A stretch of DNA of 64,000 nucleotides from a virus. Its lineage: Duplodnaviria; Heunggongvirae; Uroviricota; Caudoviricetes. Within the stretch, counting starts at the first letter, position 1, and the number at the start of each line of letters is the position of its first letter. The translations under genes and the position numbers were made by a program. Below, piece by piece: positions 1 to 64,000 of this stretch. The notes below the pieces were generated by a model that had not been told where the DNA came from, made no database searches, and saw nothing but the letters and a program-made list of their open reading frames with translations. Where the stretch lies: IMG/VR virus record IMGVR_UViG_3300026980_000004; one strand, 5' to 3'.

Positions 1-79
1 GTTCTCCATCAGAACTACGCACAACATTGTATAAATGTTCATTGCCTTGTTCGTCTGTAATTTTAAGTTCAAGTTTCAT
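1..79 (-). CDS. hypothetical protein, 5' part (runs off window)
   Basis: ATG at 79; open frame MKLELKITDEQGNEHLYNVVRSSDGE to the window edge. Confidence 0.5.
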   Translation of the reverse strand, partial: MKLELKITDEQGNEHLYNVVRSSDGE

Positions 80-139
80 ATTTAATTTGTGATTGATAAT
101 TAAGTTCATTTAATAGGTAACGCCATTTATACTTTACCT

Positions 140-271
140 TTAGCCGTAATTTTTTAATAAGCCATACCCAAACCCCATTTTACTTTTAATGTCTAAACAT
201 TCCTCATAAGTTCCTTCGAATATAACTCTCATTGTAGGACTTAATAAACTAATTACTTTATAATTATTCAT
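140..271 (-). CDS. small hypothetical protein (43 aa)
   Basis: read by hand: MNNYKVISLLSPTMRVIFEGTYEECLDIKSKMGFGYGLLKNYG; co-oriented and tightly packed with neighbours. Confidence 0.55.
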   Translation of the reverse strand: MNNYKVISLLSPTMRVIFEGTYEECLDIKSKMGFGYGLLKNYG

Positions 272-284
272 CTGTGTTATAATA

Positions 285-590
285 TTATAATTCAATTAAT
301 TCACAATGATATTCAATTGTTAATTTAGGTTCTGTAATGATATTATAATCAATCCATTTACCTTCTTTGACTAATTTGATTTTTTTTCTGTTAAATAACT
401 TTCGATTTTTTTTATTATCTTGAAGCATATTTTTAATCGTATCTTCTTTAAATTTACTATACTGAACAGGAAATAAATCTTCAACACTCAAACCAATAAT
501 ATCTCCAAGTGAAAATGGATTGGAACTCATGTCATAAAAAGAAGTGATTATTGTTTCTTCTTGATTATTTAAATATAAGTGAATTGTCAT
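285..590 (-). CDS. hypothetical protein
   Basis: 101 aa ORF in minus-strand cluster. Confidence 0.7.
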   Translation of the reverse strand: MTIHLYLNNQEETIITSFYDMSSNPFSLGDIIGLSVEDLFPVQYSKFKEDTIKNMLQDNKKNRKLFNRKKIKLVKEGKWIDYNIITEPKLTIEYHCELIEL

Positions 591-596
591 TTTATT

Positions 597-713
597 TTAA
601 TTAAAATATTCCAATATCAATTTTGTATTAATTATTAACCAGACAATAACTGTTGGTACAAATAATCTCCAAAACCATTTTTTGTTTGCGTAAATCTTTT
701 TAAATGAATTCAT
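597..713 (-). CDS. small membrane peptide (38 aa)
   Basis: MNSFKKIYANKKWFWRLFVPTVIVWLIINTKLILEYFN: basic N-terminus plus one hydrophobic helix. Confidence 0.55.
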   Translation of the reverse strand: MNSFKKIYANKKWFWRLFVPTVIVWLIINTKLILEYFN

Positions 714-839
714 AATTGTATTTTATTTAATTTAATAATTTTTTGTTATGTTATCTATTTTATATAGATATTTCCGAGTGAATAAATTCCTCAGATTAAG
801 GTTGCACAACCAACCTAATTGCTTTTGCAATCATATATT

Positions 840-903
840 CAAATATAAGCAAAAAAATATTAGAAACAAAAAAAATCCCCAAGAAATATTTTCAAAGGGT
901 TTT
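840..903 (-). promoter_or_regulatory. terminator-promoter element, variant copy
   Basis: minus strand: degenerate hairpin with U-tract, then TTTG-N19-TATATTTG (Bacteroidota -33/-7 promoter). Confidence 0.75.
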
Positions 904-1125
904 AAATTTATTCTTTGATTTTTCTAGTTTATAATCAAATAATTCAATAAATTCAATCTTTTCCTTTTTAGTAGAATTATTAAACATATTTACAATAAGA
1001 ACATCCCAATCACCGCTTTCAATCATTAGATCACGGTATGAATCAGTAAGTTCTTTAATGTTCTTTGAATTATATCCTGTATAAAGATAATCTTCAGCTT
1101 GCTTATCGTATAATCTATAGTACAT
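892..1125 (-). CDS. hypothetical protein, paralog of 4536..4778
   Basis: MYYRLYDKQ..YLYTGYNS vs MFYRLFDKQ..YMATGYNS; both end EKSKxKF. Confidence 0.8.
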   Translation of the reverse strand: MYYRLYDKQAEDYLYTGYNSKNIKELTDSYRDLMIESGDWDVLIVNMFNNSTKKEKIEFIELFDYKLEKSKNKFKTL

Positions 1126-1130
1126 TGTTA

Positions 1131-1382
1131 TTATAGAATTGAATTAAATATTATGTCTTTTTCTTTTGGATTTAAATTAATTACTTTCCATATTGCTTGT
1201 TTATGAAAAGTAGAACCGTTGAATGCCAATTTAAGAATATGTCTTATTGCATCCATATCAGATTTAAATTTATTTTTATCATCAATTTTTTGAATTTGAT
1301 AATCACCGTCTTGAGAACCCTCACAAATGAAAATACCCCAACCTTCCGATTCTGCAATTAAATTAATTTGATCTATTGACAT
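1131..1382 (-). CDS. hypothetical protein
   Basis: 83 aa ORF directly downstream of the promoter at 1409. Confidence 0.75.
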   Translation of the reverse strand: MSIDQINLIAESEGWGIFICEGSQDGDYQIQKIDDKNKFKSDMDAIRHILKLAFNGSTFHKQAIWKVINLNPKEKDIIFNSIL

Positions 1383-1408
1383 AACATAATTTGGTTGAAT
1401 TAATTATT

Positions 1409-1492
1409 CAAATATAAGCAAAAAAATATTAGAAACAAAAAAAAATCCCCAGAAACTTTCTGAGGACTTTAAATCAATCAATTTAACCTTAA
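1409..1492 (-). repeat. terminator-promoter repeat element
   Basis: hairpin TCCTCAGAAAGTTTCTGGGGA (1446-1466) plus U-tract, merging into TTTG-N19-TATATTTG. Confidence 0.9.
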
Positions 1493-1512
1493 TCAACTAT
1501 GAAAGAAAATTG

Positions 1513-1587
1513 TGGGTGCGGAGTGATTCGAACACTCGACCTTTGTCTTATGAGGACACCGCTACCAACCAACTGAGCTACGCACCC
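1513..1587 (-). tRNA. tRNA with CAT anticodon (elongator Met or Ile2)
   Basis: GGGTGCG/CGCACCC acceptor stem, D arm, CTCATAA anticodon loop, GTTCGAATC T-loop; no encoded CCA. Confidence 0.9.
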
Positions 1588-1594
1588 ATTTTAA

Positions 1595-2077
1595 TTAATA
1601 TTTACTATTTAAAATTGCATTTAAAGTTCCTTTACTTGAAATGTTAAATTTTTCCATCACTTTCTTATAACTTTTTACTTTGTTATGATATTCTTTTATT
1701 TCTTGATAATTATATTTTTTTAGAAATGAAGCTGCATGTAATGCCTTTTTTAATCTAATTTCTTCTGGGATATCATACATATTATCTGAATGTGTACCTA
1801 TTCCAATATTATCCCAAGAATTATCACTAGAGATACTATTTAAATGTCTAACTACAATACCTTCTTCGAAAATTTTATCACCAAATTTTTGATATGCTTG
1901 TAGTCTATGAAAATAGACTCTAATGCTTTTATTATGAAACCTAATTCCGAAACCTAAATATCCAGAATTTGAATATCCTTTTAATTCAATCCCTTTAGGA
2001 TTAATACATTTTCCATCATTTGTTATTCTATAACCCTTTTCATATGCAAATAATAACGCATCATTCAATTTACTCAA
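1595..2077 (-). CDS. free-standing HNH homing endonuclease
   Basis: VYFHRLQAY...VVRHLNSISSDNSWDNI...HSDNMYD HNH-type motif; lies between two tRNA genes. Confidence 0.85.
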   Translation of the reverse strand: MSKLNDALLFAYEKGYRITNDGKCINPKGIELKGYSNSGYLGFGIRFHNKSIRVYFHRLQAYQKFGDKIFEEGIVVRHLNSISSDNSWDNIGIGTHSDNMYDIPEEIRLKKALHAASFLKKYNYQEIKEYHNKVKSYKKVMEKFNISSKGTLNAILNSKY

Positions 2078-2156
2078 TTTATTTTATTTTAATCTAATTT
2101 TTATTAGTATCAAGGGCGGGACTTGAACCCGCACGAGCTATGCTCACAAGATTTTA

Positions 2157-2636
2157 CTTACTACTATTACTTTCGTAATCCGCATTTGCGTTGTAGTCTG
2201 GACTATATCTTCACCATATTTAATTTAATAAACTTAGGTGTTTCGTACATAGTCTCTGAACCTTCCTCATTTAAAGATATATACATTATCTTTATTTAGA
2301 GGCTCGGCTGCTGATTGTCCAATATCAGTTATTTTTATAACATTCACACCCGTCATTTCTAACCATGTTGTAGTTAACTGATCTCTAAGGATATTCCAGC
2401 AATTCTCGAAATTACTACCATTTAGTTTCCCAAATAGCGACCAATGTTGTTCAAGATAACGATGTAATTTTGAGTGATTATTTTTTTACCCTTTCTCTAT
2501 TATAGAGAAATACACACTCTCTACATCGTTTTCTTTCGACAACTTCATGACTCCCACAATCTACACATATTCTCATAGTATTTACATTAAAAATACTATG
2601 GTAAACACATTAAATTAATTTGAAGCCAAAAGTTTT
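2157..2636 (-). ncRNA. group I intron (480 nt)
   Basis: P GAATTGCTGGAA, Q AATCAGCAG, R GTTCAGAGACTA, S AAGATATAGTCC in order; exon U before the 5' site; terminal G; IGS UUUUG complementary to 3' exon UAAAA. Confidence 0.92.
2478..2576 (-). pseudogene. remnant of intron-encoded Zn-finger/HNH endonuclease
   Basis: MRICVDCGSHEVVERKRCRECVFLYNRERVKK*; the +1 frame continues NNHSKLHRYL... through the ribozyme core. Confidence 0.6.
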
Positions 2637-2939
2637 AGTCTTGCGTGTCTACCAATTCCACCACCCTGACATTTATCGAGACTTATTCCCGATTTTGTAT
2701 TACAAATATATACATTGTTGATTTACCAAACAAGAAATATTTTCATTTTTTTTTTATTTAAAATAGAATTTAAAAACTACTCGATCATTATTTACGAACC
2801 CTACATTCATCACGCTTCACTTTTTTTTAAGTTAAACATAAATTTAAATAACAATCAAGTAGTTAATAGTAAAATCATTGCATGGGTTTTCGACCATTTA
2901 ATTGTATTCTATTTCGCAATGATTTATTCTTTTAAATCT

Positions 2940-3155
2940 TTAATAGATATTTTCAAAACGCTTTAAAATTGGTAGTACCAACTCTTTTCTTTGCTCCAAT
3001 AAACCCTTTTCAATATATCCAAGGGGTCTCTTAGAACCATCACTCATCATAACATAATTGTTTTCGAGTTGTTCATGTGCTTCATTCCAATATGCGTTTA
3101 ATGCATTCATGATAATGCCAGATTCTAAATCATCTAACTCAATTGTTTTTTTCAT
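2940..3155 (-). CDS. hypothetical protein
   Basis: 71 aa ORF in minus-strand operon. Confidence 0.7.
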   Translation of the reverse strand: MKKTIELDDLESGIIMNALNAYWNEAHEQLENNYVMMSDGSKRPLGYIEKGLLEQRKELVLPILKRFENIY

Positions 3156-3165
3156 TTTATTTTAA

Positions 3166-4026
3166 TTAAGCTTTTTCAAATTCTTCAATCACTTTTAAAA
3201 TATCCGAACCCTTCCATTTTTTACCATCAGTTTCGTATATACCACCATAATTTTTAATAAAATTATATAAACTTTTTAAATGATTAATTTCAAAAGTCAT
3301 ACAACCAACTTTAACATTGTTGTTATCAATTTTAGTTACAGTATATCCATTAACTTTAATACCATAAGGTTTAGCCCATTTACCATTTTGGAATACTATA
3401 TCATAAGATCCACCAGTAGCATATAAAGTATTAGATTTAGAAGAATAATATAAGTAATAACCTCTTAAAGTACCTTCCACACCATCTAAATAATATATAT
3501 TACATGGTACTGAATATCTTCTTTTAGCTTCTTCAATTAAAGCTTTCTGAACTTCTTCATTAGTTGCGGGTCTAGCATATTTAAATGCTTCTTCATTACA
3601 TATACAAGTTATACCATTATGATCTAATTTTTCAACCCATTGACCATCACTAAATCCATACCCATAAACAACACCAATTTCATTTACAGAAGTACAACAA
3701 AATATTTTGTTTGGGTTATGGGTAAGTATATACCATTTACCAACTTCTGGTTTAATTGATTCTATTTCAGATGCTAATTTAAGTGCTAAATCCCAATCTT
3801 TTGGTAATTTTAAAATAGTTACATTTGGGTGATTACCGTGTATTGGATTTGAATGACAACTGTACATTCCATTACCACCATATTGATTTACTTGTATATA
3901 ATCTTCTTCAACAGAATAACTATCAATATTTTTTTGATAACCTAACGAAATTAATTCTTCGATAAAGGCTTTTTTTAATGTAAATGAACCTTCTATTGCT
4001 AATTTATTTTTAAATATTTTATTCAT
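3166..4026 (-). CDS. hypothetical protein
   Basis: 286 aa ORF. Confidence 0.8.
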   Translation of the reverse strand: MNKIFKNKLAIEGSFTLKKAFIEELISLGYQKNIDSYSVEEDYIQVNQYGGNGMYSCHSNPIHGNHPNVTILKLPKDWDLALKLASEIESIKPEVGKWYILTHNPNKIFCCTSVNEIGVVYGYGFSDGQWVEKLDHNGITCICNEEAFKYARPATNEEVQKALIEEAKRRYSVPCNIYYLDGVEGTLRGYYLYYSSKSNTLYATGGSYDIVFQNGKWAKPYGIKVNGYTVTKIDNNNVKVGCMTFEINHLKSLYNFIKNYGGIYETDGKKWKGSDILKVIEEFEKA

Positions 4027-4043
4027 TTTGTTTCGGGTCTTTC

Positions 4044-4328
4044 TTATTTTAATACTTTTAAAATATCTTCTTTTCCAATCACAATCCTCCTTAGAATCAT
4101 ACTCAATGATTTATCATTAATTTCATTAAGTAAATCAGATAATAAATTTTTATGTTTATCATCATAAGGTTCTAAGTCATCAATTAAGTAGTCATCAATA
4201 TAGTATTCAGAATTTGCACAAGGAATAAATTTTTTACCTGAATCAGTAAAACCACTACCATTTAGAACAGTTAATGTTTCACCTGTTTTAGTATTTAATA
4301 CCTTCTGATATCGTTCAAATGCTTTCAT
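4044..4328 (-). CDS. hypothetical protein
   Basis: 94 aa ORF overlapping the upstream stop. Confidence 0.7.
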   Translation of the reverse strand: MKAFERYQKVLNTKTGETLTVLNGSGFTDSGKKFIPCANSEYYIDDYLIDDLEPYDDKHKNLLSDLLNEINDKSLSMILRRIVIGKEDILKVLK

Positions 4329-4539
4329 GTGATTTTAATTTATCAATACAATATTTTAATTTCAAATAATCTTTAATCGGCATGTTAACAATACACCAAT
4401 CCGAATGGTATTTTTCAGTGAAACTTAATTCAGACGGATTAAATTCATATGAATTATTTAATTCCAAATGACTTAATATTTCCGTTACCTCAACAAATTT
4501 AACGAAAGATTCTGGATTTACAAATAAAGTAATTGTCAT
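4315..4539 (-). CDS. hypothetical protein
   Basis: 74 aa ORF, ATGA-coupled to the upstream gene. Confidence 0.7.
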   Translation of the reverse strand: MTITLFVNPESFVKFVEVTEILSHLELNNSYEFNPSELSFTEKYHSDWCIVNMPIKDYLKLKYCIDKLKSHESI

Positions 4540-4778
4540 AACAAATTTTCTTCAAACTTTCTTTTAGATTTTTCAATTACGAATTCATTAGATTCGATTT
4601 GTTTTAATTTATCTGATTTAGATAGGTTATTAAAAATTTCCAAATCCTCATCATCCCAATCAGATTCTCCAAAATAATCTGAATAACTCTCAATTAATTC
4701 ATTTAATGAAGTTGAGTTATAACCAGTTGCCATATAACGACCAGTCTGTTTGTCAAATAATCTGTAAAACATTCCCAT
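4536..4778 (-). CDS. hypothetical protein, paralog of 892..1125
   Basis: shared YRLxDKQ...TGYNS and EKSK motifs. Confidence 0.8.
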   Translation of the reverse strand: MGMFYRLFDKQTGRYMATGYNSTSLNELIESYSDYFGESDWDDEDLEIFNNLSKSDKLKQIESNEFVIEKSKRKFEENLL

Positions 4779-4798
4779 TTCATTGTTGTTTGATTAAT

Positions 4799-4860
4799 CA
4801 AATATAAACAAAAAATATTATAAACCAAAAATCCCCAAGAATTATTCAAGAGGATTTTTG
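4799..4860 (-). promoter_or_regulatory. terminator-promoter element, variant copy
   Basis: ATCCTCTTG..CTTGGGGAT hairpin plus TATATTTG -7 box. Confidence 0.75.
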
Positions 4861-4875
4861 ATTAGATATTCTATT

Positions 4876-5241
4876 TTAAACAAATTGATTGATATAATTA
4901 ATCAAATTTGGATTTTCTTTCTCAATGAATCTAATCCCATATTCGATATCTCTTGGAGAAGAAACAGCATCTGTACTATTACCCATATCATCCGTACCGA
5001 TAATTATTGCATTTGATACAATTGGATATCTCCAATCTGGATACATAAATGCACCCTGAATTGTTTCGGGTCTAAGCAAAGATTCATCATCGCAGTACAT
5101 TGCATCACCATTAGCATAACTAATAGGACAAGTAAATGTTGTACATTCATTTCCGATTGCCTCATATATGGAATCTAGTGAATTCTCAATGTTAATTTCA
5201 GTAACTGTCTGATTCTCAATGTCAATTTTGATTGCTCTCAT
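4876..5241 (-). CDS. DUF3846-like protein
   Basis: IENSLDSIYEAIG...MYCDDE.LL...IVSNAIIIGTDDMG pattern. Confidence 0.6.
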   Translation of the reverse strand: MRAIKIDIENQTVTEINIENSLDSIYEAIGNECTTFTCPISYANGDAMYCDDESLLRPETIQGAFMYPDWRYPIVSNAIIIGTDDMGNSTDAVSSPRDIEYGIRFIEKENPNLINYINQFV

Positions 5242-5308
5242 GTTGATATTTGTTTTTGATTGATTGAATGATCAAATATAAGAAAGTATCTTCGAATTTC
5301 CAAAAAAA

Positions 5309-5605
5309 TTAATTTAATAATTCAAATAAAATTGATTTTAATGCAGTCTCCAAGGTTTTATCATTGGTATTGCATGGATAGATTTCAAAATCAGGATTGT
5401 ATTCAAATAACCTATTTCCGTCCTTTGTGAAACGAACATTACCATTACTATCATCATACTTCTTATTCATCCAAACCCAAGACCATATCGTGTAATAGTC
5501 TCTTACAGATAAATCCAAATAATTTGGATAGTTTGGTAGATAAAAATCCAATACAGTCTTAATATCGGATTTCATTTGCTCTCTTACTTCTTTTGTGACT
5601 TTCAT
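5309..5605 (-). CDS. hypothetical protein, paralog of 7471..7791
   Basis: start moved to MKVTKEV because the longer ORF runs through the promoter; shared YPCNTND.TL.TAL motif. Confidence 0.8.
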   Translation of the reverse strand: MKVTKEVREQMKSDIKTVLDFYLPNYPNYLDLSVRDYYTIWSWVWMNKKYDDSNGNVRFTKDGNRLFEYNPDFEIYPCNTNDKTLETALKSILFELLN

Positions 5606-5629
5606 AACAGTTAGAATTGATTGAATGAT

Positions 5630-5695
5630 CAAATATAAGCAAAAAAATATTAGAAACAAAAAAAAATCCCCAGAAACTTTCTGAGGACTTTAAAT
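5630..5695 (-). repeat. terminator-promoter repeat element
   Basis: near-identical to the 1409 copy; hairpin 5667-5687. Confidence 0.9.
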
Positions 5696-5725
5696 GAATA
5701 AAAGTAATTAAATTTTATTTAATAT

Positions 5726-6007
5726 TTAATCCGCATTTGAACCCAAGATAGCCGCAATTACAACCCAAGCTGCAACAAAGACAAATACCAATGCTCTACC
5801 GATTTTCTGAGCCTTGGTTGGCTTATATTTATCCTTTTTCTTTTTATCATTGTCATCATCCGAAATTGAGAAGTCAAACATGGACATTGTGGGATTATCT
5901 AAATTAGATAATTCAATTAAATTTGATGATGTTTTTTCAACCATAACTGTCTTTGGGTTAAAGACCGAAATAAACAGAATTCCAATAATTGCAAATAGTT
6001 TAGTCAT
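5726..6007 (-). CDS. putative membrane protein
   Basis: hydrophobic N- and C-terminal segments with a charged linker. Confidence 0.7.
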   Translation of the reverse strand: MTKLFAIIGILFISVFNPKTVMVEKTSSNLIELSNLDNPTMSMFDFSISDDDNDKKKKDKYKPTKAQKIGRALVFVFVAAWVVIAAILGSNAD

Positions 6008-6051
6008 TTTTTTTTGTTAATTATTTTGTGTTGTATTATCAATCATATATG

Positions 6052-6134
6052 CAAATATACAAATAACATTCTAATAAACAAAAAAAATCCCCAGAAACTT
6101 TCTGAGGACTTTAAATCAATCAACTTAACCTTAA
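6052..6134 (-). repeat. terminator-promoter repeat element
   Basis: hairpin 6088-6108; TATATTTG at 6052-6059. Confidence 0.9.
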
Positions 6135-6158
6135 TTACAAAAACACAATCTTAATATT

Positions 6159-6473
6159 TTAAAATAATTTATTCCAAACATTGTTTTCTTTAATTTTAAA
6201 TGAAATATCTTCATTGAAATGTTTACATAAACTATTTTTTAAGCCGTCAATAGTTTGCCCACCTTTTCCAATGATAAGTCCAGGTCTATTTGATTCAATT
6301 AAAATAATAACATTGTTCTTGTTTTTATTTACTTTAATCGAACTAACAAAATCCAAAGGATATGTATTTTGCAGTTGATAAAAATACATATAAATTTCTC
6401 TACGATATTCTTTTGAATTAATCTCATGTGTTAATCCAAGAAGTCTTTTTAAATTATTTAAAACCATAATCAA
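6159..6473 (-). CDS. stand-alone type II KH domain protein (ribosomal protein S3 N-terminal-like)
   Basis: IILIESNRPGLIIGKGGQTIDGLK matches the uS3 RPGxxIGKxG KH loop. Confidence 0.75.
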   Translation of the reverse strand: MIMVLNNLKRLLGLTHEINSKEYRREIYMYFYQLQNTYPLDFVSSIKVNKNKNNVIILIESNRPGLIIGKGGQTIDGLKNSLCKHFNEDISFKIKENNVWNKLF

Positions 6474-6474
6474 T

Positions 6475-6876
6475 TTATTTATTCCTTATAATAATTTCCA
6501 AATCCAGACCCATTTTATTTACTTTTAATTTTAATTCATCAAGAATTTCCTCTAATGTTAGTTCCTTAACGGTACATTTATTCATATTATTTTCTTCAAT
6601 ATCGAAGAATTTATGAATTGATTGAACTGGAATATTTCCAAATGAATCTTTATCATGCGAAAATTCCCATGTATTAATACCTCCAAAGTATGTATATTCC
6701 CAATAATCAATAAGATTATTTGTGTGATCATTTGGATACGCTTTATCCAATAGTTCTTTTAACTGTTGAAAAGTACCGTTATTTTGAACAATACATTTAC
6801 CTTCTGCCAAATCTTTTACACTATAGATTTTATCATTTGAAATTAATTCATTGATTGAAACAGGTTTATATTTCAT
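6475..6876 (-). CDS. hypothetical protein
   Basis: 133 aa ORF. Confidence 0.75.
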   Translation of the reverse strand: MKYKPVSINELISNDKIYSVKDLAEGKCIVQNNGTFQQLKELLDKAYPNDHTNNLIDYWEYTYFGGINTWEFSHDKDSFGNIPVQSIHKFFDIEENNMNKCTVKELTLEEILDELKLKVNKMGLDLEIIIRNK

Positions 6877-6881
6877 TTTAA

Positions 6882-7184
6882 TTAATTTTTATTTGCCAAA
6901 TCAGATATCAATAAATTCATTGGATTATTCTCATTATCCAAATTCATATAAAAATAAAGTAACTGAGTTGCAATTTCAACTTTCGAAATTTCAGTCTCAA
7001 ATTTAAAAATATTTGACTGATTTTCTAATTCATCTAAAATGAATTCAATTCCATTTTCCCTATCCAAAATACCTTCTGGAAATGAAAGTACAAAATTGGT
7101 AAACTTTTTACCTGTCTGATAAACAAAAGTATATAATTTATTTTTGTTTACCCAAATTCCATTTCCCTGTGTTTCTCTATCCAT
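6882..7184 (-). CDS. hypothetical protein
   Basis: 100 aa ORF downstream of the promoter at 7210. Confidence 0.75.
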   Translation of the reverse strand: MDRETQGNGIWVNKNKLYTFVYQTGKKFTNFVLSFPEGILDRENGIEFILDELENQSNIFKFETEISKVEIATQLLYFYMNLDNENNPMNLLISDLANKN

Positions 7185-7209
7185 AATTTATAAGGTTTGA
7201 TTGAATAAC

Positions 7210-7271
7210 CAAATATAAGAATAAAATTGTTAATAACAAAAAAAATCCCCAGAAAATTTCTGAGGATTTTA
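7210..7271 (-). repeat. terminator-promoter repeat element
   Basis: hairpin 7246-7266; TATATTTG at 7210-7217. Confidence 0.9.
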
Positions 7272-7277
7272 ATTAAA

Positions 7278-7463
7278 TTAATTTAAATAATTACTTTCCG
7301 ATATTCTATATCTAGGATAGTCACTGGATACAGAAATTATTTCCTGAATTGAATCTTTCATTCCATAGTAAGCAGTCCACCAAATTGAAATAATTTGATT
7401 ATTATTTAATTTAACTTCTGCACTCCATGAATTTTCTAATTCATTTAACTTAATATCTTTCAT
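7278..7463 (-). CDS. hypothetical protein
   Basis: 61 aa ORF within a cassette. Confidence 0.65.
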   Translation of the reverse strand: MKDIKLNELENSWSAEVKLNNNQIISIWWTAYYGMKDSIQEIISVSSDYPRYRISESNYLN

Positions 7464-7470
7464 ATTTAAA

Positions 7471-7791
7471 TTAATTTAAAACTTGTTCAACTGCTTTTCT
7501 CAATGCTGTCAATAATGTTGCATCATTTGTATTACATGGATAAAATACAAAATCGGTATTTCTCTCCAATAACCTCTCTCCATTTTCTTTAAAATCCACA
7601 TTCGGATTTTCCTCCACAATACCGTTTATTTTGACCGTACTAGGCGAATAACGGTTTTGATATACCTTATGCCATATAGCAAACAAAACGCTCTCAGGGA
7701 ACTCTGTAATGATTCCAGAAACGTTATAATAATCCAATACCACTTTAATATCGGACTTCATAGTTTCAAATACTTCTTTTGTGACTTTCAT
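7471..7791 (-). CDS. hypothetical protein, paralog of 5309..5605
   Basis: MKVTKEV start; about 50 bp of leader and 5' end identical to the other copy. Confidence 0.8.
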   Translation of the reverse strand: MKVTKEVFETMKSDIKVVLDYYNVSGIITEFPESVLFAIWHKVYQNRYSPSTVKINGIVEENPNVDFKENGERLLERNTDFVFYPCNTNDATLLTALRKAVEQVLN

Positions 7792-7815
7792 AACAGTTAG
7801 AATTGATTGAATGAT

Positions 7816-7897
7816 CAAATATCGTAAATATAATTTTAAAAACAAAAAAAATCCCCAGAAAATTTCTGAGGACTTTTAAATATCTAAATTGATTTAA
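7816..7897 (-). repeat. terminator-promoter repeat element
   Basis: hairpin 7852-7872; -7 variant GATATTTG. Confidence 0.88.
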
Positions 7898-8854
7898 TTA
7901 AACCAATTCAAGGATTTTTCTCTTACCTCTTGGTTCTTTACCATCGTGTAATGCCTTGTAAGAATCAATTCGTTCGTTTTCGGTCTTGACAATTTGATTG
8001 AAATTTTTGACTGCCATCCCAATATTCAAATCAATTGATTTACTTGAAATAATTGAATCCGCTTTTGTGGTTTTAATCATGTCCAAGCTCATTGAATCAT
8101 GCTCTAGGATATAATTTAACCCAGCATAGGCCAAATATCTATTCATGGCCGTATAGCCCAATTCTGATGCCTCTAATTTCATTCTGTCATAAGCATCCTG
8201 AAATTTAGATGTAGGGAAAAATGTACCTTTGGTAGCCTCATAAAAGAACGGCAAAATATGTTCCTGCTTTAACTCCTGAGACTGCATTTTCTCTTGGAAT
8301 TCAAAAGCCAAATCATTATTATTTACCCAATCTTCGATCACTGGAATAAGCAAATCAAAATTTATTCCAAGCTTATTTGCATGGGTATTGATTGTATTTC
8401 TGACCTTTGCAAATACCTCATTTCCTTTGGATATTCTAGTCATGCCATTTAGACAAACCAAACGCTTAAACATTTCCACCATACCAAAAGACTGACCACC
8501 TGCAAGACCTCCGTTAATTCCTAGCATGGAACTAACTTTATCATGCAATTTTCTCTCCCCAGATTCTGTAGGAAATTCAAATCTAACTTGGTAGTTACCT
8601 CTTGCATCAATTTTGCCCGATATATCGAACTTTAAATTTCTGTCTGTAAATTCATTACCAAAAATCTCAATAATATCATTGGGTTGAGTTAATTTGAAAT
8701 TTTTGGATACAAATCCATACAATACCTTGTCATCGTTAATGACCGCCTTATCGTACCCAGATGGCAAAACAATGTTCGCATCGGATAGGACTGTTTTTGC
8801 ATTTACCAAATTTACTTTGGTTTTCAAATCAGATAGTTTGGTAGATATTACCAT
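7898..8854 (-). CDS. DUF932-family protein (paralog A)
   Basis: RLVCLNGM motif; highly similar to 12901..13854; probable start MVISTK. Confidence 0.75.
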   Translation of the reverse strand: MVISTKLSDLKTKVNLVNAKTVLSDANIVLPSGYDKAVINDDKVLYGFVSKNFKLTQPNDIIEIFGNEFTDRNLKFDISGKIDARGNYQVRFEFPTESGERKLHDKVSSMLGINGGLAGGQSFGMVEMFKRLVCLNGMTRISKGNEVFAKVRNTINTHANKLGINFDLLIPVIEDWVNNNDLAFEFQEKMQSQELKQEHILPFFYEATKGTFFPTSKFQDAYDRMKLEASELGYTAMNRYLAYAGLNYILEHDSMSLDMIKTTKADSIISSKSIDLNIGMAVKNFNQIVKTENERIDSYKALHDGKEPRGKRKILELV

Positions 8855-8906
8855 AATTTTTAGTGACTTGGTTTTGCCCCCAAGCGGGTTTTCATTTAAC
8901 ACTCTA

Positions 8907-9012
8907 CAAAGTTAATTAACTTTTTTAGAATACAAAACATTTATTTAAATTTTTTTCAAAAAAAAATCCCCAGAAACTTTCTGAGGAATTTTAAATATCT
9001 AAATTGATTTAA
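8907..9012 (-). repeat. terminator-promoter repeat element
   Basis: hairpin 8967-8987; TAACTTTG -7 box at 8907-8914. Confidence 0.85.
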
Positions 9013-9540
9013 TTAAACTGTGTGATACTGAATTGCTTCTGCCAAATATTCCAGTTTAATTTCTTTTGAATTGTGCAATTGTGCAATTACTCTAGAAATT
9101 TGAATAATTGAATCTAATTTAATTAAATCAATATTATCTAACTTACTATATGCATTACTTAGTAACGCTCTACCTGCCTCGGATAATTTAAATTCAGGTA
9201 AAACATTTGATTTTGCTTCATTTGAACGTTTCACAACTAAATCAACACTCTCTGATATTCTATTTGAAATAATTTCAGAAATATGAGGAACTGAAATTTC
9301 AAGATTCAAATGAATTTTTTCCAAGTCTCTCAAGCCATACTCTTCTGTTGTAAAATCTACCTCATCAAATAATTCAGATAAGATAATTAAATCATTATCA
9401 GTCGGTTTCTTATCATCTACATTAGAAGCCTTGACCAAGCGAATTGTAAATCCACCTAGTAAGGCAATTTCGAATGCTCTAGACAAATGTGAGTACAATC
9501 CAGTAACATTGTCTCTGTCTAATAAAACTAAATTTCTCAT
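9013..9540 (-). CDS. truncated ComM/YifB (Mg-chelatase-related) protein lacking the P-loop
   Basis: N-terminal VTGL..LSRAFEIALLGG and C-terminal IIQISRVIAQL..SKEI..EYLAEAIQY resemble ComM/YifB segments; no GxxGxGK. Confidence 0.7.
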   Translation of the reverse strand: MRNLVLLDRDNVTGLYSHLSRAFEIALLGGFTIRLVKASNVDDKKPTDNDLIILSELFDEVDFTTEEYGLRDLEKIHLNLEISVPHISEIISNRISESVDLVVKRSNEAKSNVLPEFKLSEAGRALLSNAYSKLDNIDLIKLDSIIQISRVIAQLHNSKEIKLEYLAEAIQYHTV

Positions 9541-9575
9541 AATTAATTTGTTTAGGTTGGAAATGATTGAATGAT

Positions 9576-9657
9576 CAAATATACAAATAACATTGTGATA
9601 ATTAAAAAAATCCCCAGAAAATTTCTGAGGATTTTAAATCAATCAACTTAACCTTAA
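9576..9657 (-). repeat. terminator-promoter repeat element
   Basis: hairpin 9611-9631; TATATTTG at 9576-9583. Confidence 0.88.
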
Positions 9658-10019
9658 CTATCTAACCTTAATCTTTTCAATTCAATTGAAAAATTAAATG
9701 CACGTTCCATTGGTGTGGGTTCATTATCAATTTCACGGAATTCGGGTGTGAAATAACCATCATCAGTATAAATATTCTCATTTGTTTCCCCATTAAATTT
9801 ATTTAAAATAAATTCAATTTCAGGTGTTTTCGGTAAAATCAAATCTAACCAAACATATGAATAATTTTGTTTAAAAATTGACCAAGGAAATACCGTGTTT
9901 TCAATTACTCGAACATTGTTAGGGAATTGGTAAATGTCTCTTACTGTCGATCTATTTACATTAATAGATTCTATTGCTTCTGCTTTATTAAGCCACTCAT
10001 TGTAAGCTAAAGTATTCAT
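9654..10019 (-). CDS. hypothetical protein
   Basis: start moved to MNTLAY, downstream of the promoter at 10050. Confidence 0.7.
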   Translation of the reverse strand: MNTLAYNEWLNKAEAIESINVNRSTVRDIYQFPNNVRVIENTVFPWSIFKQNYSYVWLDLILPKTPEIEFILNKFNGETNENIYTDDGYFTPEFREIDNEPTPMERAFNFSIELKRLRLDS

Positions 10020-10049
10020 GTTAATATCGGTTAAATTTGATTTAATAAT

Positions 10050-10115
10050 CAAATATATAAATAACATTGTTAAAAACAAAAAAAATCCCCAGAAAATTTC
10101 TGAGGACTTTTAAAT
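10050..10115 (-). repeat. terminator-promoter repeat element
   Basis: hairpin 10086-10106; TATATTTG at 10050-10057. Confidence 0.9.
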
Positions 10116-10127
10116 ACATTGTTTATT

Positions 10128-10502
10128 TTAATTAATCCTAGCATTTATTGTAGCTACATTAATTAAATGTCCATCTACTTCAATTAAAACATCCGATGTA
10201 TATGCACTATATTTTTTACCTCCAATTGAAATATATCCATCCAGATGATATCCAGATTGTTTGGGGTTTGACAATGTACGGTTTCCAAAAATTTCTGTTT
10301 TAATTAATTTAGGAAACATACCAGACTTATCGTAGGTATTTGATATGCACAATGCCTTGTAAGACCGTACAATATTCCACGGTCCAACTGTCTCCATTGT
10401 TCCACGGATCTCATCCTGAGTTATATCAATACCCAGAATCTCACATTGTTCCTTGGTTAACTTAATTGAACCAGTTGGATTAAATACTTCAATAGCTTTC
10501 AT
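10128..10502 (-). CDS. hypothetical protein
   Basis: 124 aa; own promoter at 10540-10571. Confidence 0.75.
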   Translation of the reverse strand: MKAIEVFNPTGSIKLTKEQCEILGIDITQDEIRGTMETVGPWNIVRSYKALCISNTYDKSGMFPKLIKTEIFGNRTLSNPKQSGYHLDGYISIGGKKYSAYTSDVLIEVDGHLINVATINARIN

Positions 10503-10725
10503 AAATCACATTATTTAAGGTTAGAAATGACTGAATGATCAAATATAGCAATAACATTGTAATATTCCAAAAAAAATCAAATATTTTAATTACATTGTCT
10601 ACTTTAATTACGTAGTACATAATTAATTATACTAATTGTAATTAAAAATGTAACAATGTCTATAGTTGTAACTAATAACATTGTAAATATCCTATACGAT
10701 CTTTTTGATTTCATTTTATTTGAAT

Positions 10726-11034
10726 TTATTTTTTTAACCTATATAAAATATTTCTACCAGTTGGATTTGCACTTACCTGACTTTCAACCCATTTATCCTG
10801 AGACTTAATAAATGAATTAAATTGATTATCGGATATTCCGATCAAAACATTGTCGTACTCAACTGTGATCTTTTTTCGCTTATTTTCAAGCGAATTCCAC
10901 ACTGCCAAACATTGTTTATGCATAAATGAATTATCCAGATTAACTACATTGTCACCATCCAGATAATACCTAGATTCAACGTTATAACTAAATAACATTG
11001 TAACATTCTTGAAAGTATAAGACTTCTGCTTCAT
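10726..11034 (-). CDS. hypothetical protein
   Basis: 102 aa; own promoter at 11060-11089. Confidence 0.75.
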   Translation of the reverse strand: MKQKSYTFKNVTMLFSYNVESRYYLDGDNVVNLDNSFMHKQCLAVWNSLENKRKKITVEYDNVLIGISDNQFNSFIKSQDKWVESQVSANPTGRNILYRLKK

Positions 11035-11144
11035 TTTAACACGGGTTTAAAGTACAATCCAAATATAGCAATAACATTGTAATATACAAGCATATTAATC
11101 AAATTAATCCCAAAATACCGTAACAATGTTATTTAAATTTAAAT

Positions 11145-11175
11145 AAAAAACCCCTACCAGATTCCGATAGGGGTT
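11145..11175 (-). terminator. intrinsic terminator
   Basis: ACCCCTA...TAGGGGT stem followed by U-tract on the minus strand. Confidence 0.75.
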
Positions 11176-11183
11176 AAATTAAT

Positions 11184-11522
11184 TTAATTGGTTTCTAATT
11201 CGATTAACTTGGTTTCCTGTTTGCTATCCTGTTCGTTATCCGATAGCATCACATAAACCATTTTAAAAAATTCTTCATTCCAAAGCCTGTGCAACCTTGC
11301 TTTTTTGTTTACTGGGTTGCCTTCGAAATCCACCATATAAACGGTAATATTCCGATCGTGGTTTCTCGAATTAAATAGGATAGTATTGTAAATCTCAATA
11401 CTCCCAGATTCTAAATCGTATTTCTTTAAGAAACTGGCTTTTGCAGGAAAAACAAATCTCTCCCTGTGTTGCATTGAGTTAATTAACTCAATGAATTCAT
11501 TTAAATTAGATGGCTTTTGCAT
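11184..11522 (-). CDS. hypothetical protein
   Basis: probable start MQKPSN. Confidence 0.7.
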   Translation of the reverse strand: MQKPSNLNEFIELINSMQHRERFVFPAKASFLKKYDLESGSIEIYNTILFNSRNHDRNITVYMVDFEGNPVNKKARLHRLWNEEFFKMVYVMLSDNEQDSKQETKLIELETN

Positions 11523-11700
11523 GGCAAATACATGTTTGATTGAAACTGTATGCAATATATAAAGTAATATTTAAAAATCAAAATTTAATTTTAATAGAAT
11601 TTATCTATAATAACTAATTTTAATTACAACTAACGAGTAAATTTAGAATAATTCTAAATAATATTTATTTAAATTAATTTAAAAAATTTTCAATTATATG

Positions 11701-11731
11701 TTTGCAATTCAAATAAATTCAATTAACTTTG
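11701..11731 (+). promoter_or_regulatory. Bacteroidota-type primary sigma promoter
   Basis: TTTG-N19-TAACTTTG upstream of 11784; divergent from the minus-strand array. Confidence 0.8.
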
Positions 11732-11783
11732 TATCAATGATTGAAACGGTTTCAATCAGTGTTTAACCTTAATTATCTTAATT

Positions 11784-12161
11784 ATGGCAAATGCCTTAAA
11801 AACAGCGGACTTTAAAGCCTTGGTAGAAATGAGCAAGGCGGAATTGGCAATTGAATTCGTTTCAAATGCTGAAAAAATTGCAACTCTTAAAGCTAACCTT
11901 AAAAAGCTTGAGGAAAGAAATAGCCAAATTGAGGCTATTTTGTTACCCCAAATTGGGCTAAAATATCAGCCCAAAGATACAGACTTTATTTTGATGCCAA
12001 AGCTTGTCAAAGGGCGCAAAAGTACCTCATACGCTTCAATTGTTAAGGATGCACCCAAAGCTTGTAAACTTTCGGATACTCAAAAAGCCGTATTTGCGGA
12101 CTTGGTTTCTGAAAATACCAAGTTTGGCGAAGACAAAAAGACTATTCAAATTATTGAATAA
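11784..12161 (+). CDS. hypothetical coiled-coil protein
   Basis: 125 aa with its own promoter and terminator. Confidence 0.8.
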   Translation: MANALKTADFKALVEMSKAELAIEFVSNAEKIATLKANLKKLEERNSQIEAILLPQIGLKYQPKDTDFILMPKLVKGRKSTSYASIVKDAPKACKLSDTQKAVFADLVSENTKFGEDKKTIQIIE

Positions 12162-12167
12162 AATCTT

Positions 12168-12198
12168 AAAATCCCTTGCTTTTGTAAGGGATTTTTTT
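12168..12198 (+). terminator. intrinsic terminator
   Basis: AATCCCTTGC-TTTT-GTAAGGGATT then T-tract. Confidence 0.85.
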
Positions 12199-12351
12199 AT
12201 GATCCTATAAACTATAAATTAAGTTTAAACGTATAATTTAATAAAGTTAAATCAATTATTAAGTACGAAATTAACTCGTTAGTTTAAAAAAAGGGTTTAG
12301 TTCAACTAATTTTATTCATAACTAATGTCTAAAATATTAGTTCCAGAATAG

Positions 12352-12367
12352 TGTTCCACGTGAAACT
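12352..12367. promoter_or_regulatory. parS-like site
   Basis: TGTTCCACGTGAAACT: 15/16 match to the chromosomal parS consensus TGTTNCACGTGAAACA. Confidence 0.6.
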
Positions 12368-12720
12368 ATAAACATATGTTTTAAGTATGAAATTAACTTG
12401 TTAATTCAAATTATATATTTCGTTTAAACTAAAAATTAAATTTAAACTAATATCTAAAACTTTAGTTCTATTATTAAGTTGGTTAACTAAACTTTTTTAT
12501 TATATAAGTAGGTTGGAGTCTACTCGGTGCTACTCTTTTGAAGTATTACAGTAGTAAAGTTAATTAATTATTTTAAATAAAACAAAATAAATTTAATATT
12601 TTTTTTCTTGGTTAATTTTTTGGAATTGTCCAGGATTTTTATTAAGGAAAATTTTTTTTAAATTATTTTAAATATTTTCGCTCAATTGTTTTTTATTTAA
12701 ATTAATTTAATTACTTTTGA

Positions 12721-12860
12721 ATTGTCAATCGGGTTGGCATACGGCTAATTGAAGTATTGATGGGTGAACGGCACTCTTCCCTATATAACTAGGTGACAAT
12801 CCGAAGCGAAATAAAGGAAAAATTCGCAAGCCTATTTCAGGTATATAACTGATATAGCAA
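12721..12860 (+). ncRNA. putative structured leader/ncRNA
   Basis: after a TACTTTTG -7 box: ATTGTCA...TGACAAT closing stem around three hairpins, then two more hairpins; GC-rich relative to background. Confidence 0.5.
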
Positions 12861-12900
12861 TTCAATCAATTTATTTATTAACCTAAAAAAAAACTAGATT

Positions 12901-13854
12901 ATGAAAAATCTAAAAATTTCAAACAGCCTTGAAGACGTTTTAGCACCTGTTAATGCTGTTAATGCAAATAGTTTATTCAAAAATGAAACTATTGCATTGC
13001 CAAAAGGTTACGATAAAGCAATTGTTTCAGGTGACAAAGTTTATGGCTTTGTATCTGAAAATTTTGGTTTAATCAAACCAATGGATGCTTTCCAAACTTT
13101 CAGTGAAGAATTTGAAAAATTTGGTTTAGAATTCGAACCTGTTGGAAGAATCGATTCAAGAGGTAATTGGGAACTACGTTTCAAGTTCATGAATGAGGGA
13201 TATACTAAGCAAGTAGGCGATGAACTATTTGCTGCGTTATCATTTGGCGGTGGTCTTGCTGGATCAAGAAGTACATACCTTAACGATTTAGTATATCGGA
13301 AAGTATGTTCAAATGGAATGCACCGAATTGTTTCTGAAATATTAATGAATAAAGTACGGAACACAAAAAACAATCATGAACTAAAATTCGGAATTGATTT
13401 CGAAAAGCTTTTGCCATTGGTTGAAACTTTTGCAAATAATCACGATTACGTGCAAGAGCAAATTAAATTGCAGGATGCTGAATTGAAAAATGAGCATATT
13501 TTGCCATTCTTCTATGAGGCAACAAAAGGAACCAAGTTCCCAGAAAGCAAGTTTCAAACTGCATATGACAGAATGAAACTAGAAGCTTCGGAATTGGGGT
13601 ACACCAGTATGAATCGTTACCTTGCATTAGCAGGATTGAATTACATATTGGAGCATGATTCTATGGCTTTAGACCTAGTTTCAACTAGAGACATCGACCA
13701 AAAAATTATGGGCAATTCAGATTTAAATATCGGAATTGCGGTCAAAAATTTCAACCAGATAGTAAAAGCTGAAAACGAAAGAATCAGTTCATATCAGGCT
13801 GAAAATGATGGCAAATCGCCAAGAGGCAAGCGCAAAGTTTTGGAACTTGTCTAA
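12901..13854 (+). CDS. DUF932-family protein (paralog B)
   Basis: RKVCSNGM motif; long near-identical blocks with 7898..8854 (EHILPFFYEATKGT, AYDRMKLEASELGYT). Confidence 0.8.
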   Translation: MKNLKISNSLEDVLAPVNAVNANSLFKNETIALPKGYDKAIVSGDKVYGFVSENFGLIKPMDAFQTFSEEFEKFGLEFEPVGRIDSRGNWELRFKFMNEGYTKQVGDELFAALSFGGGLAGSRSTYLNDLVYRKVCSNGMHRIVSEILMNKVRNTKNNHELKFGIDFEKLLPLVETFANNHDYVQEQIKLQDAELKNEHILPFFYEATKGTKFPESKFQTAYDRMKLEASELGYTSMNRYLALAGLNYILEHDSMALDLVSTRDIDQKIMGNSDLNIGIAVKNFNQIVKAENERISSYQAENDGKSPRGKRKVLELV

Positions 13855-13862
13855 ACAAAATT

Positions 13863-13892
13863 AAGGCAAGGGATTTTTTCCCTTGCTTTTTT
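13863..13892 (+). terminator. intrinsic terminator
   Basis: AAGGCAAGGGA-TTTT-TTCCCTTGCTTT then T-tract. Confidence 0.85.
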
Positions 13893-14100
13893 ATTACCCA
13901 GACTAACTAAATATTATACCATCCCTTATTATTTAGTTCAGGTCCAATTGATCGCTGGATTAATGAAATTAATTTACTTTAATTATTTGCCTGAAATTAG
14001 CCGCATAGAGAAGCGCAATTATAAAAATGATATAAGACTATACCTGAAAATAAAAGTCTCTTAAACGGGCTTAAAATAGGCTTAAATATGATCAATGTTT

Positions 14101-14236
14101 TTACCCTACCCCCAGAACACCCCCATACCTATACCCCTAGTTCCCCCCACTAAATACCCCGTCAACTACCCCTTTAGATACCCCGTATCCCCCCCGTAGT
14201 CCCCCTGGGGTTTTAGTTGATTCTGAGGTGGGGGGC
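14101..14236. repeat. periodic C-tract (G-tract on minus strand) array
   Basis: about 10 runs of C3-C7, often TACCCC, mostly 8-14 nt apart, then GGGG and GGGGGG. Confidence 0.8.
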
Positions 14237-14580
14237 TACAGATTCAATGTTTGTATAAAAATTTTGGTATATATTTTTTTATCTAATCAAATATACGGTC
14301 TATAATTTTTTATATTTTTTTATAGTACTAAATATAAATATGTACAATATAGTATAACATAAATTCATATATTAAAATATCAACAATACAAATATTATAC
14401 AGAAATAAAATTTCAATTTTTTTATTGGGGACCCCCCTCCCTTTAAAACAAGGTTTGGTTAAAAAATATTTTTTTGGGAAAAATAGGGTCTGATCGGATT
14501 AATTTTCTATAAATTTTTATAGTTTTTTTGTTTTTTTTAAAAAATAACATGATATTTGTTTTAATGAATAAATTCATAAT

Positions 14581-15858
14581 ATGGAAAATAAATATTTATC
14601 ATTTGAGGAGGCTAGAGAATATGTTAGGGGTTTGGGGTTAAAATCTTATAATGAGTGGTTATTATATAAAAAGTCTGTAGATTTTAATAAGAGGTTGCCT
14701 AATAATCTTTATTATTATAAAAAGGAAAATGAGGATTTTAACATTGGTAGATTTTTGGGATATAAAAAAGAGATTATTATTAAATATGAAGATATTAGGG
14801 AATTTTTAATAAAAAATAATTTAGAAAAAATAGAGGATTGGTTAGATTTTAAAAGAAAATATAAGGGTACTGATAAATTACCTGAAAACATACCATTAAA
14901 TTTAGATGAATATATTAGGAAATTGGGTTTTAAAAGTTTTTATTCTTTTATAAAAAATAATAAAAATGGTAGATTTTTACCATTTGAGGAGGCTAGAGAA
15001 TATGTTAGGGGTTTGGGGTTAAAATCACATAATGAGTGGAGGAAATTTTCAAAATCAGATAAAAGACCAAAGAATATACCCTCAAGTCCAAACACTGTAT
15101 ATAAAAATGATGGATGGGTTGATATTGGGGATTGGTTGGGTTATAATTGTGTTAAATATTTGTCATTTGAGGAAGCGAGGGAATATGTTAAAAGTTTAAA
15201 TATTAAGAGTATTAAAGAATATAAAAAAATGGATATTGATAATATACCTAAATGTCCTGATATTGTTTATAAAGACAAAGGATGGATTAATTGGAGAACT
15301 TGGTTATTTGGTGAATATGTTTCATATGAAAATGCGAAAAAATTTGGAAATTCTTTAAATTTAAAAACAAGAAATGATTGGATTCAAGCTAAAAAAGAAA
15401 ATAAAATACCTTTAAATATACCTCAAAATCCCGATAAATTTTATAAAAAAACAGGTGAATGGGAAAATTGGACAACATTTCTTGGAGATAGGTATAATGA
15501 TGTTGTTGGATATGATTTTATGCCATTTTATGTGTTTATGTCATTTAAAGAGGCTTGTGATTATGTTAGAAAATTAGATTTAAGAAATGAAAAAAATTGG
15601 AGAAAATATAAAAAATCTGGTAATAAACCAATTAATTTACCTGCACATCCAGACAGAACATATAAATCTGAGTGGATATCATGGCCTCATTTCTTATGTT
15701 ATAAATTTCCAAATGCAGATTTAATGTTTAGTTATTGTATTAAAAATGGTATTGATAGTTCTGAGAAGTATTATGAGCATTGGTTGAATAATCCTGGTTG
15801 TGGATTGCCCTATAATCCAATTACTTATTATAATTTAAGGGAAGTTGAAAAACTGTAA
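14581..15858 (+). CDS. protein of tandem integrase-repeat-like (INT_rpt-like) units
   Basis: repeated (Y/F)LSFEEAREYVRGLGLKS..EW...P..P...YK..GW..W.DWLG units. Confidence 0.8.
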   Translation: MENKYLSFEEAREYVRGLGLKSYNEWLLYKKSVDFNKRLPNNLYYYKKENEDFNIGRFLGYKKEIIIKYEDIREFLIKNNLEKIEDWLDFKRKYKGTDKLPENIPLNLDEYIRKLGFKSFYSFIKNNKNGRFLPFEEAREYVRGLGLKSHNEWRKFSKSDKRPKNIPSSPNTVYKNDGWVDIGDWLGYNCVKYLSFEEAREYVKSLNIKSIKEYKKMDIDNIPKCPDIVYKDKGWINWRTWLFGEYVSYENAKKFGNSLNLKTRNDWIQAKKENKIPLNIPQNPDKFYKKTGEWENWTTFLGDRYNDVVGYDFMPFYVFMSFKEACDYVRKLDLRNEKNWRKYKKSGNKPINLPAHPDRTYKSEWISWPHFLCYKFPNADLMFSYCIKNGIDSSEKYYEHWLNNPGCGLPYNPITYYNLREVEKL

Positions 15859-15864
15859 TTATTT

Positions 15865-18534
15865 TTATTTTTTTATACCTATTATATAGATAAACATATC
15901 ATCAGTAAAATCATCATGTATTGTAAAGTTATTATTTTTTATTTCATTTTTTAATTCTTCTATTTTATCCATCCATCTATTTTTTGGTTCCACTATTAAC
16001 ACATATTGATATGGTTTTAATATTCTATTAGCTTCTTTAATATATTCGTTATAATTAGTTCCCATAAGAGATAATGAGAATATAACCACATCCATAGAAT
16101 TATCTTCTAGTGGTGTGTTAGATATATCACATGCAATTACTTCATCATTTATTGCTATATGATCAAATGAATATAATTTATTTTGTATTAGAGTTCTTAG
16201 AGGGTCTAATCCACAACCTAGGTCTGCCACAATCCAATCTGGTCTTTTATTTACATAATCAACAATATAATCAAGATGATTAGTTTTCCATTTAGATTTT
16301 AGTTCATTATAATATGTATGATATAGTTCCCATTCCTTTGGGTTTTTAGTTAGTTTTATATTTAGGTTTTTCGAATTTGAGTTATACCATCCGTTATTAA
16401 TATAAGTAAAATCCCTATATTTCTTTTTTGCTTTGTTATAGTCAATATCGATTAATGGTACTGTAATTTTATTTCTATTTATGATTAAATCATAATTTCC
16501 TGTTTGTATTCTATTAATAATATTATTTAATGCAATTTTAGCATTTTCAAAAAGAGTTTCTGGTTTAGGTATATTTCCGTTTGTTGGTAATTTACCATCG
16601 ATTGCAGCATCTGATATAGTTCTTTTATTTTTTATGATAGGTAACCTATAATCTCTATCAAAAGACCATTCACCATATGGTTGATGTCTTATTATGATTT
16701 GAGGAATTAAGATATCTACAGTGTTTTTGGGGTATCCAATTCTACACAACCTACCAACAATTTGATCGTACTCAGCAGTCGTCCAAGGAAGTGATAAGAA
16801 TATAATTTTATTAAAGTTATATTGAAGTCCATTAACTCCAGTACTAAGAGGCATACTACCAATAATGATATCAATATCACCATTGATTGCGGAATTTAAA
16901 ACATTATCTCTTTCTTTTGGGTTATCTCCAGTGAATTTTTCAATTCTATAATTTGTTTTTTCTCTTAATAAATTAAAAGCTTTATTAACAATATTAGTTG
17001 TGTATTGTGTATAGATAATCGTACCCTTTGTAATTAAATTATTTTCTAGTAAATAATTTAATTTAATTGGGGATAGAATGATATCCATATCTGGTGTTGA
17101 TCCGCTTCTTTGTATTTTGGTTATCTCATTTATATAGTAATGCCCATCTATTTCTATTTCTGTTTGATTTAGTTTAATATCACTAAAATCCAGTATATAT
17201 CTTAATCCGTTTATGGTTAATTGTTTAAATATACTAATACAACTATTAACATCATTTGTTGTTGTTAATTCTGGATATTCTTCACCAGTAATCATTTCCA
17301 AAATTGCTTTTGCCTCTGATAATTCATTTATAACTGGAGTTGCTGTCATACCTAAAACTTTCAAATTTTCATTTTTTTCACCAGCTTTTATTACCAAAGT
17401 ATTTATTAATTTTCTTCTTGTAGATGTTTCTGAATTATCTCTTTTTTTTACTAATTGTATTTCATCCAATACGATAAAATCAATGATATTGTTATCAACT
17501 ATTTTAAGTATATAATTTTGAAATGAGGTATTCTGATATTTTTCATAATTAAATATAACATAATTATGTTTATTCTTATTGAATATATAATTATTTCTAC
17601 TAGGATTTGTGATTACATTAGAATCTGGAAAAGCATTTTTTATATTATCTTTCCATGTTTTAACTGTAGAGTTATATACAACAATAATTGTTAATTTTGC
17701 ATTAATATATCTAGATGCTATTATTGCTGATAATGTTTTACCAGAACCCGTTCCAGACCAATTACCATATCTATTTTTTTTACTTAATCTATAGCAAATT
17801 AATTTTTGCATCAGATTAGGTTTTACAATATTATTATTAATATCTTTATATTGAAAACCTTCTGGTATAACAAGATTATTTACTTCTTGATATTCTTTTA
17901 GAAATAATTCTCTAAATTCAGTTAGATTTTTTCCGAAGTTTATTTCATTTGAATTTAATTCGTTTAAGATTTCTGTATTACCGTTAAGAACTTGATTCCA
18001 AATTTTATTTAAATTAATTTTAAAAATAAATTCTATAGTTTCCAGATCATCTGATTGTACTAAATTAGAATCTATATATTGAAGATTTTTTATTTTAACT
18101 TTTTGTTCTCTTAATTCATATTCTTTTTCTAGGGTAATGGTGTCAAATTCTTTTATAGGTAGATCATCTTGATCATTTATTATTGTTTGTGTATTATTAT
18201 TATTTTTAGTTAATTGTTCGGTTGTTTTTAATTTGATTAAATTATCAATTGAACAATCTTGTTCAATTTTTGATAGGATATTTTCTATAAATTCAACTCT
18301 TTCTTTATTAGTATTAGGTTTTGTTGAAAATTCGTTGAATATTGAAGAATTTAGTAAACATTTTATTGCTTCATCGTTTTGTTTTTCTCTGATTAGAATT
18401 AAAAGTTCTGCATCACTTAATACTGTGATGTAATCTTTCAATTTTTCAAGGAAATTAATCAGATTGGTTAACTCAAGGTTCTTCTTTTTGAGTATTTTTG
18501 TAAAAAAGTTAATATCTTCTTTATTCTCGTACAT
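15865..18534 (-). CDS. SF2 helicase fused to C-terminal Rrp8/Methyltransf_8-like SAM methyltransferase
   Basis: GTGSGKT, LDEIQ, TAT, QIVGRLCR; VADLGCG...IACDISNTPLEDNSMDVVIFSLSLMGTN...EANRILK. Confidence 0.85.
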   Translation of the reverse strand: MYENKEDINFFTKILKKKNLELTNLINFLEKLKDYITVLSDAELLILIREKQNDEAIKCLLNSSIFNEFSTKPNTNKERVEFIENILSKIEQDCSIDNLIKLKTTEQLTKNNNNTQTIINDQDDLPIKEFDTITLEKEYELREQKVKIKNLQYIDSNLVQSDDLETIEFIFKINLNKIWNQVLNGNTEILNELNSNEINFGKNLTEFRELFLKEYQEVNNLVIPEGFQYKDINNNIVKPNLMQKLICYRLSKKNRYGNWSGTGSGKTLSAIIASRYINAKLTIIVVYNSTVKTWKDNIKNAFPDSNVITNPSRNNYIFNKNKHNYVIFNYEKYQNTSFQNYILKIVDNNIIDFIVLDEIQLVKKRDNSETSTRRKLINTLVIKAGEKNENLKVLGMTATPVINELSEAKAILEMITGEEYPELTTTNDVNSCISIFKQLTINGLRYILDFSDIKLNQTEIEIDGHYYINEITKIQRSGSTPDMDIILSPIKLNYLLENNLITKGTIIYTQYTTNIVNKAFNLLREKTNYRIEKFTGDNPKERDNVLNSAINGDIDIIIGSMPLSTGVNGLQYNFNKIIFLSLPWTTAEYDQIVGRLCRIGYPKNTVDILIPQIIIRHQPYGEWSFDRDYRLPIIKNKRTISDAAIDGKLPTNGNIPKPETLFENAKIALNNIINRIQTGNYDLIINRNKITVPLIDIDYNKAKKKYRDFTYINNGWYNSNSKNLNIKLTKNPKEWELYHTYYNELKSKWKTNHLDYIVDYVNKRPDWIVADLGCGLDPLRTLIQNKLYSFDHIAINDEVIACDISNTPLEDNSMDVVIFSLSLMGTNYNEYIKEANRILKPYQYVLIVEPKNRWMDKIEELKNEIKNNNFTIHDDFTDDMFIYIIGIKK

Positions 18535-18635
18535 CTTATTATAATTATTTTTTACAAATATACATGAAATATTTTTTAATACAAAAAAAATTAATTACAT
18601 TTGCCAAAACAAATAAATGATTATATCATATAGAC

Positions 18636-19052
18636 ATGAAAATTGAAATATCTAATTACGATGCACAGAAGAAATTTAATGCATTATATTGGGGTCAGCC
18701 AGTTGGTGAGACATGGGTTGCTATTGGTTATAAGGATACGAAAGTTTGTCAAGCACAGGATGGTTTTAGATTAAGGTTAAAATCGGTTAATGACATTAGT
18801 GATGAGGATGCCATTGAGATTGCAAAAATGTATTCTTTAAATATTAATAAGAATGAGTATAGTGTATATAAAAATGATTTTGGTAAAACGTTTGTTTCTT
18901 GGGGTGAGACATATTTAGAAAAATTATTAATCGATGATGTTCTTACTAAAAGTGAGAGTGTTGATTACCTAAGATCAAAAGGATATGCATTGCCATATTT
19001 AGGATTAAGCGTTCAAGATTTAATAAATGCAGGATGGGTCAAGCTAGTTTAA
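18636..19052 (+). CDS. hypothetical protein
   Basis: 138 aa; TACATTTG -7 box at about 18596. Confidence 0.75.
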   Translation: MKIEISNYDAQKKFNALYWGQPVGETWVAIGYKDTKVCQAQDGFRLRLKSVNDISDEDAIEIAKMYSLNINKNEYSVYKNDFGKTFVSWGETYLEKLLIDDVLTKSESVDYLRSKGYALPYLGLSVQDLINAGWVKLV

Positions 19053-19615
19053 TATGGAAAGATGTTGAAGGGTACGAAGGATTGTATCAAGTTTCAACAA
19101 CAGGGTTGGTGAAATCACTGTCTTCTAATAAAGGAAATCAATATTCTAATAAAGTGTTTCTAAAAAAACAATTTTTAAACAGGTACGGATATTTAATGGT
19201 AACCTTTAGAAAAAATGGTGTTAGAAAAAATTTTACTGTACATAAGCTAGTAGCTAAAGCATTTCTCTCAAATCCTGAAAACAAGCCTCAAGTCAATCAC
19301 ATAAATGGAAATAAGATTTGTAACAGAGTTGAAAATTTAGAATGGTGTACGTCAAGTGAAAATCAAAAACACCGATTTAATACACTTAATCATACTGTAT
19401 ATAATAGACTACTTAACAAAAATGAGGTTTTTGAAATATTATCTCAAAAAGGGAAAGGTTGGAGAAAAGAAATTTCTAAAAAACTAGGTGTTTCTGAGGC
19501 TTGTATTAAAGCAGTTAGATCAGGTAGAAATTATAGTGATTGGTACAAAGAATTTATGGGATTAAGTGTTGATGATATGGTTGAGGGTGGTTGGATTAAA
19601 TTGATTGAGATATGA
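19034..19615 (+). CDS. NUMOD4-HNH homing endonuclease
   Basis: WKDVEGYEGLYQVSTTGLVKS (NUMOD4); VHKLVAKAF...VNHINGNKICNRVENLEWCT..EN (HNH). Confidence 0.9.
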   Translation: MGQASLIWKDVEGYEGLYQVSTTGLVKSLSSNKGNQYSNKVFLKKQFLNRYGYLMVTFRKNGVRKNFTVHKLVAKAFLSNPENKPQVNHINGNKICNRVENLEWCTSSENQKHRFNTLNHTVYNRLLNKNEVFEILSQKGKGWRKEISKKLGVSEACIKAVRSGRNYSDWYKEFMGLSVDDMVEGGWIKLIEI

Positions 19616-19842
19616 TACCCATTAATTTTGATGAAAAATCACACAAGCTGGTATCGTTTAAAAAATTATCTAATGATTATGAATTAGTGATGGGCGATGT
19701 TGCTAGATATGAACTTAGGTTTAGAGTTCCTTTATTATTTGGATTTATTTGGGCTGAATTAAAAAGAGAAGTTAGATTTTATACTATTGTAATAGAAAGA
19801 GAAATAATGGAGAATAAATGGAATAAATTAATCGAATCATGA
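19612..19842 (+). CDS. hypothetical protein
   Basis: ATGA-coupled operon. Confidence 0.7.
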   Translation: MIPINFDEKSHKLVSFKKLSNDYELVMGDVARYELRFRVPLLFGFIWAELKREVRFYTIVIEREIMENKWNKLIES

Positions 19843-20078
19843 AACTAGATGAATTTGGAAAACAGGTTTGGAAACATAAAACCAACAAAAGACTATTCTT
19901 AGAGCAATCTTTTGCTTGGGTTGATGGGTTAATTCTTTTGGATGAAACAATTGGAAGACAGATAGTAGATGAATATAAAGCATCTAGTTATGATTTTAGT
20001 GCTTGGGAACCAATGACTAAAGAAGAATATAAATCAGTTAAATCAAAATACAGGGAAATATATAAAATAGATCTATGA
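19839..20078 (+). CDS. hypothetical protein
   Basis: ATGA-coupled operon. Confidence 0.7.
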   Translation: MKLDEFGKQVWKHKTNKRLFLEQSFAWVDGLILLDETIGRQIVDEYKASSYDFSAWEPMTKEEYKSVKSKYREIYKIDL

Positions 20079-20437
20079 AAATACAATTGGAAGAATATTT
20101 ACATCTACCATATCCGAGTGGGGAGATTGTGGATAGATACTTAGCAGTTTTACAAGAAAATGTGGAATATCCAGCATTTACAATTGATTCAAATCTTAAT
20201 GTTATTGAATGTGTGGGTATTATTAAAAAAAATGGTTCATATAATTATCATAATAATTATGATGATTCTAGCAATGAGTTATATTGTTTAGTTGGGAATG
20301 AATTTAATAATGTTAGATCGGAATATAATCAATGGTTTTCCCTTAATAAAAATGAAGTTATTGAACTACAGAAGAAACTTATTGTTAAGTGGAAAAGTGT
20401 ATTAGAGAGGGAGCTTAAAAGAATTAATGAATTATGA
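20075..20437 (+). CDS. hypothetical protein
   Basis: ATGA-coupled operon. Confidence 0.7.
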   Translation: MKIQLEEYLHLPYPSGEIVDRYLAVLQENVEYPAFTIDSNLNVIECVGIIKKNGSYNYHNNYDDSSNELYCLVGNEFNNVRSEYNQWFSLNKNEVIELQKKLIVKWKSVLERELKRINEL

Positions 20438-20718
20438 AACCTTTTTATTGGAGACCTTCTGTTGAAGAAGCGAAACAATTCTTAACATATTCATTTAGGG
20501 CAAATCCAATGAATGATGAATATGTTGGAGAATTTTGGAAAAATGATGTACCTGTTGATGTTTTATATCCAGCAAATACAAATCCAAAAGAAGTTGAATT
20601 TGCCAAAAAATGGTGGAAAAAGACTAATGAGGAAGATATGTATGTTCTTGAGAAAGAAAGAGAAGCGTTTGAATTATTTTATTCATCATTGAAAAATGAA
20701 ATTGAGATACATTTATGA
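20434..20718 (+). CDS. hypothetical protein
   Basis: ATGA-coupled operon. Confidence 0.7.
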   Translation: MKPFYWRPSVEEAKQFLTYSFRANPMNDEYVGEFWKNDVPVDVLYPANTNPKEVEFAKKWWKKTNEEDMYVLEKEREAFELFYSSLKNEIEIHL

Positions 20719-20897
20719 AATATAAAACTAAAGATGAATTTATTGCTAATTATTTAGAAAATGATAGAAGATTAAAAAACTGTAAGTTACCATATGGAAT
20801 GGCATATTTAACTTTGGTTGGTGAGGTTGAGGAGGATGCTGAACGTAAGTGGAATAATTATAAGAAAAGATATAGTACAACTAAAGTGAAAGGTTAG
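20715..20897 (+). CDS. hypothetical protein
   Basis: ATGA-coupled operon. Confidence 0.65.
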   Translation: MKYKTKDEFIANYLENDRRLKNCKLPYGMAYLTLVGEVEEDAERKWNNYKKRYSTTKVKG

Positions 20898-20914
20898 AAA
20901 ATAATTATTAAATT

Positions 20915-21178
20915 ATGAAAACATTAGAACAAGAAGCTGAAGAATATTTCGATAATAACATATATTGTGATGGGATTACAAATTTTGAGGAAGATATAAG
21001 TAAGCGTTGTTTTATCGCAGGGGCAAATAGCAAATCGGTACAAGCTGAGAAGATTATGGCTCTGATTGAAGAAAATGAATCGATATTACAAATGCTCTTT
21101 TTACATGGGAATGAATCTAGTAGAATTAGAGTCGCAGGGCGAATAGAATTATTGAAGGAACAATTAAAAAACATATAA
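20915..21178 (+). CDS. hypothetical protein
   Basis: 87 aa; MKTLEQEAEEY...FIAGA pattern typical of small phage genes. Confidence 0.7.
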   Translation: MKTLEQEAEEYFDNNIYCDGITNFEEDISKRCFIAGANSKSVQAEKIMALIEENESILQMLFLHGNESSRIRVAGRIELLKEQLKNI

Positions 21179-21179
21179 A

Positions 21180-21392
21180 ATGGATAACTATTATTTTACT
21201 TTAGAAAAGGCTAAAGAAATAAATAATAATCCTGAATTATTAGAAAAAGAGGCTTTAATAATGAAAAAATCTTTTGATACACAAGGTAATCAAAAACATA
21301 GTTTAGAAGGACAATTTAATTATCATAATGCATTATTTATGGAAAAGGTTTTTTATGAACAATTGGTACCGATATTTAGAAAATATGTTTGA
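21180..21392 (+). CDS. hypothetical protein
   Basis: 70 aa, end of operon. Confidence 0.65.
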   Translation: MDNYYFTLEKAKEINNNPELLEKEALIMKKSFDTQGNQKHSLEGQFNYHNALFMEKVFYEQLVPIFRKYV

Positions 21393-21438
21393 ATTAGAAT
21401 TGTTGTTAATTAAATATTAAAAATAATTTACCAAATAT

Positions 21439-21654
21439 TCATTTTTTTATATTATTTATAAGTTCAATATATTTCTTCATATGTATTTTATATTTTTTTA
21501 GTAATCTAAAGTACATATATTTCCAGTCTAGTTCTTGTACAATTGTTTGTATTGCTTCTGTGAGTATTTTTGGTGGTATCATTTCAACATCGTCATTACC
21601 TTGTCTCCATTGGTTGTGTTCACTTAGTATTTTGATAGCTTCCTTATAGTCCAT
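21439..21654 (-). CDS. hypothetical protein
   Basis: 71 aa; TATATTTG promoter at about 21675. Confidence 0.65.
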   Translation of the reverse strand: MDYKEAIKILSEHNQWRQGNDDVEMIPPKILTEAIQTIVQELDWKYMYFRLLKKYKIHMKKYIELINNIKK

Positions 21655-21712
21655 AACTATTTGTATATTATATGCAAATATAATGTTTTTTATTGAAAAT
21701 GTATTTATATGT

Positions 21713-22450
21713 ATGAAAATTATTTCTATAATTAATGAAGAGATTTCTTCTATATTAGGTGAGAATAAATTAGAAGATAATATATCATTTACAGATACAC
21801 TACAATTTAAGAATTGGTTTGGTAATTCTAAGGTAGTCGATAAAGAAGGTAATCCATTACCCGTATATCACGGTAGTCCAGTTGGTGGTATAGAAAATTT
21901 CAAGAATAAGGATGGTGTTATCGAAGTTTTATCAAGTGGGTTGAAAGAATATGGTATTTTCTTTACAACAAATATTGAGTTAGCTAAATTATATAAAGAA
22001 AATAGAAAATTATCACCAGAATATATTAATAATATTAAAAAAGAGATAGTAAAATTACAGAATATACAGAATGATACAAGAAACAGTAAAGAATATTATG
22101 AATATAACGATATGATTGAAAAATTAAAGAGGAAATTAAGAGGTGAAATATATCAGTCATATTTAAAAATTGTAAATCCTTTTATATTTGATGCTAAAGG
22201 TAAGGATGGATATTATGGTTGGAAAGAAGCCAAGATTGATATTGGTTATAAAACAGCTGTTGGTTTCGATGCTATTGAAGCTGTTGCAGGATATAATTCA
22301 ATGTATAAATCCAATTATGATGGGATTATTGCAAAAAATATAATTGATTTTCACACGTATGGTAGTGATGATCCAAAACATAAAAATTTTCACGGAGATG
22401 CTTATGTAGTTTTTTCACCATCACAAATTATGATTGAAAAGGAAATTTAA
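21713..22450 (+). CDS. polyvalent-protein-type ADP-ribosyltransferase-like domain protein
   Basis: FKNWFGNSKVVD..GNPLPVYHGS...GIFFTTN...YDGII...YVVFSPSQI; leader MKIISIINEE; GTATTTATA at 21701. Confidence 0.7.
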   Translation: MKIISIINEEISSILGENKLEDNISFTDTLQFKNWFGNSKVVDKEGNPLPVYHGSPVGGIENFKNKDGVIEVLSSGLKEYGIFFTTNIELAKLYKENRKLSPEYINNIKKEIVKLQNIQNDTRNSKEYYEYNDMIEKLKRKLRGEIYQSYLKIVNPFIFDAKGKDGYYGWKEAKIDIGYKTAVGFDAIEAVAGYNSMYKSNYDGIIAKNIIDFHTYGSDDPKHKNFHGDAYVVFSPSQIMIEKEI

Positions 22451-22456
22451 AATAAA

Positions 22457-23137
22457 ATGAAAAAGGATATTAAGGAAGTAAAGAATAAAAAAAATAGAAT
22501 AAAGGGTATTATGGGTTATCCTATTTTGGGTGTTAATTATTTAAATAGTGATTCTGATGGAAGTGGTGAATCATCTGGTGATGGGGGTGGTATGGGTGAG
22601 TCCAAAGTAATAGATATTGTTAAGATGTTAGTTGAGGAAGTATTATCTGAAATGCCAAGGGATTTTGATGAGAATATGTTAACCTTCGATAAAATACCTA
22701 AGCAGATTTTAGATAATTATTATAAAAATATTACGATTAGTGTAGCATTCGTAAAAAAAGATGGTAGTATTAGACACATGGCATTTAGAAAAAAACTAAA
22801 TGCATATATTAGGAGTACAAACGAAAAGACTGAACTACAGTCAAATATTTTACAGAACAATAATTTATTGCAAGTTTACGACACTAATTTATTTATTAAA
22901 GCAAAAAAAGAGGGTAAAGACCCTAATATGGCAGCAAGAAGTTCATTCAGGAGGGTTACAATGGATAACGTATTGGGTTTTCTGACGGGTGGTAAGTTTT
23001 ATGATGCAAGGGGTATTAATAAAATAAAGGAAAGATATGGGGAAGATGTTTATAATAGTTTAACACCAGGAATGAAGAAAGCCATGCTTAAAGAAATTGA
23101 ATATATTGATGGTGAACTTAATTCTGGTGAAAAGTAA
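22457..23137 (+). CDS. WYL_2/SH3-like beta-barrel protein
   Basis: VAFVKKDGSIRHM...LQVYD...SFRRVTMDNV; Gly/Ser linker and LVEEVLSE in the N-terminus. Confidence 0.55.
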   Translation: MKKDIKEVKNKKNRIKGIMGYPILGVNYLNSDSDGSGESSGDGGGMGESKVIDIVKMLVEEVLSEMPRDFDENMLTFDKIPKQILDNYYKNITISVAFVKKDGSIRHMAFRKKLNAYIRSTNEKTELQSNILQNNNLLQVYDTNLFIKAKKEGKDPNMAARSSFRRVTMDNVLGFLTGGKFYDARGINKIKERYGEDVYNSLTPGMKKAMLKEIEYIDGELNSGEK

Positions 23138-23339
23138 AATGTCTCCAATGTGTTTCATTTAAATCCACATCATCTTCATAAATATATTTAATATTAAATA
23201 AAATTTCAACACACTTTGCAAGTTCAAATGTTGTTATATCTTCTTTTGGATTCCAAGATACGTTGAGTGGTTTTTTTAATTCTATACCAATTCCAGTATT
23301 TACAATAATTCTATTTTCTCCTTTTTCTATATTTTTCAT
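23118..23339 (-). CDS. hypothetical protein
   Basis: 73 aa ORF. Confidence 0.6.
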   Translation of the reverse strand: MKNIEKGENRIIVNTGIGIELKKPLNVSWNPKEDITTFELAKCVEILFNIKYIYEDDVDLNETHWRHFTFHQN

Positions 23340-23377
23340 GGTTAAATAATTTTATTTACAAAAATATAAAAAATTTT

Positions 23378-24175
23378 TTAATTATCAATAACTTTTTCAT
23401 ATTTTAAATACCAATATTTGTATAATGCTTTTAATAATTTTTTTCTATCTTTTATATCATCAATTTTATTGAGTTCAATTATTTCCGAGGATTTGAAATC
23501 GTCAAAAAATTTATGTATTCCTATATTTTTTAAATAGTTATCATTTTTCGATGATATGTATTCAGAAAATCTAGCCCAATATTCATGTGGTAAATTTAAA
23601 TATTGGCTTAACAATTCATTATCAATATTTGTTTTATTTGCTTTATTTTTATAGTATTCAATAGATTTTTTATCGGTATCAAATTTTGCTTTAGATTTAA
23701 AATCATCAAAAGCATGTTGTAATTCATGTACTAGTGTTGTTTTTGTGGTTTGATTTAAAACTTTTACTAATTTATCAACTGTAAATTCACCTGTATTGTT
23801 AACGATTTTTAAAAAATATTTAAATGATTTATCATCGTGATATAAATTAATATACGGATTTTCTCTATTTTTAGAATATGAACCTTTTGCTGTTAAGTTT
23901 TCAGTAAGGACAAAATTAATTGTGATATCATATTCTGGTTTATTTAATATTCTTTCAATAAATGGTTTGATAATATTAAATTGATCAACCAGTTCTTTAT
24001 TATCCATAAATAAATCATAAGAAAGATCCATTAAATAAAATCTTTCAAAATTTTTATTACGATTTAAATAATATTTTACAATATTTATATTTAATTCTGC
24101 AATTTTTTTTATAATTAAATCAGCTAATTTAACTAATTCATTAACTTCTCTATAACCTTCATTAATATTTTTCAT
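23378..24175 (-). CDS. putative zincin metallopeptidase
   Basis: LVHELQHAFD (HExxH) with downstream PHEYWAR; GTATTTATA upstream. Confidence 0.7.
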   Translation of the reverse strand: MKNINEGYREVNELVKLADLIIKKIAELNINIVKYYLNRNKNFERFYLMDLSYDLFMDNKELVDQFNIIKPFIERILNKPEYDITINFVLTENLTAKGSYSKNRENPYINLYHDDKSFKYFLKIVNNTGEFTVDKLVKVLNQTTKTTLVHELQHAFDDFKSKAKFDTDKKSIEYYKNKANKTNIDNELLSQYLNLPHEYWARFSEYISSKNDNYLKNIGIHKFFDDFKSSEIIELNKIDDIKDRKKLLKALYKYWYLKYEKVIDN

Positions 24176-24234
24176 ATAATTAATATATATAATATAAATA
24201 CATTATATCTGTATTTATATTATATATAAAAGCG

Positions 24235-24717
24235 ATGGATTTAATTAAAATAATAAAAGAGGAATACAATAAACTTGGAAGGGGTGCATTTGGTAGTGTA
24301 TATAAAAAGAATGGTTTTGCACATAAATTAACTAGTGATTTTGAAGAGGCCGTATTAAGTCAAATAATAAAAGATCGTCAACATAAGTTATCGACATTTC
24401 CAAAAATATATAAAATATTTTCGGATAAAAAAATGGATAAATTTGTTATTATAAGAGAATTGGTTCAATCATTGAAAAAACCAACAGAAATTGCTAGAAT
24501 TGATGCTAATATTTATAAAATTAGAAGTTATGTGAATACTGGTAATAAGATATGATTGAGGGATATAGAAAATTCTGGTCTTCCAGATAAATTTATTGAG
24601 TTTATAAAAAATTTACGTGAAGATGTTATTAAATTAAATACTAAATTTTTTATTGATATACATTCTGGTAATATTGGTATTAATAAAAATGGTGACTATA
24701 TATTATTTGATTATTAA
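24235..24717 (+). pseudogene. minimal protein kinase-like gene interrupted by in-frame TGA (24553-24555)
   Basis: LGRGAFGSVY Gly-loop and AHK before the stop; DIHSGN and ILFD in the same frame after it. Confidence 0.75.
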
Positions 24718-24736
24718 TATATACTCACCATTTATT

Positions 24737-25240
24737 TTATTTAATCCATTTTTTTAAATCTGCAGGACTATATTTTATTGATTTAAGTACCTTATGATCA
24801 TCACGTCTAAATACAACCCATTTTCCATTTACATTTTCTTTATATGTCGATACTCCCTTATCTTCATAATTATATATTGTATCATTCGCTTCTGCTTGTG
24901 ATGTACACGCTTTACTCATATTAGATCTATGTACTTCATCGAACATATCATCAAAAATATCCTTCATACCAAATTCTAATACCGCACCAGACAATACATA
25001 TTGTAGGTCACATAAAGCATCTGCGACTTCAACCAAATCTTCGTTAATTATTGCATCTCTTAATTCATTTAATTCCTCTTGAATTAAATCAATTCTTAAT
25101 TTAGCTCTTGATACTTGGGCCAATTGTGGGGTATCTAATACTGGTGCTTTAAATGTTTTTTGAAATTCTTCAACGCTTTTTAAATAATTATTCTTTTTAC
25201 CACTATCCATATTTATGTTGTTAAAATAATATACACTCAT
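24737..25240 (-). CDS. MazG-like NTP pyrophosphohydrolase
   Basis: LRIDLIQEELNEL...VEVADALCDLQYV...FDEVHRSNMSK...KVLK. Confidence 0.85.
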   Translation of the reverse strand: MSVYYFNNINMDSGKKNNYLKSVEEFQKTFKAPVLDTPQLAQVSRAKLRIDLIQEELNELRDAIINEDLVEVADALCDLQYVLSGAVLEFGMKDIFDDMFDEVHRSNMSKACTSQAEANDTIYNYEDKGVSTYKENVNGKWVVFRRDDHKVLKSIKYSPADLKKWIK

Positions 25241-25281
25241 TTTTTTATTTGTTTTTCGTTACAAAGATAATCAAAAAAAAA

Positions 25282-25935
25282 TTAATATGTGTAAATATTT
25301 AAAATTTTATATTCTTTATCTAGTGCCATTAATGCAATTTCAACTTCTTTTAAACATTCGTTTATACCACCACCAGTTAAAACAATATTTGATTTATTTC
25401 TTAAGAAGTCCATTAAATCTGGTATATTAATACAATCACCCGCAAATTCCATTAAATCTCTAATATCTTCATCACCATATTGATTAACAAAATCATCCCA
25501 AAGTTCTTGTTCGTCTAATTCTCTAGAATCATTGATATTATTTTCTATCATGAATTTAATTAAATTTACAATCTGATCATGGTCAATCCCTTCGTCCATA
25601 CAAAATCTAAAAAATGCATATCCTTTATCATAAAATGTTGCATTATTAATTACATCATCATTCAACCCATTTTCATATAACCAATTTATATATTCTTGTT
25701 CACTTGGAAACCCAAGATCTGGACCATTAAATAAAAAAATAATATTATTATTTTGATAATTTTTGTTTAAAAATTCAATCCAATCATTTAGAAAATATTT
25801 AAAACCATCCTCATATTCTGGTTGTATATCAACATTAATAATCGTTTTTCCAGATAAATTTACGGATTCATTAATATATTTTTTTCTTTTTAATTCTTTA
25901 TTATATTCTTCTTTGATAATTTTAGATAATTTCAT
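25282..25935 (-). CDS. isochorismatase/cysteine-hydrolase-like protein with KIIKEEYN leader
   Basis: IINVDIQPEY...IVLTGGGINECL. Confidence 0.55.
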   Translation of the reverse strand: MKLSKIIKEEYNKELKRKKYINESVNLSGKTIINVDIQPEYEDGFKYFLNDWIEFLNKNYQNNNIIFLFNGPDLGFPSEQEYINWLYENGLNDDVINNATFYDKGYAFFRFCMDEGIDHDQIVNLIKFMIENNINDSRELDEQELWDDFVNQYGDEDIRDLMEFAGDCINIPDLMDFLRNKSNIVLTGGGINECLKEVEIALMALDKEYKILNIYTY

Positions 25936-26441
25936 TATTTAGTCATAATTGAACCATAATTTTTAATTTTTTCTACCTCTTTAAAACCATATTTATTTTT
26001 TAAAATATTTACCATAATTGGGTTTATGGCTTCAATTTTAATTGGTAATTTTTCATCTTCGACAATATCATTTCTATATTCATATTCGTTCATTGCTTGA
26101 TCGATTAGAATATAACTCAATCCTTTATTTCTATATTTTTGATCGATGGCAATATCAAAAGAGAATTCATCTAGGTCATTATTAACCCATAATGCGCCAG
26201 CAACTGTTAATGTATCTAGATTTAAAATAATTCCTGTTAATTCTTTATTTCTTAATATACCGATATTTGAATTCTTTGCAATTTCATCAGCTTGATCAGA
26301 TAGATCATAAATATCTAAATCTAAATCGTCTAATTCTTCATTTTCATTATCAAAATCAATTGAAAAATATTTATATTCTTTATTAATATCTTCGGTAATA
26401 ATATTATTATATTCTTCTTTAATTATTTTATTAATATCCAT
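25935..26441 (-). CDS. GNAT acetyltransferase with KIIKEEYN leader
   Basis: FDIAIDQKYRNKGLSYILI (motif A), KYGF; CTATTTATA upstream. Confidence 0.7.
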   Translation of the reverse strand: MDINKIIKEEYNNIITEDINKEYKYFSIDFDNENEELDDLDLDIYDLSDQADEIAKNSNIGILRNKELTGIILNLDTLTVAGALWVNNDLDEFSFDIAIDQKYRNKGLSYILIDQAMNEYEYRNDIVEDEKLPIKIEAINPIMVNILKNKYGFKEVEKIKNYGSIMTK

Positions 26442-26455
26442 ATAATATAAATAGT

Positions 26456-26698
26456 TTACCTAATTATTTCATTAATATTAATATTTCCATTTTCAACCAA
26501 TTCATTAAACCTTTCAAATACTAAATCGAGTGTATCGTATGAATTTAGTTTTTTTGTTTCAATTTGATATTCCAATTCTTTTTTCGAATTTAGCATAAAT
26601 TGAAATATTACATTTGCCATTTCATCTGATTTATTATATCTTTTAAAATCCATTAAATCATCTGGATCAGTTAAATCGAATATTAATTTCGCTTTCAT
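26456..26698 (-). CDS. hypothetical protein
   Basis: 80 aa ORF. Confidence 0.7.
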   Translation of the reverse strand: MKAKLIFDLTDPDDLMDFKRYNKSDEMANVIFQFMLNSKKELEYQIETKKLNSYDTLDLVFERFNELVENGNININEIIR

Positions 26699-26856
26699 AT
26701 CTTTTCTGTTTTAATAATTTCGCACTCAATCCCAAACTTAACATCATTTATTGTTTTAAACATATATATTTTATATGTGACAAATTCATTATCTGCAGTT
26801 ATTTCTGTTATTATATGATCATTAATATTGTTACCTCTTTTTATTGTCGTTTTCAT
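26695..26856 (-). CDS. small hypothetical protein
   Basis: probable start MKTTIKR; fills the operon gap, ATGA-coupled. Confidence 0.5.
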   Translation of the reverse strand: MKTTIKRGNNINDHIITEITADNEFVTYKIYMFKTINDVKFGIECEIIKTEKI

Positions 26857-27322
26857 TATCTCTACATTTTTCACATAAATTATATATCCAATATTTACCA
26901 AATATTTCTACATTTTCTTTTGAACCACAAGATTCACATGTATTTTCACATTCTTTAATTGCAGTATTAACAATTTCTTCAACCTCTTGTGAAAAATACC
27001 CATATACCCTTAATTCGGCATATTTATCTTTAATATCTATTACCATTTGATTTTTTGTTAGATATTTTCTAAGTTTATCAAATGAATCGTATTTAACACG
27101 AACAACTGTATTACCTGTGGCCAAATAATGTATTAACCTTTTAACGAATAAAGGTAGATACTTTTGTGGCCACATTTGTTTTTCAATATCAATAATCATA
27201 TTATTGACAATATTTTTCCAACCATTTGGTACTCCAGGATATGAATATCCGATGTGTCTATATTTTTCAAAAATTGTTTTTGGAAAAAATATACTACGAA
27301 TATCTTCTATTAATCTATTCAT
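26831..27322 (-). CDS. hypothetical protein with C-terminal Zn ribbon
   Basis: IKDKYAELRVY...TCESCG...LCEKC. Confidence 0.75.
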   Translation of the reverse strand: MNRLIEDIRSIFFPKTIFEKYRHIGYSYPGVPNGWKNIVNNMIIDIEKQMWPQKYLPLFVKRLIHYLATGNTVVRVKYDSFDKLRKYLTKNQMVIDIKDKYAELRVYGYFSQEVEEIVNTAIKECENTCESCGSKENVEIFGKYWIYNLCEKCRDNENDNKKR

Positions 27323-27698
27323 TATATTTTTTATAATTATTTAGTAAATCTTCAATATTTTTTTTACCAACTGGATTCATGGAATGTACATAAAATTCTG
27401 GTAATTTAAGATTATTATCCATACAATATTCAATCAAAAACTTTGCACAATCATATCCAGTTTTTTCGTTTATTTTGTTTGAATCATCCCAAAAACTACC
27501 AATTGAATAATAATCATCAGCTAAATCATGGTCGAACGATATAAATTTAGGTAATCCGAGTTTTTTAATATGATTTATGAATTCAACATAGGATCTAACC
27601 ACATCCCATTCTTTTTCTATAAATGGTAAGTATTTGGTATATCCATATGCGTGAATTGGATTACGGATATCGTCTAAAAATAGATATAAATTTTTCAT
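27315..27698 (-). CDS. cyclic-phosphate-processing receiver-like domain protein
   Basis: LFLDDIR...ISFDHDL...TGYDCAKFL...VHSMNPVG. Confidence 0.75.
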   Translation of the reverse strand: MKNLYLFLDDIRNPIHAYGYTKYLPFIEKEWDVVRSYVEFINHIKKLGLPKFISFDHDLADDYYSIGSFWDDSNKINEKTGYDCAKFLIEYCMDNNLKLPEFYVHSMNPVGKKNIEDLLNNYKKYNE

Positions 27699-27735
27699 AA
27701 AACAAAGATAGGAAAAAAATGGAAAAAATAATAAT

Positions 27736-28050
27736 TTATTTTACAAAAACAGGTTTTTTACCTTTAGATTTTGAAACCGCTTTTCTTTTTCTAGAGGTCG
27801 CATTCTTTTTTTCCTTATCTGTCATTTTATTTGCCTTAGCTTGTGGTCTACATTTAGGATATGCTCTTTTACCAGATTTACCTCTTGATTTATCACCTGC
27901 AGATGCACCGCATTCTGGATGTTTACCTGATTTATCTTTTCTGGATATATCTACCCATTTTTCATTATTGAACCATTTTCCGAGTCCGCTATCTTTATAC
28001 ACTTGTTCGTATAATAAATCTTGTATTATTTCTTTGATTTCTTCTTCCAT
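27736..28050 (-). CDS. small basic protein (DUF5872-associated-like)
   Basis: GLGKWFNNEKWVD...ECG...YPKCRP; acidic leader IKEIIQDLLYE. Confidence 0.65.
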   Translation of the reverse strand: MEEEIKEIIQDLLYEQVYKDSGLGKWFNNEKWVDISRKDKSGKHPECGASAGDKSRGKSGKRAYPKCRPQAKANKMTDKEKKNATSRKRKAVSKSKGKKPVFVK

Positions 28051-28241
28051 GTCCCTCCTAATTCTTTATATTTTTTTGCAGCCCAAGCATTTGAATAAGC
28101 ACTGGGATACACTTTAAATTTCTTTTTTGCTTGAGATTTCGCATACGCCCATTTTTGCTTATCGTTCGGTTCATTTTTACCTTCGGTAATCTCAATGATT
28201 TCAATACTTTCTTCTATTATTTTATCCCAATCAGAATTCAT
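28026..28241 (-). CDS. small basic protein (DUF5872-like)
   Basis: AKKKFKVYPSAYSNAWAAKKYKELGG; start MNSDWDKIIEE after CTATTTATA. Confidence 0.65.
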   Translation of the reverse strand: MNSDWDKIIEESIEIIEITEGKNEPNDKQKWAYAKSQAKKKFKVYPSAYSNAWAAKKYKELGGTWKKKSKK

Positions 28242-28261
28242 ATTTTTATATATAAATAGTT

Positions 28262-28385
28262 CTGTAAAATATGGAAATTTATCCATTTAATACATTTTTT
28301 TCCTAATTCAACGACACTTGCGTTGCAAATGCAACGTTTTACATTGTCTCCAAAGGCTTAAATTCGGGTGAACCCAACCCTATTT
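28262..28385 (-). mobile_element. orphan IS200/605/607 TnpB 3'-end / omegaRNA-like element
   Basis: ATAGGGTTGGGTTCACCCGAATTTAAGCCTTTGGAG...GTCGTTGAATTAGGAA plus terminal hairpin; reads IGLGSPEFKPLE; no tnpB body. Confidence 0.55.
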
Positions 28386-28460
28386 TATATATAAATACTG
28401 AATAAATTTATAAATATCTCAATAAATATCTAATTTTTAAATAAAGTTTTATTATACTTA

Positions 28461-28494
28461 CAAAAAAAGAGATGTATTTGTTTACATCTCTTTG
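28461..28494 (-). terminator. intrinsic terminator after clpP
   Basis: AAAGAGATGTA...TACATCTCTTT plus T-tract. Confidence 0.75.
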
Positions 28495-28591
28495 TATTAT
28501 TAATCATTCATTATCTAATCATAATATGGTTTTTATATGATTAATCATTCATTATCTATTCAAAACCACATCAACAATCCATATTCTTTTT

Positions 28592-29272
28592 TTAGTCATT
28601 TCTTTTTGTTAAAATCCCGTCAATAGCACCATATTCCAATGCTTCTTGTGATGTCAACCAATAATCTCTGTCACAATCCTTTTCAATCTTTTCGTAAGGT
28701 TGTCCTGTATTATGGGAAATTGTTTGGTATAATTCTGTTTTTAATTTATTTATTTCTTTTACGGTAATCTCCATATCAGAAGCTTGCGTTCCTGGGGAAA
28801 TTCCACTCATTGGTTGATGTTGCATTAATCTTGCATTTTTTAATGCAAATCTTTTACCTTTTGTTCCTGATGTTGAAATTACAAAAGCCATTGAAGCTGC
28901 CATTCCTGTTACTATTGTTGATATATCTGGTGTAATATATTCCATAACGTTTTGGATAGAATACCCTGCATGTACTCCGCCCCCTCCTGAATTAATGAGC
29001 ATTTTAATATCTTCTTTTTTGTCAGCATTTTCAAGAAACAATAATTGTGCAACAATAATATTAGCAATATTGTCATCAATTGCCGTCCCCAAAAAAATTG
29101 TTCTATCCATTATCAATCTTGAAAAGACATCAATTTCTCTAAAATTTTGTGGTCTTTCTTCAATTACAGATCTTGTCATATTTTCGATATGAGTTGTATA
29201 TCTGTCAATATTACTACCTGCAATTCCCTGATTATGTACTGCAAATTTTCTAAAATCTTCGTTTATATTCAT
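28592..29272 (-). CDS. clpP: ATP-dependent Clp protease proteolytic subunit
   Basis: DVFSRLIMDRTIFLG, IVAQLLFLE, GMAASMA (Ser), MQHQP (His), DRDYW (Asp). Confidence 0.95.
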   Translation of the reverse strand: MNINEDFRKFAVHNQGIAGSNIDRYTTHIENMTRSVIEERPQNFREIDVFSRLIMDRTIFLGTAIDDNIANIIVAQLLFLENADKKEDIKMLINSGGGGVHAGYSIQNVMEYITPDISTIVTGMAASMAFVISTSGTKGKRFALKNARLMQHQPMSGISPGTQASDMEITVKEINKLKTELYQTISHNTGQPYEKIEKDCDRDYWLTSQEALEYGAIDGILTKRND

Positions 29273-29565
29273 TCTGTATCAATATTTGTATTAGTTTTTA
29301 CTACTTTTAATAATAAATCATCGTATTCAATAACATCATAAAAAATATTTACAATCACAGGAAGCCTTGAGATATTTGTAAAGTCATTGATAGTAAAACT
29401 AATTTTATCATTCGGTGATATATCTAACCCTTTTCTAATATAGAAGATATCACCACCAATTAACATTGGTTTGGAAGTGAAACTACTATCAGTTGTTTGT
29501 TTTGTTGTAACGTATTTGTTTTCAAATTCGTTAAATGATTCTTCTTTAATTTTGTGATTTTTCAT
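29269..29565 (-). CDS. hypothetical protein
   Basis: 98 aa, coupled to clpP. Confidence 0.65.
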   Translation of the reverse strand: MKNHKIKEESFNEFENKYVTTKQTTDSSFTSKPMLIGGDIFYIRKGLDISPNDKISFTINDFTNISRLPVIVNIFYDVIEYDDLLLKVVKTNTNIDTE

Positions 29566-29570
29566 TTTTT

Positions 29571-29897
29571 TTATTGTTCAACTATATAAACTATTGGTAT
29601 ATTATTTTCTTCTGCGTATTTAATTTCCATTTGAATTCCTTTTGAATTAATCCAACCATCCATTTTATAAACATACATAATATCCGATTTTGATAATAAA
29701 TCTAAGCAAAAATTTTCCCAAAATTTAAAATCAGTTGGCATTTTTTTATATTTTAATAATGAGTGTCCATATGTGATTGGTGAAATAGCAACATGTCCTT
29801 TTGAAACTAAATCTGCCACATATTTGGTTACCTTTTCATATCTTTCTTCTCTTATTTTTCCATCTTCATGGCTGTAAGGTGATGCTACGTAAATCAT
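29571..29897 (-). CDS. DUF1937 / nucleoside 2-deoxyribosyltransferase-like protein
   Basis: IYVASPYSH...SPITYGH...W...GWINSKGIQMEIKYA. Confidence 0.75.
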   Translation of the reverse strand: MIYVASPYSHEDGKIREERYEKVTKYVADLVSKGHVAISPITYGHSLLKYKKMPTDFKFWENFCLDLLSKSDIMYVYKMDGWINSKGIQMEIKYAEENNIPIVYIVEQ

Positions 29898-31374
29898 CTC
29901 TTTTATTATTTATATTATTATTCAATTCAACTAAATTAATATTATCAATAGTATTATTATATAATCTTTCGTTGGATATTATAATACTAATATTTTTTGC
30001 TCTTGTTAGTGCAGTATATATTGATTGTGATTTTTCTTTATTACCAGTTGGTTTTACTGACATTATATCTTGTTCATGAATAATTGCAATATCATATGTG
30101 GAACCTTGTGCCTTATGAATTGTAATCGCATATGCATAATCAATATTTGGAAATCTTTTTTTAGCTTCCCAAGCATCTTCTAATTTTTTACGATATAGGT
30201 CATATAATTCTTTAAGTTCTTTTTTTGATGAATTTTTTTCATTTTCAGAAATGAAATTTTTTACTTTAAATGCGATATTAAATTTATTTTTAATGATTTT
30301 TTCATAGTCGTTATATGAATCTGGATGTAATAAATTTAGTTGTTCAATTCTATCATCAACAACAATATCTATTGAATACAATTTAATATTATCAATTTTA
30401 TCAATAAAGGGGTCATATTTTTTAACGATTTGATATTCTGATGAATTTTCATAATCACCAAAATTATCATTAAAAATAATTGTTTCACCACTTTCAAAAG
30501 TATTTGAATTTTTACCAAAGAAATATTCGTGAATATATTTATTTATTGAATTTCTAGTATTATTTTTATATGTTAAAAATTTAACGAGATTTGAATTTTT
30601 ATTTTTTATTTGTTTTTCATATAGTTCTAATATTTGTTTGAATATTTCTTTTGTTTCGTTTACGAATATAATAGATCCCTTATCATTAATAATAGTATTT
30701 CTATATTTTATATTGGCTGGATTTTTTAGTGGTGATTCGTTTTGTGTATTTTCCCAGAAGAAATCCGCAAATGGTAATATTGGTGATTCTTCACCTTGTC
30801 TAACTCTTTTTAATAATTTAACTTTATTTTTAGTATTAAATATTGGTGAATTTTTTGATAGGTCAATATCGTTCCATTCACAATAATATGGATTTGATTT
30901 TGTTCTAATTGGTGGTAATTGTCCGATATCGCCTAAAAATATTAGTTTTGCATTTTTTTTCTTTTCTTTAAATAATAATTCAATCATTTCTTCATTTACC
31001 ATAGAAGCTTCATCAATTATTACGATATCGTAGTTATTTAATTTATTTACATTGGAACCCTTTGTATATATTTTTTTAAATGTACCAGTTTCTAAATCTA
31101 ACTGCATCGAAAGCATTCCTGCTATTGATGAGTAGTCTATTTTAATTTTTTCACGACTACTTTCAATTGATTCACGAATAACATATTTAGCTTTATGTGA
31201 TAAAGCACCTGCAATTATTTTTTTATGTTTAAATTTTTTTATAACTTCTTTAATAACAGTAGTTTTACCTGTACCTGCTTTACCTTCAATTAAAAAATAT
31301 TCGCTAGAATTTCCTTGTTTAATAAAATTAATACATGATTCAATCGCATTTAATTGTTCTTCGTTATAGACCAT
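29866..31374 (-). CDS. Dda/RecD-like SF1B DNA helicase
   Basis: GKAGTGKT, IIDEASMV, LGDIGQLPPI, RQ, YAITIHKAQGSTY, YTALTRA. Confidence 0.92.
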   Translation of the reverse strand: MVYNEEQLNAIESCINFIKQGNSSEYFLIEGKAGTGKTTVIKEVIKKFKHKKIIAGALSHKAKYVIRESIESSREKIKIDYSSIAGMLSMQLDLETGTFKKIYTKGSNVNKLNNYDIVIIDEASMVNEEMIELLFKEKKKNAKLIFLGDIGQLPPIRTKSNPYYCEWNDIDLSKNSPIFNTKNKVKLLKRVRQGEESPILPFADFFWENTQNESPLKNPANIKYRNTIINDKGSIIFVNETKEIFKQILELYEKQIKNKNSNLVKFLTYKNNTRNSINKYIHEYFFGKNSNTFESGETIIFNDNFGDYENSSEYQIVKKYDPFIDKIDNIKLYSIDIVVDDRIEQLNLLHPDSYNDYEKIIKNKFNIAFKVKNFISENEKNSSKKELKELYDLYRKKLEDAWEAKKRFPNIDYAYAITIHKAQGSTYDIAIIHEQDIMSVKPTGNKEKSQSIYTALTRAKNISIIISNERLYNNTIDNINLVELNNNINNKRDDLRSITLQP

Positions 31375-31441
31375 ATTATATAATGTGTGAAAAATAAGGA
31401 GGACTTTCAACCCATGTAGCTCTAATTTCCCTTATTTTATT

Positions 31442-31657
31442 TTATTGTTGTATCCAATTTATTAATTTACTTGAATCCATATCTATCTTAAATTCACTAT
31501 CGTCTGTTTCGGACAATGGTATTTGAAAATAAATTGTTTTCTTTTTATTATCAATAATAACATTACAATAATATAATGCAATATTTTTTTTTATTGATTT
31601 TAGGTGTGCTTCTGGATTATGTTTTATTAGAAATGATTTAATAATATCAATATCCAT
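31442..31657 (-). CDS. hypothetical protein
   Basis: 71 aa ORF. Confidence 0.65.
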   Translation of the reverse strand: MDIDIIKSFLIKHNPEAHLKSIKKNIALYYCNVIIDNKKKTIYFQIPLSETDDSEFKIDMDSSKLINWIQQ

Positions 31658-32082
31658 TATTTACCTTTATAATTATAAACTTCAACAATTTTTGTTTCAA
31701 CAACATCTGGAACTGTAAAATCAACTAGCATATTCGATAAAGATTCTTTAATTCTATCGTATGCTTCTTTTACCGTGTGTGCCTCAACTAGCATATATTG
31801 TGTTACTTTCTTTTCTTTACCCGAATTTTCATCAGCAATAAAATATTGGATTTTACACTTATGCCAAACATATGCATCATTATAAAAAAATACATCCGTA
31901 TAGCTAGTTTTACTCATTGCATCAACTTCGAAATATCCGATTGCTTTTTGTTCGAATTGTTCATACATTCTGCTTTCAGCTTCAGTAAAACTATCAGCAT
32001 CTAGAAGATATTGTTCTGTTACTTGTTTTAATAAACCCTGATCATCAGTTTTATTGTACTTTAATTTTGTTAAATACCACAT
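31657..32082 (-). CDS. DUF4494-like protein
   Basis: WY..KLKY.K....G..KQVTEQYLLDADSFTEAESR...WHKCKI...DENSGKEKK..YMLVEA. Confidence 0.8.
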   Translation of the reverse strand: MWYLTKLKYNKTDDQGLLKQVTEQYLLDADSFTEAESRMYEQFEQKAIGYFEVDAMSKTSYTDVFFYNDAYVWHKCKIQYFIADENSGKEKKVTQYMLVEAHTVKEAYDRIKESLSNMLVDFTVPDVVETKIVEVYNYKGK

Positions 32083-32140
32083 AATTTTTATTTTTTAATT
32101 TTTACAAAGTTAATAAGATTCCTTTTATGAACAAATATTT

Positions 32141-33247
32141 TTATTGTTTTTCGTATTTTGGTTTTTCAAATTTTGGTTTAACCAAATCCCATATTAATTT
32201 ATTTTCAAGATCTTTATTTTTATCCCACATTGCAAATAAAATTCCATGATATTTTTTATCATAAGATTTCTTTATATAAATTGCAAAGTCTTTTTTAGTT
32301 GGTTCTGGATATATATCATTATATTTACCGTATCTAAAATAATCATGTGTTTTACCCAAATAATTATATACAGAATAATATGCATAATTTAAATCTTTAA
32401 TTTTATTTTTAACCCATGCATCAAATTCATCTGGTACATTTTCGAGTAGAGATTCAATTTTTTTACCATCTTTTAAATATTCCCAAATATCATATGTTGT
32501 TATATTTGTAACAATTCTATGTAATCTAACATATTCTTCATATTTCATTTTTAGTCTGAAACCAGATTTAAATCTGATAACAAAACCTTCTCTATTATCA
32601 CCGTTATATATATTTCTTAAATTAGTATAATCATTAATACCATCATATTTTTTCACTACATCAAGAAATCCAACTTCTTTTTGAAAAAAATCAGATGCGA
32701 GTGGTTGTATATTAACCTCAATACCTCTTTTAGAGTCTATTAAACCAAGAAGAACCAATCTTTCTTTATCATAATTAACAACAATTCTATTCCAATGTGA
32801 GCAATATTCGAATATATATGTATGTCCTTCGTTATCTAACTTTTCATCATATTTTAATTCATAAAATAATTTTTCTGCTTCTATTGCATAATCAGATGTA
32901 AATGATCCTCTTGAACAAATAATCCAATTATTATTATATTGAAATGCCAATATTAGAGAACCATCTAATTTTTCAAAAACCTCAAATGGTTCATTTGGAA
33001 TTTCTTCAGGTTTTAATTCTTCAAGATTAAAGAATTTCTTAAAACCCCTTGCAACAATATTTCCATTATTATCTGTAACTAACGCTCTACAATTTAGGGT
33101 AATATCATCCCATTTAGAGTCGTATTGACAAGTTCTAGTATAATTCCAGATATATAATGGTAATGATGGGTGTGATTGTTTCTGAATCAACCCATCATTC
33201 TCATATTTTCTTAAAACATCGATATTTATTAAATTACCTAAGTCCAA
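32141..33247 (-). CDS. T4 Rnl1-like RNA ligase
   Basis: CRAL..ARGFKKFFN, EKLDGSL (motif I), SRGSF, FEY, EGFVI, RLKMKYEEY. Confidence 0.9.
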   Translation of the reverse strand: MDLGNLINIDVLRKYENDGLIQKQSHPSLPLYIWNYTRTCQYDSKWDDITLNCRALVTDNNGNIVARGFKKFFNLEELKPEEIPNEPFEVFEKLDGSLILAFQYNNNWIICSRGSFTSDYAIEAEKLFYELKYDEKLDNEGHTYIFEYCSHWNRIVVNYDKERLVLLGLIDSKRGIEVNIQPLASDFFQKEVGFLDVVKKYDGINDYTNLRNIYNGDNREGFVIRFKSGFRLKMKYEEYVRLHRIVTNITTYDIWEYLKDGKKIESLLENVPDEFDAWVKNKIKDLNYAYYSVYNYLGKTHDYFRYGKYNDIYPEPTKKDFAIYIKKSYDKKYHGILFAMWDKNKDLENKLIWDLVKPKFEKPKYEKQ

Positions 33248-34226
33248 TTTTTTTTGATCCTTGTGATATTTTTAGATTCTTTGTGTCAACAAATTCACGC
33301 ATTAATGATAATGAGTCATTAAAATCATTACCAAAAATGATAACTGAAATTATCAATTCTTTAATATGTGATATTGAAAATCCATTAGTTTCTTCAACCC
33401 ATTTATCAATATCAATTGATTCTAAATCAGAATCTTTAATCTTATTCATTATATATGCTTTTCTAACATCTTCGTCTGGTAAGCCTATTTCATATCTTCT
33501 ATCGAATCTTGAGGGTCTATTTGTGATATTTTCCTCCAATTCTTCTGGATAATTTGTTGTTGCAATATAGACAATATTTGGTACTTGGGAACTACCATCT
33601 AACAAATTAAGGAATGATGATTTTGTTTCATGTCCATAATTTGATAAAATAGAATCAATATCTTCAATTGTACAAATAATTGGTCTATCTGGTTCAACAT
33701 TTTTTAAAATTGGTGGGACAAATTCTTTAAAATTATATAAATCATCTGGTGTGTTTATTGAAAATACTACGCCATTATGTTCATTAATTAATTGTACTGT
33801 TAACAAGTTAATGATTGATGTTTTACCATTACCAGGTTTCCCGTATAAAAGAATGCCTCTTTTATGTGCATAATTATATTCATCATATTTTTCTTTAGAA
33901 TCCCAAAACTTTTTAATATCGTTAATAATTGCCTTTGATTCTTTAAATGGTAATTCAAATAATTCATCAGTTTTTACTTCGATTCTTCTTACACCAACAC
34001 CTAATTGTTGGTTTGTTGTAAACTTATAAAAACCAGGAGGTAGATTTTCAACCGTATTTGTAACTGAATAACCAAAATATTTATCCCCCTCAACTTTAAT
34101 ATATTTACTATAATCTGTTTTATGTTTTGATATATCTTGTTCTGTATTATCTTCAAAATCAAAAAGATCATAATCTTCACCAGATGGATTAATTGATAAT
34201 ATTTTGTTTAATAGTTTTCCCTTCAT
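33234..34226 (-). CDS. AAA+ ATPase
   Basis: RGILLYGKPGNGKT, IEDID, LNLLDG, ATTNYPE, RPSRFD. Confidence 0.9.
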   Translation of the reverse strand: MKGKLLNKILSINPSGEDYDLFDFEDNTEQDISKHKTDYSKYIKVEGDKYFGYSVTNTVENLPPGFYKFTTNQQLGVGVRRIEVKTDELFELPFKESKAIINDIKKFWDSKEKYDEYNYAHKRGILLYGKPGNGKTSIINLLTVQLINEHNGVVFSINTPDDLYNFKEFVPPILKNVEPDRPIICTIEDIDSILSNYGHETKSSFLNLLDGSSQVPNIVYIATTNYPEELEENITNRPSRFDRRYEIGLPDEDVRKAYIMNKIKDSDLESIDIDKWVEETNGFSISHIKELIISVIIFGNDFNDSLSLMREFVDTKNLKISQGSKKIGLR

Positions 34227-34262
34227 TTTGTATTATTTAAGTATTTATATGTAAATTATTTT

Positions 34263-34553
34263 ATGTTAGTTTTTAGTTCAATTTCAGATGGTAAAGAGTT
34301 TATTTCAAATCCTGAAAATAAATCAATTATTTACGAATCATTAATTGAAGATATTAAAGATGCTTTAATTTTTGATATGAATTTCATTACAATTTATAGG
34401 TATGATAAAGAAAATATACATCATTTTCTATATCAAAAGAATTGGATAAATTCATTAAACAAAGCATTAGAGTATTATGAATTTATTGAAAATTATGAAC
34501 AGTGCATTGAAATACGTGATTTAATCTCTGTTCTATCTGATTGTTTTATTTAG
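34263..34553 (+). CDS. hypothetical protein with UvrB/UvrC-like helical motif
   Basis: LNKALEYYEFIENYEQCIEIRDLI; GTATTTATA upstream. Confidence 0.65.
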   Translation: MLVFSSISDGKEFISNPENKSIIYESLIEDIKDALIFDMNFITIYRYDKENIHHFLYQKNWINSLNKALEYYEFIENYEQCIEIRDLISVLSDCFI

Positions 34554-34586
34554 CATCAGCAAAAATATGAATAAAACATTTATAAA

Positions 34587-34618
34587 CAAAAAAAAGGGTT
34601 AAAAAATTTTAACCCTTT
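34587..34618 (-). terminator. intrinsic terminator
   Basis: AAAGGGTTAAAA...TTTTAACCCTTT plus T-tract. Confidence 0.75.
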
Positions 34619-34649
34619 ACACATATTTAACTAAAGTAGCGAAATTTAA

Positions 34650-35447
34650 TTAAAGTGATTCTTTTAAATTATTTAATTTAATAATGTCATCAATTATTGT
34701 TTCATTATTATATTTGGATTCATTTAATTTTGTTTTAACCCTTTCTAATTTATTTGATATGTCTGGATTATCTTCTTTAACTAAAAGATTTTTAACCTTA
34801 TCTAGAGTTTCATTGATTAATGAGTCGTATAATTCTTTTTTATCTTGTTCGTTTTCTTTAATTAAAACCTTTAATATTCTTTTTTCACCCTCAGATAAAT
34901 GAGAATATTTTTTATTAAACTTATCAACAGCTGTTTTAAAAACAAAATCAAAATTCATGAATTTATCTTTGTATTCTTCGAAAATTGATTTACTCTCATT
35001 TAAATTATTACTCTCGTTTTTTATATAATTTAAAACAGTTTCAAAAGATTCGTGTAATTTATCGATATTTTTGTAATTATTACCTTGTGCATTTTCAATG
35101 ATAATATATGATATTGATTCGTATAAATTCTTTTTATCATCGGTAATATCAAAATCCCTAACGTATTTATTTAGTTTATTATTTTCTTCGATAATTTCTT
35201 TTTTTGTATATTTTTTTAACAACGATATATTTTCATCAATATATCTGGTTGCCAATAGATCATCTTTTATTTTCTTATTTTCAAGATTCTTATATACAAT
35301 ATATTCTAATGTTAGAATTGGTGATGATTTAACTACATTTAAGAAATCCTTTAAATCATTATTTAATTTGTTCTCATTCAAATAAAGAGATGTTGATGAT
35401 TTAACCAATGCATCCTTAATAAAACCAAAATTAATTTTATTACTCAT
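34650..35447 (-). CDS. hypothetical head-associated protein
   Basis: downstream of portal; late motif; several LNE/INE motifs. Confidence 0.7.
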   Translation of the reverse strand: MSNKINFGFIKDALVKSSTSLYLNENKLNNDLKDFLNVVKSSPILTLEYIVYKNLENKKIKDDLLATRYIDENISLLKKYTKKEIIEENNKLNKYVRDFDITDDKKNLYESISYIIIENAQGNNYKNIDKLHESFETVLNYIKNESNNLNESKSIFEEYKDKFMNFDFVFKTAVDKFNKKYSHLSEGEKRILKVLIKENEQDKKELYDSLINETLDKVKNLLVKEDNPDISNKLERVKTKLNESKYNNETIIDDIIKLNNLKESL

Positions 35448-35492
35448 TATATATTTTTTTTATAATTATAAATACTATTTTTTTAATAAAAG

Positions 35493-37274
35493 TTATTTTT
35501 TAATATTATTATCAATTTCATTAATAGATTTTAATGATTTTTCTAATAAATCTTTTGATTTATTTTGTGTCTCTGTATATTCATCAAATAATTTTTTTGT
35601 ATTTTCGAGTATTAAATTTCCTTTTTTATTTGATGATTCACCCATTTCAGGCATGGCTGGTGGCTCAGTTTGTGGACCCTCATCTCCTCCTAATTTTTCT
35701 AATGCGTCTTCACTACTAATTTCTTCACCTTCCGCTGGTTGTGATATTGGTTTTTCCCCAGGTTTTGTACCATACTTTTGGATAATATCTTCAAATACAC
35801 CACTATTTGTAAATAAATTTGTTGCATTTTGTAATTCTTGAATTACGACACGTTCCATCATTTGTTTTTCCAAATCTTTTATAATTTCATCATCACTCCA
35901 ATTTAATATATTTTTCTTTGCCCATGTATGTGATGTTGCTGCCATTCCAGAATCTTGGATAGATGTTAAATCATTAAATAATTGCATCTTATTCTGTAAT
36001 AGTTCAGTTTTTAATAATTCTGCCTGATTTGAAGGTGGTGACAAAGTTAATGAAAAATTATCAAGTTCATCTTCAAAACCAAGTAAATATAAATGAATAA
36101 TTGCGATTTTATTTAATTCTTGAATTATTGATTGTTGAATTCTATTTACCTTTTTTGAAAATCTCATATCCTGTTGCGCAAGATTTTTACCCTCACCCGC
36201 AGTATTTTGATAACCTAAAAACGGTTTGGGAACACCCAATGATGTAAATAAATTATCTCTTAAATATTCAATATCCGCAATTTTATCCAATGATTCACCC
36301 CCAGGTAATGTGTCTATAACTGTACCCGCATTACTATTCCTGACTGGTATGAAATAATCTTCATCGTTACCTAATATATTAAATCTATGATCAATATTAC
36401 CATTTTCTCTTCCAACTTGTGAACTTCTTTTAAATTTTGTTGCAACTTTTTGAATATAACCCTCAATATCATTTACATCTAAATTTCCGACATCTATCTT
36501 AAACACCCTTTTTTCACCAGCACGTAATATACGGTATGACAACATCGCATCTTCGGCCATAATTAATTGTCTCCAAATACGTCTTCCCTTATTTAATATA
36601 CTTGTACCATATGGATAATATTTATCATCACCAGCTAGTCTAAAATGTGCGATTTCCATTGGTGTATATTCCTCACCAGTATCTCTTCTTTTAAACCATA
36701 CCTTTAATTTGCCATTTATTATATCTTCGTGTCTTTCAACTTCGAATACGGGTAATTGTTTAAACATTGTTATTCCTTTGCCCTTTTCTGGTAACATATA
36801 AATAAAATTATCACCATATTTTGCCATAGTTCGAGTCCAAGAAACTAAATTTGTATTTATGTTTATAACTTCATGGAATAGATTCTCCAATACACTTTTA
36901 ATTCTATCAGATTTTGAGTATATATTTAAAATTTTACCATTTTCACCTAGTGTTGTTGCTTCTTCCGCATATAAATCCAAGGCTGCGGCAATCATTGGAT
37001 AGTATTCCATCCCCTCATAATCCATGAATGCTGGTAATCTTTGAGCCTCATATTGCATTGTTCTCTGCAACTGATTTTTCTCAACTTTATAGAATCTATT
37101 ATATAATTCCTGTTGTTGTTGTAAATCGAATTGTTTTTTTAGAACATCATCGGGTGTATCACCCTTTATTATAATTTTCTCTTCTTTCCTACCTAATTCA
37201 CCATCAAAACCACCTTTGAATAAAATAAAATCATTTAATTTATTAAATATTGATTTATTATTTGTATCTGACAT
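35493..37274 (-). CDS. portal protein (T4 gp20-like)
   Basis: AEDAMLSYRILRAGEKRVFKIDVGNL, EDYFIPVR, IDTLPGG, DIEYL..LF..LGVP. Confidence 0.92.
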   Translation of the reverse strand: MSDTNNKSIFNKLNDFILFKGGFDGELGRKEEKIIIKGDTPDDVLKKQFDLQQQQELYNRFYKVEKNQLQRTMQYEAQRLPAFMDYEGMEYYPMIAAALDLYAEEATTLGENGKILNIYSKSDRIKSVLENLFHEVININTNLVSWTRTMAKYGDNFIYMLPEKGKGITMFKQLPVFEVERHEDIINGKLKVWFKRRDTGEEYTPMEIAHFRLAGDDKYYPYGTSILNKGRRIWRQLIMAEDAMLSYRILRAGEKRVFKIDVGNLDVNDIEGYIQKVATKFKRSSQVGRENGNIDHRFNILGNDEDYFIPVRNSNAGTVIDTLPGGESLDKIADIEYLRDNLFTSLGVPKPFLGYQNTAGEGKNLAQQDMRFSKKVNRIQQSIIQELNKIAIIHLYLLGFEDELDNFSLTLSPPSNQAELLKTELLQNKMQLFNDLTSIQDSGMAATSHTWAKKNILNWSDDEIIKDLEKQMMERVVIQELQNATNLFTNSGVFEDIIQKYGTKPGEKPISQPAEGEEISSEDALEKLGGDEGPQTEPPAMPEMGESSNKKGNLILENTKKLFDEYTETQNKSKDLLEKSLKSINEIDNNIKK

Positions 37275-37340
37275 ATTGTAAAAACTTTTATATAAATACT
37301 TATGATAATCTCTAAAATCTATATTTTTTTATATTTTTTT

Positions 37341-37349
37341 GTATTTATA
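37341..37349 (+). promoter_or_regulatory. representative late-promoter-like motif (G/C)TATTTATA
   Basis: same sense-strand motif upstream of terminase, portal, sheath, tube, hub and others (17 sites, listed in findings). Confidence 0.75.
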
Positions 37350-37362
37350 GTAAATATACTAT

Positions 37363-40300
37363 ATGGAATATTGGAAAGATATTAAAATAAAAACTTTTAG
37401 CGGTAAGGTAAAAAAAATACTAGATTTTACACAAGAAGAATTAATTTATGAAAAGGTAAAATGTGCAACAGATCCGATATATGTAATTGAAACATATTTT
37501 AAAATTTTTGACCAGACTAAAAACAATGGTAAGGGTGAAATCGTTCCATTTATATTATTCCCATTTCAAAAAGATTTAGTTAAATCATATGAAAAAAATA
37601 GATTCAATATAACAAATAAATATAGACAGGCTGGTATATCGACAGTCACATGTGCATATTTGGCAACTTATATAGCATTTAACTCTAATAGATCGGTTGC
37701 AATTGTTGCAAATAAATTAGAAACAGCCAGAGATGAATTAATGAAGGATGTGACTGATTTTATTGATATGTTACCACCTTTTTTACATCCGAAAATTGCT
37801 GGTAAGGATGCTGCAAACCATAAAAGATATGGGAATGGGAGTCAGGTAAAGGCATTTGCGACAAATTCATTACGTGGATATACACCAACATTTTTATTTT
37901 GGGATGAATCAGCTTGGTGTGATAATGGTGAGGATTTTTGGACTGGTACTTTACCAACATTATCAACGGGTGGTAATGCTGCACTTGTATCTTGTGTTAG
38001 TAAAGATACTATGGTTTGGTCTGATGATGGATTAAACGAAATGACCGATTTTATTGATTTAAAAAAAACCGATTCCTATGTGATTGATGAATATAATATA
38101 CTTGGAAGATTTAATAAAAGAAAGGGTCATATAATCAAAAACAACGGATTTGGTAAAACAAAAAAAATACTATCAGAACATGTTTCTTTAGAGGGTACTT
38201 TATCTCACAAACTATGGACATATAATAATCACAACGGTAAGATTGGTTATCAACCATTGAATAGAGTTAATAAAGAATCATATATTGCACTTCAATTCGG
38301 CTCAAAATCTTTTGGTACATTTGATACGATTAAATATTTACCCATATTTGCTAGTAGTGACTATTTTAATTATAAATTAACTAATAAATTTTCAAAATTA
38401 TTAGCATTGGTTTATATAAAAGGTAATGTAGTTACAGCAATTAGAAATAGAAAACCATATACAACAGTTACCATAGATAAAATAACTGAATATGATAGGA
38501 ATATCATAAATGAATTTATGGATGAGTTTAACAATGATTACCCAGAATATAAGATATTAGAAAAGGATGTTAAGTTTTCAGACAATACCTATGTTTTAAC
38601 ACATCAATCTGTTACATATATTTTTAATTATCTGGATTTGAATTTTACTGGTGTAAATAATACAATATATTCAAGACCCTTCACAAAACTAATAAAAAAA
38701 TTCAGAGGTGATTTATTATTTACTTTTGCCAAAGAATATATTAACCAAATTGAAGATAAGATAATTCAAGATGGTAAATTTATGGTTAAAATAAATACGA
38801 TCACAATAGGTAGACAAATACAACAAATTTTATTGAATTGGGGTATTGTTTGTGGATATAATGATTATGTTGATTTAACTGGAAAATCTCAGGGTGATAG
38901 ATATTTATCAATTGATTTGGATTATGATTATTTTATGGATAACGATAATTTTGATCATAAATTATTTGACCAATATCTACCATTGGGGATTATGCATAAT
39001 GTCAGAGAATTATTAATTAAAAATAATCTAGAACTACCATTTGGTAAATATACTAAATTTCAATTAATTGATATTGTTGATAGGGTTAAAGATTTAGTAA
39101 ATAAAGATGATCTTGTTGTTATCAGTAGGATATTAGCAAAAGATATATATTGGTCCAAAGTATATAAAACAATAAAAGGATATAATCAAACATATGATTT
39201 TTCATTACCAAACAATGATGATGATTTTTGGGCACATTCTGTTATATATAATGGTATTATTGGACATCAAACACCCAATGGGCTTGATCCTGTTTTTTAT
39301 AAAACATTCAATAATGCAAAGAATGGAATGAATGATTTTATCGCCAATGAATTGTATTGGTATTTAGACCCAAGATATTCAATTGGTTTAAAATGGAAAA
39401 AGAAAAATGATGATGGTGTTGAAATTGAAAAGATTGAAAACGACCCAAAAAAATTTAAGAAATTATTATCGCATGGTTGGTCACCTTGGTCACCTTGGTT
39501 TGAATCGATGTCATCACAATTTAATTATGATAAAAAGCGTATAGCTCAAGAAATTTTAGGGTCATTTTTAGGTTCTGGTAATAATTTTATTGATGAAGTT
39601 CATATTAAAAGAATTGAAGAGGGTGAAATTTGTGATCCAATTAGGATGGAATATGATGACTTTTTTTGGATATGGGAAGATCCGATTAAAGATAAATTAT
39701 ATGTGATGACTGTAGATGTTAGTACTGGTGCTGGTGATGATTTTAGTACAATAATTATATTAAAACAAGAAGAAACACATTTAGAGCAAGTTGCAGAATT
39801 TAAACATAAAGTAAGTCCAGATACATTGGGTGTTATTTCGAATGATTACGGTAAAAGATATAACAATGCATTTGCAATTGTTGATATTACTGGTGGTATT
39901 GGTGCTATGACGGCAAAAACAATGTTAGATTTAGGATATAATAACATGTATTATACTGTAAACAGACATGAACCAACAAAAGAAAAGTTGAGTGATTATC
40001 TAAAAGAAGATGAAAATGGTAAAACATTAGTACCTGGTTTCGTTATAACAACGTCAAATAGAGGTATGGTATTAACCGAAATGAAAAGAGCAATTGAATC
40101 TAGTGAAATTATGATTAAATCATATAGATTGATTTCGGAATTTAAAACATTTATTACAACACCAAACAGTAGAATTGCCGACCACAGGAGAAGTTTTAAC
40201 GATGATTTGATTATTGCATTAGCAATGGGTATATATGTATTTTCATATGATATTAAATCTGTTGGTATTTCAATTGAAAAAACAAAAACAATGTTATCGG

Positions 40301-40428
40301 CAATAACGACAAGTACTAAAGATTATAAAACTGGTGAAGAAATAAACAATAATAACAATAGAACAAATCCAAATAATCATTATGTTGCTAACAACTGGTT
40401 ATTTAAAGGTTTAAAAGGTTTTAGGTAA
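37363..40428 (+). CDS. terminase large subunit with intein
   Basis: KYRQAGIST, FLFWDE, VS|intein|TPNG, AQEI..SFLGSG, VDVSTGAGDDFS, NDDLIIALA. Confidence 0.93.
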   Translation: MEYWKDIKIKTFSGKVKKILDFTQEELIYEKVKCATDPIYVIETYFKIFDQTKNNGKGEIVPFILFPFQKDLVKSYEKNRFNITNKYRQAGISTVTCAYLATYIAFNSNRSVAIVANKLETARDELMKDVTDFIDMLPPFLHPKIAGKDAANHKRYGNGSQVKAFATNSLRGYTPTFLFWDESAWCDNGEDFWTGTLPTLSTGGNAALVSCVSKDTMVWSDDGLNEMTDFIDLKKTDSYVIDEYNILGRFNKRKGHIIKNNGFGKTKKILSEHVSLEGTLSHKLWTYNNHNGKIGYQPLNRVNKESYIALQFGSKSFGTFDTIKYLPIFASSDYFNYKLTNKFSKLLALVYIKGNVVTAIRNRKPYTTVTIDKITEYDRNIINEFMDEFNNDYPEYKILEKDVKFSDNTYVLTHQSVTYIFNYLDLNFTGVNNTIYSRPFTKLIKKFRGDLLFTFAKEYINQIEDKIIQDGKFMVKINTITIGRQIQQILLNWGIVCGYNDYVDLTGKSQGDRYLSIDLDYDYFMDNDNFDHKLFDQYLPLGIMHNVRELLIKNNLELPFGKYTKFQLIDIVDRVKDLVNKDDLVVISRILAKDIYWSKVYKTIKGYNQTYDFSLPNNDDDFWAHSVIYNGIIGHQTPNGLDPVFYKTFNNAKNGMNDFIANELYWYLDPRYSIGLKWKKKNDDGVEIEKIENDPKKFKKLLSHGWSPWSPWFESMSSQFNYDKKRIAQEILGSFLGSGNNFIDEVHIKRIEEGEICDPIRMEYDDFFWIWEDPIKDKLYVMTVDVSTGAGDDFSTIIILKQEETHLEQVAEFKHKVSPDTLGVISNDYGKRYNNAFAIVDITGGIGAMTAKTMLDLGYNNMYYTVNRHEPTKEKLSDYLKEDENGKTLVPGFVITTSNRGMVLTEMKRAIESSEIMIKSYRLISEFKTFITTPNSRIADHRRSFNDDLIIALAMGIYVFSYDIKSVGISIEKTKTMLSAITTSTKDYKTGEEINNNNNRTNPNNHYVANNWLFKGLKGFR
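37993..39270 (+). mobile_element. intein (426 aa) ending in His-Gln, with degenerate LAGLIDADG region
   Basis: CVSKDT block A, GTLSHKLW block B, TYDFSLP...HSVIYNGIIGHQ|T blocks F/G. Confidence 0.9.
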
Positions 40429-40448
40429 CTATTTATATATAAATTTTT

Positions 40449-43400
40449 ATGTCATCAATAAAATTATTAGATCCAACAACACAAGATTTTGCAGGTAATA
40501 CAAATTATCAGAATTTGTTTATTTTTGTTGATTTTACTGCAACCAGAAAAGGTCGTACAGTTTTAAACAATGAAAACGATAATATTACAACCGATCAGGT
40601 TAATGTGAATTTTATGGGTTATAATCAGAGTAAATCCAAAAATAATAAAATATTTACAACTGATTATTCTAAAATTTACGATGTTAATGATAATACATAT
40701 GAGGGTTTTGGTATTACAAATATTGAAATTGAAACAAATTCATCATATGTACCAAAGGTTTTTATTGAATTTGTTGATATAAAGGGTATGTCCTTTTTTA
40801 ATAAACGGGAGTCATCACCATATTCAATTCTATTTGATTTTCCACCTCCAATCTTTAATTTAAAAATTAAAGGATACTATGGGAAAACAATCGAATATAA
40901 ATTACACCTTATTAGTCAAAATACTAGATTTGAGTCTCAAACAGGTAATTATTATATTAAGGCTGAATTTGTTGGTAATACTTTTGCACCTTTAACAGAT
41001 ATATTATTTCAAAACGTTTTAATGGTATCTAAATTAAATGATTTGGATGTACAAACAGATTCTTCAAAGGGTGTTGATAGTTTGGCTGGATTAGTTGCTA
41101 AATCTAAAGTAATTATTGATACTGTTGTAGATAAAATTAATGTTAGTGATGAATATAAGGATTTAATAAATATCGAAAATAGACTAAAAGATTATATCTT
41201 TGCGTTTAAAGATTTAAAAACTATTGACGATAATTATTCAATAATAAAAGTAGATAAAAATAAATTAAGTGTAGTAATATTAAACAATGATGATAGATAC
41301 GTAAAAATAAATAACGAATTTAAATTAAATCAATTAACAAATACAGATAAATTTGAATATTTTTTGGTTGGTAAGAATTTAAGTACGGTAGCTCCGACAC
41401 AGAGAACTGTTGAATTAAAAAATCTATATGATAACATATTTAGTGTTTTTAATATTGATAATAGTAAAATTATAACTAATAAAACATCAATTAAGTTAGA
41501 TAATAATAGTATTATAAAAATTGATGGGTTTGACATTATTAACTATATCTCATTAAACGAGAGTATTGATAAGGCTAACCAAATAAAAAATGATTCAGAT
41601 AGAGTATATTCTAATAGATTAAAATTACTAGATGATAAAGTAAAAAATGTTATTGAAAATGAACTTGGTTTTGTACCTACAGTAAAAAATGTATTTACAA
41701 TAATTGCAAACGATATTGATAAATGGATTAATGAATTATCTACTGTATATAATGAATCAAATAAATTTATTGAAAATAGAACCAATTTTAATAAAATTGT
41801 TAGTTTATATGGTAGTAATTCGGAAAATTTAACTAAGATTTATCCATTTCCTGATTTTATCGAGAATGGTAAAAAAACAATACCATCTGCGGATAAATTA
41901 CAAATGCCCGAAATTTTGTTTACTGATAAATTTATTAGAAAATTTATTGATTATAAAAATGAAGTAGAAACCCAAAATGCTTTAAAAGAATCCGTAATAC
42001 CAACGGATAACAACCGAAATGTATGGTTTCCAATTAACCCAACGGATAGTACTTTTTTGAATGGTTATAATTTTAATTTCCCATATAGAAATGTTGTAAC
42101 AGTTAAAAGTATTTTAAATAATTTATTTGCAAGGATTTATGTTTATAGTTTTTATACGAATGGTTTAAATAACACATTTAATAGAAATGACTACAGAAAT
42201 TTTTCTTACTTTTTTAAAAATGAAAATGATGTTATTATTGGTCTAATAAATGATGATAAATTATTAAAATCATTAAAAAATGAATTAACAAATATTACAA
42301 ACGGAAATATATCCGATCAAATTCTAAATTATATTAATTTTGCCGAAATAAAAAAAATCATAAATAATATTTTAGAACAATTAAAAATTGAGACTAATAA
42401 TTTTAGTGGTTTATATTTCTTAAATAAAGAATTATTATTATCAACAGAAGAAAATGATAATTTTAAGTATAAAAATTATTATGATAAGGGTGATGTTGAT
42501 TATATTAATGATGATGAGTATGGATTTACAATAAACACTCAAAACAATATCGTATATTATGATGGTGGTACTAATAATGCTCAATCTAGTTTTGTGACAT
42601 TTAGAAATGATGATTATGATTCATTAGATAATATTATTACCCAATCGATTAAATTTGGATTGACTCGTGGTGAAAACCCAGTAAGACGTAACTCAGATAA
42701 AATTGATCTAGGACCAAATATTAATGATAGAATTTATGATTATTATGTTAGATATGATAATCCAGATAATTATAAAAAGGCATATGGGTTATTGAATATC
42801 ATATATATACCCAATGAAACGATAAGAGTTTTATTTGATACACCAACAATTGTTCAGTTGCCAATAATCGTTAAATTATATATATCCTCTCTTGTTTATG
42901 CGATTAATACTGAAGGTGTTTTAGAAGCTGATTTAGATTATTTTAATAATAATAACTATAAAAAGATTATTGACAATTCAAGTAATAAAGATTATATATA
43001 CATTTTATATGAAAATAATGATCTAAATCAAGATGTTAATAAATATAAAGAGAAAATTACTAATAATAGAGAATATATAATAAATAAATTAAAGAATTTA
43101 TCAGAAACAGATAAACAACAATATATTAATTTCTATAAAAATACTGTTGATTTATATTATAATAATATTGAGCAATTTTTTACAGATAATAAATTAATTG
43201 ATAATCAATTTAAATTTATAGATGATATTGATGAAATCAATACAGAAGAAATTGATATATTATTTGATAAGACGATTATTGTTAATAATAGCCAATTAAC
43301 ATATAATAATGATATTCAAAAAACATATAATGAGTTGTTTTTAGAAGAAACAATCGAAAATAATATTATTAACTTATTAAAAAACAATACATTTATATCT

Positions 43401-46112
43401 GGATTAACTACAGGTAATAATTTATTTGGGGGTATCGGAAGTTCATTAAATTCAAATAGTGGGTTAACTGGTTTATTTAAAGCAATAATCGATTTAATAA
43501 ATAATAAACCTTCTGAAGTTACTGAACAACAAAATTTAGGAATACAAGATGTTAGAATCGAAACATATTATTCATTTAAAAATTTTGTTGATAGATGGTT
43601 TACTACAAGTAATGAGAGTAATGATATGTCAAGTAGTATTTTATTTAATAATAACGATCTTGATAGTGATAACAATACTTTAATTAGTTTATTTAATTTT
43701 GTTGATAGGGCTTCAAATTCTGAAAATGCCGAAAATATCATAATTGATTTTACCATATTAAAAGAATTTGAAAATGATTATAATGTTAATATGTTGACCG
43801 TAATTGGTAAATTATTAAATGAAAATGGTTTTGAATTTTTTCCATTACAAAATTTTATCAATCAAGATAGGGATACATTTGATATTGAATCAATATTTAC
43901 ACCATATATACAATCAGTTAATGTATCTAATTTCGGTCCAAAATTTACATGTATGTATGTTGGTGGATATTCAAAATATCTCGATAGTGGATTTAACGCA
44001 AATACGACATTTAAAAATGATGGTATTATAAATATAACAGATGCGGCAGATATTAATGAATCTGAAAAAGCTGTTGGTTTTAGGGTTAAATTTGGTGATG
44101 GTAGACAATCCTTATTTATCGATATTGATTTAAATACCGAAGAATTTCAACCAACTAATGAGTCATTAAAAGCGATGAGTTTAATTTTAGATGGTAAAGA
44201 TAAGCCACCAGTTCCAATCGCACAAAATTTATATTCTACCTATGAGCAAAGAAGTTATACTTGTAAAATAAAAATGATGGGTAATGTTATGATACAACCA
44301 ACACAATTTTTTATGTTGGAAAATGTACCAATGTTTAGAGGTTTGTATCTAATATTAAAAGTTACACATAGTATTGAGGGTGAAACAAATACTATGTATA
44401 CAACATTTGAGGGTATTAGATTACCTAAAGAGAGTAGACCATTAATATTAAAACCATTTGATGTATATGTAAAAAGATTTTTAAATAAAAATCTTATTGA
44501 ACCAGATATTAATGAAGATGAAGAGACAACTCAGCAAGTCGATAACGTCATCAATGTCAATAAAGAAGATCGTGTAATACATTTAGTTTCAGGTCATAAC
44601 GAAACTAATACAGGTGCGATAAATGATGAAGTTACCGAACATGAATTAACAAAAGGATTTAAAGCTTTATTAAAATCGGAGTTAGATAATTTATCGATAA
44701 ATAATACAATTGATGATGATAATGATTCATTAACCGTTGTAATCAATAAATTAAACGAAATTGTAAATACAAATGATTTGGTAATTGATATTCATTTTAA
44801 TGCATCTACCGATCAGAGTGCAACAGGGACTGAAGTTTTCATAAAAGATACTGAAAGTGATGATATTATTAATATTGCAAAAAATATTGCAAATACAATT
44901 TCAGATAGACTTGATATACCATTAAGAAAAACAACAATAGAGAATGGATCATTACCTGCAGGTGTTAAAATACAATCAGAATCACAATATAGAAATTTAG
45001 CGATATTTGGTGTTAATGCAAATGTTTTATTGATTGAAATTTGTTTTATAACAAATGATAGTGATTACAGATCCTATTTATCAAACAAAGAAGTATTAGC
45101 AAGAAATATTATTAATATAATAAACGAAATATCAATAAGTGAAAATGATAAAAAAATAAGTACAGTTGAAACGTTTACCGTTTTAAACACACTAAAATAT
45201 ACTGCATTATTGGATAGGGGAAATCCGTATGAAATTACACAAAATCAATTGAGTGCTTTTAATAATTTAATTAAAGTAAATGATTTTACATATATACAAT
45301 CAAGTACAGAAGCTGGATTTACTAGTAAATTCACCAGTGGAACAAAATATACGGCAACTAAATTAAAAAGTTATTATCAAAATTTTCAAGATTATAGAGA
45401 TGATATTGGAAAACAAATTGAATTAACATCAAATAAATTTAAAATCGATTGGTTGGTTTTAGCAGGTTTATTATATATTGAATCAAAATTCAATCCTGTT
45501 GCAATAAGTAAAACGGGTGCATTTGGTATAAGTCAATTTATTTTATCATCGGGATTACTTGAGGTTTTAAGAATACTTGATAATAATAAAAATTTAAAAT
45601 CTGATGTAATTGTTTTTGACTCGACATCAAACACATATATTGAAAAGAATATATCATATAGTGAAATTATTGAAATATTATTCCAAAAAGAAGGGGTATA
45701 TAATGAGATTAATATACAATCATTATCAAGTGATAATATAACAAGAACTATAAAAAATTCTGGTTACATGAATAATTTGATTGATTCCATGTTTAATAAT
45801 CCATTTATTAGTATCGAATTAACTGGTATATATTTAAATCAATTACAGGGATATGTAAATACAAAAACAAATAAAAATTTGGGAATATTATCATTATCTT
45901 ATAATACTGGTAACTATAGAAATGAACAAATAACTGATACACCATATTTTACACACGTACTTAATTATTATAATAAAACGAATGATAATGTAATTAAAAA
46001 TAAATTAAATGGTAATTCAGAAAATGAGGGTATTAGATATCCAGAAAGATTATTAAATGAATATATTTCTAAATTTATAGATATTAATTTAGATAAATCA
46101 AGAATTATTTAA
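40449..46112 (+). CDS. large tail/baseplate hub protein with Amidase_3 and SLT lytic domains
   Basis: IHLVSGH..TEHE..DIHFNAS..GTEVF..LIEICFITN (about 44570-45120); LLYIESKFNPVAISKTGAFGISQF...LSYNTG (about 45410-45915). Confidence 0.85.
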   Translation: MSSIKLLDPTTQDFAGNTNYQNLFIFVDFTATRKGRTVLNNENDNITTDQVNVNFMGYNQSKSKNNKIFTTDYSKIYDVNDNTYEGFGITNIEIETNSSYVPKVFIEFVDIKGMSFFNKRESSPYSILFDFPPPIFNLKIKGYYGKTIEYKLHLISQNTRFESQTGNYYIKAEFVGNTFAPLTDILFQNVLMVSKLNDLDVQTDSSKGVDSLAGLVAKSKVIIDTVVDKINVSDEYKDLINIENRLKDYIFAFKDLKTIDDNYSIIKVDKNKLSVVILNNDDRYVKINNEFKLNQLTNTDKFEYFLVGKNLSTVAPTQRTVELKNLYDNIFSVFNIDNSKIITNKTSIKLDNNSIIKIDGFDIINYISLNESIDKANQIKNDSDRVYSNRLKLLDDKVKNVIENELGFVPTVKNVFTIIANDIDKWINELSTVYNESNKFIENRTNFNKIVSLYGSNSENLTKIYPFPDFIENGKKTIPSADKLQMPEILFTDKFIRKFIDYKNEVETQNALKESVIPTDNNRNVWFPINPTDSTFLNGYNFNFPYRNVVTVKSILNNLFARIYVYSFYTNGLNNTFNRNDYRNFSYFFKNENDVIIGLINDDKLLKSLKNELTNITNGNISDQILNYINFAEIKKIINNILEQLKIETNNFSGLYFLNKELLLSTEENDNFKYKNYYDKGDVDYINDDEYGFTINTQNNIVYYDGGTNNAQSSFVTFRNDDYDSLDNIITQSIKFGLTRGENPVRRNSDKIDLGPNINDRIYDYYVRYDNPDNYKKAYGLLNIIYIPNETIRVLFDTPTIVQLPIIVKLYISSLVYAINTEGVLEADLDYFNNNNYKKIIDNSSNKDYIYILYENNDLNQDVNKYKEKITNNREYIINKLKNLSETDKQQYINFYKNTVDLYYNNIEQFFTDNKLIDNQFKFIDDIDEINTEEIDILFDKTIIVNNSQLTYNNDIQKTYNELFLEETIENNIINLLKNNTFISGLTTGNNLFGGIGSSLNSNSGLTGLFKAIIDLINNKPSEVTEQQNLGIQDVRIETYYSFKNFVDRWFTTSNESNDMSSSILFNNNDLDSDNNTLISLFNFVDRASNSENAENIIIDFTILKEFENDYNVNMLTVIGKLLNENGFEFFPLQNFINQDRDTFDIESIFTPYIQSVNVSNFGPKFTCMYVGGYSKYLDSGFNANTTFKNDGIINITDAADINESEKAVGFRVKFGDGRQSLFIDIDLNTEEFQPTNESLKAMSLILDGKDKPPVPIAQNLYSTYEQRSYTCKIKMMGNVMIQPTQFFMLENVPMFRGLYLILKVTHSIEGETNTMYTTFEGIRLPKESRPLILKPFDVYVKRFLNKNLIEPDINEDEETTQQVDNVINVNKEDRVIHLVSGHNETNTGAINDEVTEHELTKGFKALLKSELDNLSINNTIDDDNDSLTVVINKLNEIVNTNDLVIDIHFNASTDQSATGTEVFIKDTESDDIINIAKNIANTISDRLDIPLRKTTIENGSLPAGVKIQSESQYRNLAIFGVNANVLLIEICFITNDSDYRSYLSNKEVLARNIINIINEISISENDKKISTVETFTVLNTLKYTALLDRGNPYEITQNQLSAFNNLIKVNDFTYIQSSTEAGFTSKFTSGTKYTATKLKSYYQNFQDYRDDIGKQIELTSNKFKIDWLVLAGLLYIESKFNPVAISKTGAFGISQFILSSGLLEVLRILDNNKNLKSDVIVFDSTSNTYIEKNISYSEIIEILFQKEGVYNEINIQSLSSDNITRTIKNSGYMNNLIDSMFNNPFISIELTGIYLNQLQGYVNTKTNKNLGILSLSYNTGNYRNEQITDTPYFTHVLNYYNKTNDNVIKNKLNGNSENEGIRYPERLLNEYISKFIDINLDKSRII

Positions 46113-46844
46113 ATAATTACCATTAACATCAAATAATGTACCCGTAGGATATTGTGGTTTTTTATTTTCTGTCTTATCTAGTTTATTAATATTATTTACG
46201 AATATTTCGTCAATATACTCAAATGGGTTTATAAATGATTTTATAAATTCGTATGTATTATTATTTGTATTAATTTTAATATCAAAATAAAAAATATCTT
46301 GATTATCTTTTGAATTATTTCTATCATAAAAAATTGAAACTTTTCCAGTTTTAGCATTATAAAACTTAAAGTTTGCATAAAGTATTTGGTTATTAACTAA
46401 ATTTGTACTATTTGATAAATATATATTATTAAATTCATAATATTTTATATTTGGTTGGATTATAAAATTAGATTTATTTTTGTTAGGAAATAAATATATT
46501 GGTATATAAGAACTATGTAATAAATTTTGATTACTAACATTTCTAGTATCAAATATTTGAATTAGAATATATGAAAATCTATAGTTTTTATTTGATAATG
46601 TGATTTCTTCATTTGTAAACCCAGCGTTTGTAAAATTATTAGAATATCCATTATTAAAAAAATTAAGTGTTATATCAACATCCTTGATTAATTTAAATTT
46701 TTTTATTTCATTATCGATAAAATTATTATCATTAACAACCTCATTTGGTTGAGATTGATTAATCTCATTAAGATAATCAATATTATTATCTAGTTTAATT
46801 GAAATATTGTTAACTCGATTGGTTAATAGCTTATATTTTAGCAT
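46098..46844 (-). CDS. putative structural protein
   Basis: in late operon in the tail region. Confidence 0.7.
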   Translation of the reverse strand: MLKYKLLTNRVNNISIKLDNNIDYLNEINQSQPNEVVNDNNFIDNEIKKFKLIKDVDITLNFFNNGYSNNFTNAGFTNEEITLSNKNYRFSYILIQIFDTRNVSNQNLLHSSYIPIYLFPNKNKSNFIIQPNIKYYEFNNIYLSNSTNLVNNQILYANFKFYNAKTGKVSIFYDRNNSKDNQDIFYFDIKINTNNNTYEFIKSFINPFEYIDEIFVNNINKLDKTENKKPQYPTGTLFDVNGNYLNNS

Positions 46845-47968
46845 TTTGTATCTGGATTTTCGTTTAGAATAAATAGATCATTTTCAAATCCACTTATATT
46901 CATTTTATTGAAAATATTAAATGTCTGTATGTTTGTTAAATCAGGTCTAATTGCTAATATGTTATTGGTATATACATAATGTGTATTATTAACAAAAGGA
47001 TGATTCACGCCCAAGTTAGTAACTGGATCTACAAAACCATGTGGTAATAGTTCTTTCCATATTACATTACCTTGATTTGGGTTTCCAACAAATTTTGCAT
47101 AATATGGTATATTTATAATATTTTTTGTATTACCATTTACATTACCAGAATAAACAGTATCATTATAATCTCTTAACTTTATTCTTATAAACGGATTATA
47201 TTTGAATTGTAGCTGTTTATTATTAAATGTATATCTTATTCTATATTCTTGTTGGTTTATAATATTCTCATCAAACTGATCATTTTCTCTTTTAATCAGA
47301 TTCGAAATTATCAAATCATTTAATTCATATGTTGTATTTGAATTTCTACTTATAGTCACAGATTTATTCTCGCTTGATGTTGCATTGAAATCTTTACTTA
47401 ATAAAATTTCATTTTTTGTTGTATCCAATTGATAATCAAAAAATAAAAATAATTCTGTAATCGGTTTATTAAAATAATCGTATTGATCTTTAACATCGAT
47501 ATCAATATTATAATTAAATAGGTATATTTGTTCATTAAAAATATTTTTTGAAAATGCACAATTATATAAATTTATATCATCAAGTAATCCAATAACTTCA
47601 TATCTTTCTTTATATAAATCATTTCCTAAGTCAGTATATGAATCAGATTTTTTTAATAAATATACTTTAAAACTATTAAAAATATTTTTAGGATTACTAC
47701 CACCATCATATCTATAAAAAAAATCATTAATTTCAGTATAGGTACTTTTTAAGTTATTTAATATAGATAAATAATTGATACTTCCAATTAATCTATATTT
47801 ATAGGAATTTTCTCTTTCAATATTAAATAAATTAGATAATTCAATATTTGTTGTTACATCTTCATTTGATATGAATTTATTTTTATTATTCAATTCAAAT
47901 TGTTTAAAATAGTCAACGGATGGTGCGTTTGAAAATCTACTGGTTGATAATATTATTTTTTCACTCAT
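46838..47968 (-). CDS. putative structural protein
   Basis: 376 aa in late operon. Confidence 0.75.
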   Translation of the reverse strand: MSEKIILSTSRFSNAPSVDYFKQFELNNKNKFISNEDVTTNIELSNLFNIERENSYKYRLIGSINYLSILNNLKSTYTEINDFFYRYDGGSNPKNIFNSFKVYLLKKSDSYTDLGNDLYKERYEVIGLLDDINLYNCAFSKNIFNEQIYLFNYNIDIDVKDQYDYFNKPITELFLFFDYQLDTTKNEILLSKDFNATSSENKSVTISRNSNTTYELNDLIISNLIKRENDQFDENIINQQEYRIRYTFNNKQLQFKYNPFIRIKLRDYNDTVYSGNVNGNTKNIINIPYYAKFVGNPNQGNVIWKELLPHGFVDPVTNLGVNHPFVNNTHYVYTNNILAIRPDLTNIQTFNIFNKMNISGFENDLFILNENPDTKC

Positions 47969-47969
47969 A

Positions 47970-50063
47970 TTATATCAAATTTAAATTAATTAAATATTGA
48001 ATCGAATCACTCTGATTTAATCCTTTATATATAAAAGCACCCTTATTGTTTGTATAATCTCTTGCTATTATATTACCCCCCTCATTTGATTCTATTTGTT
48101 GTATTAATGTATCATTAGACCCATATTTATATATACTACTAGGATTTAGTTCATCATCAATTGACCTAAATACCTTTTTACTATCTGTACTCATTTTTAT
48201 AATATCATCTCTTTTTATATTAATAAAATCAAAATAGTGAAATTTTGCAGTTAGAAATCCTTTTGAATTAAATCTTCCACCACCCAGATTTTGTGAATTA
48301 TCTGTTAAAAAATGCATTGTCGAACTTCTAGACCCTTCAACCAATGTTCTAGCAGCCCTTACCCTATTTCCAGCAGCTCTATCACTTGCTGCAAATTGAA
48401 TCTGAAATAATGACATATTTAACCATTGTGAACCAAAATATTTATCAGGTAATGCATCACCAGTATTATGTGGAAAATCTGTTGTTGTTACAAATGAACC
48501 TGTATTTTCTACATCATCAATAAACAACTCTGTTGACTGTATAATTCCGAGTGTATTATTTTTTGGTCGATTTAATTGTGAGTTAATTAATTCATTACCG
48601 TCAAAACCATATGCAACTGTTAAAAACTGAGCAACACTGTAATATTCGCCCGCTTTAAATTTTCTATTCTTCTTTATCCATCTTATATTATTAGGAGAAT
48701 TCTGAACGGTTAAAAAATCACCTTCTAAGCCATGATCTTGTGGTATCTTAAACTTACCCCTTAATTTAATGAAAGGTCCTCTACTACGCTCTAATGCACT
48801 CCTATCGGTACTTCCGCCTATTGGTAGATCTTCTGAATCCATTAAAAAATATCCATTAAACTCACTGAATATTCCGTTTGGGTTATTATCGGATACCTCT
48901 TCAGAATCTCCAAATTCATTTGTAATGATTTTTTTTCTGTTACATTGTAATACATATGCGAATTGCCCATTATCCACATGTTCAATATATTCATTATTGG
49001 ATAATCGTATAATATCATTATTAATATCAAAATCCCCAGATAATATTTTATCATCACTAACAGTATTCCTTATTGTATATATTTCAGCTTTTGGTATTGG
49101 TAATCTAAAGTTTTTAGCTAAATATCCAGAACTATTATCATCATTTATTGAATAAAAAAGACATTGATTATCTTGAAAAATATCTCCACAATTATCTGAT
49201 TTAGAAATACCCCATAAACCCTCTTCACCCATTGTTGTCATAGACCCAAAAACAGTGAAGGTTGGTATTATTTTAGTTTTTATTTTAAAATCTTGTCTTG
49301 TTATCCCAATTTCAAAATTTTCACTATCACCCCAAAATGGTCTAACATCAACTGCAACATTCTGTATTTGAACATTTGGTAAATCATCTAAATCGGTGGT
49401 TTTAATAATTTTTGTACCATTCTGATCAAATAGGTCTGGTGATGCACCTAAAAGTTTAACGATCGTACTTGGTGTCATTGAATATTTTCCAATATCTGTA
49501 ATATCTGCAGACATGTGTAATATGTGTCTACCAACAGGTACACCAAATATCATATAATCACCCGATTCATTTGTAACTGTACTATATTTATAATATTTTT
49601 TATATACATCAAACAATAAATCGTTTGTTATTATTTCTTCCTTTGTTGGAAATGTACCAACTGGTGTTTTAGGTGTATATCCTATATTGAATTCATTTTT
49701 AAAATTAGATATATATGGACTTATTTGACTAACCCTTGGTAATAAATTATATTTATATCCTTCAAGATTTACATCTTCAGGTGTTTTATATGGATATATT
49801 GCTCTAATATCATCATTTAATTCATCCTCATCACTCAATGGAATAAAAACAGATATTTTAACATTTGGTACTCCAACACCACCATTTGCAATAACTCTAC
49901 CAGTAATACATCCATAGTCAGCATTAAAAACACTATAACTATCTGATTGTGTTAATTTTAAAGATAAAATATTAATAAAATCAAATTCTTGTTCCAATTT
50001 AAAATTAATATATTTATTATTTAAACCAATGTCGGTGTTTATTCTAATTTCTTTATAATCCAT
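47970..50063 (-). CDS. putative baseplate/structural protein with carboxypeptidase-regulatory-like domain
   Basis: GCITGRVIANGGVGVPNVKISVF...TNESGDYMIFGVPVG; late motif at 50078. Confidence 0.75.
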   Translation of the reverse strand: MDYKEIRINTDIGLNNKYINFKLEQEFDFINILSLKLTQSDSYSVFNADYGCITGRVIANGGVGVPNVKISVFIPLSDEDELNDDIRAIYPYKTPEDVNLEGYKYNLLPRVSQISPYISNFKNEFNIGYTPKTPVGTFPTKEEIITNDLLFDVYKKYYKYSTVTNESGDYMIFGVPVGRHILHMSADITDIGKYSMTPSTIVKLLGASPDLFDQNGTKIIKTTDLDDLPNVQIQNVAVDVRPFWGDSENFEIGITRQDFKIKTKIIPTFTVFGSMTTMGEEGLWGISKSDNCGDIFQDNQCLFYSINDDNSSGYLAKNFRLPIPKAEIYTIRNTVSDDKILSGDFDINNDIIRLSNNEYIEHVDNGQFAYVLQCNRKKIITNEFGDSEEVSDNNPNGIFSEFNGYFLMDSEDLPIGGSTDRSALERSRGPFIKLRGKFKIPQDHGLEGDFLTVQNSPNNIRWIKKNRKFKAGEYYSVAQFLTVAYGFDGNELINSQLNRPKNNTLGIIQSTELFIDDVENTGSFVTTTDFPHNTGDALPDKYFGSQWLNMSLFQIQFAASDRAAGNRVRAARTLVEGSRSSTMHFLTDNSQNLGGGRFNSKGFLTAKFHYFDFINIKRDDIIKMSTDSKKVFRSIDDELNPSSIYKYGSNDTLIQQIESNEGGNIIARDYTNNKGAFIYKGLNQSDSIQYLINLNLI

Positions 50064-50169
50064 AAAAAATAATTTCTTATAAATACTAACCAATATGGAT
50101 TTAGGTTATTTTTATAGTATTTATATCTAAACTGCTATTAAATAATATTTAAATAATAAAAAAAACAAC

Positions 50170-52845
50170 ATGTCTGATTTTATTTTCGTTTCCCCTGGCG
50201 TAAAATTTAGGGAAAGAGATTTATCATTTGTTATTAGAAATGTCGGATTAACCACATTGGGTTTGGTTGGTGAAACACAAAAAGGACCAGCCTTTGAACC
50301 GATTTTTGTTTCAGATAAAAATGATTTTAGAAAAAAATTCGGTAGACGATCTATCGAAAAAATAGGTAATAATTTAAAATATCAATTACCATATGCTGCT
50401 GATTCTTATTTATCAGAATCAAATCAATTATATGTAACCAGAGTTCTTGGACTATCAGGATATGATGCTGGTGATGGTTGGGCACTAACAGTTAGTTCAA
50501 ACGTAGATCCAAGTACTTTGGATGATGGTGTTTCTACTACTGGTACAACAACGTTTACAAATTCTACATATCAGGGTACTACAGTTCCATCAGTGACTGG
50601 TGTAACCACAACAATTGAACCAGTTTATACTAGGTCAGGTAATACATTTACAGGTACACAAATTGATTTTGAGGTTACTAGTTTCGATGATCAAACATTA
50701 TCATCTGGTGATATTAGTTTTACTGCGACAACGTTTACTGGTACACCATATACCGATGTTGATGGTTTAGTTGTAGGTATTATTAGATCAAGAGCTAGTT
50801 ATGTGGATGAATCTTTGGTATTTACTGCAACGGGTGTTAGTGTTAGTGAATCTTCTGAAGTTGTAGATGATTTATCCAAACCATTTACTATCACTGCAAC
50901 AGGTGCAACATTAACTGAAGATTATACAGTTTCATTAATCGATACTTCAAGAGATTATATCGTTAACGTTTTGGGTAACAAACCAAAGGGTAAAAATACG
51001 ATGTTATATGTTGAATCTATCTATCCTGAAACAATTAAAAAATTATTAGCCGATAAAAGAATATACGGTTTAAATAGTACATTGGTTAAATTAACAACAA
51101 ATGTATTTTCAGATTATTCAGAACAATATACAACACCAGAAACACCTTGGGTTGTTTCAGAACTAAAAGGTAATGTAGTTGAAAGATTATTCAGATTTGT
51201 ATCAATATCTGATGGTAATTCAGCAAATAAGGAAATTAAAATAACCATTCAAAATATCGATCCGATTACAAAAGAATTTGATGTTGTTATTAGAGATTTT
51301 AATGATACTGATGATAATGTGAGTGTATTAGAATCATTCACAAGATGTTCGTTTAATCCAGCATTGAATAACTTTGTTGGTAAAAGAATTGGTACTATCG
51401 ATGGTGTGTATGAATTAAAAAGTTCATATGTTATGTTGGAACTAAATGATGAAGCATCAATTACATCATTCCCTGCTGGTTTTGAAGGATATTCATTAAG
51501 AAGTTTTTCAGAAACAAATACAGGTTCCAGTACTGCAGTTGCACCGATTATGTTATATAAAACAAATTATGAAAACACAGATAAATTAAGAAAAACATAT
51601 TTGGGTATTAGTGAAAACGCATTTGATTCGGATTCTAATACTGGTTCTAAATTAGATCAGAATATGTTCAATTATTTTGGTAAAATACGTACAGCTGGAT
51701 CATTGATTAAAACAAAAGGATTCCACATGGATTCTGATGCAACAGCTAGTGAATATATAGATGGTTTATACTCTATCGGTTCTTTCGAAGTTGGTAGTGA
51801 TAGTTTTAAAAATTCTACCGATGTTAGTAATGAGAATAATGTATATTTTGATAAGGTTGCAAGAAAATTCACATTTGTACCTTATGGTGGTTTCGATGGT
51901 TGGGATGAGCATAGAACACAAAGAACAAATACTGAATTATATAAAGAGGGTGGTATTTATGGTTCTGCAACAAATGATTACATAGCATATTTAAACGGAA
52001 TTAGAACATTTGATAATCCAGAAGAAATAACAATAAACCTATTTGCAACACCTGGTTTAAATTTCTCAGATCATATTTCATTAGTTAATGAAGCAATCGA
52101 AATGATTGAAGTTGATCGAGGTGATTCATTATATGTTATTGATGCACCAGATTTAACACCAACAAGTGGTTATGCAGAAGATATTGTTGGTTTATTGGAT
52201 ACAACTTCAATAGACTCTAACTATTCGGCAACATTTGGTCCTTGGATTGAAGTTGATGATTCAGACAATGCAACCAGAGTGTTTATACCACCAACTGGTG
52301 AAGTTGTTAAAGCAATCGCATTTACCGATAAAACCAAATTTCCTTGGTTTGCACCAGCTGGATTAACAAGGGGTGCAACTTCAGCCAGAAGAGCCAGAAA
52401 AACTCTTAAAACATCTGAAAGAGATGTTATGTATTCGGGTAGAATTAATCCATTAACAACATTTCCAAATGTTGGTGTTGCAATCTTCGGACAAAAAACA
52501 CTACAAATAAGAGAAAGTTTATTGGATAGAATTAATGTTAGAAGATTGTTACTTGAAGTTAGAAAATTAGTATCAAATATTGCAATACGTTTAGTTTTCG
52601 AACAAAACGATCAGGCTGTTAGAGATGAATTTATTTCAAAAGTAACACCAATTCTTGATAATATCAGAAGAGAAAGAGGTTTATTTGATTTTAGAGTCAT
52701 TATGGATGATACATTAAATACACCAGAATCTGTTGATAGAAATGAATTGTATGGTGAAATATTGTTGAAACCAATCGCAGCTGTAGAATTTATTGGTATT
52801 GGATTTACTATTACACCTAGTGGTGCATCTTTTGATAATATTTAA
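50170..52845 (+). CDS. tail sheath protein
   Basis: FVSPGVKFRERDLS, GETQKGPAF, PWFAPAGLTRG, INP, IFGQKTL, RINVRRLL. Confidence 0.95.
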   Translation: MSDFIFVSPGVKFRERDLSFVIRNVGLTTLGLVGETQKGPAFEPIFVSDKNDFRKKFGRRSIEKIGNNLKYQLPYAADSYLSESNQLYVTRVLGLSGYDAGDGWALTVSSNVDPSTLDDGVSTTGTTTFTNSTYQGTTVPSVTGVTTTIEPVYTRSGNTFTGTQIDFEVTSFDDQTLSSGDISFTATTFTGTPYTDVDGLVVGIIRSRASYVDESLVFTATGVSVSESSEVVDDLSKPFTITATGATLTEDYTVSLIDTSRDYIVNVLGNKPKGKNTMLYVESIYPETIKKLLADKRIYGLNSTLVKLTTNVFSDYSEQYTTPETPWVVSELKGNVVERLFRFVSISDGNSANKEIKITIQNIDPITKEFDVVIRDFNDTDDNVSVLESFTRCSFNPALNNFVGKRIGTIDGVYELKSSYVMLELNDEASITSFPAGFEGYSLRSFSETNTGSSTAVAPIMLYKTNYENTDKLRKTYLGISENAFDSDSNTGSKLDQNMFNYFGKIRTAGSLIKTKGFHMDSDATASEYIDGLYSIGSFEVGSDSFKNSTDVSNENNVYFDKVARKFTFVPYGGFDGWDEHRTQRTNTELYKEGGIYGSATNDYIAYLNGIRTFDNPEEITINLFATPGLNFSDHISLVNEAIEMIEVDRGDSLYVIDAPDLTPTSGYAEDIVGLLDTTSIDSNYSATFGPWIEVDDSDNATRVFIPPTGEVVKAIAFTDKTKFPWFAPAGLTRGATSARRARKTLKTSERDVMYSGRINPLTTFPNVGVAIFGQKTLQIRESLLDRINVRRLLLEVRKLVSNIAIRLVFEQNDQAVRDEFISKVTPILDNIRRERGLFDFRVIMDDTLNTPESVDRNELYGEILLKPIAAVEFIGIGFTITPSGASFDNI

Positions 52846-52852
52846 ATTATTT

Positions 52853-52882
52853 ATGGGTGAGGGTTTATTAATTCTCACCCAT
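52853..52882 (+). terminator. stem-loop between sheath and tube genes
   Basis: ATGGGTGAG...CTCACCCAT; weak U-tract. Confidence 0.55.
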
Positions 52883-52946
52883 CTTTAAAAAAATAATTTA
52901 GTATTTATAATAAATGATTTTAAATTATATATAAAATATAAATAAT

Positions 52947-53432
52947 ATGGCATTACAAATTCCAGTTCCTATTAATTGGGAACCTAAAAGAAATAATAGA
53001 TTTTACCTTGAATTTCCAACAGAGGTTGGTATTGAAGTTTGGAAAGTTAGAGATGTAAAAAGACCTACGATGGATATTAATTCCGTTGAAATACCCTACA
53101 TGAATGAAAGTAATTATGTTGCTGGTAGATATAAGTGGAATCCAATCGAAATTACATTAATTGACCCTATCGCACCCTCAACATCAACACAAGTAATGGA
53201 GTGGGTTAGATTGCATGCCGAATCTTTAACGGGTAGAATGGGTTATGCAATTGGGTATAAAAAGGATTTGATTATTAAAGGGTTAGATCCTTCTGGTGTT
53301 GAAATCGAAAAGTGGTTACTTGAGCAATGTATGATAACAAATGTTGATTTTGGTTCAAATGCGCAAGATGACGATGAATTACAAACGGTTAAAATAACAA
53401 TTCAACCTTATAGATGTATATTAAACTATTAA
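52947..53432 (+). CDS. tail tube protein (T4 gp19-like)
   Basis: EPKRNNRF, RP, YVAGRYKWNPIEITLIDP, EKWLL; follows the sheath gene. Confidence 0.88.
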   Translation: MALQIPVPINWEPKRNNRFYLEFPTEVGIEVWKVRDVKRPTMDINSVEIPYMNESNYVAGRYKWNPIEITLIDPIAPSTSTQVMEWVRLHAESLTGRMGYAIGYKKDLIIKGLDPSGVEIEKWLLEQCMITNVDFGSNAQDDDELQTVKITIQPYRCILNY

Positions 53433-53438
53433 AAAATC

Positions 53439-53468
53439 AAACCCTCATACATTTATGAGGGTTTTTTT
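53439..53468. terminator. bidirectional terminator
   Basis: AAACCCTCATA-CATT-TATGAGGGTTTTTTT between convergent genes. Confidence 0.8.
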
Positions 53469-54230
53469 ATGTTCATTTAACATCGTTTCTACTCTGTGCT
53501 GTAAATCTGGTATTTTTATTATTTCATAACCCTTATTTCCAGAAAAAAACCAAACAATATAACAATCACCTAATTTAATCCCAGTATTTTTTTCAATGAT
53601 ATATTTATATGTATTTAATTGTAATGAATATGTATTAAATTCACAATCATCTAAATCTGAAAATATTCCAGACATTTTTTGAAAATCATTAAATCTGTTT
53701 AATTTTTTATTGGTCTTCCAATCCCATATTTCTAATCTTTTTGATTTTATATTATAAAATAACATATCAACCATCCCAGATACTTTATATTCTTTATCAT
53801 ATACAATATATTCTGGTTTGATTGGTATTAGTCTATTAAAAGAATCATTATAAAATTTAATAAACTGATTTTTTATTAGTGTATAATCTTCATAGATTGG
53901 GTCATATCCAAAATTATTTTCAATTTCTTTTTTTGGATAATAAAATATTTTATTATAATAATAATTCTCAATAAAATTATGTAGTGCAGATCCTTTATAT
54001 GTTGATAATTCATTTAAAAATGTCCAAGCATATTTAACTGATTCAGTACTAACATTATAATCTTGAGCTTTTTTTGGTGCCCAATATTCTTCGTCAAAAT
54101 GTGACGAATATTTATGAATTAATGTTGTAACTGAAGTATATTTCTCATTATCAATAAAATATGAATGAGAATCATCATCAAATTTAATTTCATTAAATGA
54201 ATTAAATAATGTTAATGGTATATTAAACAT
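53445..54230 (-). CDS. PD-(D/E)xK exonuclease
   Basis: YTSVTT, GSALH, E, SGMVD, IWDWKTN, YSLQLNTY. Confidence 0.85.
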   Translation of the reverse strand: MFNIPLTLFNSFNEIKFDDDSHSYFIDNEKYTSVTTLIHKYSSHFDEEYWAPKKAQDYNVSTESVKYAWTFLNELSTYKGSALHNFIENYYYNKIFYYPKKEIENNFGYDPIYEDYTLIKNQFIKFYNDSFNRLIPIKPEYIVYDKEYKVSGMVDMLFYNIKSKRLEIWDWKTNKKLNRFNDFQKMSGIFSDLDDCEFNTYSLQLNTYKYIIEKNTGIKLGDCYIVWFFSGNKGYEIIKIPDLQHRVETMLNEHKKTLINV

Positions 54231-55005
54231 TTTGAATTACATATCCATTAAATGAGACAATAATATAATTTGATTGTTTATTATTTCCGATAATATCTTT
54301 AACAATATAGCTATATTTTTTACCATAGTTTGTAACAAAACTAAGTCCGTTTAATGATTCGAAATCGGATATCATTTGTTCAATTGGATATTCATCCATG
54401 ATATAAAAATCTAAAATTCTACCATTTCCATTTGTGATATGTGATTTTAATGTATCTGTATATAATTCAATTCTATTATTAACAAACCTATCATAACTAC
54501 ATTTAATTGTTGTATTATATGAATTAGAGTTAGGATTTGTATCGTACTGATCTTTTAAGAAAACATTATTTTTGATTGTAACTTCAACTGGTTTTGTTGT
54601 ATTATTTATTTCTCTTTTATTAAAAGACTTACTATTATTTAAATATCTATATATGTCTGAATTATTCCCATCTTCAGTTAACAACATTCCATGATTTTCA
54701 AGTATTGATTGTATTTCACTCTTACTTGTATTTTGCATAAAAAACTCAGCCTTTTCAAGAATGTTATAATAATGTTTAACATATTGTTCATTCATTTCAC
54801 CTCTTTTCATTGAGGCTAGTAAATTACTTTTTATATTATTTATTTGCATCTTATCACCACTGTTACCAGTCTCATCATTATTTTTTAAAAGATTGTTTTC
54901 AACTTTTGACATTCCAACAGATGCGTTAACCAATACTCCAATTAAAGCATTTTTAATCTCATTTGGTGCATTTTTTATATATTCAATTAATTTATTATTA
55001 TCCAT
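54223..55005 (-). CDS. hypothetical protein, paralog of 55308..55985
   Basis: SKVENNLLKN...GEMNEQYVKHYYNILEKA. Confidence 0.75.
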   Translation of the reverse strand: MDNNKLIEYIKNAPNEIKNALIGVLVNASVGMSKVENNLLKNNDETGNSGDKMQINNIKSNLLASMKRGEMNEQYVKHYYNILEKAEFFMQNTSKSEIQSILENHGMLLTEDGNNSDIYRYLNNSKSFNKREINNTTKPVEVTIKNNVFLKDQYDTNPNSNSYNTTIKCSYDRFVNNRIELYTDTLKSHITNGNGRILDFYIMDEYPIEQMISDFESLNGLSFVTNYGKKYSYIVKDIIGNNKQSNYIIVSFNGYVIQNV

Positions 55006-55008
55006 ATC

Positions 55009-55305
55009 TTATTCTGTTATGTTATATAATACTAATAGTTCATTACTTTTATGGTTTATTGTAATATAACTTAATTTTGTATTATAGTTTAAATTATTTA
55101 TTATTATCTTATTCGTATATAAAATATCAATATATTTACAATCATCAAAACAATTTTTATAATTATTTAAATAAAAAACACATAAAATATCATTCTCAAC
55201 ATTAAATATTTCTTTGATATGTATTCCATCGATAAAATCATAATATTTTTTATTATGATAGATTGTCAAGTTATCGATATTATCGAATGGTTGATAATTT
55301 TTCAT
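55009..55305 (-). CDS. hypothetical protein
   Basis: 98 aa ORF. Confidence 0.6.
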   Translation of the reverse strand: MKNYQPFDNIDNLTIYHNKKYYDFIDGIHIKEIFNVENDILCVFYLNNYKNCFDDCKYIDILYTNKIIINNLNYNTKLSYITINHKSNELLVLYNITE

Positions 55306-55307
55306 AT

Positions 55308-55985
55308 TTATTTTAGTTTTGCTTTAAATTTAAACACATTATAATAATTAAATTTTGTTTTTTTATAAAATTCTAAATTATAAAATTCTATTTTATCCCC
55401 ATATTTATCAATATAATATATATTTTTTAGATTTTTAACTTCATGTTCGAATGAAATTGAATCATGGATCATGTTCACATAAAATTCTAATAAATAAACA
55501 TCTGAATCTTTATATTGTTTTGTATGTAAATAATCACATATTTCTTCAATTTTAAATATTCTATCTTTATCTCTCGATTTTAATGTCGTTGTTTTTATTG
55601 CTGTAGATCCAAATAACACATCTTCGGCATTTTTAATCTCAACTTTATTTGTTATCATATCAACAATTTTAACATCTTTTGAATCTTCCATATTTGTTTT
55701 TTTATAAAAATCTTCATCTTTAAAATCATAACGATCATATGATATTTTATCTGCCATTTTTAAAATCTTATAAAATTTTTGAACATATTCTTTATTATAT
55801 TCACCATTATATAATGATTTTAAAATATCATTTTCAATATTTCTAATTTCATTTGAATTCCCAGTATGATCATTATCATTTGTATTTTTTATTAAATTTT
55901 TTTCAACTTTAGATGCCGATAATGATAATCTAATAAAAAAAGAAATAAATATATTTTTTATTTTAGTATATAAAATTTTAAACAT
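55308..55985 (-). CDS. hypothetical protein, paralog of 54223..55005
   Basis: SKVEKNLIKN...GEYNKEYVQKFYKILKMA. Confidence 0.75.
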   Translation of the reverse strand: MFKILYTKIKNIFISFFIRLSLSASKVEKNLIKNTNDNDHTGNSNEIRNIENDILKSLYNGEYNKEYVQKFYKILKMADKISYDRYDFKDEDFYKKTNMEDSKDVKIVDMITNKVEIKNAEDVLFGSTAIKTTTLKSRDKDRIFKIEEICDYLHTKQYKDSDVYLLEFYVNMIHDSISFEHEVKNLKNIYYIDKYGDKIEFYNLEFYKKTKFNYYNVFKFKAKLK

Positions 55986-57351
55986 ATACGGTATTATTAA
56001 CAATCATTTTATATAAATCTGCTCTTGATTTTGTTACATTAATTAAATTATATTTATTATTAAAATCATTATATAAATTATTTCCTAATTCTTTTCTCAA
56101 ATCAGAATCTAAAATTAGTTTTTTTAGGGCTTTTGCCCAATCTTTTTCTTGGTTTTTTTTATGTTTAATTAATATACAATTAGAATTATTACCATCAACA
56201 TTATATGGTACAACATCAGAACAAACAATTGGTAATTTTCTTGTTGAAGCCTCTAATTGTTTTAGATTAGATTTCATATTATTAAATTTTGTATCTAATA
56301 ATGGGGCTATTAAGATATCTGTTTCATCTAATATTTTTGCATATTCATTTGGCTTACAGGTCCATCTTCTTATATATTGAACATCATCTTCATTAACATA
56401 TTTATCTTTAACAAATTTATTTAAATAATTAAAGTATTCTTGATTATCATTAATTAAATTATAATTATCAGTTAGAATATTTTCATATTTATAATAAACA
56501 GATTCATTTGGTTTTATATTTCTTTTTGTAACCTTAAATATACCATTTTTAAAAATATCTTTCACATTTTGTGGTATTTCTTTAATTTTATTAATATCAC
56601 CATTGTATTTTTTAACCTGATTCATGATATTATTATTATATAAATTAAGCATTTTGAGGATTTTAATAAAATCAGGGTTAATTTGTTTTTCATCAATAGT
56701 CCCATTTGTATCAAATCCACCCAATACAATTTTAAACTTATTTTTAATAGTATTATCAGATTTTAAAATATTTGTTACACCCCTTAATATTTCTAAATCA
56801 TATAAATGTGATGACCCACCAATATATGTAATATTAACAACTTTTCTATCAAATTTATTATTATCTCTAAATTGTGGTTGCTGTTCTGGATTTACTGAAT
56901 TAAATAATACAAATACATTTGGGTTATATTTTTCAATTTCTCTTTTAAAAACTTCTGTTGTTGTAGTAACATAATCGGAATCTTTTATGTTTTGTATTGT
57001 ATTTTCTTTTAAACCCAAATTTATCGAATGTAAATATAATGGATGTGTTCTATCCAATTCCCAATAATCATCAATATCCAATATTAATTTAATTCCTTTA
57101 GATTTTAAATCTTTCATAATTTCAGCATTTAATGCTGTATTATTTACAAAAGTTCTATGATAATGAATAATATCATAATTTGATAATTCTTCTACTATTT
57201 CATCTTTCGTCTTACCCTTTAGATTATTTTTGATATTTACATTAAAAACATCTGAAAATTGATTATTTAATTCAACGGCAGGTGTTTCGGTTCTAAAATA
57301 ATTAACACCACCCTTATCCTTGTTAAAGAATAAAATTCTAATTGTATTCAT
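55978..57351 (-). CDS. GT-B glycosyltransferase
   Basis: GGVNYFR, LDIDDYW, GGSSH..DL, DILIAPL...FN..KSNLKQLEA...PIVCSDV.PY. Confidence 0.88.
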   Translation of the reverse strand: MNTIRILFFNKDKGGVNYFRTETPAVELNNQFSDVFNVNIKNNLKGKTKDEIVEELSNYDIIHYHRTFVNNTALNAEIMKDLKSKGIKLILDIDDYWELDRTHPLYLHSINLGLKENTIQNIKDSDYVTTTTEVFKREIEKYNPNVFVLFNSVNPEQQPQFRDNNKFDRKVVNITYIGGSSHLYDLEILRGVTNILKSDNTIKNKFKIVLGGFDTNGTIDEKQINPDFIKILKMLNLYNNNIMNQVKKYNGDINKIKEIPQNVKDIFKNGIFKVTKRNIKPNESVYYKYENILTDNYNLINDNQEYFNYLNKFVKDKYVNEDDVQYIRRWTCKPNEYAKILDETDILIAPLLDTKFNNMKSNLKQLEASTRKLPIVCSDVVPYNVDGNNSNCILIKHKKNQEKDWAKALKKLILDSDLRKELGNNLYNDFNNKYNLINVTKSRADLYKMIVNNTVYV

Positions 57352-57420
57352 ATATAAAAGTATATTTTATTATAAATACAAATATAATATAAAAAAGTAT
57401 AAAAAACTATAAATTATTTT

Positions 57421-57768
57421 TTATTTATCTAATTCTGTTTCTTTATCTGTGTTAGTATCTTTTTTTGTTGTTCTCTTTTTTACTTTTGGTGCGGGTTTTT
57501 CTTTTGGTTGTTCTTTAATAACACTTTTTGGATTCTCGATGTTATTAATATAACCATTACTAATTGGTTCACACTTTACCATACCCATCATTTCCATTTT
57601 TTTTACTTCAATTGGTAATAAATTACTATCAAAAATTAATTCCTGATATGGTAATATTTTATATTCATTTACTATAAACCTGTTTTTTATTTTTAAAAAT
57701 ATTGGTTTATTATGATTTTTATTTGATTTATCTAAAAGGTGTGTAATATTTTTTATTTTATATCCCAT
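57421..57768 (-). CDS. hypothetical protein
   Basis: 115 aa, Lys-rich tail. Confidence 0.7.
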   Translation of the reverse strand: MGYKIKNITHLLDKSNKNHNKPIFLKIKNRFIVNEYKILPYQELIFDSNLLPIEVKKMEMMGMVKCEPISNGYINNIENPKSVIKEQPKEKPAPKVKKRTTKKDTNTDKETELDK

Positions 57769-57770
57769 AT

Positions 57771-58556
57771 TTAAAGTGTTTGTATTATTTTATTACCATA
57801 TTTGATTCCATCAAATCCCATTTCTTTACATTTTTTACAAATTTCTTTATTTATTGCAGTTTGTATTGATAATCCATTATTCATTGCAATAATTTCAAAA
57901 TCTTTATTTGGTAATAATTTATCTGCCAACCAATATTGTGGTAATTTATTATCATTTAAACATTCGTCAGGTAATACCATTAATTTATCAAAATGAACCT
58001 TATATTGCTTCATTCCATCTTTTTTATTTAAATGAAAGAAATTACCAGTCTCACTTTTTTCTTTTATTGGTTTATCTCTAAAACAATCATATTCGCAATC
58101 CTTTTCCATATCATACCATCCAATTTCTGGTTTATCCAAAAATTTTGATATTGGCTCTAGTTTATTGTTATGCTGTTTTTCGAAATCAAATTTATCTTGT
58201 ATTTTATTTAAAATCCTTGCAGCACATTTTGAATCACAATCAATTTTAAAACAGCTAATTGGTTTTTCATCACCCTTTACGATTTTATGTGCAACAAATC
58301 TATTATGACCATCTAATATTTCATTATCACCAGATATAAATATTGGATATTTTTTTGAATTTCTTTTAAATACTCCTTTAAAGAATTCAACCGTATCTGG
58401 ATTAACTTCTTTCTGTAGTGGTTTTAATTCACTATTCTGTATATTATATATCGAATATGGTATTTCCTCTGATTTCAATTCTTTTGTGATATAATCAAAA
58501 GGTGCTGAAACTTGTGGTAACCAATATGGTTTATTGTTTTTAATAAAATCTTCCAT
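57771..58556 (-). CDS. ParB/Srx-like domain protein
   Basis: LKPLQKEV...PIFISGDNEILDGHNRF. Confidence 0.7.
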   Translation of the reverse strand: MEDFIKNNKPYWLPQVSAPFDYITKELKSEEIPYSIYNIQNSELKPLQKEVNPDTVEFFKGVFKRNSKKYPIFISGDNEILDGHNRFVAHKIVKGDEKPISCFKIDCDSKCAARILNKIQDKFDFEKQHNNKLEPISKFLDKPEIGWYDMEKDCEYDCFRDKPIKEKSETGNFFHLNKKDGMKQYKVHFDKLMVLPDECLNDNKLPQYWLADKLLPNKDFEIIAMNNGLSIQTAINKEICKKCKEMGFDGIKYGNKIIQTL

Positions 58557-58573
58557 ACTTTTAATATAAATAG

Positions 58574-59257
58574 TTAATTATCAATTTTTGTTAATTTTAA
58601 CGAATTGATATCACCTTGATTACATGTTTTACCACCACCCAATTTACATTCGTCTTTTACTTCTACTTTTTTTGAATTTTTGATCCATGAAATTACACGT
58701 TCTTCAACCTTTTCGGGTATTTTGGAAAAATCAGTTTTTGATGCAAATTCATCCGCCATTTTTTTCCATTTTTTACCCTCTTTTCCACCTTCTTTTGCTC
58801 TTGCATAAAAATATTTCGCTTGTGCTTTAGATGCGAATTTTTCTTCAATGGTTTCTAATTTATTATAATAATCGTCCATCTCATATATATGATCCATTGC
58901 AATTTCTAATGCAATTTCGGGATTATCAGTATGTTCCATTTCAACATTCACACCTTTTTTAATTTGATCGACAATATCAAAAATATTTTCTTTTGTAACC
59001 GAATTTGGATAATGTTTCTTTATTAAATTAACTAATGACATATCATCAGATAAACCACCCTCAATTTTATCATCAGTTAAAATACCCACAGGATTTTCAT
59101 CAATTTTTTTTCTTAATTGATTATATAGATATAATAATTCAGAATCGGTTTTTTTATCTTTTAATACACCAATAATTAATTTCTTAAAATCAATGAAAGA
59201 ACCAGATTCTACAGATTTTTTTACCGATTTTATTTTTAATAATTCATCCAATTTCAT
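58574..59257 (-). CDS. DUF5661-like protein
   Basis: GGLSD...QIKKGVNVEMEHTDNPEIALEIAMDHIYE..DYYNKL; FASKAQAKYFYA. Confidence 0.65.
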   Translation of the reverse strand: MKLDELLKIKSVKKSVESGSFIDFKKLIIGVLKDKKTDSELLYLYNQLRKKIDENPVGILTDDKIEGGLSDDMSLVNLIKKHYPNSVTKENIFDIVDQIKKGVNVEMEHTDNPEIALEIAMDHIYEMDDYYNKLETIEEKFASKAQAKYFYARAKEGGKEGKKWKKMADEFASKTDFSKIPEKVEERVISWIKNSKKVEVKDECKLGGGKTCNQGDINSLKLTKIDN

Positions 59258-59265
59258 AATATATT

Positions 59266-59859
59266 TTATTTTTTCTTAAATAAACCAATCACAATTGATT
59301 TAATCAATTTTTTACCTTCATCTGTTTGTAAATATTCTTTAATAACGTTTTCAATTTTTTCATTAACATATAAATCGGTTATAGTATCTTTTAATGCTTT
59401 TAATGCATCACTCTTATCGAAAATATGTCTATCTGTCATTGGTTTTGTTTGATAGTTATATTCAAACTGTTGATTTTGTTCAACTTTAGGTGGATGATAT
59501 GTTTCTTCATTAATCATTTGATCTTTATTTACTAATTTATTAGCAAGTTGTTTGCTTTTCATTAGTAATTCTCTTTCAAACAAATCATCCTTCTCATTAA
59601 AATCAACTTGTTGTTTATTTGTGTTTTGATTTACTTTGGGTTGTACAAATCCATTATTATTTACAATATTTGGATTTGTTTTAACTTCAACCATGTTGTC
59701 CACTTTTTTTACGTTTTCTAAAATTGGGTTATTTGATGGATTTTCAAATCCGTCTAATGCATTTTTTAGACTTAATAACGAGTTTTTAATATTATTTTGT
59801 GGTTGTTGTTGTGGTCTTTTTTGTTTTTCTTGTTTGATAAATTCTGTTAAATTTTCCAT
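59266..59859 (-). CDS. hypothetical protein
   Basis: 197 aa, Q/N-rich. Confidence 0.7.
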   Translation of the reverse strand: MENLTEFIKQEKQKRPQQQPQNNIKNSLLSLKNALDGFENPSNNPILENVKKVDNMVEVKTNPNIVNNNGFVQPKVNQNTNKQQVDFNEKDDLFERELLMKSKQLANKLVNKDQMINEETYHPPKVEQNQQFEYNYQTKPMTDRHIFDKSDALKALKDTITDLYVNEKIENVIKEYLQTDEGKKLIKSIVIGLFKKK

Positions 59860-59874
59860 TATAAAAATATTTAT

Positions 59875-60330
59875 TTAATTGTTTTTAAAATATAAGTCAC
59901 CAACTCTTTTATTAGTTTTAAGTACGCCCATTAATATTTTAGACATTCCTTTATCATTTGGATTGTATTCTGGTCTTTTACTTTGTGAAAATTTCCCAGT
60001 ACCTGGTTTAACATCGATTATTCTGTCTAATCTAAAAATTCTCCATCCATTTGGTAATGCTTTTAATGGATCAATACCATCACCATCTGGTGTTAATGAT
60101 GCAGTCCTACCTAATTGTAATGCACGTATTACTAATGGTTTTTGTTTTGTATTATATATACCCATTAGGTATGGTTCTATTAATCTCCAACCTGGTTTAT
60201 TCTCTCCTTCTCCCTTGTATAATATTCTAATAGACATATTCATCTTTATAGCATTTTCGATGATATATCTAATATTTTTAGCTTTCGCCTCTAATAATAA
60301 ATCCTCATATATATTAAATATATTAAGCAT
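59875..60330 (-). CDS. WYL-domain protein
   Basis: IRILYKG...GWRLIEPYLMG...GWRIFRLDRI; leader ending LLLE. Confidence 0.75.
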   Translation of the reverse strand: MLNIFNIYEDLLLEAKAKNIRYIIENAIKMNMSIRILYKGEGENKPGWRLIEPYLMGIYNTKQKPLVIRALQLGRTASLTPDGDGIDPLKALPNGWRIFRLDRIIDVKPGTGKFSQSKRPEYNPNDKGMSKILMGVLKTNKRVGDLYFKNN

Positions 60331-60553
60331 TTGAAATATTATATTCGTTATTTTTATTAAATTTATTTTTAGCAACCAATGTTTCTCTAGTCTCAATATC
60401 TATTTGAGAACCATCTGGATTTTTACCGAAATTATCCCCATCAGATACAGCACTTGTATGGCTAATATTATATGGGTTACTTGGGTTTATTTTTGCATTT
60501 TTAGGTAATATACTCTCTCTATATTCTTTACCTGATTCTTCTAATCTAGACAT
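60323..60553 (-). CDS. hypothetical protein
   Basis: 76 aa ORF. Confidence 0.65.
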   Translation of the reverse strand: MSRLEESGKEYRESILPKNAKINPSNPYNISHTSAVSDGDNFGKNPDGSQIDIETRETLVAKNKFNKNNEYNISNA

Positions 60554-60555
60554 AT

Positions 60556-61407
60556 TTATAATATTACGTATTTAATATAATTAATTAATTCAGGTACAAC
60601 ATTATCTAATTTTTTTATTTCATCTAATGTATACCATTTATAATCACTATGTTCACCATTTAGTTCAACAAAGTCATTATCTACCTTACTTAAATATAAA
60701 TACTCTAAAACATTATCAATTTTAATTATTTTTTTTATTTTATATTTTGTAAGATTTATTTTAGTTTCTTCAAATACCTCTCTAACCAAACCAATTTCTG
60801 GTGTTTCACCCTTTTCAATTTTACCACCAACTAATGCCCAACAATTTGGACACCAATCAGTATTTTCACTTCTTTTTAGTAATAATATTTTATTATCGTT
60901 ATTAAATATTACTGTTAATGAAACTCTTAACATTTTATTATTATTATTTTTGGCTTCATTAATAACAGATTCTGAAGTTATGAAATTATTGTTTTTAGTC
61001 GGTTTAGTATTGTCAACTTCACTATATTTTCTATATTGGTTTTCTAATCCACCAAAATCCGTTTTTATTTTTTTACTATTCTTGACCTTTTCTGTTATTT
61101 CTTTTAATTTACTTTCAACAAAATTTTTCATTACTTGTCCACCTCTTAATTTAAAGTCCATTTGTGGATTTAATTCATTAAGGTTGTCATTAGTATCCTC
61201 TATATTATGCGAAGTTTTAATATAATTATCAAAGAAATTTTTATATCTTCTTAAATTTTCATATGATATTTTCTTTTCTTTTAATAAAAATTCAGCTTTT
61301 TTTTTACCAGGATATCCATCCTTACATTCTCTATTTGCTTTATCTATTTCGGATAAAACATCATCTGGTAAATTATAATATGTATTAGTTAATTTACTAT
61401 TGGCCAT
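60556..61407 (-). CDS. protein with C-terminal NUDIX hydrolase domain
   Basis: ILLLKRS...WALVGGKIEKGETPEIGLVREVFEET (Nudix box), EHSDYKW. Confidence 0.85.
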   Translation of the reverse strand: MANSKLTNTYYNLPDDVLSEIDKANRECKDGYPGKKKAEFLLKEKKISYENLRRYKNFFDNYIKTSHNIEDTNDNLNELNPQMDFKLRGGQVMKNFVESKLKEITEKVKNSKKIKTDFGGLENQYRKYSEVDNTKPTKNNNFITSESVINEAKNNNNKMLRVSLTVIFNNDNKILLLKRSENTDWCPNCWALVGGKIEKGETPEIGLVREVFEETKINLTKYKIKKIIKIDNVLEYLYLSKVDNDFVELNGEHSDYKWYTLDEIKKLDNVVPELINYIKYVIL

Positions 61408-61409
61408 GA

Positions 61410-61988
61410 TTATAATTTTGAATCTTTTAAAATTTTATCTATTTTTTGTTTTGCTCTTTTAAATAGAATTTCTTTATCATCACTTTTTTTGATTGAATCA
61501 ATAAATTTATCAACAATATCATTATCAGATTTATCTGTCAATACTTCTTCAGTTATCGTTTCTTCTTTTTTTGATTTAATATATTTTTTTAGAGCATCGA
61601 TAACTTTTTCAGCATTATAGTAATCTGATTTTTTCTCTTCTTTAGTTAATTCATCGAAATCCTTTTTTGCTAAATTTTTCCAAATTTTTAAATTTTCCTT
61701 ACTGAATTCAGACACAAAAAAATCTAAAAATCTTTTATATTGTTCAAATTCGACTTCAGCTAATACATCTACTAAGTTTTTTTCATTATTTTCACTCTCA
61801 TAAAAATGAAATCCAAATCTACCTAAAAAATCATCATCGAATTTTTGTCTACCGACTGCAATATTATAATCGGTCATTCTTGTTGACTTTGTTATATTAT
61901 TTGGACTATTTTCAGGACCCATTGAAGTTTTTTTCATTAGATTTCCCTCTGAATCAAGTACTTCCTTTACTACACAATCTTTTTTCAT
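61410..61988 (-). CDS. hypothetical protein
   Basis: 192 aa; late motif at 62003. Confidence 0.7.
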   Translation of the reverse strand: MKKDCVVKEVLDSEGNLMKKTSMGPENSPNNITKSTRMTDYNIAVGRQKFDDDFLGRFGFHFYESENNEKNLVDVLAEVEFEQYKRFLDFFVSEFSKENLKIWKNLAKKDFDELTKEEKKSDYYNAEKVIDALKKYIKSKKEETITEEVLTDKSDNDIVDKFIDSIKKSDDKEILFKRAKQKIDKILKDSKL

Positions 61989-62027
61989 TGTAATAATTTT
62001 TATATAAATACTTTTAATTTTATAATA

Positions 62028-64000
62028 TTAGAATTTATATATTTCCAACAAATATCCATTATCTACTTTATGGATTGTATACTTATCTTTATATTTTTTT
62101 AATACAAGATCACCCTCATTATATTTATCATCAATTGATTTTATTTCTTGTTTATTCTCCTTTTTTCTTTTTTGATTAATAATATTAAGAAATTTTTGAT
62201 ACTCATGAACACCCGATAATTCATCATTATTACCGATTTTAAAACCATCGAATATTTTTCTAGGGTCTCTACCTGTTTTATTCCAAAATTCTAGTTCAAG
62301 TTCTTCAAGATACATTGATTGATCTAAACTATCTTGTTCATAACTTCTTAATACCAATTCACTATCTGTAAAATATTCTCTTTCTTCTAAATATACCCTT
62401 TTTTCTTTTCTATTTGTTTTAACATCCTTAATCAATGAATTTCTAACATTTTCACTAAATCCAATTAATATTGATGACACTCTTTCATTGAATGCCGCAA
62501 TATATTTTTTTACATTATATTCAATATCTTTATTATCAACACCCTCTAATTGTTCATCTTTTAACAAAATCGAACACATATATTCTTCCCCAGTCTCTTT
62601 ATTTTTAATAACCTTAGTATCTCCATGTGATTTCGATGTACCAATATTTACATAATATATAACATCACCAATCTCAACATTTAATTTTTCCTTAATAATT
62701 AATTCCATATGTGCTTGCATACCCTTCATTCTACCATTTTTATCTGTACCTCTGTTTAAATAATCATTAACAGATACTTTAACTTTAGCTTTGGATGCTA
62801 TCTTTTTTAATGGTATTTGTTTATAAAATATCTTTTCTAAGTATTCATAATAATAATCTACAAACTCAGCTGGTTTATTATCTAAAATCAATCTAATACC
62901 CTTATCAATAAAATCTTCGATATATTCTGGCATTGTTTTAGATTTAATCGTATTACCAGTTAATTTTACTTTAGGTTGAATTATTTTACCAGTTTTTCTA
63001 TCAGTCTCTTCGTATGTCAAATTAGCATAATTAATTCTAGTTAATGTTAATGATGATTTAAATGAACCATCATCATCTACTTTAATTAAATTACCCTCAT
63101 CTTGTGAAAATTTTAAAATATCATAATTATATTTTTCAACTAATGCACTGACACCATTATATAATTTTCCATTATATTCATAATTTAATTCATTTATGTT
63201 AATACCTTCTGGGATATCATTACCGTTAATGTCTTTATAAACAATTTTTGGTATTGCAAAATTAACACCATCAGTTACAGCTAATACAGGTAAGAAATTA
63301 TAATTAACAAAGTAGTCAATCATTTTTCTCAAATGTAATCTACCAGAACATGTAATTTGTGCACTTACGATTGTCTCACCCCAAGGAAATGCAATACCTG
63401 ATCCTAATGCACCGAATAATGAGTTATTTAATATTTTTAATGGTAATTGTTTTGTTTTATAAAAACTCCTCTCTGCTTTAGTTAATGAATCATCATTTGA
63501 TAATTTTTTAAATTTATTTCTTGTATCTAATAGATATGTTAAAATTCTTTTAAGTGCATTGGTAACATCAACAGATGGAAAAATATCATAAGTGATTTGT
63601 AATGATGGGTATAGACCAGCAAAATCTAGTTTTCTAATATCTTCAGCAAAACCAATATTATAAGCCCTTGCAAGCCCTCCACTGAACTTATCTGTATCGT
63701 AGTCATGTATTGGTATTGCCAAGTTATTATCGTAGCTCCATGCGGTCATAATTAGCTTCCATACAGCAGCACTACCCATTGTTGTAATACGTTCATATGT
63801 GGTTGGAATTAATTTGGCAAGCAAAAAAGAAGATTCGTTATATTTTAAATCAACTTGTTCAGTTTCCCAAAGGTCATCTAACAAATATCTTTCAACAATA
63901 TTTTTACCATTTGTTGTTTTAATATTTTCAATATTTTCCCTATCAAATGGATATGGATACTCAATTCCTCTATTTAAATTTATCTTTAATTTTTCAAGAT
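62028..64000 (-). CDS. family B DNA polymerase, 3' part (frame open to window end)
   Basis: ERYLLDDL (ExoIII), LDFAGLYPS (motif A), KILNNSLFG (B), VTDG (C). Confidence 0.93.
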   Translation of the reverse strand, partial: LEKLKINLNRGIEYPYPFDRENIENIKTTNGKNIVERYLLDDLWETEQVDLKYNESSFLLAKLIPTTYERITTMGSAAVWKLIMTAWSYDNNLAIPIHDYDTDKFSGGLARAYNIGFAEDIRKLDFAGLYPSLQITYDIFPSVDVTNALKRILTYLLDTRNKFKKLSNDDSLTKAERSFYKTKQLPLKILNNSLFGALGSGIAFPWGETIVSAQITCSGRLHLRKMIDYFVNYNFLPVLAVTDGVNFAIPKIVYKDINGNDIPEGININELNYEYNGKLYNGVSALVEKYNYDILKFSQDEGNLIKVDDDGSFKSSLTLTRINYANLTYEETDRKTGKIIQPKVKLTGNTIKSKTMPEYIEDFIDKGIRLILDNKPAEFVDYYYEYLEKIFYKQIPLKKIASKAKVKVSVNDYLNRGTDKNGRMKGMQAHMELIIKEKLNVEIGDVIYYVNIGTSKSHGDTKVIKNKETGEEYMCSILLKDEQLEGVDNKDIEYNVKKYIAAFNERVSSILIGFSENVRNSLIKDVKTNRKEKRVYLEEREYFTDSELVLRSYEQDSLDQSMYLEELELEFWNKTGRDPRKIFDGFKIGNNDELSGVHEYQKFLNIINQKRKKENKQEIKSIDDKYNEGDLVLKKYKDKYTIHKVDNGYLLEIYKF

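Follow-up and report, generated by a model that had tools for sequence, protein, structure and literature searches.

ComM (YifB) is a hexameric branch-migration helicase, and its gene is notorious for being disrupted through the insertion of mobile elements. In the ring, nucleotide lies between subunits and an arginine of one subunit's lid, the arginine finger (R463 in the Legionella protein), acts in trans on the site of the neighbour, with the lids themselves making no mutual contact (PMC11612176). In the absence of nucleotide and DNA the protein is a monomer, and oligomerization depends on its Lon-like domain (PMC11612176, PMC6158740). In Riemerella, one of the Bacteroidota, transformation of YifB mutants is down about 100-fold (PMC8459023). 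The phage protein considered here, 175 aa long where ComM has ~510 aa and referred to below as mini-ComM, shares with ComM/YifB (TIGR00368; Legionella PDB 8RXD and 8RXT) helix alpha0 and strand beta1, strand beta5, the Mg_chelatase_C lid and the invariant residues of these parts. Unlike ComM it is without the Lon-like N-domain, Walker A and B, sensor 3, the zinc finger, the DNA-binding inserts and the trans-acting arginine finger.

Subunits that resemble AAA+ proteins but are inactive, and that pair with active rings, are familiar from the N-terminal module of the BchD/ChlD subunit of Mg-chelatase, BchD being in the same broad clade as ComM, and from the delta and delta' subunits of clamp loaders. 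Like mini-ComM, with its presumed binding role, these are binding subunits that have an AAA+ fold and no working nucleotide motifs, but their AAA+ core is of full size whereas mini-ComM has lost about 110-150 core residues and two of the five strands. For mini-ComM as a possible phage inhibitor of a host AAA+ protein, ORF104 of phage 77 is the nearest precedent, being a small phage protein with a DNA-metabolism ATPase as target, and it reportedly blocks self-assembly of a helicase loader. It binds the AAA+ domain of that loader, DnaI of Staphylococcus aureus (PMC4887207). The fold of ORF104 is not derived from that of its target, whereas mini-ComM is built as a skeleton of its own putative target. 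The concept of a phage-carried look-alike of a host component interfering with the system of that component is also met in the antitoxin mimic that counters DarTG (bioRxiv 10.1101/2023.12.14.571748); there the system is another one and the interaction was shown, whereas for mini-ComM it is surmised.

The window analysed, a stretch of 64,000 nucleotides, comprises bases 31971-95970 of an IMG/VR virus record of 265,845 bp that has direct terminal repeats and encodes a T4-like portal and large terminase. The mini-ComM gene (P0001; 9013..9540, minus strand, stop codon included) starts with ATG, and there is no longer reading in the same frame, so that the intact frame of 175 codons for amino acids noted in the first-pass annotation was confirmed. 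It sits within an array of small minus-strand ORFan genes, and all ten of its neighbours in the window proved to be ORFans in Pfam and PHROGs searches. The genes of the array are split by a repeated intergenic element consisting of the hairpin CCTCAGAAAnTTTCTGGGGA, a T-run usually ending in G, a spacer of ~19 nt, the box TATATTTG and a conserved leader. The window has eight copies of the hairpin core versus none expected. Bacteroidota promoters have the consensus TTTG at -33 and TAnnTTTG at -7, and a box of the latter type, TATATTTG, lies on the minus strand at 9576..9583, 35 nt upstream of the mini-ComM ATG. ATATTTG is in the same register in seven of the eight aligned element copies, mini-ComM's among them, with six reading TATATTTG; the copy at 8967 is without it. 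The hairpin and T-run at 9607..9635 (minus strand) form the predicted terminator of the upstream gene (9654..10079), and the T-run putatively doubles as the -33 region of the mini-ComM promoter. Past the stop codon by 26 nt, a hairpin followed by a T-run (8958..8987, minus strand) would terminate mini-ComM transcription, this copy of the element being terminator only, with no TATATTTG box. The promoter box and terminators of its own that had been ascribed to the gene are thus in place (box at 9583-9576, flanking hairpins at 9635-9607 and 8987-8967). That the box works as a promoter is a reasonable supposition from its position and its repetition, and the boxes fit a Bacteroidota host and transcription by the host polymerase; the label 'early' that had been attached to them is conjecture as to timing. 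The gene can be described as a cassette, apparently transcribed on its own, lying amid ORFan genes in a T4-like phage of 266 kb.

Both ends of the protein have counterparts in ComM. In a BLASTP comparison with one Bacteroidota ComM, residues 73-175 match ComM 383-505 (35% identity, E 7e-16), and a second HSP, collinear with the first, joins residues 7-41 to ComM 192-225 (E 0.009). Alignment of the family profile with Bacteroidota ComM by hhalign equates residues ~66-175 with ComM 385-509 (probability 99.7%, E 2.4e-25) and, with the N-terminal piece taken alone, residues 13-39 with ComM 197-223 (probability 94%, P 1.2e-7). The latter segment of ComM is a helix and a strand that stop exactly where Walker A (GPPGxGKT; GPPGAGKT) starts, and in the phage gene its equivalent, helix alpha0 (LSRAFEIALLGG) plus strand beta1, is encoded by 9424..9504 on the minus strand. 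Homology begins at ComM residue ~192 with just 12 residues of the phage protein standing before it, and Pfam has no match there to the Lon-protease-like (ChlI, PF13541) N-domain. At the other end, residues 73-175 (9016..9324, minus strand) comprise strand beta5 (IHLNLEI) and a lid of four to five helices ending LAEAIQY; the Pfam family Mg_chelatase_C (PF13335) matches residues 88-172 with 28.3 bits, the cut-off being 26, and residues 443-497 of the ComM structure 8rxd match the beta5/lid region. With the YifB profile TIGR00368 the score is 25.3 bits against a curated cut-off of 362.4, and the matched profile positions (437-498) are its last 62.

Because BLASTP and profile-profile comparison support both ends, the two main observations of the first-pass annotation, namely that the segment preceding Walker A and the whole Mg_chelatase_C-like tail are retained, are correct. 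It had further named a segment following the arginine finger as kept: beta5 indeed is, but the arginine preceding beta5, that of LLDR, is not the one known as the arginine finger, R463, which is inside the lid. Other searches with the protein were blank, with nothing significant among PHROGs profiles (best E 0.25), no match by phmmer as a single query against PDB sequences and none to the anti-phage defence and counter-defence families of PADLOC. At the level of sequence the comparisons establish a ComM/YifB derivative, ~30-35% identical to any ComM, in which the segment before Walker A, beta5 and the entire lid survive but the ATPase core does not. It falls outside ComM/YifB proper, six of the seven defining features tested being missing and the lid domain the only one present.

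Between the two ends, the loop KASNVDDK (residues 37-44; 9409..9432, minus strand) replaces the P-loop GPPGAGKT, and residues 45-72 (9325..9408, minus strand), predicted to form a short helix and a short strand, take the place of about 110-150 residues of the ComM core. An AlphaFold2 model made from a 16-sequence alignment is compact (pLDDT 83.9, pTM 0.83), with helices at 17-29 and 48-57, strands at 32-37, 63-65 (a short one) and 77-82, and the helical lid after these, the base being reduced to three strands. The top match of the model by VIA-align is Legionella pneumophila ComM (8rxt_A; Z 11.8, rmsd 2.9, 158 of 175 residues aligned), model residues 8-175 lying on ComM chain residues 190-498, and a second ComM match has Z 11.4. 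BchI/ChlI (Z 10-10.8), MCM (Z ~9-10) and RavA come next, and the ComM, BchI/ChlI and MCM superpositions each span model residues ~8-175. In a plain Foldseek search of the PDB all matches were to MCM or ComM but weak (E ~3e-3), and the BFVD library of viral structures gave no convincing match. A structure search of the ESM Atlas concurs, matching clusters of full-length YifB and, ranked highest apart from these, a 133-member cluster with a representative of 198 aa, in which viruses make up 83% of the 24 members of known phylum. As modelled, then, the protein superposes on the AAA+ module, base and lid together, of the MCM/chelatase/ComM group.

The loss of catalytic parts is common to the relatives. 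Walker A (GxxGxGK[ST]) and Walker B-like (hhhhDE) motifs are without exception absent from 164 short family members, and both occur in every one of 120 ComMs, which bears out the earlier statement that Walker A/B and most of the AAA+ core are missing. The P-loop columns of the family show no conserved G, K or T and are gapped in many members. ComM ~226-382, the core DNA-binding inserts included, has no counterpart in the window's protein, and the zinc finger (CPCG...CxC) is absent because the protein is without any cysteine. The middle segment of other members can be aligned with ComM 344-419, a stretch beginning at the sensor-1 strand and including beta5, the alignment of the window protein's own middle segment being not significant; this puts the deleted block at roughly ComM 232-343, which by this alignment would correspond, again roughly, to helix alpha1, beta2, the helix-2 insert, Walker B/beta3 and the PS1 hairpin. 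The position of the sensor-1 strand is probably retained. As strands in the AAA+ sheet are ordered 5-1-4-3-2, textbook topology would make the remaining sheet a contiguous beta5-beta1-beta4 half, to which alpha0 and the lid are added.

Of the best-conserved residues of the family, R21, E24, G29, E81, E97, R105 and L126 equate with the ComM-invariant R205, E208, G213, E391, E407, R415 and L457, and A130, I152, A153, H165, A167, E168, A169 and Y172 equate with the likewise invariant A461, I482, A483, H495, A497, E498, A499 and Y502. Their retention may reflect holding of the fold only. The arginine finger is another matter. Legionella R463 is R470 in the numbering of Bacteroidota ComM and I140 in the window's protein, and the column that is R in 100% of ComMs is K in 18%, Y in 14%, S in 10% and R in 7% of the mini family. 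All three lid arginines that contact the ATP of the neighbour (R470, R474 and R480, Bacteroidota numbering) are variable across the family, from which both the LLDR arginine and the lid arginine finger are gone.

The family can be defined by a length of 150-230 aa, an N-terminal xLSRA[YF]E[IV]AxxG helix that leads straight into a strand, the lack of a P-loop, and a C-terminal H[IL]AEAIQY. The window's protein fits this definition and can be aligned over its whole length with 162 cluster representatives; 16 homologues of near its length, 32-60% identical, have 22 invariant columns in common. An exhaustive phmmer search among 1.84 billion representatives of 50% identity clusters found at least 162 proteins with E <= 1e-3, nearly all of 150-230 aa (median 181 aa) and alignable from end to end. 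In a 90-sequence alignment with a mean column identity of 22%, R21 and E168 are invariant and 13 more columns are conserved to 90% or above. Relatives with the same deletion and under constraint, for which the first-pass annotation had proposed to look as a check, do exist, and judged at the protein level the family is under purifying selection and not decaying. A functionless, decaying remnant of a captured comM would be in keeping with the loss of over half of the ancestral protein and with the lack of any experimentally known function, but is scarcely credible in the face of at least 162 clusters of the same architecture, the compact and confident fold of the model, and the intact frame with expression signals of its own; neutral decay is contradicted by the family-wide conservation. 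DNA mimicry was also considered, and gains no support from the mild acidity of the family (median pI 5.5). Where database names of family members are given they are 'hypothetical protein', and no description of the protein or its family came up in searches of the literature. It is a large, old and constrained family that is uncharacterized.

Where do its members occur? They are present on nine IMG/VR contigs of 20-94 kb. A family profile search of 401 Bacteroidota genomes found no mini. ComM itself was matched in 387 of these genomes, the open frames being full-length in nearly all among the matches listed, and a candidate target is on that count near-universal in the likely host phylum. The short frames in these genomes that match the profile were rejected as minis, being fragments of ordinary comM that start at about position 350. 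When 185,579 species genomes were searched with a degenerate DNA pattern of the N-terminal motif, nine hits came out, about the estimated chance expectation of ~9, and none is a mini. Among GenBank phages, tblastn with the window's protein gave nothing, and with two other minis the matches were confined to 'Bacteriophage sp.' records, unannotated and from human faeces, with no mini among them; the three such records looked at have full-length ComMs of 515 aa. One metagenome that was scanned had no mini, full-length YifB genes of Bacteroidota type dominating the matches. So far, then, the family has been seen only in viral or metagenomic DNA.

One rival idea is that mini-ComM is a replacement piece of comM, with which a phage integrating into the comM hotspot keeps the host gene intact after insertion. 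Stand-alone 3' fragments of comM, starting at ComM ~350, were found in 4 of the 401 Bacteroidota genomes, and the retained middle of some minis starts near ComM 344-348. Those fragments, however, score 245-500 bits with the ComM profile, are near-identical to the host gene and have no N-terminal alpha0-beta1 of their own, whereas mini-ComM is a diverged, self-contained gene with its own start codon, promoter box, terminator and pre-Walker-A segment; at ~30-35% identity to any ComM it lies outside the cellular ComM clade. Further, large serine recombinases (PF07508) were found neither in the window's phage nor in five other viral records that bear minis (three of them at least 90% complete), the only serine recombinase of the phage being a 192-aa open frame about 220 kb away. 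A replacement piece is on these grounds highly improbable, and we consider the idea largely refuted.

When the family profile is used to look for longer relatives among 5.8 billion sequences, Bacteroidota YifB/ComM proteins (~512 aa) rank top, with E values down to 1.4e-19. A quick maximum-likelihood tree was made of 79 minis and 24 ComMs, for which the parts in common had been spliced together. Those ComMs that have names come from five phyla (Bacteroidota, Gammaproteobacteria, Eubacteriales, Streptomyces and Chloroflexota), the others being unlabelled sequences from metagenomes or viral records. A single branch (SH-aLRT 99) splits all minis from all ComMs, and the mini branches are long. The minis join the ComM subtree among Bacteroidota lineages, where the forks are without resolution, and because of this an origin from a Bacteroidota-type ComM is no more than suggested. 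In the tree the minis are not seen to track the ComMs of different hosts.

What might such a protein do? By its motifs and alignments it is a descendant of ComM/YifB reduced to a catalytically dead 'half AAA+' module, and we infer that it would act by binding, without catalysis, most likely to a host protomer of ComM/YifB type. The half that was kept, beta5 and the lid, would be the side that in the ComM ring reaches into the ATP site of the neighbour, and the half that was lost the side that would bind nucleotide and take the next subunit. With the docking half kept and the receiving half lost, a docked mini would cap the assembly and prevent closure of the hexamer on DNA. Branch migration of three-stranded recombination intermediates by the capped ComM would be blocked, and a T4-like phage could benefit through protection of its own D-loop and recombination-dependent replication intermediates or through shutdown of host recombination. 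That mini-ComM binds a protomer of the ComM/YifB type and blocks its assembly is in our estimate the single most likely mechanism, while falling short of being probable, and a dominant-negative interpretation of the kind first put forward for the gene is plausible. The broader proposition, that a widespread class of phage proteins are hollowed-out host ComMs serving as ring-capping inhibitors that turn off branch migration in infection, is doubtful.

Several considerations temper enthusiasm for a simple ring poison. The picture is weakened by the lack in mini-ComM of the Lon-like domain and of a nucleotide site, by the variability in the family of the lid arginines that act in trans, and by the minis being one long-branched lineage that shows no visible co-variation with hosts. 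Would a lytic phage need to block ComM at all, when the Vibrio protein is poorly expressed outside competence and dispensable for repair? Literature searches found no role of ComM in phage infection, and no link between the two.

The sole recurrent neighbour in other viral contigs is an SNF2 helicase, encoded 2-5 kb from the mini gene in three divergent contigs (L003, L006 and L016), while no neighbour is conserved across most loci. This association, together with nearby genes for a DNA methyltransferase, an HNH endonuclease and a DNA-repair-like protein, favours an alternative in which a fold derived from ComM was exapted as a scaffold, a small binding or accessory protein in phage replication or recombination. 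Its partner would then have no relation to ComM, and SNF2-type helicases and other phage proteins are candidates. The old, separate and long-branched lineage fits such neofunctionalization, as does the family's loss of the arginine finger. On the other hand most loci share no conserved neighbour, those of the window's gene are all ORFans, with the SNF2 helicase of that phage more than 50 kb away, and it is exactly the ComM-invariant residues that the family has kept; we regard an exapted scaffold as somewhat unlikely.

In L003 there is, besides, a 367-aa ATPase encoded about 400 nt downstream of the mini (phrog_1297, E 1e-67), with weaker matches to CobS-like 'porphyrin biosynthesis' and clamp-loader PHROGs. 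The proximity of an SNF2 helicase on three contigs, or of an AAA ATPase on one, would also be in keeping with a function within the DNA metabolism of the phage itself. Mini-ComM could be the non-catalytic partner, a regulator or adaptor and no inhibitor, of a different AAA+ ATPase in the MoxR/chelatase/ComM clade encoded by phage or host, by analogy with the BchD module beside BchI or with delta and delta' of the clamp loader. Pairing of inactive AAA+ paralogues with active ones is well established in the clade, and the window's phage has an 835-aa protein with two AAA_5 domains. Yet the latter is encoded about 216 kb from mini-ComM, the phage has no Mg_chelatase ATPase (PF01078), and an ATPase neighbour is present at one locus only, which leaves this kind of partnership decidedly unlikely.

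Irrespective of which partner is right, mini-ComM is a real viral AAA+ variant, new and non-catalytic, and it illustrates that the AAA+ module can be reduced to three strands and a lid, about 175 residues, and yet be kept by selection, which is of relevance to AAA+ evolution and to protein design. ComM/YifB is near-ubiquitous in the sampled Bacteroidota and is found in many other bacteria too, and a diversified viral family that keeps its non-catalytic skeleton suggests that phages handle ComM, or a partner of the lid, at the protein level. Should mini-ComM bind ComM, it would be a natural and specific inhibitor with which to probe the function of ComM in non-competent bacteria, and would for the first time hint at ComM being of importance in phage infection. 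If capping of ComM is what it does, it would be the first phage inhibitor of ComM and a template for the viral conversion of AAA+ subunits into assembly poisons, with host recombination and transformation blocked or the intermediates of the phage's recombination-dependent replication protected.

Viral records are not confined to the short form. The IMG/VR contig L012 has a full-length ComM of 475 aa with Walker A and B, L015 an intermediate of 316 aa in which Walker A is present and Walker B is not, and L017 and L018 a 308-aa form with an N-terminal extension.

ComM derivatives of intermediate form, encoded on IMG/VR viral contigs that matched the search with the mini-ComM family, suggest that ComM was reduced by steps, and that this took place in viruses. 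One, of 316 aa (L015:7317-8264, plus strand), retains Walker A (GQPSIGKT) and is without both Walker B and the Lon-like domain; the other, of 308 aa (L017/L018:7200-8123, plus strand), has an N-terminal extension of ~120-130 aa and is without the Walker motifs. Full-length ComM genes of 515 aa, their Walker motifs intact, are present in three GenBank records (MT835528, MT835672 and MT835546), each an unannotated 'Bacteriophage sp.' entry whose source is human faeces, so that either phages carry these ComMs or the records contain bacterial DNA. Stand-alone open frames of 176-221 aa are also to be found in four Bacteroidota genomes (loci L116-L119, in G130, G262, G288 and G366); scoring 245-292 bits against the ComM profile, they cover only ComM positions ~348-512, which fits comM genes having been split at a known integration hotspot, directly after the NPCPC motif.

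On another of the viral contigs the mini gene has an ATPase for a neighbor: ~400 nt downstream of it lies the gene for a 367-aa AAA ATPase, followed by an HNH endonuclease (phrog_1314), in the region L003:8989-11252 on the plus strand. The ATPase matches phrog_1297 (E 1e-67), with CobS-like and clamp-loader families matching more weakly.

Within the window, small ORFan genes on the minus strand are set apart by an element that fuses a terminator to a promoter and occurs in eight copies (1446-10105). In it a hairpin, CCTCAGAAAnTTTCTGGGGA, is succeeded by a T-run ending in G, a spacer of ~19 nt, TATATTTG and then a conserved leader reading ATCATTCAATCAA; the copy at 8967 is missing the -7 box. 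Further along the same strand (15865-18534) domain matches reveal an 889-aa fusion protein: its helicase part is SF2/SNF2-like (ResIII, Helicase_C), and the domain at its C-terminus is Methyltransf_8 (E 2.7e-37). A 255-aa protein with an ART-PolyVal ADP-ribosyltransferase domain (21683-22450, plus strand; E 1.6e-16) is a candidate host-modifying enzyme. The plus strand also has a homing-endonuclease-like gene with NUMOD4 and HNH_3 (19034-19615), a relative of which adjoins the mini-bearing region in a further viral contig, L008.

Outside the window, close to one end of the jumbo phage genome, two recombinase genes lie near each other (G000:C1:261259-263442): one, with a frame of 192 aa, is for a small serine recombinase, and the other, whose frame is 273 aa, is for a tyrosine recombinase. 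In a phage whose virion module is T4-like such a pair is surprising; it is a hint of a temperate or plasmid-like lifestyle, or else of dimer resolution.

Follow-up and report, generated by a model that had tools for sequence, protein, structure and literature searches.

A leader peptide shared by unrelated enzymes of a giant T4-like phage probably acts as a capsid-targeting propeptide

Three otherwise unrelated proteins encoded within a 64,000-nucleotide stretch of phage DNA (the window) start with almost the same peptide, which raises the question of what a common leader does on a kinase-like, an isochorismatase-like and a GNAT-like protein. The window belongs to a 266-kb genome of 26% GC from a giant uncultured T4-like phage of Bacteroidota. 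An earlier, sequence-only reading had pointed out these near-identical N-termini and proposed that they load a panel of modifying enzymes into the capsid for injection. The N-termini were found exactly as described in the genes starting at 24235 (+), 25935 (-) and 26441 (-), which begin with MDLIKIIKEEYNK, MKLSKIIKEEYNK and MDINKIIKEEYNN, respectively, yielding the consensus M-x-[IL]-x-KIIKEEYN. The features of this region are given below, and in peptides a slash marks a known or predicted cut site throughout.

21701..21709, + strand: late-type motif GTATTTATA, 3 nt ahead of the ART start codon
21713..22450, + strand: ART-PolyVal ADP-ribosyltransferase (Pfam PF18760, E 1.3e-16)
22457..23137, + strand: WYL_2-like protein in the same late unit as the ART (Pfam PF10902, E 0.0057, below cut-off)
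23378..24175, - strand: HExxH metallopeptidase-like protein with the N-terminus MKNINE; late motif at 24193-24201 (-)
24211..24219, + strand: late-type motif GTATTTATA, beginning 24 nt ahead of the kinase ATG
24235..24717, + strand: kinase-like protein (PHROG 18305 'kinase', E 6.4e-10, with the TGA read through)
24737..25240, - strand: MazG/PRA-PH-type nucleotide pyrophosphohydrolase (Pfam PF01503, E 6.6e-17)
25282..25935, - strand: isochorismatase/nicotinamidase-like protein (cysteine hydrolase fold; AF2, VIA-align)
25935..26441, - strand: GNAT-like protein with the leader MDINKIIKE/E and a second site, ITE17 (Acetyltransf_15 and Acetyltransf_7, both below cut-off)
26446-26454, - strand: late motif CTATTTATA of the GNAT-like gene
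27736..28241, - strand: two small basic DUF5872-like ORFs (E 3.5e-4 and 5e-3, below cut-off)
28251-28259 and 28390-28398, - strand: late motifs of the small basic ORFs
28592-29272: full-length ClpP (Pfam E 1.3e-66)

A search of the window with the back-translated 8-mer, in which up to three mismatches were permitted, returned three matches with no mismatch versus 0.30 expected. The three copies vary at synonymous positions and the DNA upstream of them is not conserved, indicating that the conserved unit is the peptide and not a DNA repeat. In the whole genome, the leader occurs on 12 genes under a strict and on about 15 under a loose definition, and its Glu is residue 9 or 10 in 15 of the 15 genes listed, as part of the triplet I-K-E, I-N-E or I-R-E. 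IIKEE is the commonest N-terminal 5-mer genome-wide (11 genes; the runner-up is found in three) and was observed 13 times versus 0.4 expected, with 11 of these 13 occurrences being N-terminal. The sequence-only reading had missed that the majority of these genes are located at 206-242 kb of the genome, outside the window and beside the head module. In IMG/VR, 66 distinct complete leader ORFs of at least 70 aa fell into 37 unrelated cargo clusters, with up to six leader genes per contig, often directly downstream of the TATTTATA motif. The peptide is conserved across phages of 24-44% GC, and a second complete jumbo phage displays the same pairing of motif and leader. The common N-termini might have no function of their own and be left over from recombination or the shuffling of gene starts, or simply follow from the AT-rich composition; the GC content is low, and the most frequent residues are K, I, E and N. 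However, the size and N-terminal bias of the IIKEE excess, the synonymous differences between copies with unshared upstream DNA, the occurrence of the same peptide over such a range of GC contents and cargo clusters and the confinement of the leader to late-motif units (see below) speak against this explanation, which is strongly disfavoured and very improbable.

The related leaders named in the sequence-only reading were of uneven quality. The variant on the ART-PolyVal protein, MKIISIINEE (ATG 21713), is convincing, with INE at residues 7-9 and a second site at LGE17, and MNSDWDKIIEE on the small basic protein and the short MKNINE are plausible. The short INE6 site of the metallopeptidase-like protein is similar to ITE-6 of T4 Alt (PMC5694885). 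The proposed leaders IVKMLVEE of the WYL_2-like protein, which is internal, and LLLE at 60330 are no better than chance; the WYL_2-like protein has no N-terminal leader, and its internal LVEE behind a Gly/Ser-rich stretch is a putative site only. The upstream small basic ORF starts with MNSDWDKIIEESIEIIEITE and contains several IxE sites, and both small basic ORFs are candidates for internal-protein-like cargo. The MazG/PRA-PH-type gene, the final gene of the late unit of the GNAT-like and isochorismatase-like genes, carries no leader. In the kinase-like protein, the leader MDLIKIIKE/EYNK directly abuts the Gly-rich loop, and an in-frame TGA (24553-24555) is located between the N-lobe and the catalytic-loop part.

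The leader genes had also been claimed to share a (G/C)TATTTATA motif with the genes for portal, terminase and sheath. This motif is real: GTATTTAT is the top enriched upstream 8-mer (37 observed versus 3.5 expected), and the motif is positioned 12-55 nt upstream of the portal, terminase, sheath, tube, kinase, GNAT and metallopeptidase-like genes. In addition, A(G/C)TATTTATA precedes the protease and scaffold genes. It is labelled 'late' solely because of its association with structural genes, for which two genes of the window served as reference:

35493..37274, - strand: portal, T4 gp20-type (PHROG 213, E 8.7e-60)
37291-37299, - strand: late motif of the portal gene, the same motif as that of the leader genes
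50117: late motif upstream of the tail sheath gene
50170..52845, + strand: tail sheath (PHROG 23, E 4e-59)

All 12 strict leader genes belong to motif units, compared with 109 of 373 other genes (Fisher p 6e-7), and they are distributed over six independent late-motif units. The leader genes would hence be expressed late, together with the head genes, with both the timing and the promoter role of the motif being putative. No gp55 homologue was identified by tblastn.

Late expression would also suit an N-terminal tag with another late function unrelated to capsid loading, such as a degron or adaptor site for the phage's own Clp protease, a docking helix for a chaperone or for a cytoplasmic assembly, or an enhancer within the coding region for the translation of near-leaderless late mRNAs. 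The phage encodes a full-length ClpP (28592-29272), and the late motif ends 3-4 nt ahead of the ATG in several leader genes, so that the mRNAs may be leaderless and the 5' coding sequence could matter. The Ile codons of the leader are, in addition, skewed to ATA (fraction 0.69 versus 0.41). However, ClpP is located outside the late-motif units, structural late genes with an equally abutting motif lack the leader, and Lys and Glu codons of the leader are used as in the rest of the genes, with every synonymous codon present. Leader-like sites also occur where the translation start is irrelevant, namely at internal positions, in head-module proteins and in the linkers that join fused homologues, and such a function would explain neither why IxE invariably falls at residue 9 or 10 nor why it matches the capsid protein site. 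We therefore regard such a function as unlikely. A recognition leader of the radical-SAM or RiPP-like type found no support: PF04055 had no match in the complete genome, and 14 of 14 control genomes were matched.

A processing enzyme of the expected kind is encoded in the head module. The gene at 216.2-216.9 kb of the genome encodes a gp21-type prohead protease (Peptidase_S77 PF03420, E 1.4e-27, above cut-off) with 32% identity to T4 gp21, in which the NHP, SSRG and Asp blocks are conserved and aligned, and it resides within a T4-like module that also encodes a gp23-type capsid protein and an acidic scaffold. A gp21-type protease was also present in three of five leader-bearing records, including both complete ones. 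In an ungapped alignment extended from a conserved block, IKE44/N of the capsid protein aligns with LTE65/A of T4; this is the predicted maturation site and has the same triplet as the leader. The N-terminus of the scaffold includes KIIE and AIKEE, and K[IV]IKEE-type segments occur inside the 95-aa and 272-aa proteins immediately upstream of the protease.

The relation between such sites and domain boundaries is best seen in the isochorismatase-like cargo. No Pfam model matched this 217-aa protein, but its AF2 model (pLDDT 91) aligned by VIA-align with 28 isochorismatase-family chains (Z 8.4-10.8, rmsd ~3 A, 120-135 residues). In the predicted structure the leader forms a separate helix (residues 3-19) and the fold begins at about residue 24-28, just past the second of the two sites IKE9 and INE23/S24. 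D36, K104 and C194 are invariant among 69 homologues and represent a candidate catalytic triad. The family comprises about 1,100 homologues whose leaders vary by lineage, and in 93% of its members an [LI]xE lies at positions -10 to -12 relative to the domain. Homologues are also fused to ART-PolyVal, GNAT, Nudix and nucleotidyltransferase modules, and the linker of these fused forms keeps [LI]xE in 94%, compared with 35-38% in control windows, a background that reflects the frequency of [LI]xE in the Ile/Leu/Glu-rich proteome. On four contigs (L182, L185, L156 and L222) the leader of the isochorismatase-like cargo matches those of neighbour genes, an agreement seen within +/-10 kb at only a minority of related loci. 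No homologue of this family, the sole cargo searched for, was found in cultured phages.

The leader proteins might enter the prohead and be processed and yet not be injected, acting instead on the packaged DNA or within the head during its assembly, or being degraded like the scaffold, and the 'toolkit at injection' part of the earlier reading would then be wrong. The T4 core proteins gp67, gp68 and gp22 bear such sites and are destroyed (PMC5694885), and head-module proteins of the source phage bear the K[IV]IKEE repeats. However, the cargoes are folded enzymes, and the predicted cut site falls at their domain boundary, which suggests release and not destruction. Moreover, ART-PolyVal, GNAT, ParB and metallopeptidase domains are families for which injection as parts of polyvalent proteins has been predicted (PMC5512222). 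A fate restricted to the head is thus quite unlikely.

The identity of the cargo also bears on its destination. The tagged proteins include two ART-PolyVal proteins (both matched by PF18760), GNAT-like, ParB-like (matches to ParB PHROGs), kinase-like and isochorismatase-like proteins, a CCA-adding enzyme, an NT5C/HAD nucleotidase, a 401-aa ParB+GNAT protein (GNAT PF00583 above cut-off) and unknown proteins; the kinase-like, isochorismatase-like, GNAT-like, CCA-adding, ParB-like, ParB+GNAT and unknown proteins share the same leader and are otherwise unrelated. We know of no experimental precedent for a CCA-adding enzyme or a nucleotidase as a packaged protein. Judged from sequence, the cargo domains are largely those of 'polyvalent' injected proteins, split into solo tagged genes. 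Most leader proteins contain one recognisable domain and fall short of the 2-15 domains per polypeptide of the polyvalent proteins of phages and conjugative elements (Iyer, Burroughs, Anand, de Souza, Aravind 2017, PMC5512222); three exceptions may consist of two modules, namely an ART-PolyVal protein of 289 aa in which DLIKEEYKSIIKE forms an internal linker, the ParB+GNAT protein of 401 aa and a 525-aa protein that contains KKIIKEES internally.

Taken together, we consider it likely that the leader is a capsid-targeting propeptide similar to the T4 capsid targeting sequence (CTS), placed on solo polyvalent-type effector domains. The capsid-tag idea of the sequence-only reading gained from the gp21-type protease, the IxE at residue 9 or 10, the late-motif units, the IKE at the capsid protein site, the portable lineage-specific tag among the ~1,100 homologues and the polyvalent-type cargo domains. 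Our verdict on the interpretation, which is supported in part, is held back by the TGA-interrupted kinase, the sub-threshold GNAT matches and the unsupported leaders of the WYL_2-like protein and at 60330. During head assembly, the leader would dock the tagged enzymes on the scaffold or core in the prohead, and the protease would cut behind the Glu (IKE/E) and, in several cargoes, also at a second, domain-boundary [LI]xE, e.g., INE23/S in the isochorismatase-like protein. The released enzymes would remain in the head and then enter the host with the DNA, where their role is probably early host takeover or counter-defence.

More tentatively, uncultured T4-like phages could use a general 'address code' that differs from lineage to lineage, with the leader as one of its dialects; in the source phage, the code would load a pre-emptive counter-defence kit. 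The ~10-residue tag of each lineage would co-evolve with its own scaffold or core and protease, and an enzyme gene would become injected cargo by gaining a tag or by joining via a tag-like linker. If so, the CCA-adding enzyme would counter tRNA-targeting defences, the isochorismatase-like and ART enzymes would act on NAD/ADP-ribose chemistry, and the nucleotidase and ParB-like nucleases on signalling nucleotides or DNA, with the whole kit being active ahead of the transcription of any phage gene.

Among known systems, the T4 internal proteins are the closest comparison, and their capsid targeting sequence was reportedly described by Mullaney and Black in 1996. The conserved CTS is the only common part of these proteins and loads foreign proteins, and from IPI, IPII, IPIII and Alt it is removed by the prohead protease gp21 (PMC3012670; PMC5694885). 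Both systems have an N-terminal leader that is only about 10 residues long and ends in (I/L)xE (MKTYQEFIAE/A in T4 IPII and IPIII, M-x-x-x-KIIKE/E here) on otherwise unrelated proteins, a gp21-type protease within a gp21/gp22/gp23 head module, and a scaffold N-terminus that resembles the leader. Late expression, as in T4, is predicted for the source phage from the motif. Apart from the IxE end, no similarity in sequence links the leader to the CTS MKTYQEFIAE; it is no copy of the CTS and could at most be its analogue or a relative that has diverged strongly. The source phage also differs in having at least 12-15 tagged genes in place of a handful, cargo that mostly consists of recognisable enzymes of 17-60 kDa instead of small basic inhibitor proteins, and a second domain-boundary site in many cargoes. 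The leader system of the source phage is a computational prediction. With the polyvalent proteins, the phage shares a repertoire of ART-PolyVal, GNAT, ParB-like and zincin-like peptidase domains, the late context of the genes and a predicted delivery with the DNA; its domains are, however, mostly solo with a leader each, and their release is proposed to occur via the prohead protease at [LI]xE instead of by an embedded peptidase domain. The jumbo phages phiKZ, 201phi2-1 and SPN3US (prohead proteases gp175 and gp245, family S80) likewise cut many head-internal proteins after the Glu of a short motif, and SPN3US gp53 and gp54 are paralogues with identical N-terminal propeptides (PMC5694885). Their motif is, however, (A/S/G)-x-E, their propeptides are long, and most of the proteins are structural or ejection proteins that are paralogues of one another and no panel of unrelated enzymes; the protease of the source phage is of the T4-type S77 family instead of S80, and its head genes are T4-like. 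Most likely, the leader system would represent an enlarged version of the T4 'load into capsid, then clip' tag.

The window spans bases 31971-95970 of a single contig of 265,845 bp (26% GC), which has direct terminal repeats and is rated 100% complete. It holds the following structural and packaging genes:

35493-37274, minus strand, portal, T4-type
37363-40428, plus strand, large terminase, T4-type gene
50170-52845, plus strand, sheath, T4-type

The genes for the gp21-type prohead protease, the acidic scaffold and the gp23-type major capsid protein lie outside the window. No cultured phage close at the DNA level was found, as blastn of the region returned only five 130-bp matches, and the closest portals, at about 34-38% identity, are those of Flavobacterium, Microcystis and Rhodothermus myoviruses. 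The large terminase (1,021 aa) matches PHROG profiles only at residues 24-263 and 810-955, and the approximately 550 unexplained residues in its middle could represent an intein or another insertion.

The sequence-only reading had described nearly the same N-terminal peptide on a kinase, a cysteine-hydrolase-like protein (isochorismatase-like, see below) and a GNAT, and all three N-termini were found exactly as described. The back-translated octapeptide KIIKEEYN gave three matches with no mismatch (search allowing up to three mismatches; 0.30 expected). Synonymous codons vary among the three copies and the sequences 5' of their start codons do not align, which shows that the peptide is conserved rather than a DNA repeat; a mobile gene-start cassette was ruled out on the same grounds. 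In a whole-genome set of 385 genes obtained by greedy ORF calling, IIKEE was the commonest shared N-terminal 5-mer, present in 11 genes, whereas the runner-up occurred in 3. Genome-wide, IIKEE was observed 13 times versus 0.4 expected, 11 of these at N-termini, and windows scoring at least 24 against KIIKEEYN occurred at 12 of 5,005 N-terminal compared to 12 of 75,394 internal positions. These numbers exclude chance or composition as the source of the shared leader. In all 15 leader genes listed, the I-x-E triplet has its glutamate at residue 9 or 10, and in most of them another [LI]xE site follows 5 to 14 residues further on.

With regard to the extent of the family, the earlier picture was partial: the three window genes stood, but the genome-wide survey placed the other leader genes outside the window (genome 206-242 kb), where two immediately precede the head module and six share one minus-strand operon. 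The related leaders that had been proposed for a WYL_2-like protein (IVKMLVEE, internal) and for the WYL protein at 60330 (LLLE) were indistinguishable from background. A recognition leader of the radical-SAM/RiPP type was excluded, as no radical-SAM enzyme is encoded anywhere in the complete genome. KLFE-x-FDKLCGTKLL, continued by KEE or IKE, forms a second shared leader on two proteins encoded on pieces of this phage's own genome (L012 and L013):

genome 215639-216067 (L012:11639-12067), plus strand, 142-aa protein just upstream of the prohead protease
genome 238255-239409 (L013:14255-15409), minus strand, 384-aa NT5C/HAD nucleotidase in the leader operon

The proteins carrying the leader or a variant of it are the following:

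window 21713-22450, plus strand, ART-PolyVal, 245 aa, variant leader (E 1.3e-16)
window 24235-24717, plus strand, kinase-like, 160 aa when read through an in-frame TGA (PHROG E 6.4e-10)
window 25282-25935, minus strand, isochorismatase-like, 217 aa (predicted structure and structural search)
window 25935-26441, minus strand, GNAT-like, 168 aa (Pfam matches below threshold only)
outside the window, CCA-adding enzyme, 405 aa (PolyA_pol E 5e-24)
outside the window, ParB-C plus GNAT, 401 aa
outside the window, ParB-like, 376 aa
outside the window, second ART-PolyVal, 289 aa, with the linker DLIKEEYKSIIKE directly after the domain
outside the window, several leader proteins without a match to a known family

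Domains of the ART, GNAT, ParB-like and metallopeptidase types are the signature of polyvalent proteins, for which packaging and injection are predicted (PMC5512222). The GNAT assignment of the 168-aa protein is weak. The AlphaFold2 model of the 217-aa protein (69 homologues, pLDDT 91) has a separate helix at residues 3-19 and its first strand at 31-35. An exhaustive VIA-align search with this model returned isochorismatase, nicotinamidase or cysteine-hydrolase chains at the top 28 places (Z 8.4-10.8), aligned from residue 24-28, and Foldseek against the PDB gave weak rows only. Because the fold aligns from residue 24-28, the putative cleavage site INE23|S24 would lie at the exact domain boundary in the model.

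The TGA of the kinase-like gene (window 24553-24555) lies ahead of a catalytic-loop-like segment; by eye, D-x-H-x-x-N and xFD segments follow in the same frame. An alternative genetic code was ruled out since 24 of 178 long ORFs terminate in TGA; aragorn detected no suppressor tRNA, the sole tRNA found being Met. The TGA is thus either a nonsense mutation that arose recently, a site of read-through or a sequencing error, and the gene may be a pseudogene; no confirmed relatives of the protein were found in IMG/VR.

Close to the leader genes, the window also encodes an RNA ligase of the Rnl type (32141-33247, PHROG 562, E 4e-68) and a protein with a cREC_REC (cyclic-phosphate processing receiver) domain (27315-27698, E 9e-23), which together with the leader-tagged CCA-adding enzyme suggest an RNA or tRNA repair theme. 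At 27736-28241, two adjacent small basic ORFs match separate parts of DUF5872 (profile positions 50-111 and 1-43) and appear to be one family in a split or overlapping form. A full-length ClpP is encoded at 28592-29272 (Pfam E 1.3e-66), and the N-terminus of an 826-aa ORF at genome 257056-259536 resembles, as judged by eye, a Clp ATPase N-domain.

Within the 70 nt 5' of gene starts, GTATTTAT (37 versus 3.5 expected) and CTATTTAT (13 versus 1.3) were the 8-mers with the strongest enrichment. The motif is found in sense orientation 12-55 nt ahead of the starts of the portal, terminase, sheath, tube, protease, scaffold and baseplate-region genes, and also ahead of the kinase, GNAT, metallopeptidase-like and ART genes and of the units holding other leader genes. 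From the classes of these neighbouring genes we infer that A(G/C)TATTTATA is a putative late promoter; compared with the T4 sequence TATAAATA it is a reverse reading and not the same word. Genes were counted as late when the motif lay within 60 nt or when a late gene preceded them on the same strand at a distance of 60 nt or less. By this rule all 12 strict leader genes, which fall into six independent motif-headed units, were late, compared to 109 of 373 others (Fisher p 6e-7). A motif equally common at the N-termini of early and non-virion proteins had been named by the sequence-only reading as evidence against its proposal; by the motif rule the leader was not found on non-late genes, and the proposal therefore held on this point. 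Classification by TAnnTTTG was dropped as too unspecific. Homologues of T4 gp55, gp22, gp67 and gp68 were not detected by tblastn, which is uninformative for such small, fast-evolving proteins.

In several genes only 3-4 nt separate the end of the motif from the ATG (window 21701-21715 and 26441-26454, and the leader-bearing or related contigs L019 and L033); if it is a -10-like element, the mRNAs of such genes would be leaderless or nearly so. A role of the shared codons as a translation enhancer is nevertheless unlikely. The isoleucine codons of the leader are shifted to ATA, as such a role might entail, but its lysine and glutamate codons are chosen as in the remainder of the genes, structural genes with an equally abutting motif lack the leader, and leader-like sites also occur internally.

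The prohead protease (genome 216175-216870) matches Peptidase_S77 (E 1.4e-27) and is 32% identical to T4 gp21, with the NHP, SSRG and Asp blocks kept in the alignment. T4 gp21 cuts after the glutamate of (L/I)-x-E, and T4 internal proteins are loaded via a short N-terminal capsid targeting sequence (CTS) that is afterwards removed (PMC3012670; PMC5694885). The N-terminus of T4 IPII and IPIII is MKTYQEFIAE|A. The capsid protein aligns with T4 gp23 without gaps from a conserved block (residues 77-106 here, 98-127 in T4), and with a block-to-site spacing of 32 residues in both proteins the T4 site LTE65|A falls on IKE44|N. As this I-K-E is identical to the leader triplet, it ties the leader to gp21 chemistry. 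The scaffold starts with MSKIIE and has AIKEE at residues 21-25, a likeness to the leader that parallels that of T4 gp22 (LIAE|A) to the IPII/IPIII CTS (FIAE|A). Proteins of 95 and 272 aa are encoded just upstream of the protease, in the position of T4 gp67/gp68, and carry K-[IV]-I-K-E-E segments, N-terminally in the 95-aa protein and internally as well as at the extreme C-terminus in the 272-aa protein. Both the scaffold likeness and these segments again connect the leader with gp21 chemistry. The two proteins, which share the 18-mer KIKLSELKEIVKKVIKEE (N-terminal and internal, respectively; genome 214506-215658, plus strand, L012:10506-11658), may be prohead-core proteins defining what the leader mimics. 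The C-terminus of the 272-aa protein, VIKDEYQRK, is a third, copy-like segment with a resemblance to the leader. The leader could also serve as a Clp degron, given that the phage encodes ClpP (window 28592-29272), but this would leave the fixed I-x-E and the match to the capsid protein unexplained.

The 217-aa protein has 1,089 homologues of similar length that are 55-78% identical in the domain; no tblastn match was obtained among 50,697 phage records. The first approximately 30 residues vary by lineage (KIIKEEYN, KKLIEHK...LLTES, KEKLLKEQQRNKLLE, NEQIHRIKEMMGL, MIKLKSLLTEE and others). An [LI]xE with its glutamate 10-12 residues ahead of the VDIQ strand was present in 93% of the homologues compared to 38% in control windows, its middle residue varying freely. 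Another 86 homologues are longer and join the module to nucleotidyltransferase, Nudix, GNAT, ART-PolyVal or PF18905 modules; in 94% of 72 scored fusions, [LI]xE lies in the linker just ahead of the module. On contigs of related loci, neighbouring unrelated genes matched the leader of the cargo: four genes with NEQIHRIKEMMGL on L182, three with MIKLK-x-[LM]L-x-E on L185, and further cases on L156 and L222. Leader similarity of at least 24 was five times more frequent within loci than between loci. A given cargo thus changes its tag from phage to phage, and within one phage a single tag is shared by different cargoes, as a phage-specific address label would predict.

In IMG/VR, the pattern M-xxx-KIIKEE gave at least 139 matches in at least 115 stretches. 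Among the matches listed, up to six leader genes occurred per contig (L033), and the consensus was MN[IL][KR]KIIKEE[ILV], often immediately 3' of a TATTTATA-type motif. After filtering, at least 66 distinct complete ORFs with the leader formed at least 37 unrelated cargo clusters; ten representatives scanned included two ART-PolyVal-like proteins (one over the Pfam cut-off) and one HEAT/LRV repeat protein. Peptidase_S77 was found in three of five leader-bearing records, including both complete ones. In a complete 321-kb genome the same upstream motif was enriched (52 versus 4.8), and four leader genes each lie directly behind it. The isochorismatase-like orthologue of the 321-kb relative (L225, IMGVR_UViG_3300005613_000002) starts with MKKKKFIAEQ instead of KIIKEE, and its FIAE is the same tetrapeptide as in the T4 IPII/IPIII CTS. 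A KIIKEE-type leader is absent from Flavobacterium phage immuto, the nearest cultured relative by portal.

Taken together, the leader is probably a capsid-loading tag, with encapsidation and cleavage as predictions. Should the tag act as it does in T4, a sizeable and swappable set of ready-made enzymes, and not the DNA alone, would govern the first seconds when large environmental phages infect. This set would be readable from genomes via the leader, providing a sequence rule for virion-delivered effectors in uncultured phages as well as candidates for counter-defence enzymes (tRNA repair, NAD-related, ADP-ribosylation, acetylation), and the short natural tags would allow foreign proteins to be loaded into non-T4 phage capsids. 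Solo leader genes and the polyvalent fusions of other phages would then be two packagings of one cargo. We found no paper reporting leader-tagged sets of enzymes of this size from uncultured T4-like phages. In cargo, the closest known class is that of the polyvalent proteins, but the leader proteins are mostly single-domain and fall outside it. In mechanism, the T4 CTS/gp21 system is closest; the leader has no sequence similarity to the T4 CTS and is therefore not a copy of it. The leader system is best described as a much enlarged variant of the known CTS-type tagging.
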